This document shows, piece after piece, positions 1 through 64,000 of a DNA stretch of 64,000 nucleotides (the stretch's first letter is position 1; each line of letters opens with the position of its first letter). The stretch spans positions 2,854,222-2,918,221 of the forward strand of contig NC_057752.1 in the NCBI RefSeq assembly GCF_004010195.1. The letters are read 5' to 3'. A model generated the notes under the pieces. That model was given only the letters and a program-made list of their open reading frames with translations. It did no database searches and was not told the DNA's origin. The translations under genes and the position numbers were made by a program. The stretch comes from Chiloscyllium plagiosum (Eukaryota).

Positions 1-370
1 AAGGCCAATCTCCCATCTATAGAATCCACCTACCAGGCCCGCTGTCAAGGAAAGGCCGCCAGCATTCTCAAAGATCCATCCCACCCTGGCAATGTTTTTC
101 TACAACCTCTACCAATCGGGGAGAAGGTACAGAAGCCTGAACACACACACCAGCCGGTTTCGAAACAGTTTCTACCCTACTGTTGTTAGAATACTGAATG
201 GACTCTCAAACTCTTAACATTTGCCTGGACCTGTGTTTTTGTTTTTGCTGCTATTTACCTATTATTTACTTATCTATTCTACTTAACTCTGTGACCTGCC
301 AGTATTGCTCGCAAGACAAAGCTTTTCACTGTGTCTCGGTACTGACAATAAAATCAATTCAATTCAATTA
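1..370 (+). mobile_element. Rex1/Babar-like LINE, 3' end
   Basis: Degenerate frame HPGNVFLQPLP/GRRYRSLNTHTSRFRNSFYPTVVRILN resembles the Rex1/Babar C-terminus; ends in AATAAA plus an (AATTC)n tail. Confidence 0.7.
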
Positions 371-1411
371 GAACTCAAACCCTTTGGTTCTGGCAACATT
401 CTGGTAAATGTTTCCCAGTTTAACAACATCCTTCCTATAATTTCTCAGCCAGAGGATGGGAGCTCCTGTAATATTGTGCAAGAGGAGTTTTGATTTACTT
501 GTTAGATGTGGGCATGTTGGCTAAACTGGCATCTACTGCCGGTTTACCCTTGAGAAAGTCATGGCCAACTGTTGTAATTACAGACAGACTGAGGGTTATA
601 AAACAAATCTCTCTCCCTCTTCTCATCACCTGTCCATAAGTAGATTATTATTTAGTTCTCAACATGTTAGAAAAACACAGTGGACCATATTTCCCACACT
701 CCGTCTGCTTGTGGGCTCTGACTTTGCACGGAGTTGTTTTGTTTCACACACTCTTAGACCTGGGGAAAAATCCACAACACAAGCACACTTAGAAACACAC
801 AAGATGTAGAGATAACTCAATAAAACAACAGTTTATTAATGTCCTTGCTCTTAAGATGAAGTCCAAAAACCCAAAGTTGGAGTTAGTTGTCTAGAATTCC
901 TTGCTGAGGATGGGAGGATTGGCTAACGATAAGCAGTTGAAGAGTTGTAGGTTCTCGCTTTCAAAATTCCTTTAAACGTCTTCTGAGAAAGCTCTGCTGA
1001 AATGTGATAGAAGTTTTCCATCACACTTGTGACTTGTGCCTTATCAATGGTGGACAGTTTTTTGGGGAGTGTCACCTTGAATTATGTGCTTCATTCTTGG
1101 GAGTGGTTCTTGAACCTCTAGCCCTCTGATTAAAAGTAAATATGCTCTCCCATGAGTGATGCTGATGCTAGAATCTAGGCTGCTGTTCAGATTGCTCCCC
1201 TGAGGTATCTATCCTCATCTGCCAACTATCTACAACCATGCCACATCAAGTGGCACCTTCAGAAGTGAAACGTCAGTTTGACAAAGGAAGAAGGTTGGTT
1301 TTATAGAGGAACTGTTTCTTTCTTCATAGATGCTGCCAGACCTGTAGTTTCTGTCTTTACCTGAGCAAACTAGCATTCGCATCATTTTACCTAGTTCCAC
1401 TGATTGATTTG

Positions 1412-1611
1412 GAGAAAGTGAGGACTGCAGATGCTGGAGATCAGAGTCGAGAGTGTGGTGCTGGAAAAGCACAACAGGTCAGGCAGCATCTGAGGAGCAG
1501 GAGAATCGACATTTCGGAATCCTGATGAAGGGCTTATGCCTGAAACATCAATTCTCCTGTCCCTAAGATGCTGCCTGACCTGCTGTGCTTTTCCAGCACC
1601 ACACTCTCAAT
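1412..1611. mobile_element. Short fold-back Penelope-derived element with hammerhead-like motif
   Basis: Inverted arms (gctggaaaagcac...aggtcaggcagcatc / gatgctgcctgacctg...gcttttccagc); TSD actgatt(g/a)atttg at 1399-1411 and 1612-1624; CTGATGA-A-GGGC-ttat-GCCT-GAAA-CATC at 1522-1549. Confidence 0.75.
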
Positions 1612-2147
1612 ACTGATTAATTTGTTTGATTGGGTAAGGGTGCTAAAGGCTATGGAACCAAGGTGAGTGGGTGGATGGATGGAATTAAGATACAGCTGAC
1701 TTATGGTCTAGCAGTGGATCGAGAGACTTCATGAATGGCCTGCCCAAATTCTTAGTTGGCATTTTTTGTTATTAGAAACTTGTGCCTTGCCTTGGCTTGG
1801 TGGATTCAGAATCAGAGAGATCAGGAAAAGTCCTGGGTCCTTGATGGAGGGGAGTTGAAGCTGGGCAGAAGGAATATCATGCAAAGCAGAAACACCAGCA
1901 GAGGGCAGATGGGCCAAATGGCCTGATTCCATGTTGTAAACACTCAAACATCACAGACCTTCCCCATTTGAGTTGCCACCAGCAGCCTGAACAAACGGAG
2001 GGACAGCCTGAAGCAAGGGTCTTTGCTGCACATTTACTCGAGGTGTCCAAACTCATATGGAAGGTTAACACAAAACTGGTTTTGACTTCAACAGGCTTTT
2101 GCCTGGAATGAGTTAATGTTTAAAAAAAAGGGCTAGTTCCACTTCAT

Positions 2148-2485
2148 CGAATCCCTACAGCGAGGAGACAGGTCCTTCAATCCAACAAGTCCACACCGAC
2201 TCTCCGAACAGTAACCCATCCAGACCCAGTACCCTACCCTATAGTTACCCCTGACTAATGCACCTAACCTACATATCCCTGGACACTATGGGCAATTTAG
2301 CATGGCCAATTCACCTGACCTGCACATCTTTGGACTGTGTGAGGAAACCGGAGCACCTGGAGGAAACCCACGCAGACACGGGGAGAATGTGCAAACTCCA
2401 CACACAGTCGCCTGAGGCTGGGTTCGAACCTGGGTCCCTGGCATTGTGAGACAGCAGTTCTAACCACTGAGCCACCGTGCCGCCC
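2148..2485 (-). mobile_element. tRNA-derived SINE (HE1/V-SINE-like)
   Basis: Minus strand has A-box tggctcagtgg and B-box ggttcgaacc, a V-like core and a CR1-type tail; several related copies in the window. Confidence 0.85.
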
Positions 2486-3259
2486 ATAAACTAAATTTCC
2501 AAATCAGACATTTAAAAGTTTGCTCGTTTGAATTGTTGGATAAATTAAGACAAAAAAGCCCTTTCTGTAAGGTGGTCACAACTCCAACTGCTAAAGGAAG
2601 ACCAACCAGTCTTTTCAATGAGACATTAAATGGATGCTTTGCTCACTCCCCCAGGTGGATGTATGAAATCCCATGGCATTCTGAAGAGGAGCTCTCACTG
2701 GTGTCTTTACTAGTATTTTATCCCTCAACCAACAAGACTAAACCTGATTATCTGGTCATTATCACATGGCTGTTTGAGGGAGCCCTCTGTGTGAAAATTC
2801 ACTGTTGTATTTCCTACAACAGTGACTACATCAGAAGTACTTCGCTGGCCGTAATGTTTTCTTGCGAAATCCAGAGATTGTGAAATGCACCAAAGAAATA
2901 CAAATCTTTCTCTCTCATGCTCCAGTTTACTCTCCATGCACATAAAATGCAACACTTTGCTTAATCCTCTGAATGATAACACAAACAAAATATTTTAGTT
3001 TTTAAATGGAATCACTAGTCATTAGCATTACCACAGCATGTGCACAAAGCAAACTGCCAAAGTCACTGGCTAGCAATCAAATTTACAGTAGATTATACAG
3101 TCGAGTCCTTGATATAACTTTCCAACAGCTGGGCTAAGCCTTAGAAGATTCATTACTGTTCTAAGTTTAAACCTCGTACAATCAGGTGAAAATTGGACAG
3201 CAGAAATCAGAAGTATAAAGGCAAACAAAATGAACACCACCCCCTCCCCCCCAGCCAAC

Positions 3260-4290
3260 ATTGAGGCCCTGCTTTTCTGCATATACATTAATGATCTGTA
3301 CCTCTGTGGCTTCTGGATGTACATTAATGATCTGTACCTCGGTGGGCAGGTGTGAATTTCAAAGTTTGCAGATGACATTAAACTTGGCAGGTTTGTAAAC
3401 TGTGTGGGGGACAGTGTGGAGCTCCACAGCAGGACATTGACAAGTTGGTGGAGTGGGCGGAGAGGTGACAGATGAGGTTCAATGCAGTGAAGTGTGAGGT
3501 GATGCACTTTAGTTGGGAGAACATTGAAAGACAATCTAAAATCAGGGGGACAATTCTAAAGGGGATACAGGAGCAGAGGGAGCTGGGTCTATCTGGGTAC
3601 AGATCATCGAAGGTGGCAGGACAGGTGGAGAGAGCAGTTAATAAAGCACACAGTGTCCTCAGCTTTATTAATAGGGACATAGAGAACAAGAGCAGGGAGG
3701 GGATGTTGAACTTGTACAAGACCCTTGTTAGACCTCAGCTGGAGGGTTGTGTCCAGTTGTGGGCCCCACACTATAAGAAAGATGTGAAAACATTGGAGAG
3801 AGAGGGCAGAAGGGATTTACCAGAATGGTTCCAGAGATGAGAAACTTCAGTGAGGAGGATAGATTGAAGACATTGGGACTGTTCTCCTTGGGGAGAAGGA
3901 GGCTGAGAGGGAGATCTGAGAGAGGGTTCCAACATCATGGGGAGAGGGGGCTGGACAGAGTAGATAGGGAGAAACTGTTCCCACATGGAAAAGGGACAAG
4001 AATGAGAGGGACAGAGATTGAAAGGAATGAAGTGAGGGGGAGGTGAGGAAAACCTTTCTCCCCCAGCGAGTAGTTAGGGTCTGGAATGTACTGCCTGGGA
4101 ATGTGGGGGAGGCAGGTTTGATTGAGGTATTCAAGAGGGGCATTGGATGGTTATTGGGATAGAAATGGGGTACAGGGATACGGGGGAAATGGCAGGAGAT
4201 TGGCACAAGGGAGGGAATGACGCTTGTTTGAAGAGCCGGTGCAGGCATGATGGATCAAACGACCTCCTTCTGCGTTATAACACTTCTGTA
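3260..4290 (+). mobile_element. CR1-family LINE 3' fragment (decayed RT)
   Basis: SKFADD motif and MRFNAVKCEVMHF...LYKTLVRPQLE..VQLWAP peptides; frameshifted. Confidence 0.9.
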
Positions 4291-4349
4291 CTTGAGATTT
4301 TGAGTATTGTTGAAAAGAAGACCCATTTTGTGTGTCATACAAAAACCTT

Positions 4350-5105
4350 CAACATTGGGACATTTTTGCAAGAATACCAATTTAAGCGGCAAACCAACAT
4401 TTATACTGCATGAGAGGAGAACACTGATTGGTTGGTAAGTAAATTCTGATTCGTAGAAGTTTGCCATGAAGAACGCACCAGTTAATTAGGACTGACAGTT
4501 AACTAGGCAGAAGTGAGTAGTGCAGATGCTGGAGATTAGAGTGGCGCTGGAAAAGCACAGAGGGTCAGGCAGCATCCGAGGAGCAGGAAAAACGATGTTT
4601 CCGGCGAAAGCCCTTTATCAGGAACGACAGTTAACTGCCAGGTTTCGGTCTGTTTAAAACAGACTACTCTGATTGGTCTAGGCATCACCCTGAGAAACAA
4701 GCCAATTGTCAGTTGGGCTCACAATGTTGCTCATATGCATGTGTTGGAAAGCTGCATATAGTAATGCACAGGGCCCTGATCTTTGCAAACAGAAAGAGAA
4801 TGTGTACAGGCATTGCACCCATTTCAAACCAACAAAATAGGTGACAGCTGTTCACTGGCTCATTTTTCTGGGCAATGCCTCGACTAGTCAGAGTCAACCT
4901 ATCTGCCTCAAAATTGAAACAAAGCCTGGCAGTTAATTGCCACTCATCACAAACTAGTGCATTCTCCATTCCAACACCTTTACTAATCAGAGTCCACTTC
5001 CCAACCAATCAGCACTCTTCTCTCATGCAATTCAAGATTTCCCACTAAACTGGTATTCTTGTGAGTTGTCCTGATGAGTAGATAGAAAGTTGCAGCAAAA
5101 TGTTT
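4350..5105. mobile_element. Old fold-back (probably Penelope-derived) element containing a younger insertion
   Basis: Degenerate inverted arms (caagaatacca...tgcatgaga...ctgattggttgg vs ccaaccaatcag...tctcatgca...tggtattcttg); CTGATGA...GAAA at 5071-5088. Confidence 0.55.
4505..4625 (-). mobile_element. Penelope-derived 3' terminal fragment
   Basis: Same family as 1412-1611; perfect 11-bp TSD gacagttaact at 4494-4504 and 4626-4636. Confidence 0.75.
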
Positions 5106-5953
5106 TTTTCCCCAACAGTACATAGAGATTTATGATTTTTCAGTGCACTAAGTACAATTTAAAATACTTTGCAAGTTAGCACAAAATTTTGACAGGTCGC
5201 CATCTCCCGAGCAATCAATATTGCTTTCGAAGACAAACACAAAGCAATGGTCAGATGGCCCAGCCACCAACGATGGAACTCCACAGTCCATGCTCAAACA
5301 CAGAGAGGTCTCCACGTTGAGCACTATCTGGTTTTGATGAATGTACAAAAAATGATAGTAATGTGATTATATTTGCCCCATTTCTTTAAAAAAAAACACC
5401 TCATCCACCAAACTGTATGCACTGATGCACAATGACATACAGTTCTACAGTACTTGTTGGTAGCACACCAAGGATTCCTCATTTTCACCTCGCACGAATG
5501 TTAACGTGACATTCAACCATGGGAGGCTGCTATCCAGTTGCCACAAACGTCTACACTCACACATGTGCTCAAGAAGGGCTCACTGGGTAGCAATTGGAAT
5601 CAGGAACCTTTCCTGATAGGATTTCCCCTCTCAAACTCTGGGACATTGAAACCAATTGTAGTGTCACGAGTACAGTCTAATTTTGTTCCATTTCTGTCTC
5701 CTTTCCCTTTTCATTTCAGTTTCAGTTATTTGCTGCCTGTATTTGTTTGTAAAATGACCAAATTGCAGTGAGACAAGAATTGCAAAATATTAATTCTTCA
5801 ACAATGTGAAATAAATACATTATATCTGATCCAATTGATACTGCTCAAACCGGGATGGAAACGCCATTTGCCTGATTTCAGTCAGAGGAATCTTTTCTAC
5901 AGTGTTCTCCAGCATGCTTCACATGCCACCCTGAGCACTGAGACTTACTGACA

Positions 5954-6220
5954 GGGCGGCATGGTGGCTCAGTGGTTAGCCTCACAGCACCAGGGTCCCA
6001 GGTGTCTGTGTGGGTTTCCTCCAGGTGCTCCAGCTTCCTTCCACAATCCAAAGATGTGCAGGCCAGACAAAATGGCCATGCTGACTTACACCACAGTGTT
6101 AGTCAGGGGTAAATATAGGGTAGGGGAATGGGTCTGGGTGGGTTACTCTTCAGAGGGTCGGTGTGGACTTGTTGGACCGAGGGGACCTGTTTCCATATTG
6201 TAGGAAATCTAATCTAATCT
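5954..6220 (+). mobile_element. HE1/V-SINE-like SINE (internally deleted)
   Basis: gggcggcatggtggctcagtggttagc head; (AATCT)n tail. Confidence 0.85.
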
Positions 6221-6359
6221 AAAATTTACAGCACTGTGATTAACTGCCACTTGCTTCCCTGCCTCTATACTGCTGGCATAGCAAGTGCAGAGGGCAAGAC
6301 TTTGAAAAAGCCAATGAACTGGGCCAACTGCAGCAACTAGTTAAGCACAGGGGGCATAA

Positions 6360-8350
6360 AAGACTCAAAGGACGTTGGTGAAGCCTCTTCTGGAATATTA
6401 CGTCCAGTTCTGGTCACCCAGTTATAGGAAGGATATTATTAAGCTAGAGAGAGAGAGTTTAGAAGAGATTTACCAGGATGTTGCTGGGTATGAAAGGTTT
6501 GAGTTAAAAAGAAAGGTTGGGACTTATTTCACTGGAGCGTAGGAGGTTGAGGAGTGGCCTGATAGAGGTATATAAAATCATGAGGGGTATAAGTAAAGTG
6601 TCGTTTCCCTAGGGTGGGGGATTTCAAGACGAGGGAGCATATTATTAAGCTGAAAGATTTCAAAAAGACATGAGGGGCAATTTTTTAAACACAGAGAGTA
6701 GTTCATGCGTGGAATGAACTTCCAGAGAAAGTGGTGGATGCAGGTACAGTTACAACATTTAAAAGTCATTTAGGTAAGTACATGAATAGGACAGCGACTT
6801 TTGAGAAGATTTGTAGCCCAGGTTAAGGTTCTGGATGGAGGTTTGCTCCCTGAGCTGGAAGGTTCGTTTTCAGACATTTCATCACCATACTAGGCAACAT
6901 CTTCAGTGAGCCTTCAAATGAAGCACTGGTGGTGGAGCCCATTTTCTATTTGTGTGTTTGGGTTTCCTTGGGTTGGTGATGTCATTTCCTGTGGTGAAAT
7001 CATTTCCTATGGTAATGTCATTTCCTGTTCTTTTTCTCAGGGGGTGGTAAATGGGATCCAAGTCAATATGTTGTTGATAGAGTTCCGGTTGGAATGCCAT
7101 GCTTCTAGGAATTCCCGTGCGTGTCTCTGTTTGGATTGTCCAAGGATGAATGTGTTGTCCCAGTCAAAGTGGTGTCCTTCCTCATCTGAATGTAAGGATA
7201 CTAGTGAGAGTGGGTCATGTCTTTTTGTGGCTAGTTGATGTTCATGTATCCTGGTGGCTAGTTTTCTGCCTGTTTGTCCAATGTAGTGTTTGTTACAGTC
7301 CTCGCACGGTATTTTGTAAATGACATTAGTTTTGCTTGTTGTCTGTGTAGGGTCTTTCAAGTTCATTAGCTGCCTTTTTCGTGTAAGTTTCCAGGTAGCG
7401 AGACTATGGGTCTGGGGGGGGGTGCTCCTGGTTTGTGAATTTTGGGTAATCTGTCGAAGCGTGGTATGTTGGATCCATCTGGTTTCATTTTTTGGACATC
7501 TGCCTTATTTATTTCTCCAGATTTCTGAGGTTTTTTTGAGTAGGTTTCTCAGCAACAAGCCCAAACAAGCAGACAAAACATGTCCAGAAACCCTCGTCAC
7601 TCTCCCCTACATCAAAGACATCTTGGAAATGACTGCCAACCTACCCCTTAGCATCACGGTAGCCCACAAACCCATCAACAACTAAAACAACAGCTAATGA
7701 ACTTGAAAGACCCTATACAGACAATGAGCAAAACTAACGTCATTTACAAAATACTGTGCAAGGACTGTAACACTACATTGGACAAACAGGCAGAAAACTA
7801 GCCACCAGGATACATGAACATCAACTAGCCACAAAACGACATGACCCACTCTCACTTGTCTCCTTACAGACAGATGAGGAAGGACACCACTTTGACTGGG
7901 ACAACACATCCATCCTAGGACAAGCCAAGCAGACACATGCACGAGAATTCCAAGAAGCATGGCATTCCAGCCGGAACTCTATCAACAAACACATTGACTT
8001 GGATCCCACTTATCACCCCCTGAGAAAAAGAACAGGAAATGGCATTACCTTAGGAAATGATGTCACCACAGTAAATGACATCAACCCTAGGAAACTCAAA
8101 CATATAAATAGAAAGCAGGCGACACCACTGGTGCTTCATTTGGAGGCTCACTGAAGATGTTACCTACCATGGTGATGAAACATCTGAAAATGAACCTTCC
8201 AGCTCAGCGTACAAACCTACATCCATGAATAGGAAAGGTTTGGAGAGATCTGAAGGAGCAGGCAGGTGGGACTAGTTTAATTTGGGATTATGTTGGATTA
8301 TGGACTGGTTGGACCGAAGGGTCTGTTTCCGTACTGTATGATTCTTTGAC
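6360..8350 (+). mobile_element. CR1 LINE 3' fragment interrupted by a Penelope insertion
   Basis: CR1 3' sequence stops at catgaatagga (6781-6791) and resumes at the same 11-mer (8224-8234). Confidence 0.8.
6792..8223. mobile_element. Penelope-like element (GIY-YIG region), two inverted 3' halves
   Basis: ORF 7037-7366(-) NVIYKIPCEDCNKHYIGQTGRKLATRIHEH is GIY-YIG-like; a mirror copy lies on + at ~7545-8223; 11-bp TSD. Confidence 0.85.
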
Positions 8351-8964
8351 ATGAGGTTAGTGTGGGAAGCTATGCTTTTAATGAATAATGGAGCAAGCTG
8401 CTCCTGTCGCTTGTGTTCTGAAATAACTTTAAACATTGGCACTGATATTCCACTGGACCCTAAAACTACAATGGTCATTCTGTAGTACCATTCCTGATTC
8501 CCAATAATTTTAATCTCTACCAACACCCAAATTCACAACATGAACAAGAAAGTGACACTGCATAATTGATGAGAAGCTCAAAGGCTAAGGGGTGATTTGA
8601 TCAATCAAGCTATTAAGGGGAACAGTTAGAATGAATACAGACAAATTATTTCACTGCTTGAAGCAGCTAGCATTAGCAGCAAATTAGAGCCAGATCTTTT
8701 AGGAGTGAAATTAAGGAGCACAAAAAGGGTGGTAAGTTTTTGGGACACTTTCTGGATGTTTGATCAATTGTTCACTTCAAATCTGGGATTGACAGAGAAA
8801 TAGGGCAAAGGCAGGTATATAGAGTTCAGTCATGCATCAGCCACAATCTCACTGAAGGGGGGAATAGTTTCAAGGGGCTGAATGGTTTCACCCTGTGGCT
8901 ATGTACATGGTGGTCTCACTGGATTATTTTACATCAGACTGCTGTAAGCGATCAGACCACATTC

Positions 8965-9490
8965 AGGCAGAATGCACTTGCGGAATGTTTCAGAACATTT
9001 CTGGGATACACACATGATACAATCCCACTGCCCTGTGGCCGAACACTTTAACATCCCCCTCCCAAGGGCATGCAAGTCCTGGGCCTCCTCCATTGCCACA
9101 CCCTAACCACCTCACACCTGGAGGAAGAATGCCTCATCTTCTGCCTCAGGACCCTCCAACCCCATGGGATCAATGTGGATTTCACCAGTTTCCTCATTTC
9201 CCCTCTCCCTACCTTACCCCAGTTCCAACCTTCCAGCTCAGCACCACCCTCATGACCTGTCCCACCTGTCAATCTTCCTTCCCACCTATCCGCTACACCC
9301 TCCTCTCCGACCTATCACCTTTATCCTCACGTCTATCCACCTTTCCAGCTACCTCCACCCCACACCCCAGGCCCAGCGGGCCACCCCTCATTCCTGATGA
9401 AGGGCTTTTGCCCAAAACTTCGACTCTCCTACTCCTCGGATGCTGCCTGATCTACTGTGCTTTTCCAGCAACATACTTTTCGATTCTGAC
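8965..9490 (+). mobile_element. Penelope-like element 3' fragment (second family)
   Basis: QVLGLLHC..LEEECLIFCLRTLQPHGINVDF resembles the C-terminal part of a PLE endonuclease; followed by CTGATGAAGGGCTTTTGCCC and the same terminus as the short hairpin elements. Confidence 0.7.
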
Positions 9491-9803
9491 TAAACACAGG
9501 CAAACCACTTGCTCATATGGTATTTGGGAAAGTACAATCGAATTAAATGCAACTCAGCGAACTGGTACAGATAAATGAAACACTTTTTTTTTTCTGAACG
9601 AATCTGGTTTTGAACACTGCAGTGAGTCCGAATCAATATGGGGGCCGACACATGCCCTTTTTAACTCAAGTAGTGCACAAACCAAACAAAAAAGAACATT
9701 TTTTGTACTACCTATACCAAAAGAAATACGAAACATAAAGGCCTGAAATGACACCAAGTGAAACGTACATTACGTTAACAAGCAGGGACTGACTCAAACC
9801 TAC

Positions 9804-9847
9804 CAGTTGCCAGATCCAACGATGCAGACTTTAAGAGGAGGAGCCAT
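9804..9847 (-). CDS. GPD1: Cytosolic NAD-dependent glycerol-3-phosphate dehydrogenase, coding exon 1 (MAPPLKVCIVGSGN-W); rest of gene outside window
   Basis: Strong Kozak gccATGG; KVCIVGSGNW Rossmann motif of GPD1/GPD1L; phase-2 donor TG|gtaggt as recalled for human exon 1; position downstream of SMARCD1 on the same strand favours GPD1 over GPD1L. Confidence 0.88.
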
Positions 9848-9899
9848 GGCCTATTTGCTGCTGCTCCTCTCAGCGGCTCTGTGCTCAGGCTCTGCAGCG

Positions 9900-10000
9900 G
9901 ATTGCGGGACACTTTTGTAAACCACGTGCTCTCACCCAGGCAAAACACGCCTCTCGTCCCCCCCACCCTTTCCTGACCTCGCTCAGTGACGATTGGTGCA
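9900..10000 (-). promoter_or_regulatory. Putative GPD1 proximal promoter
   Basis: CpG-enriched; TATA-like TTTACAAAAG (9912-9921), E-box CACGTG (9923-9928), CACCC box (9964-9968), AGGTCA half-site (9974-9979), CCAAT (9992-9996). Confidence 0.6.
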
Positions 10001-10304
10001 GAGAACCGTTACAACTTTTCAGTAATAACAGCACGGAGTATTCAAAATGGCAGGCTCTCCCAAAACGGGAAGGGGTAAGGATCCGAGAAGGTTCTCCTCG
10101 CTAAGCAATAGGCCTGGCTGCATTTCATTATCCCATAGAAAAAAAAAAGAGAGCAAGTTGAAACCTTTCGCGGCTTAGTGTTCAGGATCTGGGAAGCATC
10201 AATACCCTCAGGTGCCCACCCTAAATTAAATGACACCAAGCCCTCGAGTCATATTTACGACAGCGTCTTCCACAACCTTAAGGTACCCGTTTTGCAGTCC
10301 TTTT

Positions 10305-10520
10305 TGTTAATTCATTAATAGGACGTGGGCATCACCGGCTGGGCTAACACGAATTACCCGTCCCTAACCGCCCATTGAGGTGGTGGCACGGAGCTGCATT
10401 CTTGAACCACTGCAGTCCATGCGGTGTAAGTACACCCACAGTGCTGCGAGGGAGGGAGCTCCAGGATTTTGACCCAGCCACAGAGAAGGAATGGCAATAT
10501 GGAGATATAACTGTCTCCCG
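10305..10520 (-). mobile_element. LINE 3' end fragment (CR1-like, second family)
   Basis: gctgggtcaaaatcctggagctccctccct...ctgcagtggttcaag motif shared with the copy at 61985-62320(+). Confidence 0.65.
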
Positions 10521-11130
10521 CATAAAAAATAGGCCTTCAGCCCATCCAGTCTGCACCGGTCAAAAACAAGCACCTAACTTTCTAATCCTGTTATCCAAGA
10601 CTTGACCCATAGCCTCATATACCTTAGCATTGCTAGTCTCCCATGATTAACATACTGCTTTTCGATCTCTTCTTTACCTCCTGACTTATTCTCTATCCTA
10701 TCACAGTTACTGTCAGTATATAAGGGGCCTATAGACTATATCCTTTTTTTAAACCCCCACCCATATGGATTCCACAATCCAACCAGTCCATGCCAAACAT
10801 AATCCCAAACTAAAGTAGTTCCACCTGCCTGCTCCTAGTCCACATCCTTCCAAACCTCTCAACATACCTACCCAATCTTCCAATCCAAGATCATTTCTTG
10901 CTATAATTCTCCATTGTAGACAATGTGACAGTGAAAATACACACAGCAAGACTTGCTCTGTGCCAATGATTAGATAATGCTTTTTATGGTGTAGGTTGAG
11001 AGATAAAGTTTACAAGACACTGCTCTATTTTGAAATACTGTAATGGGACATTTTATGTCCTTCAGAACAGACAGCATTCTAGCTGTTGAATTCTCCCTGA
11101 GTACTGGAGGTGAATGATAACCTAAATTCT

Positions 11131-11334
11131 ATCAAGATTAAAGTAGTGCTGGAAAAGCACAGCAGGTCAGGCAGCATCCGAGGAGCAGGAAAATAGAAGT
11201 TTCGAGCAAAAGATTCATCAGGAATCTCCTGAATGGCTTTTGCCCAAAACATCAATTTCCCTGCTCCTCAGATGCTCCCTGACCTGCTGTGCTTTTCCAG
11301 CACTTCTAATCTCCAGCATTTGCAATACCCACTT
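11131..11334. mobile_element. Short fold-back Penelope-derived element
   Basis: Inverted arms; 13-bp TSD taacctaa(a/t)ttct at 11118-11130 and 11335-11347. Confidence 0.75.
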
Positions 11335-12389
11335 TAACCTAATTTCTGTGTTCAAGTCTTTGGTGGACAATTTGAACCCCTAAGTTAGATTGAAAAGTGA
11401 GGAAAGCTGATGCATTTGATGATTTGAATTTGGCTGATTTTTCCAATCAACTCAAGTCTTATAGCAATCAACTAAAAACTGAATAAAGCTTCCTTGCCTT
11501 GCGAGATGAAACAGAAGCAAATCAGTGGTTCAGAAATCATCTTTACTGTTCATCAGATCTCTTATTTGGATTGCAACCTTTTAATCACACCCTATTATTC
11601 ATTCACAGAATCACAAAATTGTTATGGTGCAAGAGACCATTCAGTCCATTGGGTCTGTACTGGATAAATCGTTTCGTGACCGAGTGCCTTTCTCCCACTC
11701 TTCCCCATAACCCTGTACAGTGGCTGACTATTTAAGTAGAAATAATGCCCTTTTGGATGCCTCAATTAAGCCTGTCTTCACCACATTTTCAGTTAGTACA
11801 TTCCAGACTCAAATTACTTGCTGTATAAGTTTTGTTTCTTACACAGTGTTGCTTCTTTTACTATTTAATTACTGTAAAATTGATCTGAAACACTGGCTCT
11901 GGGGAAAAAAAGGTAATGACTTGCGTTGATACAGCAACTTTTCCAACTGCCCAAAGTCTCTCAGCACAGTTGTAATCTAAGAAGCATTTTTCAAGTATAA
12001 GTGTGAAATTTTGAAAATATTAGGAGCGGATGAGTGATCAGAACTCCTAACAGTTTAAAATTTCACAACATTTTTGCTCGTTTCCCTCAGCCACATTTAC
12101 TGGTTCCTTTCCAAAAAAAAATTCCACGCTTCATTAAACTTGACAGTCTCAATTTGCTTTTCTGAATTGAAACAACCTGGTGTGCCACAGTCATGACTTT
12201 GTGCTCAATTAAAGGTTTCAGAAAACCATTCAATGCGGCAGTTGGGAGCGATCTGCGGTTCTACTACATGGCTTTTGATGGGTGCCATTTTCACCTAGGC
12301 ATATCTACCTGCTGAAGAAATTGCTGCAGTCTGGGTGATGAGACTGAGTAGGGCTGTAGTGTTTGTAACAGCTGAGCCACAAAATCAGC

Positions 12390-12391
<2 letters not shown>

Positions 12392-12425
<34 letters not shown>
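12392..12425 (+). repeat. (GA)17 microsatellite
   Basis: Direct reading. Confidence 0.95.
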
Positions 12426-12428
<3 letters not shown>

Positions 12429-12499
12429 AAGAAAAAGGTTCACCTTTTAAGGATATTCTCAAGTGAGGCATTGGTCTCAGGCCAATGGAAAAAAAACTA

Positions 12500-12850
12500 A
12501 CTTTCATAATTTTGTGACATCCCAGTGAAGTAGTGTTCAGTTATGTAGGAAACATGGATGCAATTTGTGCACAGCAAGGTCCCACAAATCTTGATTAAGA
12601 CTAGATCGTCCGTTTTCAGTACAGGACAGGACAGCAGAGAGATACCTAGTCTTCCTTCAAATACTACCTTGGGATCATGTACCCCATGTGAAGACAGACA
12701 GCGCTACAGTTTGATTTCTCATCTGAAAGATGCCACCTTTGATGATGTAGTAATCCCTCAGTACTGCACTGGAAGCATCAGCCTAGAATGCATGTTCAAA
12801 TCTCAAAGTGCGAATTGAGCCCACAACATTCGGACTCACGTGAGGTTGCT
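12500..12850 (-). mobile_element. Ancient Deu-domain SINE (SacSINE1/AmnSINE-like)
   Basis: Minus strand ttccagtgcagtactgaggga...ggtggcatctttcagatgaga resembles the Deu core; degenerate. Confidence 0.55.
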
Positions 12851-13709
12851 ACCACTTGGCCATGGCTAATTGAAGCTGTAGAATGTGTTTTGCGCCAGCA
12901 GATTGGAGCTTTGCGATCAGTTGCATCCTGCTCAATGATAAACTCTACCCACAGCCAGCAATGCATGAGGTTAGGAGAAATGAGTGATTGATCTCAACAA
13001 GTGCTCCAGTCTCTGCTGAGTTGGCTGATCAAGGCAGGATTGATACTTAGGGACAAACATTGACCTTAACAGGAGGCAGAGAAAATGGGCTCCCTAGCTG
13101 GAAACTTGTGCACTGACATGGGGTTCAACACAAATGCAATATTCTCACACAGGTTTCAATGTCCAATCTTTATTAGCATCACCCAAAAGGCTCATTCTAT
13201 GGTGTGATTCTACCATTAATTGCCGAGTCCAAACACACCAAATTGTTTTTACAGCGAGTAACTAAAATCTAAATGCCTACTTGATTAACAAGTGTGTAGC
13301 CTCTGTCCATCCCCATCCAAAACCAAAACAAAATCAGTTCAGTTCTCATTAAGCAAGGAATATCAGTTGTACACAAACTGGTGAACACATTCAGAAATGC
13401 AGCACAGTATAGCTGGACTCCAAACTCTTCTGGAATAATTTAGTGACATTGGAACTAACTAATGTCATAAAACCCGTTCACTCCTTATTCAAATTGATCA
13501 CTTACTGCATGCCACAGAAATTGTAGGTCAGCCTGTTTTGATTTATATGAGTAAAAGAAATCTCAAATTTAACCATGATTCACTTAACAAATTTGCAAAT
13601 ATGCATCAAGATGCTGCAGGATTTGCCTCCTAATACTGCGTGCACCCAAGCACTCCCCCTTCCTTCAACATTAAATGCAGGTGTACACTGCAGTAAATAA
13701 GACAGCAAC

Positions 13710-16629
13710 ATTCCGTATTGAAGGTTTTATTAAAACTGAGTGACACATACAAGCGTACAGTACAAAAGTCTGGTCCCTCAAAATACTACTCAGTAAAAAT
13801 ACAGATTATTGCAGCAATAACTGCAGAAGTTTAACTGTCTAAATACAGCTTGTTAGTGACTACGCCCATCCTAACCACATTCGTACCACACTTGAAAAGA
13901 GCAGGCAAGGAACAGTTTGAAACCCAATTACCTTCATATAGATTTTTCCTACATTTGAGAGAGGTGGCTTGCTGGAATATAGACCCCTAGATCACCTTGC
14001 AACACAGATAAAGGCTTACTCCAAACAGACTTCTGTATACTGGCCTGTTCAAGTGGTTTCAGCTTATGTATTTAACAGCAGTGTCAATCTTCATTGGAAA
14101 TGTAACTGATGTAATACCCAGCTGGTCAGTGACTAACAGAGAAAGCCATTTGCCATTACTTTCATATTTGACCCAATGAAATTTTAGAAAATCTGCCCCC
14201 TTCAACTGGTTCATCTCCGGAAGCTATGGTTCAGTGGGATATGGCAGTTTTCCCCCCAACCGTACGGATAGCAAATGTTCATGAGAAAGTCAAGACATTG
14301 AATACTACTCCAGCATTCTATGATGGAGGACTGCAATAAAATGGATTCAGGCTGTGCTGGATATCCACATCAGCATTTTCCAGCAGAAATTACCAGGTAG
14401 TGATTTGGAGTGGGAACTCAGGCTAATTATTTTCTCAAGTTGAGTACCACGTGAACTTGGGACTTAATTGTTCACGTATGGTTTAAGTATCATACCATAG
14501 GGTACACCAAACTTGGAAGATTTTTAAACAAAAAGACTCTTTAGAGGGGAATGATTTTCACTTTATGGTGGTGCATAAATAAAACATTGGTGTGACAGTA
14601 GTTCTTGTTGAATGTCATGGTCAGGTGGAACAACTCTACCGTAATCCTACCAAATTATTTGAACAAATCTCTAACTTTACATTTAGAACTACCTTTTTTC
14701 AGCCACCTCCTGGCAGCATTTACCCTGCAGAAACTCACTCACTGAGAGCTTGATCATGAGTGTCAATAGGCTACATAATTGCAAAGAGCATTAGAATGCC
14801 CTCAAAGGTGGATAGTGCATGAGTAATTGCTGAAAACCAAATGCTAAAGTGCACACACCCATTCATTTAAACTAGATCAGGATGCGTATTAAAAGCCTTG
14901 CAACTAATTTCTTTACAATAGGGAGTTGGCGAAACCTGGTTTATCTAATTTCAGAGAATGGCATCAACTCTTTCCAAGCTGAATGGTAGAATCAAGTTAT
15001 GATGGGCTCAGGTGAACAGCCTTATCTCACTGTCACAAGATTAAATTTGACTAATACATGTGGTTCACATGAAAGAGGGATCACACATGAATCAGCATAA
15101 GCTGCTACAATGCTGCTGCAAAGATCAAGAATGGTTGTGTGTCAGTTTGTCACCCCTTCACTTTTTGAAACTAATTAACTTTTTTAAAATCACTACAAAA
15201 TATTGACTCCTAAGAAGCTGCGCTCTTCCAAGACTTAGTCCAACTGTTGCAGTTTATACAACTATGGACTGGGTTTCAATCACTGCTACGTGGATTTACA
15301 TACATGTTCACAGAGGTAAGAGGTTACAAAGTAAGGTAAGAAGTTAACTGACCATTTAGTGCCCTGATCAAGACTGAAGTGTGTTTTGAAAAGTCCCTTA
15401 TTTTCACCAGCTTGCCAGGTATTACTATGACCAATCAGTAGCATTGTACTGAGATCTGTTAAGACTAATGCAAAATACAAGGGTGATGTTTAGGGTCCAG
15501 CACACACAGTCTTGAAATTAAAGAACTGAATGATACATGAACAAGGAAACATACTATAACTTTATCAATGCATCAGATAAAGCAACAATAGCCAGCTGAC
15601 CACCTTTAAATTGGAACTCGACATATTTTTCTCATCTAAAGCCAGAGAAAATTATCCCTTCATTTCTGGCCTTGCAACTTCTGATAGGAGTCAGGAGGAA
15701 TAAAGAATAACACAAAATACATTCGACCCAGTATATAAAGCAGCACTGGAGTGATTTTTTTTAAAAAAAGTCATTCATTAATTTGGGTGTAAAACTCACT
15801 TTAAACTCGTAACTTCTCATTTGTTCAAAACTAGCAAGATGAGTTTCAAACCAGAGTATAAGAAACCTTTCAGTCTAAATTAGAATCAGCCTTCAAAACA
15901 AACAAGACAGAGGAAGAATGCATTGGAAATAGAAGGATTAATAACTCGATGTAACTTGCAGGCTAGTGATTTTTGGGTTTTCTTTTTAAATGCTGCAACC
16001 TAGCATGGCCCCCAACAGTTGGCAAGTGGCATTATTTAGCCCTGACATGAAAGGGTGAAGAAGCGCTGATCCACTTTCATGCAGATACCAATACTGCTGC
16101 AAATACACCACTGGCTCACTGATATTAAGGATTGCCAGAAGGAAGCATATGTTGAAGAAGGTAGCTGGAATCACAGTTTGTGGTCAAAATACTTGCCACT
16201 TTCAACACAAAGCCACTTTAAAAATAATGTAACAAAGTAAGCAAGTGTAACATCAAATCTGTTGGATCTAGCTTGCTAACGTGTCTCTATTAGTAGTTCT
16301 ACTAAGTCATTTATATACCATTTTACATAGTTACTGAGGTCACCACGTGTGACTTATACTTCCCCAAATGCCAATAGAAGCTAACTTTATTTTCTAATCC
16401 TATGCTGTTTTATAAAGGGAACGTGTCAGTTGGACTAAAAGGTAGCAAAGAACACTTCAGGAGTACAAGGGCTATGCGGTGATTTATTTTGTGCAAGTGA
16501 TGCATGTAGTTTTACAGTTTGTATACTGTAACGGAAATCTTTGTGCACTCATAAAACTGCGTTCAACCTTGAACCCAGACATCTCGTATCAACCTGCTGC
16601 CACTCATGGGACGAAGCCACACAGGTTGC
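13710..16629 (-). other. SMARCD1: Putative SMARCD1 3'UTR (~2.9 kb)
   Basis: Repeat-poor stretch after the stop codon, ending at AATAAA (13726-13731) with upstream TGTA motifs and downstream U/GU-rich sequence. Confidence 0.55.
13726..13731 (-). terminator. Distal polyadenylation signal AATAAA
   Basis: ...ttttgtactgtacgcttgtatgtgtcactcagttttAATAAAaccttc... on the minus strand. Confidence 0.6.
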
Positions 16630-16683
16630 TTATGTATTACGGATGCCAAGAGCTTGTTCAAGCTCCTGTCTTCTCTGCTGCAC
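16630..16683 (-). CDS. SMARCD1: SMARCD1 exon 13 (VQQRRQELEQALGIRNT*)
   Basis: ttttag acceptor; 54 nt ending in TAA; matches the recalled SMARCD1 C-terminus. Confidence 0.96.
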   Translation of the reverse strand: MQQRRQELEQALGIRNT

Positions 16684-17997
16684 CTAAAACAAACAAGAAA
16701 GGAGAAAGAAAGTTGCTCATCCATCTTTACTGCAAAAAGTACAACACAAAAGCAAAGGGTCCATTTTCAGAACACCTGATCCAGCGGAAACAGCACGCAA
16801 TGGCATGCTGTCGCTGTCACAATGCTTTCCTGGACCTACCTGGTGAATAAAAAGAGCACTTCAAATCACGTACAGAAGACCCCAACTAGCATAGCTCGAC
16901 TGAACTGGAAAGTGAAAACATGCTAGACACTAGCATGGTTGAGTAGCCCCAAAGGGCAGGTTCCTCTCTGCTGCGGTCAGGCAGGGAGTCAGAGTGCTCC
17001 ACAAAGATAATTGGGCATTATCACTGACCCCCAATCAACATACTGTCCTTCGGCCAACAGGCAGAAAATCGACCAGTTTGGGGAAGATGGGCATCACAAC
17101 CTAAACATTAGAGCCAAACCTTTCAGGAGTGAAATTAAAAAAATACTCCTGCACACAAAATGGAACAGTTGTTTGGAACTCTTTTCCACAAATGGAAATA
17201 AGTTATTGGGTCAATTGTATAGAGATTGATGACATAATTGATTCCTGTTTGTGTGTCTGCGACCTCCTTTGATGTCAGTGGCTGCTTGGTCAGCCTGACC
17301 AAGATCACTGAAGTTTTATGCTGGGAATCTCCAGCATCCCCACACGGTGACAGAAGTGAATTTCACATTGAAGATCATTTGAGCTCTCAGCGAGACCAAC
17401 TTCAAGGTGAGCAGCAAATGTCCCTGCTGCACAGTGGGTTGAAAATCCAGCCCATATTTTGAAATTCAAATAGTCCATCCTTTGCCCTTTACTTTGGTAT
17501 GGCAAGAAGATGTTTACTGAAGAATTGAACAATTTCATAACAATGTACTGGAGGTCATTTAAGAAGCCAACACAATGACAGAGAAAGGGAAACCATTCAA
17601 CACTTGTTTGTCAAAGGCCTGACAAATGCATCCTTATGAGTAAGCTGCCTCCAACAGATTTGCCCCTTTCACAACAATGTGGTTTAACTTGTATAAAAAA
17701 ACAACAATGTCATATCACAAGTGTACTCGTTTCCCAAAGCAATCTTGTTTCTGGTCTCTGAGCACAGTTGCCATTTTGTGGACAAGTTTGTGCTCTAAGC
17801 ATAAAATGATGAGTCTGAGGTAGTGTCAATCTTCCTCTTCCTCAATCACGCATGGGGATTTCAGGTATGAGAGAGATACATCCCACTGACACCAGATTTA
17901 AGGAATAATACAGATTATGCCAACTGAACAGTGCCAAAGTCCCCATTACAAAGTAATTAAAACAAAAATTTCACCCAATGATGGTCAATTCTGATCA

Positions 17998-18108
<111 letters not shown>

Positions 18109-19247
18109 CTACAAATACAAAATATCAAACACGTGACTGGAATAGACAGATGCAATTTAAAAATAAATGGTGTCGAAGGTTCCCAAGATTCTATGCAAGT
18201 TACCAGGGGTAGGCCAAGTTCACTCGCTATCGAAACATCAGGGGGACAGATGGGCTTTTGGCAATTGCACTTTGCATTTCATTAGCGCATCACAGAAACA
18301 CAGGATCAGCAATGCAGCTGAACACCACCTTTCTGCCACTTCATGCTGTCGGACAAAGTGCAAATATTGCAATGTAAAGTGGCTGTAAGAAGTGGAACAA
18401 ATGCTCAAATTTGTTTTGGGCAGTAATACAGAAAGCATGGGGCATTGCGAGGATCAATACAAGTGAGTTTTTTTTCTAAGGTAATGATTAAGTGTCTTAT
18501 ATCTACGTACATAGGAACAAAGAAACAGGAGCAGCCAATCAGTCCTTCCAGCTTGCCGCACTATTCAATTTGATCACAATAGTTTTGTGCTATAAAGGTA
18601 GATCATTATTGCAACATTGGAAGATTTGAGACTTCATATTCCACAAGTTTTATTTATTTATAAAAATCCATAAAAGCAAAGTGCTTGTTTTTGCTGTTCT
18701 TTTCCTGAATGCTGTACTGGTGTATAGATATTCAATTAGATCAATGCTCTTCAAAATAAACGTATTCATGGACGGGAGTTTGGCCTATTAATTGTAAGTG
18801 TTTTTTTTTATCAGAGTGACTTACGAAAGCATTACGAATGTAGGGGGAGACCAAAACAATACAGCAGTTTGCTTCCATGTATCAGCCTATAAATGTCTAG
18901 ATTGTCATTTAAATTTCACAGCTTCCAGAATTCAAGACCCTGAGCCTACTCACAGCTTGGCAATTGCCAGCGCCCGTTTTACTGCTGGTTATACACTGGC
19001 AGTGCAAACTACTGTCGCAATTACTTTGTAGTATTAGGAAGGATCTCCTGACGTTCTGTCACATAATGCCTAAAGAAGTGGTTTCATCCTGGGTGAAACT
19101 GGCAGCAGCAAATATGAACAGACCTCTGGAGGTCACAACCGCACCTTGAGCATTACAAAATGCCCCATGTCACTGCATTTCAGTTACAGGGAGGCTGGGA
19201 CCTCAGTCTTTCACACAGATCATGAACACACGTCTAATGTCGCTGAC

Positions 19248-19364
19248 CTGTATGGACCTTCTGGTCCGGCTGAATTGGAAAACATTATTACGCAGTTGCT
19301 GTTCTTGCCATGAACTTGGCTTGAAGCATAAACGGCTCAAGTTTAGAGCATCCAAGGCAATGTT
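19248..19364 (-). CDS. SMARCD1: Candidate in-frame cassette exon 11a (NIALDALNLSRLCFKPSSWQEQQLRNNVFQFSRTRRSIQ)
   Basis: ~50-nt polypyrimidine tract plus TAG acceptor; CAG|gtcagc donor; 117 nt; open only in the frame required by the phase-0 intron. Confidence 0.5.
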
Positions 19365-22300
19365 CTACCATGAGAGAGGAAAAAAAAGACAAAGAGCAAG
19401 AGAAAAGATAAAGAAAGAAGACCTCCATGAATGTGGGCAATCAGGAGCAACTCTTCATGGTCTGAAACAGAAAGTCAACTGGCTGACTGATACCCAGCTA
19501 GTATTCAAAATGGCCCAGCTTGATAATAGGCAACAGAAGCTAATGAATCATGTGCACCTCTCATACCCAACAAAACAAGACCAATCCTGGCCACGACAAC
19601 TGGGCCAAGGTGCCAGGTTTTACTTTTGCTTTGCGCAGTTGAGTTCAAACAGAGGGAAAAGTTTCCATTTCTATCGGAGCAGAATCCATTTGTAAATTTT
19701 TAAACCCCAAAAGAAAAACTTGTATTAACAATAGGGATTCATGTTCGGACTTCTCTTCAGACAAGAATGAAACATTTGAGCATGGGCAGAGTAAACAGAA
19801 CAGGATTTGATAATTAGTGGAAAGGATGTAAAAAAGGCACAGGGAACGGGGTAGTTGTGTAGAAAATGCAGGTTAATATAGAAATGAGAACTTTTAAAAA
19901 AAAAGTGTGGTGGTGGGACATGGGGAGTCAAAGAGAATGGTGGCAGGGCTGTGTGTGGAAGAGGGGAGAGAGAATGGAAATACACCCTAACTAGTTCAAT
20001 GGAATTTGGCTATGGCTGCAGATTGGTTCAAGTTTAAAATCAAAAGCACTAATGGAATCTTAAGAGTTCATTTACATGGCAACCTAAAGGCAAGGTGGTA
20101 ATGAATCTGCTGCTTAGGTTAAAGTTAGAGTTATGTGGGCAAATTCATGGAAAGGACATGAGAACCTTGCAAATGGTGCAACTCAGATTTATGAGGATGC
20201 ACAGAAATAATTATTGAGAGACTTGAAATGCTCCACATATTCACTGAAAAGAGGCAGCCATGGGAGAAGCAAATAGATGTGCTCAAAATGTTAGAAATAT
20301 TTGAAGAGGTATCCACTGATTAAATTATGGCATAAGTTCAGAATAAGTACAGGTATAAAGAGGGTTAAAATGATCCCTTTTCACGTGCAGGAATATCAGA
20401 ATGTGGAATATGCTATTACAACTGGGAGCTGTGAAAGCCATGTTGATCACATTACTGAAAATGGGATAGTCAGAGGAATAGTAGTAAATGCTTCAGGCAG
20501 AGCAGGGCAATGACATTGAATAGTTCCAATACAGAGCTTGTGCAGTCAGTGGAATAAAATGATCTCCTCATTGAGGTGAAATTTCTATACAATTAAGCCT
20601 TTTCAGACTTTTGATCATCTCACGGTCATAAACCTAATGCAAAGCTCTGAACCATTGAAACAAGTGGTTGTTGCCATCCAAGGCACTCCTATGTAGACAA
20701 TGACTGAAAAGCAAACCTTGCTGCTCACGGTCTGCTGGAAACTGCAAAGGTACAAACATTCCGCAGGCAATGACTGGATTTGGATCTAGGGCTGTAATTT
20801 GCGTACCCTTACTATACATCACATTCACCAAATTTACAGTCAAACCTCTTGCTGTGATATCTATTAAAATCCGTGCTTTCGTATTTATTAGCTGTCAAAC
20901 TCGCTGTAAAAAATGAATGAAAGTGTGCATTATTTAGCGCCTTTCCTGACCTCACCATGTCCCCAAGTGCTTGCAGCCCAATTAACTACTTTTGAGGTGC
21001 AGTCCTGGTTACAATGAGAAGCCAAATGCAGCAGCCAATTTGCGCATTGCAAGAAGCAAAAACAGCCACGAGATAATGACCAAATGATTTTTCTTAAAGC
21101 CCTGTTGGCTGAGGGATTAATATCAGCTAGAACACAAGAATGCTACTGCTCGTCTTCCCAGTGCTATTGATGGACAAACAATCTATTCACAAAGCCTTTC
21201 TTGTCTATAGGATCTGTGCAACTGGAATTACATACCTACTTTCAAATCATACAACATGTCTGAACTGAGTCTCCTACATTCACATCTGTAATGGAAATCA
21301 CCCACATAAACATACTGCAGTATAATTACATCCACTTGCCAGTGGGAGCATTGCCGGTCTTGGAATAAAGAGGTGAAATGAAAACAAAATATGTCCATTT
21401 GGGGGTCTCTAGCACAAATGTGGACATAAGAATTAAAATGGCAAGTTTTACAGGAAGTGCTTACAGACGCAGGTCAGGTTAACATTTCTGTTTAACTACC
21501 AGCACCAAGAATGTATTTTGAATGCACTAACTGCTGCCTGCTGATATTGATGATTATTAAGCTCACTATGGTAAAATGGAACAGAGAGTCCAAGACAGCG
21601 TAGTTTGGGAATGGCTCAGAGAAAGGAGAGGCTTGGCAGACTGAATGACATTTTTCTGTCCTAGGCTCTTATTTTGGCAGTAATAAAAACGAGATGCAAT
21701 ATTTAGCAAGAATGTGGCTTTTTGGGTTTAAAATAAAGCCAGTGTTTATTTTAATAAAAAGCTCAATCAGGAGAATTAATGCAAAGTACAGCAATTCAAA
21801 ATAAGACAGCAATGTCATTCCGGTAGGTCAAGTATCAATTCAGCTTGTGAGCTGCTCAACAATGTGGTTGAAGTCTTGTTTTCTGAAAGATTACTCAGCC
21901 CCAAATACAACAATGCAAATAATACCAGCATGACTCAGCAGAAAGGCAGGTTGTTTGCTACAAATGATTAAGATAAAGGCATAAACCAGTTTATGATGGC
22001 AGACTGGACAGGGAGATCAGAAACTCATACTGGGTTGAACCTACAAACAGCAATCTCGATCCTTTTATCCAGAAAGGCACTCGAACACCAGATTCTTCAA
22101 TGAAATATAATTCACCCCAGGCATTATGCAAAAAAGGAATACACACTAACCCAGCTATTATGGTGATTTATAAAGATATCAAGTGACACGCCAAAGAGAA
22201 AAAGGTAACCAGTATGACTGTCACAGGAGCAAACTTAATCATCAATACCTCACATGCGGCTATGGAAGTGGCTCTACATTAGGCTTACTCTCTCTCTTGC

Positions 22301-22708
22301 TGCACTTCAATACTGTGCACACTAATCTATGTTTCCTGCATACTTTGTCGATAAACAACAATGTCTGTTTATAATAATGGAAATTAAAAACCTCAAGCCT
22401 GTTATCCAACAATTCACTACAGGCAGTTCAGATTGGAAGTACAGTATTTTGGTTAAATAATCAGATATAAAATTCCCTTCTACTCAATACATTCTTATGA
22501 TAACAAATTAAGGACTTTTGAATAATGTTTCTTATAACTTGGAAGTGAGAGACTTGTGAAATAAACATTATTCCAATAAATGCCCATGTCTGATGTAACA
22601 GTTTCACTAACTAGTTTTGCTCACAAGTACAGTGCATAGTGTTGCATTGTCAAAAGAACGTATAGTCAAAGAGAAGCTATATATGATTTCAGATGGTGAA
22701 ATACATAC

Positions 22709-22831
22709 CTTCAGGTCACGGCACTGGGACTGCAACCAGTCATTGATGAAGCCCTGTGGATCTCTGGCAAAACTCAACATGAACTCCCTCTGTGTCTTGA
22801 GCTGGTTAATGGTCTCTATTGTTTCATGGAT
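22709..22831 (-). CDS. SMARCD1: SMARCD1 exon 11 ([41 protein letters not shown])
   Basis: 123 nt, cag| ... |gtatgt. Confidence 0.96.
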
Positions 22832-22899
22832 CTGTGAAAGTAAAGCAGCGGGGTTACACACCTCAAACTCAGAAAGGAGATTGCAGCTGGCTAATGGTC

Positions 22900-23480
22900 A
22901 TTCTTGGTGGTAGAGGCTGCAGGCTTGGAAGATGATGTCACAGGAGCTTTGACAAGCTGCTGCAGGGTCAGTGGGACACTGCTGCTACTGTACATCAACG
23001 ATTAAGAGAGTGAATGTTGAAAGTGGTGGATGTGGTGCCAATCAAGCGGGGGCTGCTTTGTCTTGAATGGTGTCAAGCTTCTCGAGTGTTGTTGGAGCTG
23101 CACCACCAGGTAAGTGGGGAGTATATTCCATCACACTCCTGCCTTGTAGGTGGTAGACAGGCTTTGGGGAGTCAGGTGGTGAGTTACACACTGCAGAATT
23201 CTCAACCTCTGACATGCTCTTCTCGCCATTTATATGGCCAATCCAGTTTAGCTTCTGGTCACTAGCAAACATCAAGTTATTGATGGCAGTGGATTCAGTA
23301 AAAGTAATGCCAATGAGCGTCAAAAGGAGATAGCTAGATTCTCTTTTGTTGGTGATGGTTATTGTCTAGCACTTGTGTGACATGAAAATGACTTGCCATT
23401 TATCAGCCTGAATTCTGTCCATATCGTGCTGCATACAGGCATACACCATTTCAGGAACTGAGCTGTAGTAAACAGTACTG
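22900..23480 (-). mobile_element. Decayed LINE fragment
   Basis: DQKLNW.GHI ... RSVMEY ... APTTLEKLDTIQDKAA RT C-terminal peptide. Confidence 0.7.
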
Positions 23481-23789
23481 AACGCTGTTCAAGCATAAAA
23501 GAGTGTAAAGAAAGAGGAATAGACGAGATGGCCCTTGAGGTTGCCTCAGTATTCAATGCAAACATTTCCACTTTCCTGCCTTGGATGATAACAGATTAGT
23601 GTAGAATAGATGGGCTTCAAATTATTTTCACAGGTCGGCGCAACATCGAGGGCCAAAGGGCCTGTACTGCGCTGCAATGTTCTATGTTCCATCCCATACC
23701 CCTCAATTCGGATACCAAAAATCTGTTCATCATGGCCTTGAATATTTTCAACAATGAAAATATCCACAACTTCTAAAAATCTGTTTGAG

Positions 23790-24600
23790 ACTTTACATGC
23801 ACTCAAATAACCATCCAATGACCTCCATCTCTATTGCACCTCAGTTGAAACATTAATAGAGACCAAAACTGTGCATATAATCGAATTAGGTCTCACCAAA
23901 TTCATGTAAAATTTTCGCAAGACTTCCTTATTCTTGTACTACAGTCCCCTTATACTACAGCCCCTTTGCCATTTCCCTTCCTCATTGCTTGCTTTTCCTG
24001 AACGCTAACTTTGTGCATTTCTTACACCTTAGTCCCTCTGAACATCAAGATTTAAAAGCTTCACGCCTTTTAGAAAATAATATCTCATTACTCTCACAAC
24101 CAAAGCGAGTAAATTCTCACCTTCCTACATTATACTCCATCTGTCATCATCCTGCTCATTCGCTTGACCTGTCTAGCTCTTTGCAGATTACATTTTCCTC
24201 ACAGCTGACATTGCCAGCAAACTTCCATGAAAACACAGTAAATGTTTCTAAGCTATTAACACAGATTAGTAATATCTGAGGTCCCAGCACCAATCCTTGC
24301 CGCACTCGACAATTCAGTCTGCCAACATGAAAGTGACCTATTTATCCCTACTCATTGCTTTCTGCCTGCTAACCAATCCTTACCCATGCTGATATATCAA
24401 CCCAACTCCATGAGTTCATGCCTTACCTTTTGTGTGGCACCTTGTTGAATGCCTTTTGGGAATACAAGTAAACTACATTTGCTGGTTTCCCTGTGTCTAC
24501 CCTACTAGTTTCATTCTCAAAAAACTGACATTTGTAAACATATTCTTGCTTCCATAAAACCATGTCGACTTTGTCTGATCATACTACCACCAGCAGACAT
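23790..24600 (-). mobile_element. Decayed CR1 LINE fragment
   Basis: Antisense CR1 RT-region motifs (gtgtggcaccttgttgaatgccttttgg, ccatgtcgactttg on +). Confidence 0.65.
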
Positions 24601-24813
24601 CCTTGCTTCTGACCTTACGATGGAGGCAAAGCCATTGATGAAGCAGTTGAAGATGAGTGTCTAGGCCATTACCTGAAGAGATTCTCCCCATGCTTGAGCA
24701 AGGAGCCTCAGGTTCAAGTCTCACCTGCTCCAGAGGCACATATTCACATTTCTGAACGGACTGATGAGAAAATATCTACCTGAAGGAAGTTCTGCAGCAA
24801 AGTCCTGGGGCTG

Positions 24814-25116
24814 AGATTAGATTAGATTACCTACAGTGTGGAAACAGGCCCTTTGGCCCAACAAGTCCACACCGACCTCCGAACAGCAACCCACCCAGAC
24901 CCATTCCCCTACATTTACCTCTGCACCGAACACTACGGGCAATTTAGCATGACCAACTCACCTAACCTTTGGACCGTGGGAGGAAACCAGAGCACCCGGA
25001 GGAAACCCATGCAGACATGGGGAGAATGTGCAAATTCCACACAGACAGTTGCCCGAGGCGGGAATTGAACCCGGGTCTCTGGTGCTGAGAGGCAGCAGTA
25101 CTAGCCGCTGAGCCAC
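24814..25116 (-). mobile_element. HE1/V-SINE-like SINE
   Basis: (agatt)n tail on +; B-box ggttcaattcc on minus. Confidence 0.85.
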
Positions 25117-25430
25117 TTTATAATGCTGCTAAATTTGTCAACTATTTGAGCAATGGACTAAGGCGCCCTAAACCTGAGAAAAAAAATCACTGAACAGCTT
25201 TTTAAAAAAGCTTAGTACATTGACGGTAAAATCTATTCTGCACACCAACCTGAGAATAAAAATTCCTTTGAATCTCGAGCTTTGCGTTGTCTAACTAGTT
25301 ACAATCTCTGGTCCTTTCATCATTTAAGACTGCAATAAAAGGTTATCTGACCAGAGGGAGACGCAGTAAAGAGTCTTCACTCTTGGTTTCGGTCAGGCAT
25401 CAATACCAAATTTAAACTAGTGTGAAGTCA

Positions 25431-25613
<183 letters not shown>

Positions 25614-25964
25614 TTAACAGGAATTGGTATGATATTGTAGAATACAATGGCATGCATTAAAGCTGTAGTGATATTAGTTCGCCGATGCATTCGTTTGGCT
25701 CGAATACAGATATCTGCTAAATACAAGCAGGTCACAATGTTGACAATGTGTTATGCAGTTACAGATTACATATCTGCAAAAAGGTTCCTGCTTTTGAACT
25801 TGTGCTTCCGACAATGTCAATATCTCACTGTCAGACTGCATCAGAGAAAGCTAAAACAGTCCAAGGTTAACACCTTGTAAAGCCTTGAACCAGTTAAAAT
25901 ACACTGCAAGTCAACCTGTTCAGTGAAATGAAAACCCAAAGGAATAACGCTCAAATAAATTAGT

Positions 25965-26770
25965 AGAGTCATAGAGATCTACAGTATAGAAAAAGGCCTT
26001 TTGGCCCATTGTGCCCATGCCAGGCCAAAGCAACCACCTAATAATTCTAATCATATTTGCCAGCACTTGGTCCATAGTCTTGTATGCCTTGGCATTGCAA
26101 GTGTATCTGTAAATACTTAAATGCTGTGAGGGGTTCTGCCTCTACAACCCTTAAAGGCAGTGAGTTCCACATTCCCATCACCCTCTGGATAAAAAGGTTT
26201 TTCCTCAAATCTCCCTCTACCCTTTCACCTGTTGCCTTAAATCGATGCCCCCGGTCATTGATCGCTCCATTACGGGAAACCGTTTTTTCTTGTCTACCCT
26301 ATCTATGCCCCTCATCATTTTATACATCTCAATCTGTGTCCTCTCAACCTCCACTGCTTTCAGGAAAACAACCCGTCTGTCCAAACTCTCTTCATAACTG
26401 AAATGCTCCAGCCTAGGCAACATCCTGATAAATCTCATCTGCACCCTCTCCAACACCATCACATCCCTCCCTGTAATGTGGATTCCAGAACTGCACACTT
26501 CAGAACTTAGCCGTGGCCTAATCAATGTTTTATACAGTTCCAGCATAGCCTCCCTGCTCTTAAACTCTATGCTTTGACTAATAAAGGCAAGTATACCATC
26601 AGCCTTCTTAAACATTTTATCCACCTGTCCTAATACTTTAAGGAACCGGTATAGATGCACACCAAGGTCCCCCTGATCCTCAGTGCTTCCTCGGGTCTGA
26701 CTGTTCATCATATATTCCCGTACCTTATTTATCGTGCCCAAGTGCATTACCTCACATTTATTCAGCATAG
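25965..26770 (-). mobile_element. CR1 LINE 3' fragment
   Basis: ORF 26217-26768 KCEVMHLG...MLELYKTLIRP...ERVQMRFIRMLP. Confidence 0.9.
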
Positions 26771-26846
26771 AGTGTGCTTTGAGAAATGTGTCAACAATTG
26801 TCAGAACTTATTATTCAGAAGCTTTGTAATGAATGGACCAAGTTCA

Positions 26847-26954
<108 letters not shown>

Positions 26955-27029
26955 CTACAAAAAGAGAGAAAGCATATTCAATAAAATCAGGGTCCAGCTG
27001 TCATTTAAAAATAAGACCCACATATACCA

Positions 27030-27390
27030 TCGGCTGCCAGGCTCAGTTGGTAACGCATTCATCTCTGAATCACAAGGTTCAAAGTTTAAGCTCTACTTCA
27101 GGGTTTAAGCATAAAACAAAAAGCAAGACTGGCACTCCAGTGCAATTCTGAGGGGATGCTGCACGGTCCGAAGTGTCATCTTTCAGGCATGTCAAACTAA
27201 GGCAGTCCTTTGTCTGCTAGAAGATCCTGGGGAACTATTTCAAAGAGGAAGAGAATTATCCCCAGTGTCCTAGTCAATATTTGTTTCTAAATCTACAAGA
27301 TGATTATCTAGTCTTTATTATGTTGCTGTATATGAGTGCTTGTTGAATGTGAATCAACTCTCGCATTTTATACAAGTGAGTGCACTTTAA
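27030..27390 (+). mobile_element. Ancient Deu-domain SINE
   Basis: tRNA-like head ggctcagttggtaac; actccagtgcaattctgagggg core; ccccagtgtcct motif. Confidence 0.6.
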
Positions 27391-27699
27391 AAAGCAAGGT
27401 CCTTCTTTAAAAAAAACCTATAATTCCTAACAAAACATTAGTAGACAAAGCCTGACACTGTGATGTAGGAACCCAGATGCAGTCAGAAATCTGGGCACCT
27501 TTTGCATGTCCACATCTAAAACAGGACACAGTTTGAGCCCTACCTCAAAAAAAACACTTACTTCAAGTCTTTACACTAGCCCACACAACAGTCTCAGCAT
27601 TCCAAAAATGAATTCGTTATATACAAAGTGGAGATAGTTTTTTTAATTAATGAAAGTAAGTATGCATTTTAATCTTATGGTTCATGAAAGGAAAAGATA

Positions 27700-28830
27700 G
27701 GTGATTTTTGAGAAGATTTGTTTTGTCACCATGCTAGGTAACATCAGTGAGCCTCCATGAAGCACTGGTGTTCTGTCCTGCTTTCTATTTGTGTGTCTTG
27801 GTCTGTTGTGGTGGATGATATCACTTCCAGTTCTTTTTTCTGAGAGGTTGGCAAATGGAGTCCAAATTGATGTATTTATTGATGGAGTTCCATTTTGAAT
27901 GCCAGGCCTTTAGGAATTCCCGTGCATACCTTTGTTTAGCCTGTCCAGGGTGGAGGTATTATCCCAGTCGAACTGGTGTCCCTCTTTGTCTGTATGTAGG
28001 GATACTAGTGATAGTAGGTCATATCTTTTGGTGGCTAGTTTGTGGTCATGTATCCTGGTGGCTAGTTTCCTGCCAGACTCTACCCGATGTAATGTTTGTT
28101 GCAGTCCTTGCAGGGTATTTTGTACATGACATTCATTCTGCTGTTGATTAGTACAGGATCTTTTAGATTCCTCTGGAGCTGTTTCGGTGTGTTGGTAGGT
28201 TTGTGGGCTACCATGATGCCTAGGGGCTGGAGTAGTCCGGTCACCATCTCTGACATGTCTTTAATGTGTCTTTAACATGGCAGGGTGGCTAGAGTCTCTG
28301 GGCGGGTTGTGTCGTCTTGTTTAGGTTTGTTATGTAAGAATCAGTGGACTGTGCTTATCGGGTACTCGTTCTTGAATAAGTTGCACAGGTGTTTTTCTTT
28401 GGCATTTCATAGTTCCTGGGTGCTGCAGTGTGTTGCAGCTCATTTAAATAATGTCCTGATGCAGCTCAGTTTCTGGGTGTTGGAATGATTGCTCCTGTAG
28501 TTGAGTATCTGGTCAGTGTGTGTCACTTTCTTGTAGATGTGGATCTGCAGCTCTCTGTTGGCTTTTCATTCTACTATGGTATCTCGGAAGGGGAGTCTGT
28601 TGTTGTTCTCTTCCTCTTTGGTGAACTTTATACCATTAAGAATGTTGTTTAGGAGTTTCTTCTAATTTGTTGCGTTTCATGATGACAAAGGTGTCATCCA
28701 CATAGCGGACCCATAGCTTGGGAAGGGCTGTTCGTTGCATCCTCTGCATAACTGCTTCTGCTAAGAAGTGGGGAGTGGCCAGAGTACCTGTAAGCATTAC
28801 CAACTGCCCTGTATAAAGGGGATGGGTTTC
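27700..28830 (-). mobile_element. Penelope-like element, RT plus GIY-YIG fragment (decayed)
   Basis: PKLWVRYVDDTFVIMKR RT motif (ORF 28636-28893) and a 3' region homologous to 6792-8223. Confidence 0.85.
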
Positions 28831-31456
28831 CTTTGTTTGGGGGCCTCTTTGACACGACTTTGCATGCCTGCGAAGAGGGTCAAAGGGGGTCACCTAGCTT
28901 GTACAGGCTTTAATAAACTTTACCTGTTTGCAGAAGGTGTGTGTGAATTGCATCTTGTGTGTGAAACCTCAGGAAAAAGAACCTAACACCTGGGCATTGC
29001 AAACATCGTAGCCATGGAAATTTTGCTCCTGGTATCATTGCTGGAAGGACTGGCCATCCTCCCAGCAGACTGATTGGAGTGATATGTTGGCACATTGTCA
29101 GAAACTTGGTGCTTACAATCGAGGTAGATTACTATCTTAGCCATAGTTTAGGTGTCGAGAGCACACAAAATTGCTTGCCTTTAGAATTAAGTATTACTGC
29201 CTGATTGTTTTGCCATGTTCATACTAAGACATTAGGGGAAAATGTTTCAACTATATGCAACAATGTTTTGACAGATTCTTAATTCATGATTCCTGTTGGT
29301 CCCACTGTTCCACCAACAAAAATCTTGCGCTGGTCGAATCTCAAAAAATAGTAATTCAGCCACTTAGCCCTTTACAAAATCTAGGTGGACATAGTCTCAA
29401 CGTCTATCGCCATTATGACACGTCACTAAAGTACTAGTGACAACATGGCTACACAGTCAACCTAATGGATGTGTCCTAAACTGATTTGGGCACTGGTATG
29501 TTCAACATGGAAAGACCTTAGAAAGTACCGTATTAAAATACAGAACCACTTGAAATGTAATAGTCCAGGTTTTTGAAAAATCTTTGGATTTTGCTTTTCA
29601 GTTCATATGTCAGCATGTAATATAGGCATTGTGGAATCTCAGAATTGCTACAGGACAGTAGAGCTCATTTGTGCCCACACCAGCTCTCCAAATGAGAATG
29701 CAACTTCTAATCTGCAGCCCTACATTCATCTAAAATATCCAAGCTCCTCTCGTTTCAGCCTCAGGAGCTTCTCCCATTTTAAACGGTCCACGATTTGTGG
29801 CTGCGCCTTCAGCTGTTTCGGCCCGGAGCTTCAGAATTCACATCTAAACTTTGCCAGCTCAGTTTCCTGTTTTAAGAGGCCTTTGAAAGCCACCAAGCTT
29901 TTGGTCATCAGTCTGAACGTCAATGTTTGCTCTACAACATTGCCGTGAAGCACCGAGGAAGGTTTCACTCAGGTAAGGCGCTGCGGAAATTCAAACTGCT
30001 GCCGTTATCACCGACCCTGGTTATTCTGCACATTGATTCTTGTGGTTTTCTGATATTAATGCAAACAAATAACAAATACACACATCCATTATATAAGCAA
30101 GAAAATGCTTCAGGGTGGTTTATAAATTGGAGTGCCCAGGTATTTTATTCCAAATGAGCAACTTCTCTCAATACATCTAAAAGTAATGGTCATATTTGGA
30201 ACTACCTGTGGTTGAGTACCTTCAAGGGGATTTGTGCATTGATTTGAAGAGGCTCAACCCCATATTACAATGAGAGATTGGTATACTCATTGGAGAATAG
30301 ATCTCTTCCTTAAAGTAGCATTATAGGTATTCAAACTGTCGCCATTTTAGATCTAGACAACTTTAGTAAATAAACCACTGAAGAGGTGGCTGTAGGACAA
30401 TGCACATGCAACAAGCTGCTCTGAAAACCCAGATCCACACTTTGACAGATGTGAAAAAATTTCACCACAGCAACTGTTACAATCCATAACACTCAAAAGA
30501 AATTGTCAATATTCCAAATCAAATTACTCACTTCATTCTTAAAACAATGTCAATTTGCCCCATCTCCTAACTTTAACGGATACTTTCTTAAAAAACAAAT
30601 CCCAGGATCCTTGCCAAAAACTAATTGTTTGGGTCAATCTTTACCTGTGTACCATGTTTCATTAAAAGTCACTCATTAGCTTTTGAGGTACATTGTTTAA
30701 AGATAACAGAGTAACAAACAAGGGCAAAAATATTACCCCATCCACTTTCAAGTGACAGAGATAAATATCAGCAAGCTGTAATGATTAGAGGTTACAATCG
30801 TCCTGATGTTGCAGCGTAGAAAAGCCTGTATTAAAATCAATTTTACATGGCAGCGTTTCATTCAGCAGATAACCTGGTTGAAGTATAGTGTTAATCTACT
30901 GTAACAGCCAATCTCTGCATCTTCTCTTTCAAACATCACCTGAATTTCAGTACAGTTGTGCATGAGAAGAATAGAATCTTACATCCCAATGAATGCTCAA
31001 CAGCAATTCTAAAGGAAATAATTCAAATCCAGTTGGTGAAAACAAACCACTTTTAAATGACCCACTTCCTTCCCACCTTACGTTTGATGCCTGCACGAAC
31101 CTGAGCATGGAGTTAAAACTCAATTTTGATCAACATAAAGTCGCGCGAGACTTGGGAGTTAAACAGTTACATTTGGCCTTTGCAATGGGATAACTAACAA
31201 AGTTATATTTTTACCCCATTTTTTCAAAAGACAATGCATAACTGCAGGCATGTCCAAGTTGTAGCCAGTGGATTAAGAGAACCCCCAACGTTGAACAATC
31301 CAACCTGCGAAAAACCTACAGTATAGCTTCATTTGTGTCTATATTTTAGATTTGCTAGTTTATCTTGCTTCATACTTGTGAAACTGGAGCTTTGCACAAT
31401 TGGGGGATGAACCCAACGCCTACTGCTCAGAGTACGAAGATACATAGGAATATATA

Positions 31457-31791
31457 GGGGCAGCACGGTGGCTCAATGGTTAGCATTGCTGCCTCACAGC
31501 ATGAGGGACCCAGGTTCGATTCCAGCCTTGGTTGACTGTCTGTGTGGAAGTTGAACATTCTCCCAGTGTCTGCGGGGGTTTCTTCCCACAATCCAAAGAT
31601 GTGCAGGTTAGAGTCAACTGGCCATGCTAAATTGCCCCATAATGTTCAGAGATGTGTGGGTTAGGTTCATTAGTCAGGGGTAAATATAGGATAATAGGAT
31701 AGGGGAATGGGTCTGGGTGGTTTACTCTTCGGAGGGTCGGTGTGGACTTGTTGGGCTGATGGGCCTGTTTCCATACTGTAGGGATTCTATG
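31457..31791 (+). mobile_element. HE1/V-SINE-like SINE
   Basis: ggggcagcacggtggctcaatggttagc head; ggttcgattcc B-box. Confidence 0.85.
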
Positions 31792-31952
31792 ATAATGGCA
31801 CACACCAAGCAGCCCACAAAGAGACAAAAACTCTAGACATGTCTGCATTAGCAAATAAAGCTAAAGTGGAGATTGTGTGGGTTAAAAAGCACACATCCTA
31901 CCTGGTTTTTCAATTGCATTAACGTATAGATACAAAGCACAATGATATTTAC

Positions 31953-32114
31953 CTGCTGGAGGTATTTGTCACAGTTGATGAACTCCCGCTCATGGGAATC
32001 CTGCAGCTTGTGTGTTTTAATGTACTGCCAGAGAGCCTGGATGATGACAGGCCGGGTCTGAGTGTGGATGCCCAGCAGACGTGCCAGTCGCGGATCCAAT
32101 TTAAACTGGGGTGG
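31953..32114 (-). CDS. SMARCD1: SMARCD1 exon 8, SWIB domain ([54 protein letters not shown])
   Basis: 162 nt, cag| ... |gtaaat. Confidence 0.97.
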
Positions 32115-32212
32115 CTGCAAGGAAAATACAAACGTATTGGTACACAGACCCAGCAAGGCCACCAACTAAACATTCACCAGGTACTTGATCTAGCCGATGG
32201 CACTTTTGTGTC

Positions 32213-32636
32213 TCAGACTGTTAAGTTTGCTCGCTGAGCTGGAAGGTTTGCTCTCAGACGTTTCAACACCATGCTAGGTAACATCATCATTGAGCCTCCG
32301 TTAAAGCACTGGTGTTCTGTCCCACTTTCTATTGGAGCGTCTTGGCCTGTTGTGGTGGGTAATATCACTTTTGGTTTGATGTGATGTTTGATGGAGTTCC
32401 AGTTTGAATGCTATCAACGAGCATGTCAATTTGGACCCCATTTACCAACCCCTCAGAAAAATGAACCGCAAGTGATATTACCCACCACAACAGGCCAAGA
32501 CACATAAATAGAAAGCGGGACAGTACACCAGTGCTTCAACGGAGGTTCAGACTATGCTACCTAGCATGGTGAACAAACCTTCCAGCTTAGTGAGCAAACT
32601 TACAACCTGAACTACAAACCTTCACAAAAATCGCAA
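32213..32636. mobile_element. Fold-back Penelope-derived element
   Basis: Inverted arms ~32222-32370 and ~32470-32602 (e.g. tcttggcctgttgtggtgggtaatatcactt / aagtgatattacccaccacaacaggccaaga); degenerate TSD acttttgtgtct / acgtttgtgcct. Confidence 0.75.
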
Positions 32637-32699
32637 ACGTTTGTGCCTGCATGCAGGAGAATGTTTGTCGCCATCCTGAGGCTGCACAGAGCTCTGCAG

Positions 32700-34900
32700 A
32701 ACTAGTTTTTACATCGCCCAAGTTGAAAATTCAAAAGCAAACAAACATGGATGTAACAGTATCACAACTGAGTAAAGGTAACTATCAAGACGTGAGGGAG
32801 GAGCTGGCCAGAGTTGATTGGAAGGAGAGCCTAGCAGGGAGGATGGTGGAGCAGAAATGGCAGGAGTTTGAGGGTAATGTGGGAGACCCAGCACAAATCG
32901 ATCCCAAGGAAGTAGAAGCATACTAAGGAGAGGAGGCGGCAACCATGGCTGACAAGAGAAATCAGGGAGAGCATAGAAACAGAAGAACAAGCACACAATG
33001 TGGTGAAGAATAGTGAAAAGCTAGAGGATCGAGAAGCGTTTAAAAACCAGAGGATAACTAGAATAGCAATAAGGGCGGGAAATGGGGCAGAAGATGAAAT
33101 AAAAGAGTGAGCTTGCTAGTAATATAAAAAATTGCAAGAATTATTCTTCATATCTAAAATGTAAGAGAGAAGCAAGACTGGACATTGCTGGAAAATGAGG
33201 TGCAGAAGTAGCAATGGGGAACAAAGAAACTGCAGAGGAACTGAATAGGGACTTTGCATCTGTTTTCACAGTGGAAGTCATCAGCAACATACCACAACTT
33301 CAAGATAGGTGCAAAGGTGAGTGCAGTGGCCATCACTAAGGTGAAGCTGAAAGGTCAAAAGGCAGATAAATCACCAGGACCAGATCACCTATACTCCAGA
33401 GTTCTGAAGGAGATAGCTAAAAGAGATCATAGAGGTATTGGTGACGATTCTTCAGGAATCACTGGAGTCAGGAAGAGTACCTGAGGTCTGGAAAATGGCT
33501 CATATAACATCCCAGGTTAAGAAGACAAGAAGACAGAAGACAGGAAACTGAATTTGAATCATTTATTGTTACGTGTATTTAACATAAAATAGTGAGAAGT
33601 TTCAAACTATAGGCCAGTTAGCCTGAGTTGGCAAGATTTGAGAGTCCATTATTAAGGATGCAGAGTACTTGGAAATGCATGGTAAAATTGACAAATCTGT
33701 TAGAATTCTTTGAGAAGCGAGACAAGGAAAGCCAGTGGATGTGATCTTTTTGGATTTCCAGAAGACTTTTGATAAGCTGCTGCACAGGAGGCCGCTAACT
33801 AAGCTAAGAACCCATGGTGTTAAAGATTCTGGCATGAACAGAAGATTGGCTGACTGGCAGAGAGTAGGGATATAGGGGCCTTTTTCAGGATGGCAGCCGG
33901 TGACTAGCGGAATTCCACAGGGGTCTGTGGTGGTACAACTATTCACGTTTTACGTCAGCCTGGACGATGGAACTGAGGGCATTGTTGCTAGGTTTGCAGA
34001 TGACTCAAAGATAGGTTGAGGAACAGGTAGTGTTGAGGAAATGTGTAGGTTGCAGAAGGACTTGGTCATGGTAGGTAAATGGGCAGAGAAGTAGCAGATG
34101 GAATTCAATGTGGGAAAGTGAGAGAATTTGCACTTTAGTAGGAAAAGAAAGAGACAAACTATTTTTTTAAACGGGGAAAGGCTTTGGAAACATGAAGCAC
34201 AAAAGGACTAGGGAATCCTAGCTCAGGATTCCCTTAAGGTTAGCATGCAGGTTCAGTTGGCAGTTAGGAAGGCAAATGCAATGTCAGCATTCATTTCAGG
34301 AGGGCTAGAATACAAGAGCAGAGATGTACTGCTGAGGCTGTACAAGGTTCCAGTCAGACTGCATTTGGAATACTGAGAGCAGTTTTGGGCCCTATATTTA
34401 AGGATGGATGCACTGGCCTTGGAGGAGCTCCAGGGTTGGTGTACGAGAATGATCTTGGGGATGAAGAGCTTGTCACGTGAGGAGCAGTTGAGGACTCTGG
34501 GTCTGTACTCAATGGAGTGAGGGGTGGGATCTCACAGAAACTTATAGAATACAGAGAGGTCTGGTTAGAGTGGATATGGAGATGGTGCTTCCACGAGTAG
34601 GAGAGACTAGGACCCGAGGGCACAGCCTCGCACAGTGAAGGGAGGACCCTTTAGAACTGGGATGAGGAGGAATTTCTCCAGGCAGAGGAGAATGAATGTG
34701 TGGAACGTGTTGCCACAGTGGGATGTGGAGGCCAAGCCATCGAGTGTATTTAAGACAGAGATAGATAGGCTCCTGACTGCTAAGGGGATTAAGGGTTATG
34801 GGGAGAAGGCAGGAGAAAGGGGTTGAGAAATGTATCAGCCATGATTGAATGGTGAAGCAGACCCGATGGGCTGAACAGCTCAAATCTGCCCCCATGTCTT
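32700..34900 (+). mobile_element. CR1 LINE, long decayed ORF2 fragment to 3' end
   Basis: KADKSPGPD, LDFQKTFDK and FADD motifs, many stops; includes a ~50-bp antisense Rex-like tail insertion at ~33550-33603 flanked by aaact. Confidence 0.9.
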
Positions 34901-35179
34901 ATGATCCAGCATTTGCTGTTTTTGTTTTAACAGATACCCAACATCTGCAGTATTTTGTTTTTGATGCCAGAATTTAAGCCCAGTCACTCACTTAAACAAG
35001 GGGCAGAATTAATGTAGGATTAATTCCATTCCTCTTGACTGCTTACTGCAAGCTGCTCCTATCAGCAAAAGGAAGGATGCAGGAAGTCTGCAAGCAGAAT
35101 TTATGTGCCACTTGCTGATTAACCTGCTTGTTTCTCTCTGCAATAGCGCTTGACGGATTCCTGTCCTTTATTTAGCTTT

Positions 35180-35252
35180 AGGAGAAACGTCGATTCTCCT
35201 GCTCCTTGGATGCTGCCTGACCTGCTGCGCTTTTCCAGCAACAAATTTTCAG
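35180..35252 (+). mobile_element. Penelope-derived terminal fragment
   Basis: Perfect 14-bp TSD ctttatttagcttt at 35166-35179 and 35253-35266. Confidence 0.75.
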
Positions 35253-35400
35253 CTTTATTTAGCTTTCTCAACTTTAAATGATTGGCTGAGAGAAAGGAGC
35301 AGTGATAATGAGCAAGGGAACAGAATTGTGAATTGTGCCCATATGTCAAGGAGGCACATTTGAAAAAAAAGTGTTGATTGTCAACTCAGTCCAATGATAG

Positions 35401-35595
35401 GAGAAAGTGAGGACTGCAGATGCTGGAGATCAGAGTTGCGAGTGCGGTGCTGGAAAAGCAGCATCCGAGGAGCAGGAGAAGCGGTGTTTTGGGCAAGAGC
35501 CCTGAATCGGAAATCATGCTCTTGCCTGAAATGTCGACTCTCCTGCTCCTCAGATGCTGCCTGACCTGCTGTGCTTTTCCAGTACCCCACTCTTG
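35401..35595. mobile_element. Short fold-back Penelope-derived element
   Basis: Perfect 17-bp TSD actcagtccaatgatag at 35384-35400 and 35596-35612. Confidence 0.8.
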
Positions 35596-36099
35596 ACTCA
35601 GTCCAATGATAGACACCCCAAAGTATCCAGGGATTTAGGGTGGTTGAACGTTTAAAAGGGGCAAGATTACAAGTTAGTCTGCTGCTCCCTGACAACTCCC
35701 ACCACAATCAACTAATTGGACCTTTTTGTATGAAGGTGCTTGTTTTTGCTAAAACTGAGTGGCCATTTGTTCGCAATTATTTGACTGCAAACTCTATTAG
35801 GGAGAGGAAGAATCCTGCTTTCCTTTGATATCTGCACCATTCTCAGGAAGCGTCACCGAAGAGCTACGCAGAGAGCTGCAGCTATGGCGACTGTTTCTCT
35901 TGCATGGGAGACGGGCAACCCTCCTGCCACCTCAGCCAAAATCCACAAAACCCAGTACAGACCAGGGCTCAAACCAAGATATTTTATACTCCACATGCAC
36001 CAGCTCCTCAATGTTTTTAATCAACAGAGCCATTGGGTAGCTCAAATGATAATTTTGTTAAAATATTTTGTACGCTTTACTAGCTCGAGCTATGTAATT

Positions 36100-36597
36100 C
36101 CATTATAGAATGTACAGCGCTGAAACAGACCCTTCGGTTGAACTCATCCATGCTGACTAGATATCCTAACCTAATCAAGGCCCATTTCCCAGCACTTGGC
36201 CCATATCCCTCTAAACCCTTCCTATTCATATACCCATCCAGATGCCTTTTAAACGCTGTAATAGTATCAGCCTCCACTACTTCCTCTGGCAACTCATTCC
36301 ATACACGCACCACCCTCTGCGTGAAAAAGTTGACCCTTGGGTCTCTTTTATATCCTTCCCCTCTCCACCCTAAACCTATGCCCTCTAGTTCTGGGCTCCC
36401 CCACCCCAGGGCAAAGACCTTGTCTGGTTACCCTATCCATGCCCCTCATGATTTTATAAACCTCTGTAAGGTCACCCGTCAGCCTCTGATGCTCCAGGGA
36501 AAACAGTCCCAGCCTATTCAGCCTCTCTCTATAGCTCAAACCCTCCAACCCTGGCAACATCCTTGTAAATCTTTTCTGAACCCTTTCAAGTTTTATA
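36100..36597 (-). mobile_element. CR1 LINE 3' end
   Basis: MLPGLEGLSYRERLNRLGLFSLE and VRVWNELPEEVVEA peptides. Confidence 0.9.
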
Positions 36598-36676
36598 GTT
36601 TACTTGTAAATTTATTACGGTCTAGAACTAATAAATGCTTTTTAATTCATCTCAATCTCAAAATGAATTTGCTTAC

Positions 36677-36778
36677 CTGGTAATCTAGCATCAGTAACAC
36701 AGTGCAGCGCACATTCACATCTCCTGGTCTTTTCACCTGGAAGCCATCAGTCTCTTGGGTTGTGGCCGTCCTGTGCCA
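36677..36778 (-). CDS. SMARCD1: SMARCD1 exon 7 ([34 protein letters not shown])
   Basis: 102 nt, cag| ... |gtaagc. Confidence 0.97.
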
Positions 36779-36924
36779 CTGAATGGAGTTAATGAAAAAC
36801 AGTTACCACTTTGTATAACTAAGAGAGAGACATTCCTTCAGCCACTGTATCAACAGGATTCTTCAGAGGTCTATCAGGCATGCATCATGCTGCTATTCAG
36901 GGCACTGTCACTACATAATATCCT

Positions 36925-37226
36925 ACACAGAGACACACACGAGAATTTCTAGAAGCATGGCATTCCAACTGGAACTCTATCAACAAACACATCGAGTTAG
37001 ACCCCATCTACCACCCCCTGAGAAAAAGAACAGGAAGTGACTTCACCAACCCAAAGAAACCCAAACATATAAATAGAAAGCAGGAATTTTCAGCAGTGCT
37101 CTGCCTGAGGCCCACCGAAGATGTTACCGTGTATGGTGATGAAACATCTGGAAATGAAGCTTGCAGCTCAGTGAGCAAACCTACATCCAAAACCTCAACC
37201 TGAGCTACAAACCTTCTCAAAACGTG
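36925..37226 (+). mobile_element. Penelope-like element 3' fragment
   Basis: REFLEAWHSN-like end; perfect 14-bp TSD ctacataatatcct at 36911-36924 and 37227-37240. Confidence 0.8.
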
Positions 37227-37611
37227 CTACATAATATCCTGTCTAACTAAGAATATGCTCCACCACCAGTCTGCTTGCAGTGTTTGTGCAATTAGTTCCC
37301 CCTCTAATGACTCAAGGACCTTTCACTCCCTGAGCAATATTTAGTCCCACTGCTAACCCAGAGGGGAAGACAATTGTTGGTACACCAGCCAACCAGAAAG
37401 CCTTTACTGGCATCCAACAGGCCTCATGCAGCATCTCTCGCAGGGAAAGGAACAAGTTACAGGATCCACACAAGCCCTTGCCATGACATATGTTATAGGG
37501 ACACATGAGGAAAGAAGAGATCCAAACTGATGTGACCTCTAGGAAGTTGCTATTTTTACTGCAGATAGAAAACACTTCAAATTTCAGCATGAAGGAGGAA
37601 GTAAGATGTCA

Positions 37612-37776
<165 letters not shown>

Positions 37777-38235
37777 CTACAAAGGCAAAAAAAAATCCAT
37801 CAACAATTCAATACAGAACAGATGATTAAGGGAAATTGAAAATATCAACACCCTTGCAGAGCTGCGCCATTTTTTGAACACGACCCTTCATTCTCTCCTC
37901 CACAACAGCGCTCTCACTGTCTGCTACATGCCCCTTGTAGTCGCATGTAAAGAGAGGTAATCGCAATTCAATTGACACTTAACCCTCTATCTTCCTCCTC
38001 TACACTCCCCCACTGTGCCTGGATTCTGTGCAGGGGCTTTGCACAACAGGTCAAGCTGCAATCAAAGTTCAACAGAACCAGGGCCCAAAACTTCAAGCAG
38101 TTCAAAGCAAACTCTTGGCAACAGCAGTAAAAGCAATAGTGAGCTTGGCTAGGATATCAGGGAGAAATTATGGAAAGGCTTAACATGAAAGCATCTCTGG
38201 TAAAAAGGGGGCGAAAGGTAAATCTAAAACCTTAC

Positions 38236-38358
38236 ATCCTCGAGAAGCCTGCCTTCCACCCGAAGCTCCCAGGATGCCACAGTTCCTTCGCCATCTTCTG
38301 CATCTGGTTTGGCAGGGTTGAATGTATTAGAAATAAATATACGAAGCTTTCGCTTTTG
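38236..38358 (-). CDS. SMARCD1: SMARCD1 exon 5 ([41 protein letters not shown])
   Basis: 123 nt, cag| ... |gtaagg. Confidence 0.97.
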
Positions 38359-39039
38359 CTGGAAAGAAATAAGAGGAGTTTCAGGAATCAAGTTTTTTTT
38401 TCTCCTCCGTTACGCAGAAATATCACTGTACAGAAGGGGCTCGAAATCAGGTGACTGAGGAATCCAACCAGATAGTTTAATTTTGCCTTGCGAAGAATGC
38501 ATTTTCTTGCAGTATCTGCATTGCTTTCAAACATAGTGCATTTGAATTACTCTTTTGTCTGGTGAAATTTTGAATTCCTGCCCTCGAGAGGGAACAATTC
38601 CATTGATGTCGGCAATTGTACTACACCTCACGCAAGTGTTTATTCTCAATAAGCAAGTCTGGGTGGCAAGTGTTGGTGTCATGCTAAACTGCCAAAAAGT
38701 CCCAAGCCTCGCCACAGTTAACATTCCAGCATGCATCATGTCAGCCGTTTCATTTCTTTTTGCCTCTTTTGAATCGCACAGAAATCAATCTGAACTCTGG
38801 AGATCAGTTAACATAGCAAGGAACATAGACATAGGCCATTCTGTCCCTACCTCGATGCCCCTGCTGAAAAAAAATCTAGGAATCTGTTTTTAAAAATTAT
38901 TATGCCAGCCTTAAGAGCTTTTTGCAGTCATAATGTTCCACACTTACGATCTAGAGCCTTGTTGGGCTGCAATGATCCAGCATCAGACTCTCCAACACAT
39001 TCATTCACAAGTCAGAGGAACAGTTAATATTTCACATAT

Positions 39040-39678
39040 GTCAGAGTTGTGGGTATGTCCACCAAACTGGGAAGTTGACTTGCAGACATTTTGTTCCCAG
39101 TCTTCAGTGCTTTGGAGCCTCCTGTGAAGTTCTGCTGTATTGTCTTTTCTGGAGTTTATTTGGTTCCATTTCTGCTGCTTCCGGTTGTTCATTGTCGTGA
39201 CCGGTATATTGGGTCTACTCCATGTGCTTGTTGTGCGTAGGTGCATGCCATGCCTCTGGAAATTCTCTGGCTGTCTTCTGTTTAGCTTGTCCTACGATCG
39301 TTGTGTCGAATTTGTGGTCCTTGTCATCTGTGTGCATGGCTACTAGGGACAGCTGGTTGTGGTGTTTGTTCATGGATGCAGTTTGCTAGTTGTCTGCCTG
39401 TTTTGTCCTATATAGTGCTACAGTGACCCCATCAACAAGCACGTAGACCTAGACCCATTAGACCAGCCACAACAACAAACAACCGGAAGCAGCGGGAAAG
39501 GAACCAAATAAATTTCAGAAGAGACAATATAGCAGCACTTCACAGGAGGCTTCAAAGCACTGAAGATGTCACCCAGACAGGGGACGAAACATCTGCAAAT
39601 CAACTTCCCAGCTCGGCAAACCCACCCACAACTATGACAACCGGTGCCCGAGCTACAAATCTTAATACAAACTTTGAA
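39040..39678. mobile_element. Fold-back Penelope-like element
   Basis: Inverted arms; CTGAAGA-T-GTCACC-cagaca-GGGGAC-GAAA-CATC at 39560-39593. Confidence 0.75.
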
Positions 39679-39753
39679 TTCCAACTGTGTCAACAATATT
39701 GGGGTCTCTTACAAAGCAATAGAGCAGAGTGTGAAAACCTCTGCTGTTAATTT

Positions 39754-40072
39754 GGGCGGCACGGTGGCACAGTGGTTAGCACTGCTGCCTCACAGCACCA
39801 GAGACCCAGGTTCAATTCCCGCCTCGGGCAACTGTCTGTGTGGAGTTTGCACATTCTCCCAGTGTCTGTGTGGGTTTCGTCCGGGTCCTCCGGTTTCCTC
39901 CCACAGTCCAAAAATGTGCCGATTAGGTGAATTGGCTATGCTAAATTGCCCGTAGTGTTAGGTGAAGGGGTAAATGTAGGGGAATGGGTCTGGGTCGGTT
40001 GCTCTTAGAAGGGTCAGTGAGGACTTATTGGGCTGAAGGGCCTGTTTCCACACTGTAAGTAATTTAATCTAA
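39754..40072 (+). mobile_element. HE1/V-SINE-like SINE (full length)
   Basis: A- and B-box head, core and tail all present. Confidence 0.9.
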
Positions 40073-41409
40073 TTTTCTATTTTGGCTTTTAGGAGGAGAT
40101 GAAATGTATCAATTGTCCACTTCAAGCTGTCCTATCTGGTGAAGATGGATAAAGTACTGCAGAATTTACATCTAGGGCATAAATCTAGCGGTACGCTAAT
40201 GTAGGTTGACCAATTTGTGACTGGCATGCAAATGTTGCCCCAATGTCAAGCAACATCAAAGTCAAGGAACTGTGGCACAACGGACCTTTGAAGGACAGAG
40301 ACTCTGGCATAGCTGGCAAAGCCAGCATTTGCTACTGATCCCCAAGTGCCCTTGGACTGAGTAGCTTGGTGAGCAATTTCAGAGGGCAGATAAGAGTCAA
40401 GCACGTTGCTGTGGGTCTGGAGTCACATGGAGATTAGACCAGGCAAGGATGCCAGATTTTTTTTCCTAAAGGACATTAACAAAGAGCTTGTTTTTAAACA
40501 AAAATTCCCAATAGCTTCATGGGCACCAAAAATCATACAAACTTTTCAGTCCAGATCTTAAAAACTTTAATGCAAATCTCACGAGCTACCACGGTGGGAT
40601 TTGAACCCAGCTCCCCATGGTTTTGGTCTGGACCACTGGGTCACAAGCCCAGTGGGATTGCCACTGCACCACTATGTTTTATAGAAAGCTAGCATATCCA
40701 TGTTTCATTCCACCTTCCATTGCTTGGCCTGGAGCTGTGGAAGCTTTAGCACTTCAAATGTGTCGTTTTTAACAGGATGGGAGCTTCTACCTCTCACACA
40801 CTTTTAAACACGAGTCCAAGACCCCTATCAAGCTCTGGTTAAAATATTACTCAACCCCCTTCTAAAACATATACAAATTACCTTACATCTAATATCGCGA
40901 TGTTACTCACTCACTCACCCCCCCCCCCCACACCGAAAGGCAAAACAGCCACTTGGCGCACATACTATTTCGGCCCCTCAGTTTGATACATCTTAGTTAA
41001 ATTTCCACAAAGCCTCACTTTATTTCAAGGAAATAAATTTTCTCATTGCTAAATGTCACCGATTCTGGGAACATCCTCCTAAACCTCCTCTGTACCCTCT
41101 CTAGTGCAATTCATCCTTCATGTAATGCATCAACCAGGTCTGTGCATAATTCTCAGCTGGCGATCGACCACAACCCCGTGCTCATTCTCTTGGCCTCAGT
41201 ATCCGACATGTCTTCTTGACAACATTAGTGACCTGTCCTACCACCCTCACTCTGAAGAGTTTCAAGAACTCTCATTCCATTCACAAACGGTTTAGCACCA
41301 GCTCTCGACATTTGTTTGGAGGTGATAGCCTGATTTCTGAAAGGTCAGGTTTTAGTGGGGCAAAGTACAGATAGGTAACAAAAAACAGAAGTAGTCCAAC
41401 ATGTTTTAC

Positions 41410-41532
41410 CTTTATTGGTCTTTTCAGTGCTTCCTGGATGTCCAGGCGCTTCCTCATTATAGTCTGGTCCAACTTCCTCTCAAACGCCAGCAAATCCATG
41501 TAGGCTTGAGACTCTGGCACAAGTTCCCGAAT
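41410..41532 (-). CDS. SMARCD1: SMARCD1 exon 4 ([41 protein letters not shown])
   Basis: 123 nt, tag| ... |gtaaaa. Confidence 0.97.
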
Positions 41533-42214
41533 CTATAACGAAATGCATATCGTACCACAATACTCATCATGATGATCACCAAAACTGCTGCTTTTAAAGG
41601 CACAAACATCCTTGTTGACGATGCCTTTCACATGCCTGCAGCTTTTGACATGGTCGACCACACGCACCTCTTGCCTAGTATCACTCTTATCTGCTCGGGT
41701 GTAGTCACAGAATCTCCTGCAGTGAGGAAAAGGACCCTGCTGATACACAGCTCTACCCACCCACTGCCCATTGTTGCTCTGAGTACAAACTGCTTGCCCA
41801 ACATCCAGTTTTTCATGAATCACAATTTCCTCCAGTTAAATAGTTGGAATGATCAAAGGATTGCCTGCATCAGAGTGGCCGATTCCATTCCGTTCTCCTC
41901 AGCATCTGTTGCAAGCGGAACCGGAATGCTCTGATTCGGATTTGAACCCAGATTCCAGTGGGTGCAGGTGCCTGGGCACATCAATCCTGAACCAAAAGGT
42001 TGTGTTGCCCTAGGCCTGAGGGGTCACTTCATACATGGTAATTAGACAAAGATTTGCAAACGGTTCACCTAGCTTGCCTTCAGTTACGATATCCCCCCCC
42101 AAAAAAATCATTTTTCTGAAAAGAAAAGTTCAAAATATTTGGATTACCTGCCTTGGCTAAAAAGCAGGGTGTAGGAAAATCTTTAACTACAAAAAAATTA
42201 AGGATGCACTTTAC

Positions 42215-42257
42215 CCTCTGAGGTAGAATTTTATCAGCCATCTTCTTCTTCTTTGCA
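42215..42257 (-). CDS. SMARCD1: SMARCD1 exon 3 (N-AKKKKMADKILPQR)
   Basis: 43 nt, phase 2 to 0, tag| ... |gtaaag. Confidence 0.96.
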
Positions 42258-43564
42258 CTATTCAAAAAGAAAGAATAAACTTGTTACCCTGGCAACGTAC
42301 TTTCCAAAATCAGACACTCTGAAAAGAAGGCAGTTTAGTTACACAGGCAGGATAAACTAGCCATTTGTAGTAAAAGGAACTGTCATAAACAGACACTTAA
42401 ACATTCAAAAGCTAAAGTACAGAAACACGAGCTGTGGTCCCAGAAAGCCACGCAAATTCATCACAAAACTGATCAAGTATCAGGTCGAAATGAGACCACA
42501 CAATCATCCCCATTATTGAAGGACTTGAATCTCAACGGACTTTTAATGTTTATAAAAGCATTTTCCTTTCCAACTGGCTCCCCATCTGCTGCATCCTTCC
42601 TTCCCTTATTGACTGGCAGTCATTCCTTCAGCCCCTTAACCTAAGGTGCCCCAGCCCCCAAAATCAACAAGACTCTCGACCAACCACTACTGGAGAAAAG
42701 CTCAAAGTTGTAGGCAGCCACCCACCTCCTCTCTCAAGTAGCTATATTTTATGTGGGAATCAAGGCAATGACCGTCAGCAGGTTACTTGAGCTCATGGGG
42801 AGTAGATCGTATAACAAAGTTGAATCCTAACATATCTGTGTGTTTCAGTAAGTCATTGGATCATGACCAGAGAAATGATCCCAGGAGTATAATGGGGCCG
42901 CTAGCTCCCGAACTACTGCCCCAGCTAAAATCAACTGAGTCAGTGCATGGCAGTGGTCAATCTTCTGAACTACAGCCCCCCACCACTTGCATGTCTGTGT
43001 TCAGTGCGGCCAATCACCGAAATGATTAAATTACATCAAAACTAAGACACCTGATTTTAAAAAAAGCCAAAAATTGTCTGCTGTTTGCACAACAAATGAT
43101 GCATTTATTCACTAAGCCATTTGGGTAGTTTCTAATGTCAGTTTTTCCATGCTAATGGATGGTAAAGACAAGTATGATCAAATAACTGAAGCAGCTGAAT
43201 ACGTGACATCAGGTGTGCAGCACTGCAAAAGTGTGAAAGATGATGATTTTATTATTTGAAACAGGTCATTGTGCCTCTGCAAAAGTATTATGTTCGTTAC
43301 TAAGACAGCTGAGTAGGATCAAAATTTTCAGCAATTATGGGTGCTATAGTATGTTGCACTTGAGAGAAAGGTGATGTAAAAAAGAAATCAGCTAGCCTCT
43401 TCTGCTGAGCTCTGACCCGGTGCACAGATATGAATGGCGATTACAGGCTGAACTGCCGTATGCTTAGTTTGGTTCTTTCACAGCAGAATAGCAAGCCAAT
43501 GCTTCCTGAACTTAGTGGAGCTGGTGACAGGACAACACTTAATAAGAAATGAACACGTGTCCCT

Positions 43565-44125
43565 CATGTGCACTGGGACACGAGTTCACTGTCTTCTCTT
43601 GAACAACAGTTTCTCAATAAATTATATAGTCATTTTACAGGGAGGAGCATCCAGATAAGGCAACATACATATTAACTGGGTGACCATTACAATCAACGAG
43701 TATCAATAGCAGAGACCCCCAAGCTCTTTCCTGCTATACAATGAATGTTCTTAACCTTGTTAACTGGGCTCATATAATGGATACGTTCTCCTTGTTAGCT
43801 GACCTTGCATACTAAATGCTTCCAATAAGGTTAACTGGCTCTACATAATGAATGTTTTTCCACCTTGTTAACCCATTACCCTTGCCTCCAGCACCCCATT
43901 GTTAACTGTAAATTCTTATCTGATCTGAGTCATACTCAGCTGAACCTCTTGCTTCACAAAACCCTGAACTTAACGGTTTCCCTGCCTGCTTATACCCTAT
44001 ACACATTCTCAGTACTTTGTAGAATGCCTTCAGTAAGTCCAATTACAACACATTTCCTGGTTCCCCCTCTCCAGTCTGGCTGAGACTTCCTCGAAAAACC
44101 TGAATAAAGTAGCAGACGCAACTTC
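43565..44125 (-). repeat. Inverted copy of 45144-45691 (CR1 fragment plus most of the solo LTR)
   Basis: Reverse complement matches across the LINE/LTR junction (cattctcagtactttgtagaatgcc vs ggcattctacaaagtactgagaatg). Confidence 0.9.
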
Positions 44126-44129
44126 TGGT

Positions 44130-46933
44130 ATTGGGTAAGGAGGTAAGTTTAATAAATTACCCCCAAGTTAAGGATCCCCTGGGAAGCCATGATCATAACA
44201 TGATGGTACTTAATATTCAGTTCCAGAGTGAGAAATTTGGGTCAGAAACAAGTATGTTTAACTTAAATAAATGGAATGACAACGAAATGAGGACAGAGTC
44301 AGCTAAAGTGAACTAGGCCGATTGATTAGCAGGAATGAAAGCAAGCAAGCAGTGGTAGACGTTTAAGGAAGGCAGTCATAACTCTCAGCAAAAATACATC
44401 CCAGTAAGGAGGAAAGATTCTAAGAGAGGGGTAAACCAAGGAAGTCAAGGAGAGTATTATGTTTAAAGAAAAAACACATAAAAAGGCAAAAGTCAGTGAT
44501 AGCCCTGAAGACTGGGATAAATTCAGAAACCAAATCTAATCTAATCTAATTCAGGACTGAAAAGATAATAAAGACAGAAAATAAATGAGGAATAGAAAAA
44601 CTGTCAATAAGAGCTTCTTTAAATTCATAAAAACAAAGAGAGTAGTTAAAATGAACATCAGCCCCTTAGGAAATGAAGCTGGGGAGACTGTTTTGGGGAA
44701 AGGAAACGGCAGAGTTAAACAGATATTGTGTATCAGTCTTTACAGTAGAAGATATTTCAGACATTCCATCAATACTAAAGAATACAGGGGAAGAATTAAG
44801 TACCATCACCATAATAGTAGAATTAGATAAACTAATGGGGCTAAAGGCAGATATGCTCTCTAGCCCTGCATCCTAGGATCCTAAAACTGGTAGCTACAGA
44901 GGCAGTGGATGCATTTGGCTGTAATTTTCCAAAATTTGTTGGATTTTGGAGAAGTACCAGAGGATTGGAAAACTGCTAATGTGACAGCTCTGCACGAAAG
45001 AGGCGGCAGGCAAAAAGTGGGTAACTATCGGCCAATTAGCCTAACATCTATTGCTGGAAAAGTGTTAGAATCAATTATTAAGGAAGTTATAAAACATTTG
45101 GAAAATCATAATTTAATCAGAGTCAGCATGACGTCATGAAAGGGAAGTTGTGTCTGCTACTTTATTCAGGTTTATCGAGGAAGTCTCAGCCAGACTGGAG
45201 AGAGGGAACCAGGAAATGTGTTGTAATTGGACTTCCTGAAGGCATTCTACAAAGTACTGAGAATGTGTATAGGGTATAAGCAGGCAGGGAAACAGTTAAG
45301 TTCAGAGTTTTTGTGAAACAAGAGGTTCAGCTGAGCATGACGCAGATCAGATAAGAATTTACAATTAACAATGGGGTGCTGGAGGCAAGGGTAATGGATT
45401 AACAAGGTGGAAAAACATTCATTATGTAGAGCCAGTTAACCATATTGGAAGCATTCAGTATGCAAAGTCAGCTAACAAGGAGAACGTATCCATTGTATGA
45501 ATCCAGTTAACAAGGTTAAGAACATTCATTGTATAACAGGAAAGGGTTATTGAAACTCGTTGATTGTAACGGTCACCCAGTTAATATGTATGTTGCCTTA
45601 TCCAGATGCTCCTCCCTGTAAAATGACGATATAGTTCATTGAGAAACTGTTGTTCGAGAGAAGACCGTGAACTCATGTCCCAGTGCACATGGGCGATGGT
45701 TCTCTTGCCCTCCAGGGCCCAGAATAAAGATGAAGGAGGTAAAACTACATTGCATCTCTGAGCGTTTTGCTCTGACTGAGGGGGGGGGAAAACAGGATGA
45801 CAGTACCTCACAAAAGGTTAAATCATAAGTTAAGAGCCCACAGTGTTGGAGGTAGCATATTGGTGTGGATTGAGAGAATTGGCTCATGGGCAGGAACAGT
45901 GAGTGGGAATAAGGAATTCTTTTACAGGATGACAATCTGTAACTAGTGGGGTTCCAGAGGAACCAGTGCTGGAACTACAACTGTTCACAACAAGTATTAA
46001 TGAACTGGAGAAAGCAAGTGAATGTACTGTCACTAAATTTGCAGATGACACAAAAATACCTAGAAGGCAGGTTGTGAGAGGGGTACAAACAGTTCACAGA
46101 GAGATATTGATAGGTTAAGTAAGTGGCAAAACGTTGACAAGTGGAGTATAACGTGGAGAAACGTGAAATTGTTCATTTTGGAAGAACGAACAGAATATGA
46201 TTTAAATAGCAACAAACTGCAGAAGGCTACGACACAGAGGGACTTGGGAGGACTTGAGCACAAAACACAGAAAACTAGCACACAGTGGGACAGCAGGTAA
46301 TCAGGAAGGGCCAATGGAATGTTGGCCCTTATTTCATGGGCATTGAAGGATTAAAGTAGGGAAGTCTTACAGTAACTGTACAAGGTGGTCAGTCCATGTC
46401 TGGAGTACTGTAAACCGTTTTGGTCCCCTTATTTAAGGGGAGATATCATTTCATTGGAGGCATGCCCGAGACGGTTCACTAGGATGATTCCCTGTGTAAG
46501 ATTGTCTTATAAACAAAGGTTAAGCAGGCAGGAGCTCTATCTATTGGAATTTAGAAGAATGAGAGGTAATCTCATTGAAACATGTAGGACTCTGAAGGGC
46601 TTTGACAGGGTCAGTGCTGAGAGGATATCTCCCTTCATGGGAGAGTCTCCGACCAGAGGAGCACAGTCTCAGAATAAAGGGGCGCCAATTTAAGACTGAG
46701 ATCAGGAGGAATTTCTTCTCTCAGAGTTGAGTGTCTTTGGAACTCCTTGCACTGTGGGACAGAGTCATTGAGAATATTTAAGGCTGAGAAAGATTTTTGA
46801 ATATTCAGAGAATCAAGGGTAATGGGGAAAGGGCAGGAAAATTAATGTCAGGAATGTCTTATCAGCCATGATCTTATTGAATGATGGAGCAGGCTTGAGG
46901 GGCCGAACGGCTTACTCCTGTTCCTACTTCTTA
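44130..46933 (+). mobile_element. CR1 LINE, decayed ORF2 and 3' end, interrupted by a solo LTR
   Basis: VPEDWKTANVT..GNYRPISLTS, KFADDT and ELYLLEFRRMRGNLIET peptides. Confidence 0.9.
45258..45802 (+). mobile_element. Solo LTR (545 bp; Gypsy- or ERV1-type)
   Basis: TG...CA termini; 4-bp TSD GTAC at 45254-45257 and 45803-45806; AATAAA at ~45723; CR1 sequence resumes after it. Confidence 0.8.
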
Positions 46934-47483
46934 TGGCAGAGTGGAAATGTTGCTGAACTAGTAATCCAGAGGCCCAGGTTAATGCTCTAATGACATGGGC
47001 TAAAATCACACCATCGCAGTTGGTGGAATTTAAAATCAATTAACACATCTAAAGTTATTCTCGATCAATTGTTGGAAAAGCTCATCTGGTTCGCTAACAG
47101 AAGGAAAATGTGGCATCCTCACTTGCTCTGGCCTATGTGTGACTTTTAACTACCCTCTGGCAATGGTGTAGCCACCCACACAGTTCAGGGGCAATTTGGT
47201 TTCGGCATCAAATCCTGATGCTGGCAGCGACATGCACATCACAAAAGAAATTTTAAAAGCGCAGTCGGGTGAGGTTTTTGGGAGGCTGCTGATGCACATG
47301 GAACTGCAACCTGAATGAGTGAGCACTCCACAGGGGTGAAAATGAACCAAAGTTTTATTCCAGGGACCACAAGAACAATACTGGTGCGTCTGACAGAAGG
47401 TGACCATTTTCAAAGCACATCACTCATGGCAACATCTGTTGTACCGAATCTGGGAAAGTGCATTTAAAAGCTCTTCGACCTAC

Positions 47484-47677
47484 TTGTGATTGCGGTTTTG
47501 GGCTGCTTGCTGCTGCACTTGTTGAATTTGCTGAGGTGCTGGCCGTTTGCGAGACTGGTCCATCATTGACTGAGGCATTCCTGGTCGCACAGCTGGGCTC
47601 CCCCCATACGAAGGACCAGGCGGACCCATAGAAGCACCCTGAGGTGGCATGCGGCTGCCTGGAGGCATCCCTGGGCG
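47484..47677 (-). CDS. SMARCD1: SMARCD1 exon 2 ([64 protein letters not shown])
   Basis: 194 nt, phase 0 to 2, tag| ... |gtaggt. Confidence 0.95.
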
Positions 47678-47968
47678 CTAGTCAAAAAGAAGAAAACAAA
47701 ATAAGACATCGGAAAGATTGCGACCTTGTCACGAGGGGCTGGATTCAGCAAACAAACACCTTAGATGACACAGGCAATACAACTTCAGCATTCATCCAGT
47801 GCAGCCTAGCACATCCCTCAACAAACAAAAATCCATGGCACGATGGAAAGGCAGCAGCAAGGTCAGTTTCCAGGACACAAGATCTGTCATTTTAGCATCA
47901 AACCTAAAATTGTTAGCAACATAGTCTTGTGCGCTAAACTAGAGGCACCCAAACGTTTTCCTCGTGTG

Positions 47969-48146
47969 ACCCCAAAGATATGCGGGTCAGGTGAATTGGC
48001 CATGCTAAATTGCCCATAGTGTTTGGTTAAAGGGGTAAATGTAGGGGTATGGGTGGGTTGCGCTTTGGCGGGTCGGTGTGGACTTGTTGGGCCGAAGGGC
48101 CTGTTTCCACACTGTAAGTAATCTAATCTAATCTAATCTAATCTAA
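47969..48146 (+). mobile_element. 5'-truncated HE1-like SINE
   Basis: Core/tail with (AATCT)n. Confidence 0.8.
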
Positions 48147-48305
48147 ACTGCGTGCGGCCCCAGAGAAAAATCTTGTGGGGAGGGGGGGGTAGACAGGTCG
48201 AGTGCTGCTGAACCAAAGCTTTAGAGGTCCTCGGGGGTGGGGACCTTCAGTTCTTCAGTGAGATGGGGCTTCAATTCTCCACTGTGGAGGAGTGGCTAGG
48301 GAAGG

Positions 48306-48769
48306 AAGAGGGAGAGCAGGAGTTGGGTTTCGGGGAGGCGTGGAGAAGGCAGGGTTTCTACAAAAAAAAAAGCCTCAATTTTTGGCAGCAACAGCAGCAA
48401 TCGGATCACAGAGAGCAGCCCTTTAGGTTACGCCCACCGATAGACAAAAAAAACCCCAAAGGTTTAAGGGGAGATCGCAGCTGCCAAAAATCAGTCAAAG
48501 CTGTGAAATTGCTATCGCTGCCTCAGAGCTCAAGTCCAAAGAGGGAGAGCAGGAGTTGGGTTTTGGGGAGGCGTGGAGAAGGCAGGGTTTCTACAAAAAA
48601 AAGCCTCAATTTTTGGCAGCAACAGCAGCAATCGGGTCACAGAGAGCAGCCCTTTAGGTTACACCCACCGATAGACAAAAAAAACCCCAAAGGTTTAAGG
48701 GGAGATCGCAGCTGCCAAAAATCAGTCAAAGCTGTGAAATTGCTATCGCTGCCTCAGAGCTCAAGTCCA
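48306..48769. repeat. Tandem duplication, 233 + 231 bp
   Basis: Copies 48306-48538 and 48539-48769 differ by 3 substitutions and an A10/A8 run. Confidence 0.95.
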
Positions 48770-49571
48770 TGCTGGGCTTGGGAAGTCCCGCAAGAAATGA
48801 TCAATGGGAAAGATTCAATAGACCTGGTGATTGCTATAAAGGGGAATGACAAATTACAGAGAATAAGATGCCCGATCAAACTTGTACTTCAGTTGACAGG
48901 TTAAAGACCTATTTTTAGAAAAGATGGCAGACGGGAGTGGGGTGAATATGTTGGCCAGAGACCACAATATAGTCAATATTCCATGCCAAGGTGCAGTACA
49001 ACGGGGGTGGGGGTGATGGTTGGGAGGGGAGGGGGGGGAGGGAGGGTGCTTTCATACAGTTACATTTAAAAATCTGCAAATTTACTGACAAGTTTCATCT
49101 GAATTGTATTCCGTTACAAGGACACAAAAGAGACAGGTCAGCAATTCTGCTTCATTCTCTCCACAGCAGACAGCTACAATAGGAAAATCCCGTTTGTAGG
49201 GCAGCGGGGGAGCGGTGAAAGAGGGCAAATTGGGAGGTTGGGGGTGGGGGACCTTAACAAAAACGGCCACTGGAAATGAGTCGCACGGGGGAAAGAAAAA
49301 AATAATTGCTGGACAATTTAAGCCACTATGCCAGTACAGGCATGTATCTTATTAATCCAATTGTTCAGTCTGCTGCACAGAAGACTGCAATTGATTCTGC
49401 AGTCAATGCATCAACCTGGGAAACAACACAGCCCTTTCCTCCTTTAGGGCCGGAGTCAGTTGATGGGATAACCTTCTACACCCAAAATTCTGCATTACAA
49501 TTGATAATAACCTGCCACCGCAGTTGGAATTAAAAAGCCTCGTTAGTTTTTTAAAAAAAACAAACCCTTAC

Positions 49572-49622
49572 CAAACCGTGAGCAAGAAATTCAAAGAGTT
49601 TACTCCTGGTTGCTGACTGCAT
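49572..49622 (-). CDS. SMARCD1: Candidate alternative first coding exon (MQSATRSKLFEFLAHGL), SMARCD3-type N-terminus
   Basis: ggcATG start with an upstream in-frame stop; strong phase-0 donor TTG|gtaagg matching the phase-0 exon 2 acceptor; similar to recalled human SMARCD3 ATKSKLFEFLVHGV|RPG. Confidence 0.8.
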
Positions 49623-49724
49623 GCCACGCTTCCCTTTCAAACACCCTTTGTCCGTGAGCCACGCTCCACTTTACTGCACCCTCGTTTAGCAAGCTGGTGC
49701 TGTCGCTCTCGGGCATCCGACATT

Positions 49725-49920
49725 TTATTGTGGGGAAGAAGCAGTCGCCTCAACTTTATAAGAAATCCAGCAAATCAAAAAGCAAACTATCGGAGCAAGT
49801 GACATTTCAGGAGACGCCGTCATATTGTTCAGTCCAAGGCCCTACAATGTGCATTCTAAACACCACAAAGAAATGAATCAATGAAAGACCTTGTACCAGC
49901 AGTTGTCACGTCACTTGTGC
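49725..49920 (-). promoter_or_regulatory. Putative TATA promoter of the alternative first exon
   Basis: TATAAAG at 49754-49760, ~29 nt upstream of a pyrimidine-CA start candidate (~49731); CRE-like TGACGTGA at ~49906-49913. Confidence 0.5.
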
Positions 49921-50339
49921 ATGCCTTTCAGCTCCATACTACTGCTCTTGCAGGTCTCAGCTAATTAACATCAAGACTCAAAAGAGGAAATAAAAGACCC
50001 TGCCTGCACACAGCAAAACAGTTGTCAGCAGCAAAAGGGTGTTCGGGAAAAGCCTTGAAAATTGCCACAATAGCCACTCAGTCGGTGCAATTAAATACCA
50101 TTTAACCGGAGAGAGAATTTCAAATAAAGAGTAATACATTTCAAAACTGTCTCATCAGCAGACAGATCAGCAAAAAAAGGTATGCGTTCGAGAAATAGCT
50201 GATAAACAACACTCAGAACAGTTTACATTCACATAGTGCCTTGAACTAAGAAAAACATTTGAGATGCTTCTCAAACCATGCCAAACGTGTCAAGCTTTGC
50301 TCTTTTGGGTCATTTTCATAGATAACGAAGTTTGCTTGG

Positions 50340-50620
50340 TGTCAGCCATGGCTCAGTACTCTTGCCTCTAAGACAGAAGATTATGGATTCAAGCTCCAAT
50401 TCCAGAGACTGGAGCACCGAATCTAGGCTGATGCTTCTGTGCAATCCCAGGGAGAGACTATACCGTTGAAAGTGCCTTCCTTGGGAAGGAATGCTGAACT
50501 AAAGCCCCATCTTCCTTCTTAGGTCAGAAAAATAGACCAAATGGCACTATTCAGAGTGCTGGAAATTCGCCCCCATGTCCCGGCTACTGTTCCTCCCTTG
50601 GCTGTAATCAGTAAACCAGC
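50340..50620 (+). mobile_element. Ancient Deu-domain SINE
   Basis: tggctcagt head; aatctaggctgatgcttctgtgcaatcccaggga core. Confidence 0.55.
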
Positions 50621-53179
50621 ACTAGATACATCTTGAGCTCACGAAAGCCGCTGTATTAATGCAAGTTCTTTGTTTCTAAAGGAATGGTGAGCAGGGATGA
50701 GTCAAAAGGTTGCTTGATAGAAGTGTTTTACGGAGGGCGAGAAGGAGGCTAAGACATCAACAATCATCCCACAAAGCAGAAAGTGTGCAGCGACACAGCA
50801 GTATCATCGGAAATAAAGGGCGTCAAATTAGCTCCTTTTGCTCCATTTACATTGGCACCGAGTCAAGCAAGTCACAGCTAAAGGGACACCATTCTCTATT
50901 TGACATTATTAAAAATGTTTGATCCAAGCGTATTAAATTAGTTGCTTCATTCAGAATTTAACAGTACAACCTACAACACATTTACTTCTAATTAACACAG
51001 TATGATCTACTGTTACAACCCAAACGTGAAGAACAAAGACCGATTGTTTCTCAGCATTGCACAGGCAAGAGCATTCTAGTGCCTGGATTTGATCTTGTCA
51101 ATAGGAGCACTAAACTCAACAATAGGACCCCCAGGCCTCAAATTTAAACAAATTGCACCTTGCACTGAAGTAGAATGAAGACAAGTACCAATGAAGACCA
51201 AGAACACTGGCTTATTTCTTGGGTCTGCTCTGTCATGAAGATGCCGGCTAATCTGATTACTCTACATTCACCCCAAAAACCTTTCACCCCCTTATCAAGG
51301 ACGAATCTATCTTGATCTTACAAAACATTCAAGGACTCTGCTCCTAAAATTTTTTGAGGAAGAGAGTTCCAAAGATTCATGACTCTTAGAAAAAGATTTT
51401 TAATATATGTTTTAAACGGGGCATCCCTTAGTTCGGAACAGTGACCACTAAATTCTAAATTCGCTCTCCAGAAGGAACATTCTCGCCACTCAGCTCAAAC
51501 TTTCCATCTTCCCATCTCATTCTAAGCTGGAAACTAAAAGTGCACTCAAATGACACTCTGGGTCCAAGCCCAGAGCCGCAAACATTTCACCTTACAGTAT
51601 CACCTCAACCCATCTGCAATAGCCCCCACTGAGATTCTACCAGTAAACACCATCAACAAAAGGATAACCAGGCACTTTTTTGCCCCTGAGATGGCAGCGG
51701 ATTTTGTTGCTGTAGATGTAAAGGCCTCCAAAATATGCTTTGCAAATTACAGACTACTCCCAGTCACCAAATATAATCCAATGGCCAGAGGCAATGTCTA
51801 GAGCTACTTCAGCACAGACATGGTCACTCAGGTAAAGGAGTGAAACCAGAAGCCGTGCGAAACGCTATGTGCAATGCACTGATATACGTGGAAAATACTG
51901 TGTTGAAACATCAGAACTTTTAAGTTACAGGAAAAGAAAGTAGACAACTCATTTTAATGTGTAGCATGTTGAAATCAGAGGCACCAGTTAATTGAAATCA
52001 GTTTCTTTCTTCAAAAGGTGTGTTCAGGATGACTGTCTACAAATTAGCTCAGGTCACTAATTCTGAATCAAGTTGAAATAAAAAGAACTTGCATTCACAT
52101 AGTGCCTTTTACACCCATTGGGGCAGTCCAAAGCACTATCACTGACAAACTGTAGCGCTATGCCAGCCGAGGAAAGTTTCGAAAACATTCACTGGCTCCT
52201 GTCCATCCCCATCTCATGCTGTGTGATCTACTGATTTCGACTTCTCAGCTTGGTTTCAGACTCCCAGCAGCTGCAGTCATCATTTTTTCTTCCAGAATCA
52301 AAGCCTTTTTCATCTTGCAGCATCAGCCTCAGACCAAGATGCTCTTCGATATGCCACGTCTATGCCAGAGCAATCAACTCAAATCTTATTTAACTACTTT
52401 CCACCACACACCCCCAGCCCACATTGTTAATGTATAACCCTGCAATATTTAAAAATATCATTGTTTCGTGGGAAATGGGTATCGCTGGCTGGGCCAGCAT
52501 TCATTGCCCATCAGTAATTGTCACTTGACCTGAGGGGTTTCCTAGACCATTGCAGATGGCAGTTAAGAAATCAATCATATTGTTATCATCTGGAGTCACA
52601 TGTAGGCCAGACCAGATAAGGATGGGAGATTTCCTTCTCTGAAGGACCTTAGAGAACCAAATGGAGTTTTAAGCAAAATCAACAATGGTTGCATGGTCCC
52701 CATTAAGCTAGCTTTCAATTCTAAATGTTATTGAGGCACACTTCACCATTTGCTGGAGAGGTATTCGAACCCCTGACCCCAGAGCATTAGCCTGGGTCTC
52801 TGGATTGCTAGTCCAGTGATATCTGCAAGCCTGCTTCTTTGTAACCCCATCTCCTGACCTCTTTAATCCTTCAGTGCCCTGAGAATTTCACCAGCTCGGG
52901 CATATTTTTGCTCTGAATTCTTTGCCCAACACTGTACAATGACCTAATCGTCAACTGCAAAATTCATTTGCCACTTCCCTATCCACTCTGTTTAACTTAG
53001 TCCTCCAGCATTCTTCCTCATAGAATGACACACTACAAATTTCTGGGGCACATGATTAACACAGGTTGGCAATCTGAAAAACATTAATATACTTGTCCTG
53101 CCGATCTATCCTTGCCTTTAACCTCGTGTCTTAAGTACAGAGCCAAACACACTTTACATGTCCAAGTTTACCGCAATCT

Positions 53180-53775
53180 GCATTTCCTAGTTTTAATTTC
53201 AATGGGAATGGAGTATAAAAATAGGGAAGTTATGCTGAAACTATACAAGACACTAGTTGGACCACACTTAAGAACATTACAAATAGTTTTGGGTCCTTTG
53301 TTGAAGAGAAGATATACTAGTACTGGAGCCAGTCCAGAGAAGGTTGACTGAACTGATACCAAATATGGAGGGACTGTCTTACGAGGAGAGGTTTAGTCTG
53401 TTGGGCCTGTACTCATTGGAATATACTTAATGAAACATACGAGATTCTTAAGGGAGTTGACAATGTAGATGTGGAATGGTTGCTTTCCCTGGTGGGACAG
53501 TCGAGGAACACAGGGCATAATCTCAGAAGATGGTGCTGCACAATTAAGACAGAGATAAGAAGGAATGTCTTCCCTCAGAGCATAGTGAATCAATGAATTA
53601 TTTACTGCAGAGTCTCGGTCATTAAGTATATTCAAGACTGAGACAGACTGATTTTTAATCAATAAAGGAATCAAGGATTATGGGGTAAAGGCAACAAAGT
53701 GGGGTTGAGGATGTCAGATCAGCCATGATCTCATTGAATGGTGGAGCAGACCCAATGGGCTGAATGGCCTACTTA
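53180..53775 (+). mobile_element. CR1 LINE 3' end
   Basis: GMEYKNREVMLKLYKTLVGPHL peptide; tcagccatgatctcattgaatgg tail. Confidence 0.85.
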
Positions 53776-55450
53776 GAGTTAGACAGCAAAGAAACAGACC
53801 TTTTGGTGCAACTCATCCATGCTGACCAAATATTCTAAACTGATCTAGTCCCATTTGCCAGCATTGGCCCATGTCCCTCTTAAACCCTTCCTATTCATGT
53901 CCCCACCCAGATGCCTTTTAAATCCTGTAATTGCACCAGACTCCATCACTTCCTCTGGCAGTTCGTTACATACACACACCACCCTCTGTGAAAATGTTGC
54001 CCCTCAGGTCCCTTTTAAATCTTTCCCGTCACCTTAAATCTATGCCCTCTGGTTTTGGACTCCGCTACCCTGGCAAAAAGGACTTTGGATATTTACCCTA
54101 TCCATGCCCCTCATGATTTTATAAACCTCTGTAAGGTCACCCTTCAGTCTCCAATACTCCAGGAAAAAAGAAGCCCCAGCCTATTCACCCTATAGCTCAA
54201 ACTCTCCAAACCTGGCAACATCCTTGTAAATCATTTCCGAACCCTAAGTTTAACAACATCCTTCCTATAGCAGGGAGACCAGAATTGAATGTAGTATTCT
54301 AAAAGTGCACTTACCAATGTCCAGTGCAGCTGCAACATGACCTACCAACTCCTATACTCAGTGCACTGACCAATAAAGACAAGTATACCATGTGCCTTCT
54401 TCACATGGTGGCTCAGTGGTTAGCACTGCTGCCTCACAGCACCAGGGTCCCAGGTTCGATTCCAGCCTCAGGTGACTGTCTGTGTGGGTTTCCTCTGGGT
54501 GCTCCGCACAGTCCAAAGATGTGCAGGTCAGGTGAATTGGCCATGGTAAATTGCCCATAGTGCCAGGTGCATGAGAGAGATGGGTCTGGGTGGGTTACTC
54601 TTCGGAGGGTCGATGTGGACTGTTTGGGCTGAAGGGCCTGTTTCCACACTGTAGGGAATCTAATCTAATCTATCTAACCTTCACCACCCTGTCTACCTGC
54701 TACTTCACTTTGCACCTACACCCCTAGGTCTCTTCATTTAGCAACACTCCCCAGGGCTCGGCCATTAACTGTAGAAGTCCTGCCCTAGTTTGCTTTATCA
54801 AAACACAACACCTCACATTTATTTAAATTAAACTCCATCTGCCACTCCTCAGCCTACCGGCCCATCTGATCAAGGTCCTGTTGTACTCAGATAACCCTTC
54901 TTCACTGTCCACTAAAGCACCAATTTTGGTGTCATCTGCAAACTTACTAACCATACCACCTATATTCACACCCAAATCATTTATATAAATGGGCAAAAGC
55001 AGTGGATCCAACACATATCCTTGCGACACACTGCTGGTCACAAGCCTCCAGTCTGAAAAACAACTCTCCACCATCACCCTCTGTCTTCTAACTTACAGCC
55101 AATTTTGCATCCAATTGGCTAGCTCCCTCCAGATTCCATGTGATCTAACCTCGCTAACCAGCCTACCATGCAGAACTCTGTCAGATGTTTTGTTGAAGTA
55201 CATATAGACAGTGTCTACACTGTGCCTTCAACAATCTTCTTGGTCACCTCTTCAAAAACTCAATCAAGTTAATGAGACGTGACTTCCCACGCACAAAGCC
55301 ACATTGACCACCCGTGATCAGTCTTTGTCTTTCCAAATGCATCTAAATCCTGTCTCTCAGAATCTTCTCCAACAACCTACCCACCACAGACGTCAGGCTC
55401 ACTGGTCTATACTTACGAGACTATTCTTTACCACATTAGCCACCCTACAG
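53776..55450 (-). mobile_element. CR1 LINE fragment with nested SINE
   Basis: YINDLGVNIGGMVSKFADDTKIG in ORF 54823-55077. Confidence 0.88.
54404..54670 (+). mobile_element. HE1-like SINE nested in CR1
   Basis: tRNA-like head and (AATCT)n tail; cttcac repeated on both flanks. Confidence 0.85.
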
Positions 55451-55560
55451 ACTTCTGCATCTGTATTTTATGATTTATCCTGTTCAACTCAAAATAAAAT
55501 CAGTGTTTTACAGATTAATTTTGACTGTCTCAGGTTAGCTTACACTTCTCCAAAACTGTA

Positions 55561-55778
55561 ATGTGGAGGAGCCGGTGTTGGACTGGGGTGGACAAAGTTA
55601 AAAATCACACAACACCAGATTATAGTCCAGCAGGTTTATTTGGAAGTACCAGCTTCGGAGCACTGCACCTTCATCAAGTGGTTGTGCCCATTTGATGAAG
55701 GAACAGCGCTCCGAAAGCTAATGCTTCCAAATAAACCTGCTGGACTATAACCTGGCGTTGTGTGACTTTTAACTTCCA
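55561..55778. mobile_element. Fold-back element with hammerhead-like motif (distinct family, probably Penelope-derived)
   Basis: Arms aagttaaaaatcacacaac...ttatagtccagcaggtttatttggaag / cttccaaataaacctgctggactataa...gttgtgtgacttttaactt; tTGATGA-A-GGAAC-agc-GCTCC-GAAA-GCTA at 55692-55720; aaaactgt on both flanks. Confidence 0.7.
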
Positions 55779-58700
55779 CTAAAACTGTCACTGTCATCCT
55801 TTACAATGATTTCTCAGGTTTCCTTCTAAATAACATGAAACTGTAACATTTATCATTCTGTCCTTTGATAGAATTATGCTCAACACGCCCTGATGTTAAC
55901 AACATGAAGTCCCCTGAAATCACTGTCCTGATTTCTGAAGAGCTTTCTGCAAATTTCTGGCTCATATAAGCCAAGCAGGCCTCCCCATCTGAATGATATG
56001 GCCCAAGCCAACATTGTTGCTAACCGGCATGAGAAGGCTGGGTCTGCTAACATTCAGTGTCTCCTCTTGCCACTGGATTCTTTTCCAAAGGCTTGTTTTA
56101 AATCTGATTGCCTTGCAGACTGATGGGCAAGGCCGTTGCAACTTTAGTGCCTGCGTATCTCTTATCTCAACAAGCTTATTACTTTTATGTTATTTCTTTT
56201 CTAACTGGGCTTGATTTGTGTGCATTTGATTTGTTTTAGCACATTGAACCTCTGGTCTGAGATGCCTATTTCTTTTTAATTGAATAGATGAATGGTACAG
56301 CGAGAGGTCTGTGTCATTCTGAGTACGATGACCACGATTGAGGCAATTGTTAATCCAGATGCTCACCCATTTTCTCGAGGCAGGCAGCCAGAAAAGGTAG
56401 AGATCTCAGCTTCCAAAGGATCTGGTCTCCAGATGGAAACCATCCGATCACCGAATGTGAAAATGGTGAAGAAGCTAACATCTTAACATTTGAAAATGCA
56501 ATTAATCAACTGTGATTATTAGCACGACCTTGAATCCTTGATAAAAACTATCGCTAGGCAGAGATGTCAGAGACGCAAGGGGCCACACTGCAGCAGAGAA
56601 GGCCATGACAAAGTTTAGAGGCTTTGAACTCACCAAGGGCCTGACTGGGTAACAAAGGTCATTTCCTCTGGTTGAGGGGTCAGCGATGAGGAGCCATCGA
56701 TTTAAAATTCTCACAAAGAGCGAGCCTCACTGCAGTGCACTGCTGAGGTAGAGACAACAGCACCTTTTGTCAGGAGGATAGAGGGGGAGGGGGAAAAATA
56801 AAAGCAAAACAGTGGGAAGACATTTGGTGTGGTCCAGCATAGCAGAGTTTGCAAAGGGACAGTAAGCAAGCAGCCGAGATGAGCACTGCATGCTCCAGAC
56901 AATCTCGTACAGTGAAAGGTGATCTGGACATCTCCAAATGTCTCCAAATTACTTTTCAAGTGCAGGCATTATTATACAACCAGTATAACACAACCAGTAA
57001 TGACAGACAAGGATACTGGTGGCAATGGTGTAGTGAAGAATTTTGGTCAGAGCTCAGATAGAACACAGAATTGCATTGGAATAGCAACCTCCATGGTCAA
57101 CAGATATTCCAAAGTGGTTTATAGCCAATGGTATAGTTTTGAAGCCAAGTCACTGTTGCACTGAAATGCAACAGTCGATTTATGCACAATAAGCTCCGAC
57201 AAATACTAATGTGAGAACAAACAGATAATCTGTTTTTGCAATGATAATGAGGGATAAATATTGGCCAAAGCATTAGGGAGAATGTAACTGTCCTTCAAAA
57301 CAATGCAAGAATTCTTCTGCATCCACCTGAGGGGGAAGGCAGGGGTGGCAGATTAACACCCATTCAATACTGCACTGAAGCATCAGCCTTGATTTTTGTG
57401 CAAGTGCCAGAGTAAGGCTTGAACCCAGAATCTTCTGACTCCGTGAACTTACTTGAATAGTGCCAGAGAACTGTTCCAAAACCACTTGATCAATAAGACA
57501 GGGGTTTTAAGCTTGAAATCTCTTGAAAAAGACAAGAGTAATTGATGATTCAATACTCTCTCAGATCTGCACTGAAGCCATTACCTTTATACGGATGGCC
57601 AGAATTCAAAACTGTTTCAAAGAAACACATTTGGCCATTGACTGAAGAAAATGAAAGCTTGAAAATGATGCAGAAAAAAGTTGGTGGGAGTAGATTTCTG
57701 CTCCCAGATAGATACCAGTCACTGGCATCATCAGGAAGCAGAATCCTAGCATAATCTTTATCAAAAGGAGAATATATTTGAGATGAACCTGGTTCAGCCA
57801 GTGTCTGAAGTGATTCCTAAAACTGCTATTTCAGCAAACTATAATCAAGCACATGAGCAAATGCATTTTAAAAAAAATCAATATGAACAAATGCTTTCCT
57901 GTCTGCAGTGTCACTTTCATGTCAGTGATATGAATGAGCAAGCTTCACAATTTTAAAAATTAATCCCAAGTAAATGACAATGGCTGATTGTGCACTCAGA
58001 CAGCAATATATAATGGAATGCTTGACATATTAATCACAAACAAAGTGGCTGAAGTCGACTGTCACAATTTTGATATGCTTCTGACATGAGCAGACCAGCA
58101 CAATTAAGAAATTAAAATCCACAGTCCACAGGACTGCACAAATAAAACTTCAACATTAAAACAGAATTCAACATGGTGTTAACCATTGTGGGAAAACTGA
58201 CAAAGGAATGAAAAGCTGCTCGAGATAAGGGCTGCATAATGGAAGGTCACGCAATTGTACTATAATCCCAATCTTTCATGTTGTATTGTCCCATCAGAAT
58301 TCCCAACTGAACAAAGTAATGAAAGTTGAACTGGCTTTGGGCACCAACAAATGCACTCTATGCTTCCTAGTTCTAATCTTTTGGAAGGCACTATTCTTCC
58401 CGATGTGCACCAGACATCTGCTACTGCCTGCATCTGAGCCCAGTGACTGCCAGCAGGCAATACCTCCAAGGGAGAATCACAGCCAGAGACAATCCTGTTT
58501 TCAGTAGATATTACTCCACATCAGCTTTCCAGAAGGGGGTCACTGGACAACAGTCAGCCCTATTTTCACTTCAACTGGGTCAGTGGACCTGCTGTTCACA
58601 GCCATTGAAATCCCAGTCCAGAATTCCCAGCCAGAAATCTAGGCTGACACTCCACTACAGTACCAAGGGGGTGTTTGACCTGCTGCCTTTCCAATGAGAT

Positions 58701-59726
58701 GTTAAACCAATGCTTGGTCTACTCTTGCACAGAAAATATCCCATAGTAATATTTTGGACATGGAGGGGCATCTCCTCAATGCACTGAACAATACAGATTC
58801 CTCATACAACAACAAAAAATAAGAAATAGGAGTAGCAAGCTATTCGGCCCCTCAAGTGGTCCGGATGATAAGGCAAACCAGTCTGATGTGAATCAATGAC
58901 ATTGAAACAGATGATCTGCTTAGTAGCACATTGCTGCCCATAGGGTTTCTCTGAGTGCAAGGTGACTGTCAAGTTTCCTACATCATAGCCGTGACCAGGC
59001 TTCAAAGAGCACTCCACTGGCTGTCCAGCACTTTTGGGACATTGTGAAGGACAGTACAGTAATGCAGGCCTTTTCTTCTTTGATTCCTTAAACAGTCAAT
59101 TTTTGCAACTGCTCAACCCAGTTAACAAGGCTGACAGATGGAAAGTGAGACAGACTTCATAGAAAGCAGTTCTTTGAAAAAAATGAAACAGCTAAGATGT
59201 ACAAAAGTTATAAGTAACTCACAAAGAGTTCAGACGAGTGATAAATTTCATACTTATGTCTTTTGCAAAGAACGTGTGAACTCATCTGAATTTTCCCGAA
59301 GAAAGACACATGGAGATAATACTTGCAAAACTCTGATGCCCAAATTTTAACTAAAGTTCAGGAAATCACTGGGACATCGTTCAACCTTGATCATTGCCTT
59401 CCACTGACCTCAGACAGACTGGAACTTTTGCCCTCAGTGAAGTCAATCATTCAACTGAACACGTTTCTCTCAGAACTCAATCCAGTTGCTGCTCAAACAT
59501 TCATCCAGCTAAACCAACGTAGCCCAGCACGCGTGAACACAGAAGAAAATCAACTGATCTGGTTTTTGATTCTCCACTGCACCCAGCCCACAGAGGAACA
59601 CAGCAGGGCTTCCCACAAAGCTGACAAACGTACGGTCAGTAAACATGCTTTCCTCCAACAGTGGGACATTTTAACTCATCACTGACCAAAGCTGAAGCAA
59701 ATTCATTCACAACCTTATATATAGAT

Positions 59727-60470
59727 AGACTACATACAACAATACAGCACAGAACAGGCCCTTCGGCCCACGATGTTGTGCCGAACATTTGTCCTAGCTT
59801 AAGCACCTATCCAATTGCCGCTTAAAGGTCACCAATGATTCTGACTCTGCCACTCCCACAGGCAGCGCATTCCATGCCCCCACCACTCTCTGGGTAAAGA
59901 ACCTACCCCTGACATCCCCCCCTATACCTTCCACCCTTCACCTTAAATTTGTCCCCTTGTAACACTCTGTTGTACCCAGGGAGAAAGTCTCTGACTGTCT
60001 ATCTATTCCCCTGATCATCTTATAAACCTCTATCAAGTCACCCCTCATCCTTCGCCTTTCCAATGAGAAAAGGCCTAGCACTCTCAACCTATTCTCGTAC
60101 GACCTATTCTCCATTCCAGGCAACATCCTGGTAAATCTCCTCTGCACCCTCTCCAAAGCTTCCACATCTTTCCTAAAATGAGGCGACCAGAACTGCACAC
60201 AGTACTCCAAATGTGGCCTTACCAAGGTCCTGTACAGCTGTAACATCACCTCACGACTCTTGAATTCAATCCCTCTGCTAATGAACGCTAATACACCATA
60301 GGCCTTCTTACAAGCTCTATCCACCTGAGTGGCAACTTTCAAAGATCTATGAACATAGACCCCAAGATCCCTCTGCTCCTCCACCTTACCGTTAACCCTG
60401 CATTCCGCATTCTTATTTGTCCTTCCAAAATGGACAACCTCACACTTGACAGGGTTGAACTCCATCTTGC
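59727..60470 (-). mobile_element. Relatively young CR1 LINE 3' fragment
   Basis: ORF 59938-60465 is largely intact CR1 RT C-terminal sequence. Confidence 0.92.
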
Positions 60471-60599
60471 CTACTTCAACCTCAGTACATCACCCAGCCA
60501 AGCACCTGCCCCAGTTTGGCTGCTACCACATGCCTTAGTCATGCCTTTGTTACCTCTCGACCCTCGACACCCAAGCAGCTGTCCATTTTCCACCCTCCA

Positions 60600-60880
60600 C
60601 AACGTTGAGATCATCCGAAGTTCGTGCAAAGCTCCATTCACATAGCACCCCTGTGCTCACTGTCCTACACTAACCTCCCATTTCAGCCATTTTAAAACGC
60701 TCACCCTTGTTTTCAAATCCCTCCATGGCCTTTCCCTTCCCTAGTTGAGTAATCTCAACTCAAGTAGATCTCCCACTTCTCCGATTCTGGCCTTTTGCAC
60801 ATCCCTTTTTTATTGGCCATTACAGCAGCAGTGGCCATGCCCTTCTGGTATCTAGGCCCTAAACTCCAGGTTTCATATTC
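60600..60880 (+). mobile_element. L2-like LINE fragment
   Basis: cacccctgtgctc...tttaaaacgctcacccttgttttcaaatccctccatggcct resembles the TPVL..LHWL..FK..L.FKSLHG motif. Confidence 0.55.
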
Positions 60881-63480
60881 TAAACGTATAAGTGATCATT
60901 TAAATTGGAAAATAATAACAAAAGGGTATAGTCAGCAGGGATTTGCAAATGGAAAATTGTGATTGACAAATGTGGAGGTTTTTTTGACAATGTTAAGAAC
61001 AAAATTGAAAAAGTGGAAATCAATAGATATAGTACACTTGGATTTTCAGAAGCCTTTTGATAACCAACTTCCTGTGGGGGGAGTTTATCATAATTAGAGC
61101 ATATGATATAGGAGGTAATGAACTGGCATGGATTAATGATTAGCCAACAGACCGAAAACAGAGTAGGAACACAGAGGTCATTCTCACACTGACAGACTGT
61201 GACTAATGGAGTACTGCAAGGACTTGTACTTAGTCCCAGATGTTCACAATATATATCAATGATTTGGAAGAGGGGATTATAGGGTCTTTTCGTGGCGCAT
61301 TGGTACTGTCCCTATACTTGGGCTGGGGAAGCCCAGGTTCAAGTCCCACCTGCTCCAGAACTGTGTAATAACATCGCCAAAAGGGTTGATTAGAAAAATA
61401 ATATCAAACATAAAAAGTATGGACTAAGCAACCAAATGTAATATTTCCAAGCTTGCAGATAATATAAAGCAGAGCAGGAATGTGTGTTGTAAAGGAGATG
61501 CAAACTATTTTTAGCAAGGTTTGGACAGACTAGAGATTGAACAAGAACATGGTAGATGGAACAGAATGTGGAAAAGTGAGAAATAATCCACTTTGGTAAG
61601 AAAAACAGATGTGGACAGCATTTCTTAAGTGTAGATGTGCAATGGACTTGAAGTCCTTGTCAACAAGGCATTGAAAGCAAGCATGCAAGTGAAGCAAACT
61701 AATGGAATGATGGCCTTTATTGAAAGAGTAGTGAAGTCTTGCTTCAATCATACAGGAGTTTCGTTAGACCACACCTGGAGAACTGTGAGCAGTTTTGATC
61801 GCCCTTATCCCAGGAAACGTATTATTGTAACAGAGGGAGTGCAGTGCAGGTTCACCAGACTTGTTCCCAGGACATTTCTCTGAATTTCAAAGAGTGAGAA
61901 ACCTGCAAAATTCGTAAGGGATAGAGAGGAAAGATGCAGGCAAGATGTTTCCTTGGTTGTGGAGCCTAGAACCAGGAGCGTGAGGGGAAGAATACACTGC
62001 TGACATTCACCAAGGCTGTTTAGACAGCACCTTCCAAACCCATGACCACTACCATCTGGAAGGATAACGGCAGCAGATAAATGGGAACACCACCCACTGC
62101 AAGTTCTCTCCAAGCCACTCACCATTTTGATAGGGAAACATTCTCATTCCTTAAGGGTCGCTAGGTCAAAATCCTGGAATTCCCTCCCGAACAGCATCAT
62201 GGGTCTCCCTACACACGTGGACTGCAGTGGTTCAAGGCAGCAGCTCACCACCGGTCTCAAGGACAACTCGGGACAGACAATAAATGCCAGCCCAGCCAGC
62301 AAATCCCCTCGGCAAATAAAACACATAGAAGCTGGACAGTCCAGATAGGTTGCTCCTAAAGGGCCGCGACCAACTTTCTTGCAGGGGGAGTTGCTCATGC
62401 CATTAATGAGAATTTAAACTAACCTGGCAGAGGTGCAGAGAGCACGAGGTAGAAACAGATAGCACTAGAATAGCAAATAGTAATGAATTAGGTGGGGTCA
62501 GAGTAAGTGGGAAGGAATCAAGTCTAAATTAGGATTATTGTAGACATTTGGAAATGTACAGACCAGTGAGCATCAAGTGCAAACTGACATATAGAAATAT
62601 GATGTAATAAAGACTAAACTTGTAGAAGGACTTGATGCTAGGAATGCTTTAATAAAAGGTGTTCAGAAAAGATAGAAAAAGGAAACAAGGAAGGGTAGCA
62701 ATACAGATGAAGGAGGATATTGCAGTGCTGAAGAGAGTGTATTTCCCAGAGGTGTCAATGACAGAGTCTTGTTTTAGATCTAAGGGACAAAAAAAGGTCT
62801 AATTATATTGCTCGGTGTAGTCTATCGGCCACAAACCAGTGGGAAAAATGTACAGGAACAAATTTGCAAGGAAATAACAGAGCGCAAGAATTACAGAGGA
62901 GTTATAATGGGAGGACTTTAATAATCTGAATAAAGACTAAAATAATAGTAGTGTAACAGACAGAAACACACAAGAGCTCAAAGACAGCGTTCAGGAGAAT
63001 TTTTCTACTTTAGTTCGTTGAGTCCAATGAGAAAGATTTGGCTGGGCCTAGATTTTGGGAAGGTGGTGTATCAAGTTGATCTAGTGCCAGATTAGAACTG
63101 GGACTATTCACCTTGGGAATGCTTGAGAGAATATCTGATCAAAGTGTTCAAAGCAATGAAGGGTCTGGACAGAGTACAGAGAAAGAAACCATTCTCATTA
63201 GTTGAAGGATCAAGTTAGTTGAGGACATCGATTTAAGTCAACTGACAAAAGCAATGGGGACACATGGAAAGTTACTTTTTGACACAGCTGGTGGTTAGAA
63301 TCTGGACTGCAATGTCTGGAAGTGTGGTGAAGGCAGGATCAACTGAAGCTTTCAAAAAGGAATTAGACCATTATCTGAAAGAGAGGTATTTGCAGGATGA
63401 GGTAGAGAAGGCAGTGAAGTGGCATGAAGCGAACTGCTCCTTCAAAGGGCCAGCACAGTCAAATGGCTCTTCTGTGATTA
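60880..63480 (+). mobile_element. Cluster of old CR1-type LINE fragments
   Basis: ttggattttcagaagccttttga, tccaagcttgcagat and VVRIWTAMSGSVVKAG motifs; fragmented. Confidence 0.7.
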
Positions 63481-64000
63481 TAAGAACAGTAGCAATCTCC
63501 CCACAGTCTGAAGCAATCTTTATTCCCTAATCAACATCACTAAAACGGTTTATCACAACGCTGTTTGTGCAAAATTCCTGTGCACAAATTGATTACCACA
63601 TTTCCTCTGCTATTATGGAGAGTACTCATCAAAAGCACTTTCAGATATTTGGTGAAATAATTACAAGTTTCCTTTCCTTTTAATGTTTGCTGGCCAATTC
63701 GTGGTGATTTAGCATTCTCAGTATCAGCCCATGAGAAACAGAATCAAGTCTGCCCAATTTACACCTAATCCTCTCAGCCAATTGCATTCATCAACCATCT
63801 GTATTTCAACACAGGACAGGAAATGTTTTAAACTGCTCAATAGGTCAGCTGCATCAGCCACTTTTAAACAAAATCTCTCTGATTCTGTCAAAATCATGGG
63901 CCCCCTGAGAGCATCAAGTATTTTTCTCTTTTTAAATTCAGGCTTCTTACATCAGCATCCTGTGGAGATTTAACCACAACTAGTTTCCAAATTATATGTC

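Follow-up and report, generated by a model that had tools for sequence, protein, structure and literature searches.

BAF60 subunits form the link between SWI/SNF remodellers and transcription factors, and tissue specificity is generally attributed to the different BAF60 paralogs and isoforms. The SMARCD1 (BAF60a) locus of the shark Chiloscyllium plagiosum raises the question of whether this gene has a second coding start that resembles the first exon of its paralog SMARCD3 (BAF60c) and, if so, how old such a start might be. The window analyzed here is a stretch of 64,000 nucleotides (contig C43:2854222-2918221), and positions given below are those of the window. The evidence assembled in the following makes it quite probable that a short segment in the first intron, which we call exon 1b, is a genuine conserved alternative first coding exon of SMARCD1, and that SMARCD1 is a two-start gene whose exon 1b already existed before the paralogs separated.

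Read directly from the minus strand, exon 1b runs from an ATG at 49622-49620 to a TTG at 49574-49572 and encodes the peptide MQSATRSKLFEFLAHGL. Its letters, ggc ATG CAG TCA GCA ACC AGG AGT AAA CTC TTT GAA TTT CTT GCT CAC GGT TTG followed by gtaagg, are exactly those that the original prediction had given for this segment. An in-frame TAA lies 17 codons upstream in the translation of 49934-49560, so that the 1b ATG is the first possible start within that frame; with an initiator Met and a frame closed upstream, the segment is built as a first coding exon would be. Exon 2 starts at 47677 (CGC CCA GGG ATG CCT...), where it is preceded by a pyrimidine-rich tract and tag, and the junction between the two exons is in phase 0 on either side. 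By a scripted choice of GT-AG boundaries against shark SMARCD1 proteins, we obtained a gene model in which 1b is followed by 12 downstream exons, giving 13 exons with 1428 nt and 475 aa and no internal stop (Table 1). A short upstream ORF in the presumed 1b leader is in a different frame, and its stop lies 15 nt before the 1b ATG. The same presumed leader contains a TATAAAG at 49760-49754, as seen in the sequence alone.

Table 1. Features of the SMARCD1 gene in the window, with strand and the basis of each assignment
Feature	Position	Strand	Basis and remarks
Probable 5' leader of exon 1b	49617..49916	- (taken from the gene; contigs strandless)	Low-depth RNA contigs in 3/4 runs
Upstream ORF in the presumed 1b leader	49637..49723	-	28 codons + stop; sequence only
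Exon 1b, coding part	49572..49622	-	ATG + 16 codons, 51 bases, phase-0 end; direct reading and homology
Exon 1b splice donor (gtaagg)	49566..49571	-	Direct sequence reading; candidate in RNA terms
Intron between exons 1b and 2 (1894 nt)	47678..49571	-	Tandem repeat (231 bp x2) and abundant interspersed repeat inside
Exon 2, common acceptor of 1a and 1b	47484..47677	-	Ends in NRNH; sequence and homology; RNA contigs in 4/4 runs cover 47484-47678
Exons 3-13	16630..42257	-	GT-AG model; stop included in the last exon
Exons 3-6	42257-42215, 41532-41410, 38358-38236, 37776-37660	-	GT-AG model
Exons 7-9	36778-36677, 32114-31953 (SWIB), 26954-26857	-	GT-AG model
Exons 10-13	25605-25470, 22831-22709, 18108-18007, 16683-16630	-	GT-AG model

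That the gene is SMARCD1, as had been proposed, is borne out by several lines of evidence. Behind the first exon, the window model is identical at 450/458 positions to a composite of the shark SMARCD1 models P0004 and P0003, and the exon at 32114-31953 is the SWIB/MDM2 domain (PF02201; 73.5 bits against a cut-off of 25). In a maximum-likelihood tree of 20 rows, the SMARCD2+SMARCD3 clade (100/99) leaves out the window model; the rows nearest to the latter are SMARCD1, with up to 96% identity (to P0331), and the base of SMARCD1 in this tree is without resolution. SMARCD2 and SMARCD3 have loci of their own in this genome, on contig C33 and on the small contig C87106, respectively. In human, GPD1 lies downstream of SMARCD1. 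The further statement that the shark gene lies next to GPD1 was not borne out within the window, where none of the 124 open frames of at least 52 aa in 1-16600 matches the glycerol-3-phosphate dehydrogenase family. An exon of the C-terminal domain of that family (PF07479), on the same strand of the contig as SMARCD1, lies 17.5 kb outside the window, past its start, and belongs to one of three such loci in the genome.

The intron between 1b and exon 2 holds a tandem duplication at 48306-48769 (231-bp unit, 2.0 copies, 97% matches), which creates a probably meaningless 230-aa stop-free frame on the plus strand (48212-48904). It also holds an interspersed repeat at ~47972-48100, over which the summed depth of RNA contigs reaches ~2e4 to 2e5 in the four runs described below, with many loose ends and joints; this repeat resembles a transcribed, SINE-like element of very high abundance, and an Rfam search of 47650-50000 gave no match. 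Open frames in the SMARCD1 introns and upstream, at 59938-60489 (-), 36348-36599 (-), 46376-46693 (+), and 53305-53596 (+), share one peptide type (...RVQRRFTRM.PG...LSY.ERL..LGL.SLE.RR.RGDLIE.YK) and look like the tails of one retroposon family. A 155-aa open frame at 7040-7504 (-) matches GIY-YIG weakly (20 bits against a cut-off of 22.6 bits; E 8.7e-4) and is possibly a remnant of a Penelope-like element.

The canonical exon 1a lies at C43:2918923-2919087 on the minus strand (64702-64866 in window-equivalent coordinates), which is 0.7 kb past the window end; the 1b ATG lies ~15.1 kb downstream of it. The exon codes for MAARGFQTMSPG...PGQGYP, a MAARGFQ-type start, and has a phase-0 end with a GTAAGT donor. 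Both first exons are present in this genome, and they have an identical phase-0 junction to exon 2. However, the N-terminus from exon 1a is 55 residues long, rich in Pro, Gly, and Ala, and without similarity to 1b, and its promoter is CpG rich. Exon 1a falls in the sole CpG-rich 500-bp windows of its locus (GC 0.56-0.58, CpG o/e 0.57-0.81); the 500-bp window with 1b has a GC of 0.44 and a CpG o/e of 0.64, the highest CpG o/e of the 68 windows in 30001-64000. In the arrangement that we propose, two promoters would feed one acceptor, that of exon 2: a main CpG-rich promoter at exon 1a, upstream and just outside the window, and a weaker internal start region in intron 1, immediately upstream of 1b. 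Use of the latter would replace the long Pro/Gly/Ala-rich N-terminus by a 17-residue peptide and give a 475-aa BAF60a isoform; we infer that 1b has a promoter of its own.

We evaluated the expression of the locus with contigs from four runs (X1-X4, with three organism labels) mapped to 42100-51000. These runs are not recorded as RNA; each of the four has a long contig, of 1378-4407 nt, that matches exon 2 to its exact limits and joins 47484 to 42257 across a minus-strand GT..AG intron, and this joint between exons 2 and 3 identifies the runs as spliced RNA assemblies. The main contigs over exon 2 carry 30, 115, 135, and 156 further 5' letters that fall off the mapped stretch 42100-51000. A joint from 49572 to 47677 was found nowhere among the best 15 of 218 joints listed, and the best 24 of 1396 loose ends listed include neither 47678 nor 49572. 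At the depth of the main contigs, a 49572 joint would rank with that between exons 2 and 3, and the main transcripts thus start elsewhere. Their first exon is presumably 1a; with 1a feeding the main transcripts in the four runs, 1b would be a minor alternative. The claimed splice of 1b to exon 2 stands as far as the phase-0 frame and the 475-aa model are concerned, but found no counterpart among those best 15 joints.

There is, nonetheless, transcription over the presumed 1b leader in three of the four runs, as seen in low-depth contigs of X1 (49644-49831, depth 5.9), X2 (49696-49916, depth 2.6), and X3 (49617-49793, depth 2.5), which come from two organism labels. X4, whose organism label is that of the best DNA-matching runs, has no coverage over 1b. 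The region 49560-49920 (361 bp) is single copy in the assembly, and the neighbouring unique intron bins in 48337-49524 have a depth of 0 in the four runs. Since the leader contigs stop short of the donor, with ends at 49644, 49696, and 49617, one might see in 1b a relic that looks conserved but has dropped out of splicing in this shark, and in the 49617-49916 contigs unrelated promoter-proximal, enhancer, or pre-mRNA transcripts. Their shallowness (2.5-5.9), their lack in one of the four runs, and the missing 1b-exon 2 joint would all agree with this. Against it stand the intact ATG, frame, and donor, together with an identity of 13-15/17 to the ray-finned exons across the jawed-vertebrate divergence, which argue for purifying selection on the coding sequence. 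Further, the depth of 0 in the other unique intron bins indicates that pre-mRNA background is negligible. We consider a relic unlikely and infer that the shark does splice 1b to exon 2.

Alternatively, the segment might be not a first exon but an internal cassette exon between 1a and exon 2, which would use the cag acceptor at 49619-49617 and insert the 15 residues SATRSKLFEFLAHGL. Such a reading is invited by the pufferfish Tetraodon nigroviridis, in which the model P0304 (CAG11780.1) reads ...GPGYP-SDTRSRLFEFLAHGL-RPGM, that is, 1a followed by a Met-less 1b and exon 2. In the shark, too, an AG is situated right behind the ATG, and the 45 nt that follow would preserve the frame. Pyrimidines, however, make up only 5 of the 20 positions before that AG, as against the strong tract before exon 2, and the Met position, which an internal exon does not need, is kept in six of the seven SMARCD1 sequences with the exon. 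Moreover, the homologous exon of SMARCD3 is a first exon, and the main contigs of all four runs have no piece on 1b. Inclusion as a cassette is, to our mind, slightly less probable still than decay of the exon. The Tetraodon model itself could be an artefact of an old prediction or reflect a use of 1b as a cassette in pufferfish.

The age of exon 1b was approached by a formal alignment of 18 SMARCD1-1b and SMARCD3 proteins, in all of which the exon directly adjoins the RPGM of exon 2 and in which T5, S7, L9, F10, E11, F12, L13, H15, and G16 are invariant. With these nine residues and the same RPGM junction, the match to the first exon of SMARCD3 on which the original prediction was founded is upheld: shark 1b has the BAF60c2-type core T-[KR]-S-[KR]-L-F-E-F-L-x-H-G-x at the RPGM junction and a phase-0 donor. 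The resemblance is graded. The exons of six ray-finned fish SMARCD1 models are identical to shark 1b at 13-15 of 17 positions, and those of 13 SMARCD3 proteins at 11/17 in each case; over the 13 core residues, the corresponding figures are 11-12/13 for fish SMARCD1 and 10/13 for SMARCD3. The SMARCD1 exons follow the consensus MxSxTRS[KR]LFEFLAHG[LW], with the start Met at the same position in 6/7 sequences, and the SMARCD3 exons have the longer consensus M..EE..GGAR[KR]ATKSKLFEFLVHGV. Shark and ray-finned fish SMARCD1 share R6, A14, and L17, for which SMARCD3 has K, V, and V; conversely, neither the acidic/Gly extension specific to SMARCD3 (M..EE..GGARKA) nor V14/V17 is found in the shark and fish SMARCD1 exons.

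These differences bear on whether the shark exon was recently copied from SMARCD3 by gene conversion or exon transfer, in which case it would be uninformative on the ancestor. The 10/13 core identity could be taken that way, but R6, A14, L17, and the short MxSx start are common to ray-finned SMARCD1, the shark exon lacks the SMARCD3 extension, and the assembly contains no second copy of the motif (the SMARCD3 locus being fragmented here), all of which leaves a copy very improbable. The MxSxTRS start, A14, and L17 instead indicate that the shark exon is a paralog, and no copy, of the SMARCD3 exon. Judged by these residues, shark 1b is the ortholog of the ray-finned fish SMARCD1 exon and the paralog of the SMARCD3 first exon, and this combination places the exon before the separation of SMARCD1 and SMARCD3. 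All three paralogs are present in cartilaginous as well as bony fishes, so that, given the established vertebrate phylogeny, this separation precedes the split of the two lineages. The proposal that the exon is older than the BAF60a/c split is thus supported, and on firmer ground than when it was made, by the orthologous exon of ray-finned fish SMARCD1 and its R6, A14, and L17. In sum, exon 1b looks real and ancient: a conserved alternative first exon, of minor use, that was there before SMARCD1 and SMARCD3 split.

In a tblastn search with the fish SMARCD1 isoform P0084, the first 17 residues align with 49622-49572 (E 0.001, within the window), and a degenerate DNA pattern for [KR]LFEFLxHG has a single match in the 3.56-Gb assembly, which is exon 1b. 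A reversed-pattern control has one match in the 3.56-Gb assembly as well, so that about one chance match per genome is expected. Even so, that the sole match should fall into the first intron (~17 kb) of SMARCD1 and on its coding strand, with an ATG and an in-frame GT donor, is not reasonably chance (we estimate ~1e-6). The idea of a chance open frame with an accidental similarity, to which the length of only 17 codons and the single match of the reversed pattern might lend some color, is practically refuted by the coincidence of position, strand, frame, ATG, and donor with exact identity to annotated proteins.

We then considered the distribution of the exon among annotated proteins. When exon 2 was used as the seed of a search for longer proteins, 116 of 179 candidates matched significantly, and four of these proteins have the motif at their N-terminus: P0001, P0059, and P0084, which are SMARCD1, and P0050, which is SMARCD3. 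P0001 is the protein GCB81764.1 of the catshark Scyliorhinus torazame, with 17/17 residues identical to exon 1b, followed by exon 2; P0059 (A0A3Q2P3F1, Fundulus heteroclitus) and P0084 (XP_031670648.1) have exon 1b too. In the shark SMARCD1 proteins P0002 and P0003 from this search, exon 2 is identical, yet the start is the canonical MMAARGFQ... one. Since 90% clusters may conceal isoforms, we opened ten large SMARCD1 clusters and listed their members, of which 125 were new; four of the 125 have the exon, namely, P0299 (XP_077458593.1), P0320 (XP_034021931.1), P0331 (XP_066564407.1), and the Tetraodon protein P0304. Two salmonid SMARCD1 models, P0084 (XP_031670648.1) and P0090 (XP_031669944.1; Oncorhynchus kisutch in UniRef), show about nine tandem copies of a 13-residue stretch inside the SWIB region, which are probably an assembly or annotation artefact.

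The class of each collected protein was set by its exon 2 signature under a rule of our own, and the counts describe a sample of annotated proteins, not genome searches. With this proviso, among sequences that have an N-terminus, the motif stands upstream of exon 2 in 7 of the 118 shark/fish-type SMARCD1 ones (P0001, P0059, P0084, P0299, P0304, P0320, and P0331), in none of the 63 tetrapod-type ones, and in none of 7 SMARCD2 sequences; the paralogous motif is present in 13/19 SMARCD3 sequences. The remark that no such isoform is known from mammalian SMARCD1 is consistent with the tetrapod figure. That the exon survives in shark SMARCD1 is likewise true as to its presence, but sharks are not alone in having it, as the ray-finned fish models show. 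Other searches added only SMARCD3-type cases: 7 in the best 150 of 568 matches of a representative search, and 4 among the 95 new proteins of a near-length search, which brought up no Logan (transcript-derived) protein of a shark that has exon 1b. A search with the first 40 residues of P0001 yielded 2 matches among 3 candidates, both to exon 2 only, and says nothing on the spread of the exon. The motif is absent from the three full-length invertebrate proteins inspected (P0177, P0195, and P0205), a sample too thin for dating the exon before vertebrates.

Within the shark genome, tblastn with SMARCD3 and SMARCD1 queries found no 1b-like exon in the 10 kb upstream of SMARCD2 exon 2 at E values up to 1. 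The KLFEFLVHG first exon of SMARCD3 has no pattern match in this assembly, where the SMARCD3 locus is split over the small contigs C87106 and C89180. With the locus on such contigs, the missing exon shows nothing about the start of the shark's own SMARCD3.

As to what the peptide might do, an AlphaFold2 model on the 18-row alignment places residues 8-15 (KLFEFLAH) in a helix with disorder on either side, at modest confidence (block pLDDT of 58 and 70, mean 62.6). KLFEFLAH would accordingly form a short amphipathic helix, and its hydrophobic face of L9, F10, F12, and L13 suggests a short docking helix, a motif by which the 1b N-terminus may dock a partner protein. The 1b segment is in none of the solved structures matched: all five PDB sequence matches begin at exon 2 or later. 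The start type of the BAF/PBAF structures concerned is that of exon 1a. According to the review PMC13300182, no paralog other than SMARCD1 enters ncBAF. If the docking role were true, fishes and sharks would have a BAF60a with a BAF60c-like docking helix, combining in one gene partner specificities that are split over two genes in mammals.

More tentatively, the KLFEFLxHG helix could represent an ancestral second N-terminus of vertebrate BAF60 with its own promoter. In that case SMARCD3 would have kept it in all jawed vertebrates, and SMARCD1 in cartilaginous and ray-finned fishes, with losses from SMARCD2 and from the SMARCD1 of tetrapods; we hold this fuller scenario with far less assurance than the exon itself. 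The second BAF60a N-terminus conserved in sharks and ray-finned fishes places the design with two starts, as known from SMARCD3, before the origin of the paralogs, and it suggests that one of the starts may have disappeared from SMARCD1 in tetrapods. The point is one of evolution and annotation, which leaves the general picture unchanged and holds no surprise for the specialist; it should be of use in the annotation of fish and shark genomes and in zebrafish or catshark studies of BAF60a.

Among known systems, the closest in sequence is the catshark protein GCB81764.1, to which tblastn pieces are 100% identical over 1b (17/17), exon 2 from RPGM, and exon 4. It differs in being a partial model of 137 aa on a 19.5-kb contig, named 'hypothetical protein scyTo_0021882' and without a link to an isoform or to SMARCD3. 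The ray-finned fish SMARCD1 models XP_031670648.1, XP_034021931.1, XP_077458593.1, XP_066564407.1, and A0A3Q2P3F1 have a 17-aa first exon with Met in the same place, the core TRSRLFEFLAHG[LW], an identical RPGM junction, and canonical MAAR... isoforms alongside; these predicted models are unlike the shark in having R for K at residue 8 and 2-4 differences per 17 residues. The catshark and fish proteins with the exon are computational gene models. In the SMARCD3/BAF60c2-type first exon, the core TKSKLFEFLVHGV stands directly before RPGM, with 10/13 core residues identical to 1b; it is unlike 1b in belonging to a different gene, in its 9-residue longer acidic/Gly start, and in V/V for A/L. BAF60c1 and BAF60c2 reportedly differ by their first exon, a difference said to have been described by Debril and coworkers in 2004. 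A KLFEFL start is commonly annotated in SMARCD3 (13/19 in our sample) and minor in SMARCD1.

The naming of the BAF60c isoforms as BAF60c1 and BAF60c2 appears in the review PMC2929611, and the human SMARCD3 peptide KLFEFLVHGV is among the neoantigens of Table 1 in PMC10386133. In the non-subscription full texts searched, we found no discussion of an alternative first exon of SMARCD1, and the KLFEFL motif occurred only in tables of SMARCD3 neoantigens; a 2026 SMARCD1 review (PMC13300182) has 0 occurrences of 'first exon'. The exon itself is already public, in catshark GCB81764.1 and several RefSeq/Ensembl fish models, where it stands uncommented. What is added here is modest: its apparent absence from annotated tetrapod SMARCD1 and SMARCD2, its coexistence with exon 1a, its orthology between shark and ray-finned fishes, and its paralogy to the first exon of SMARCD3.
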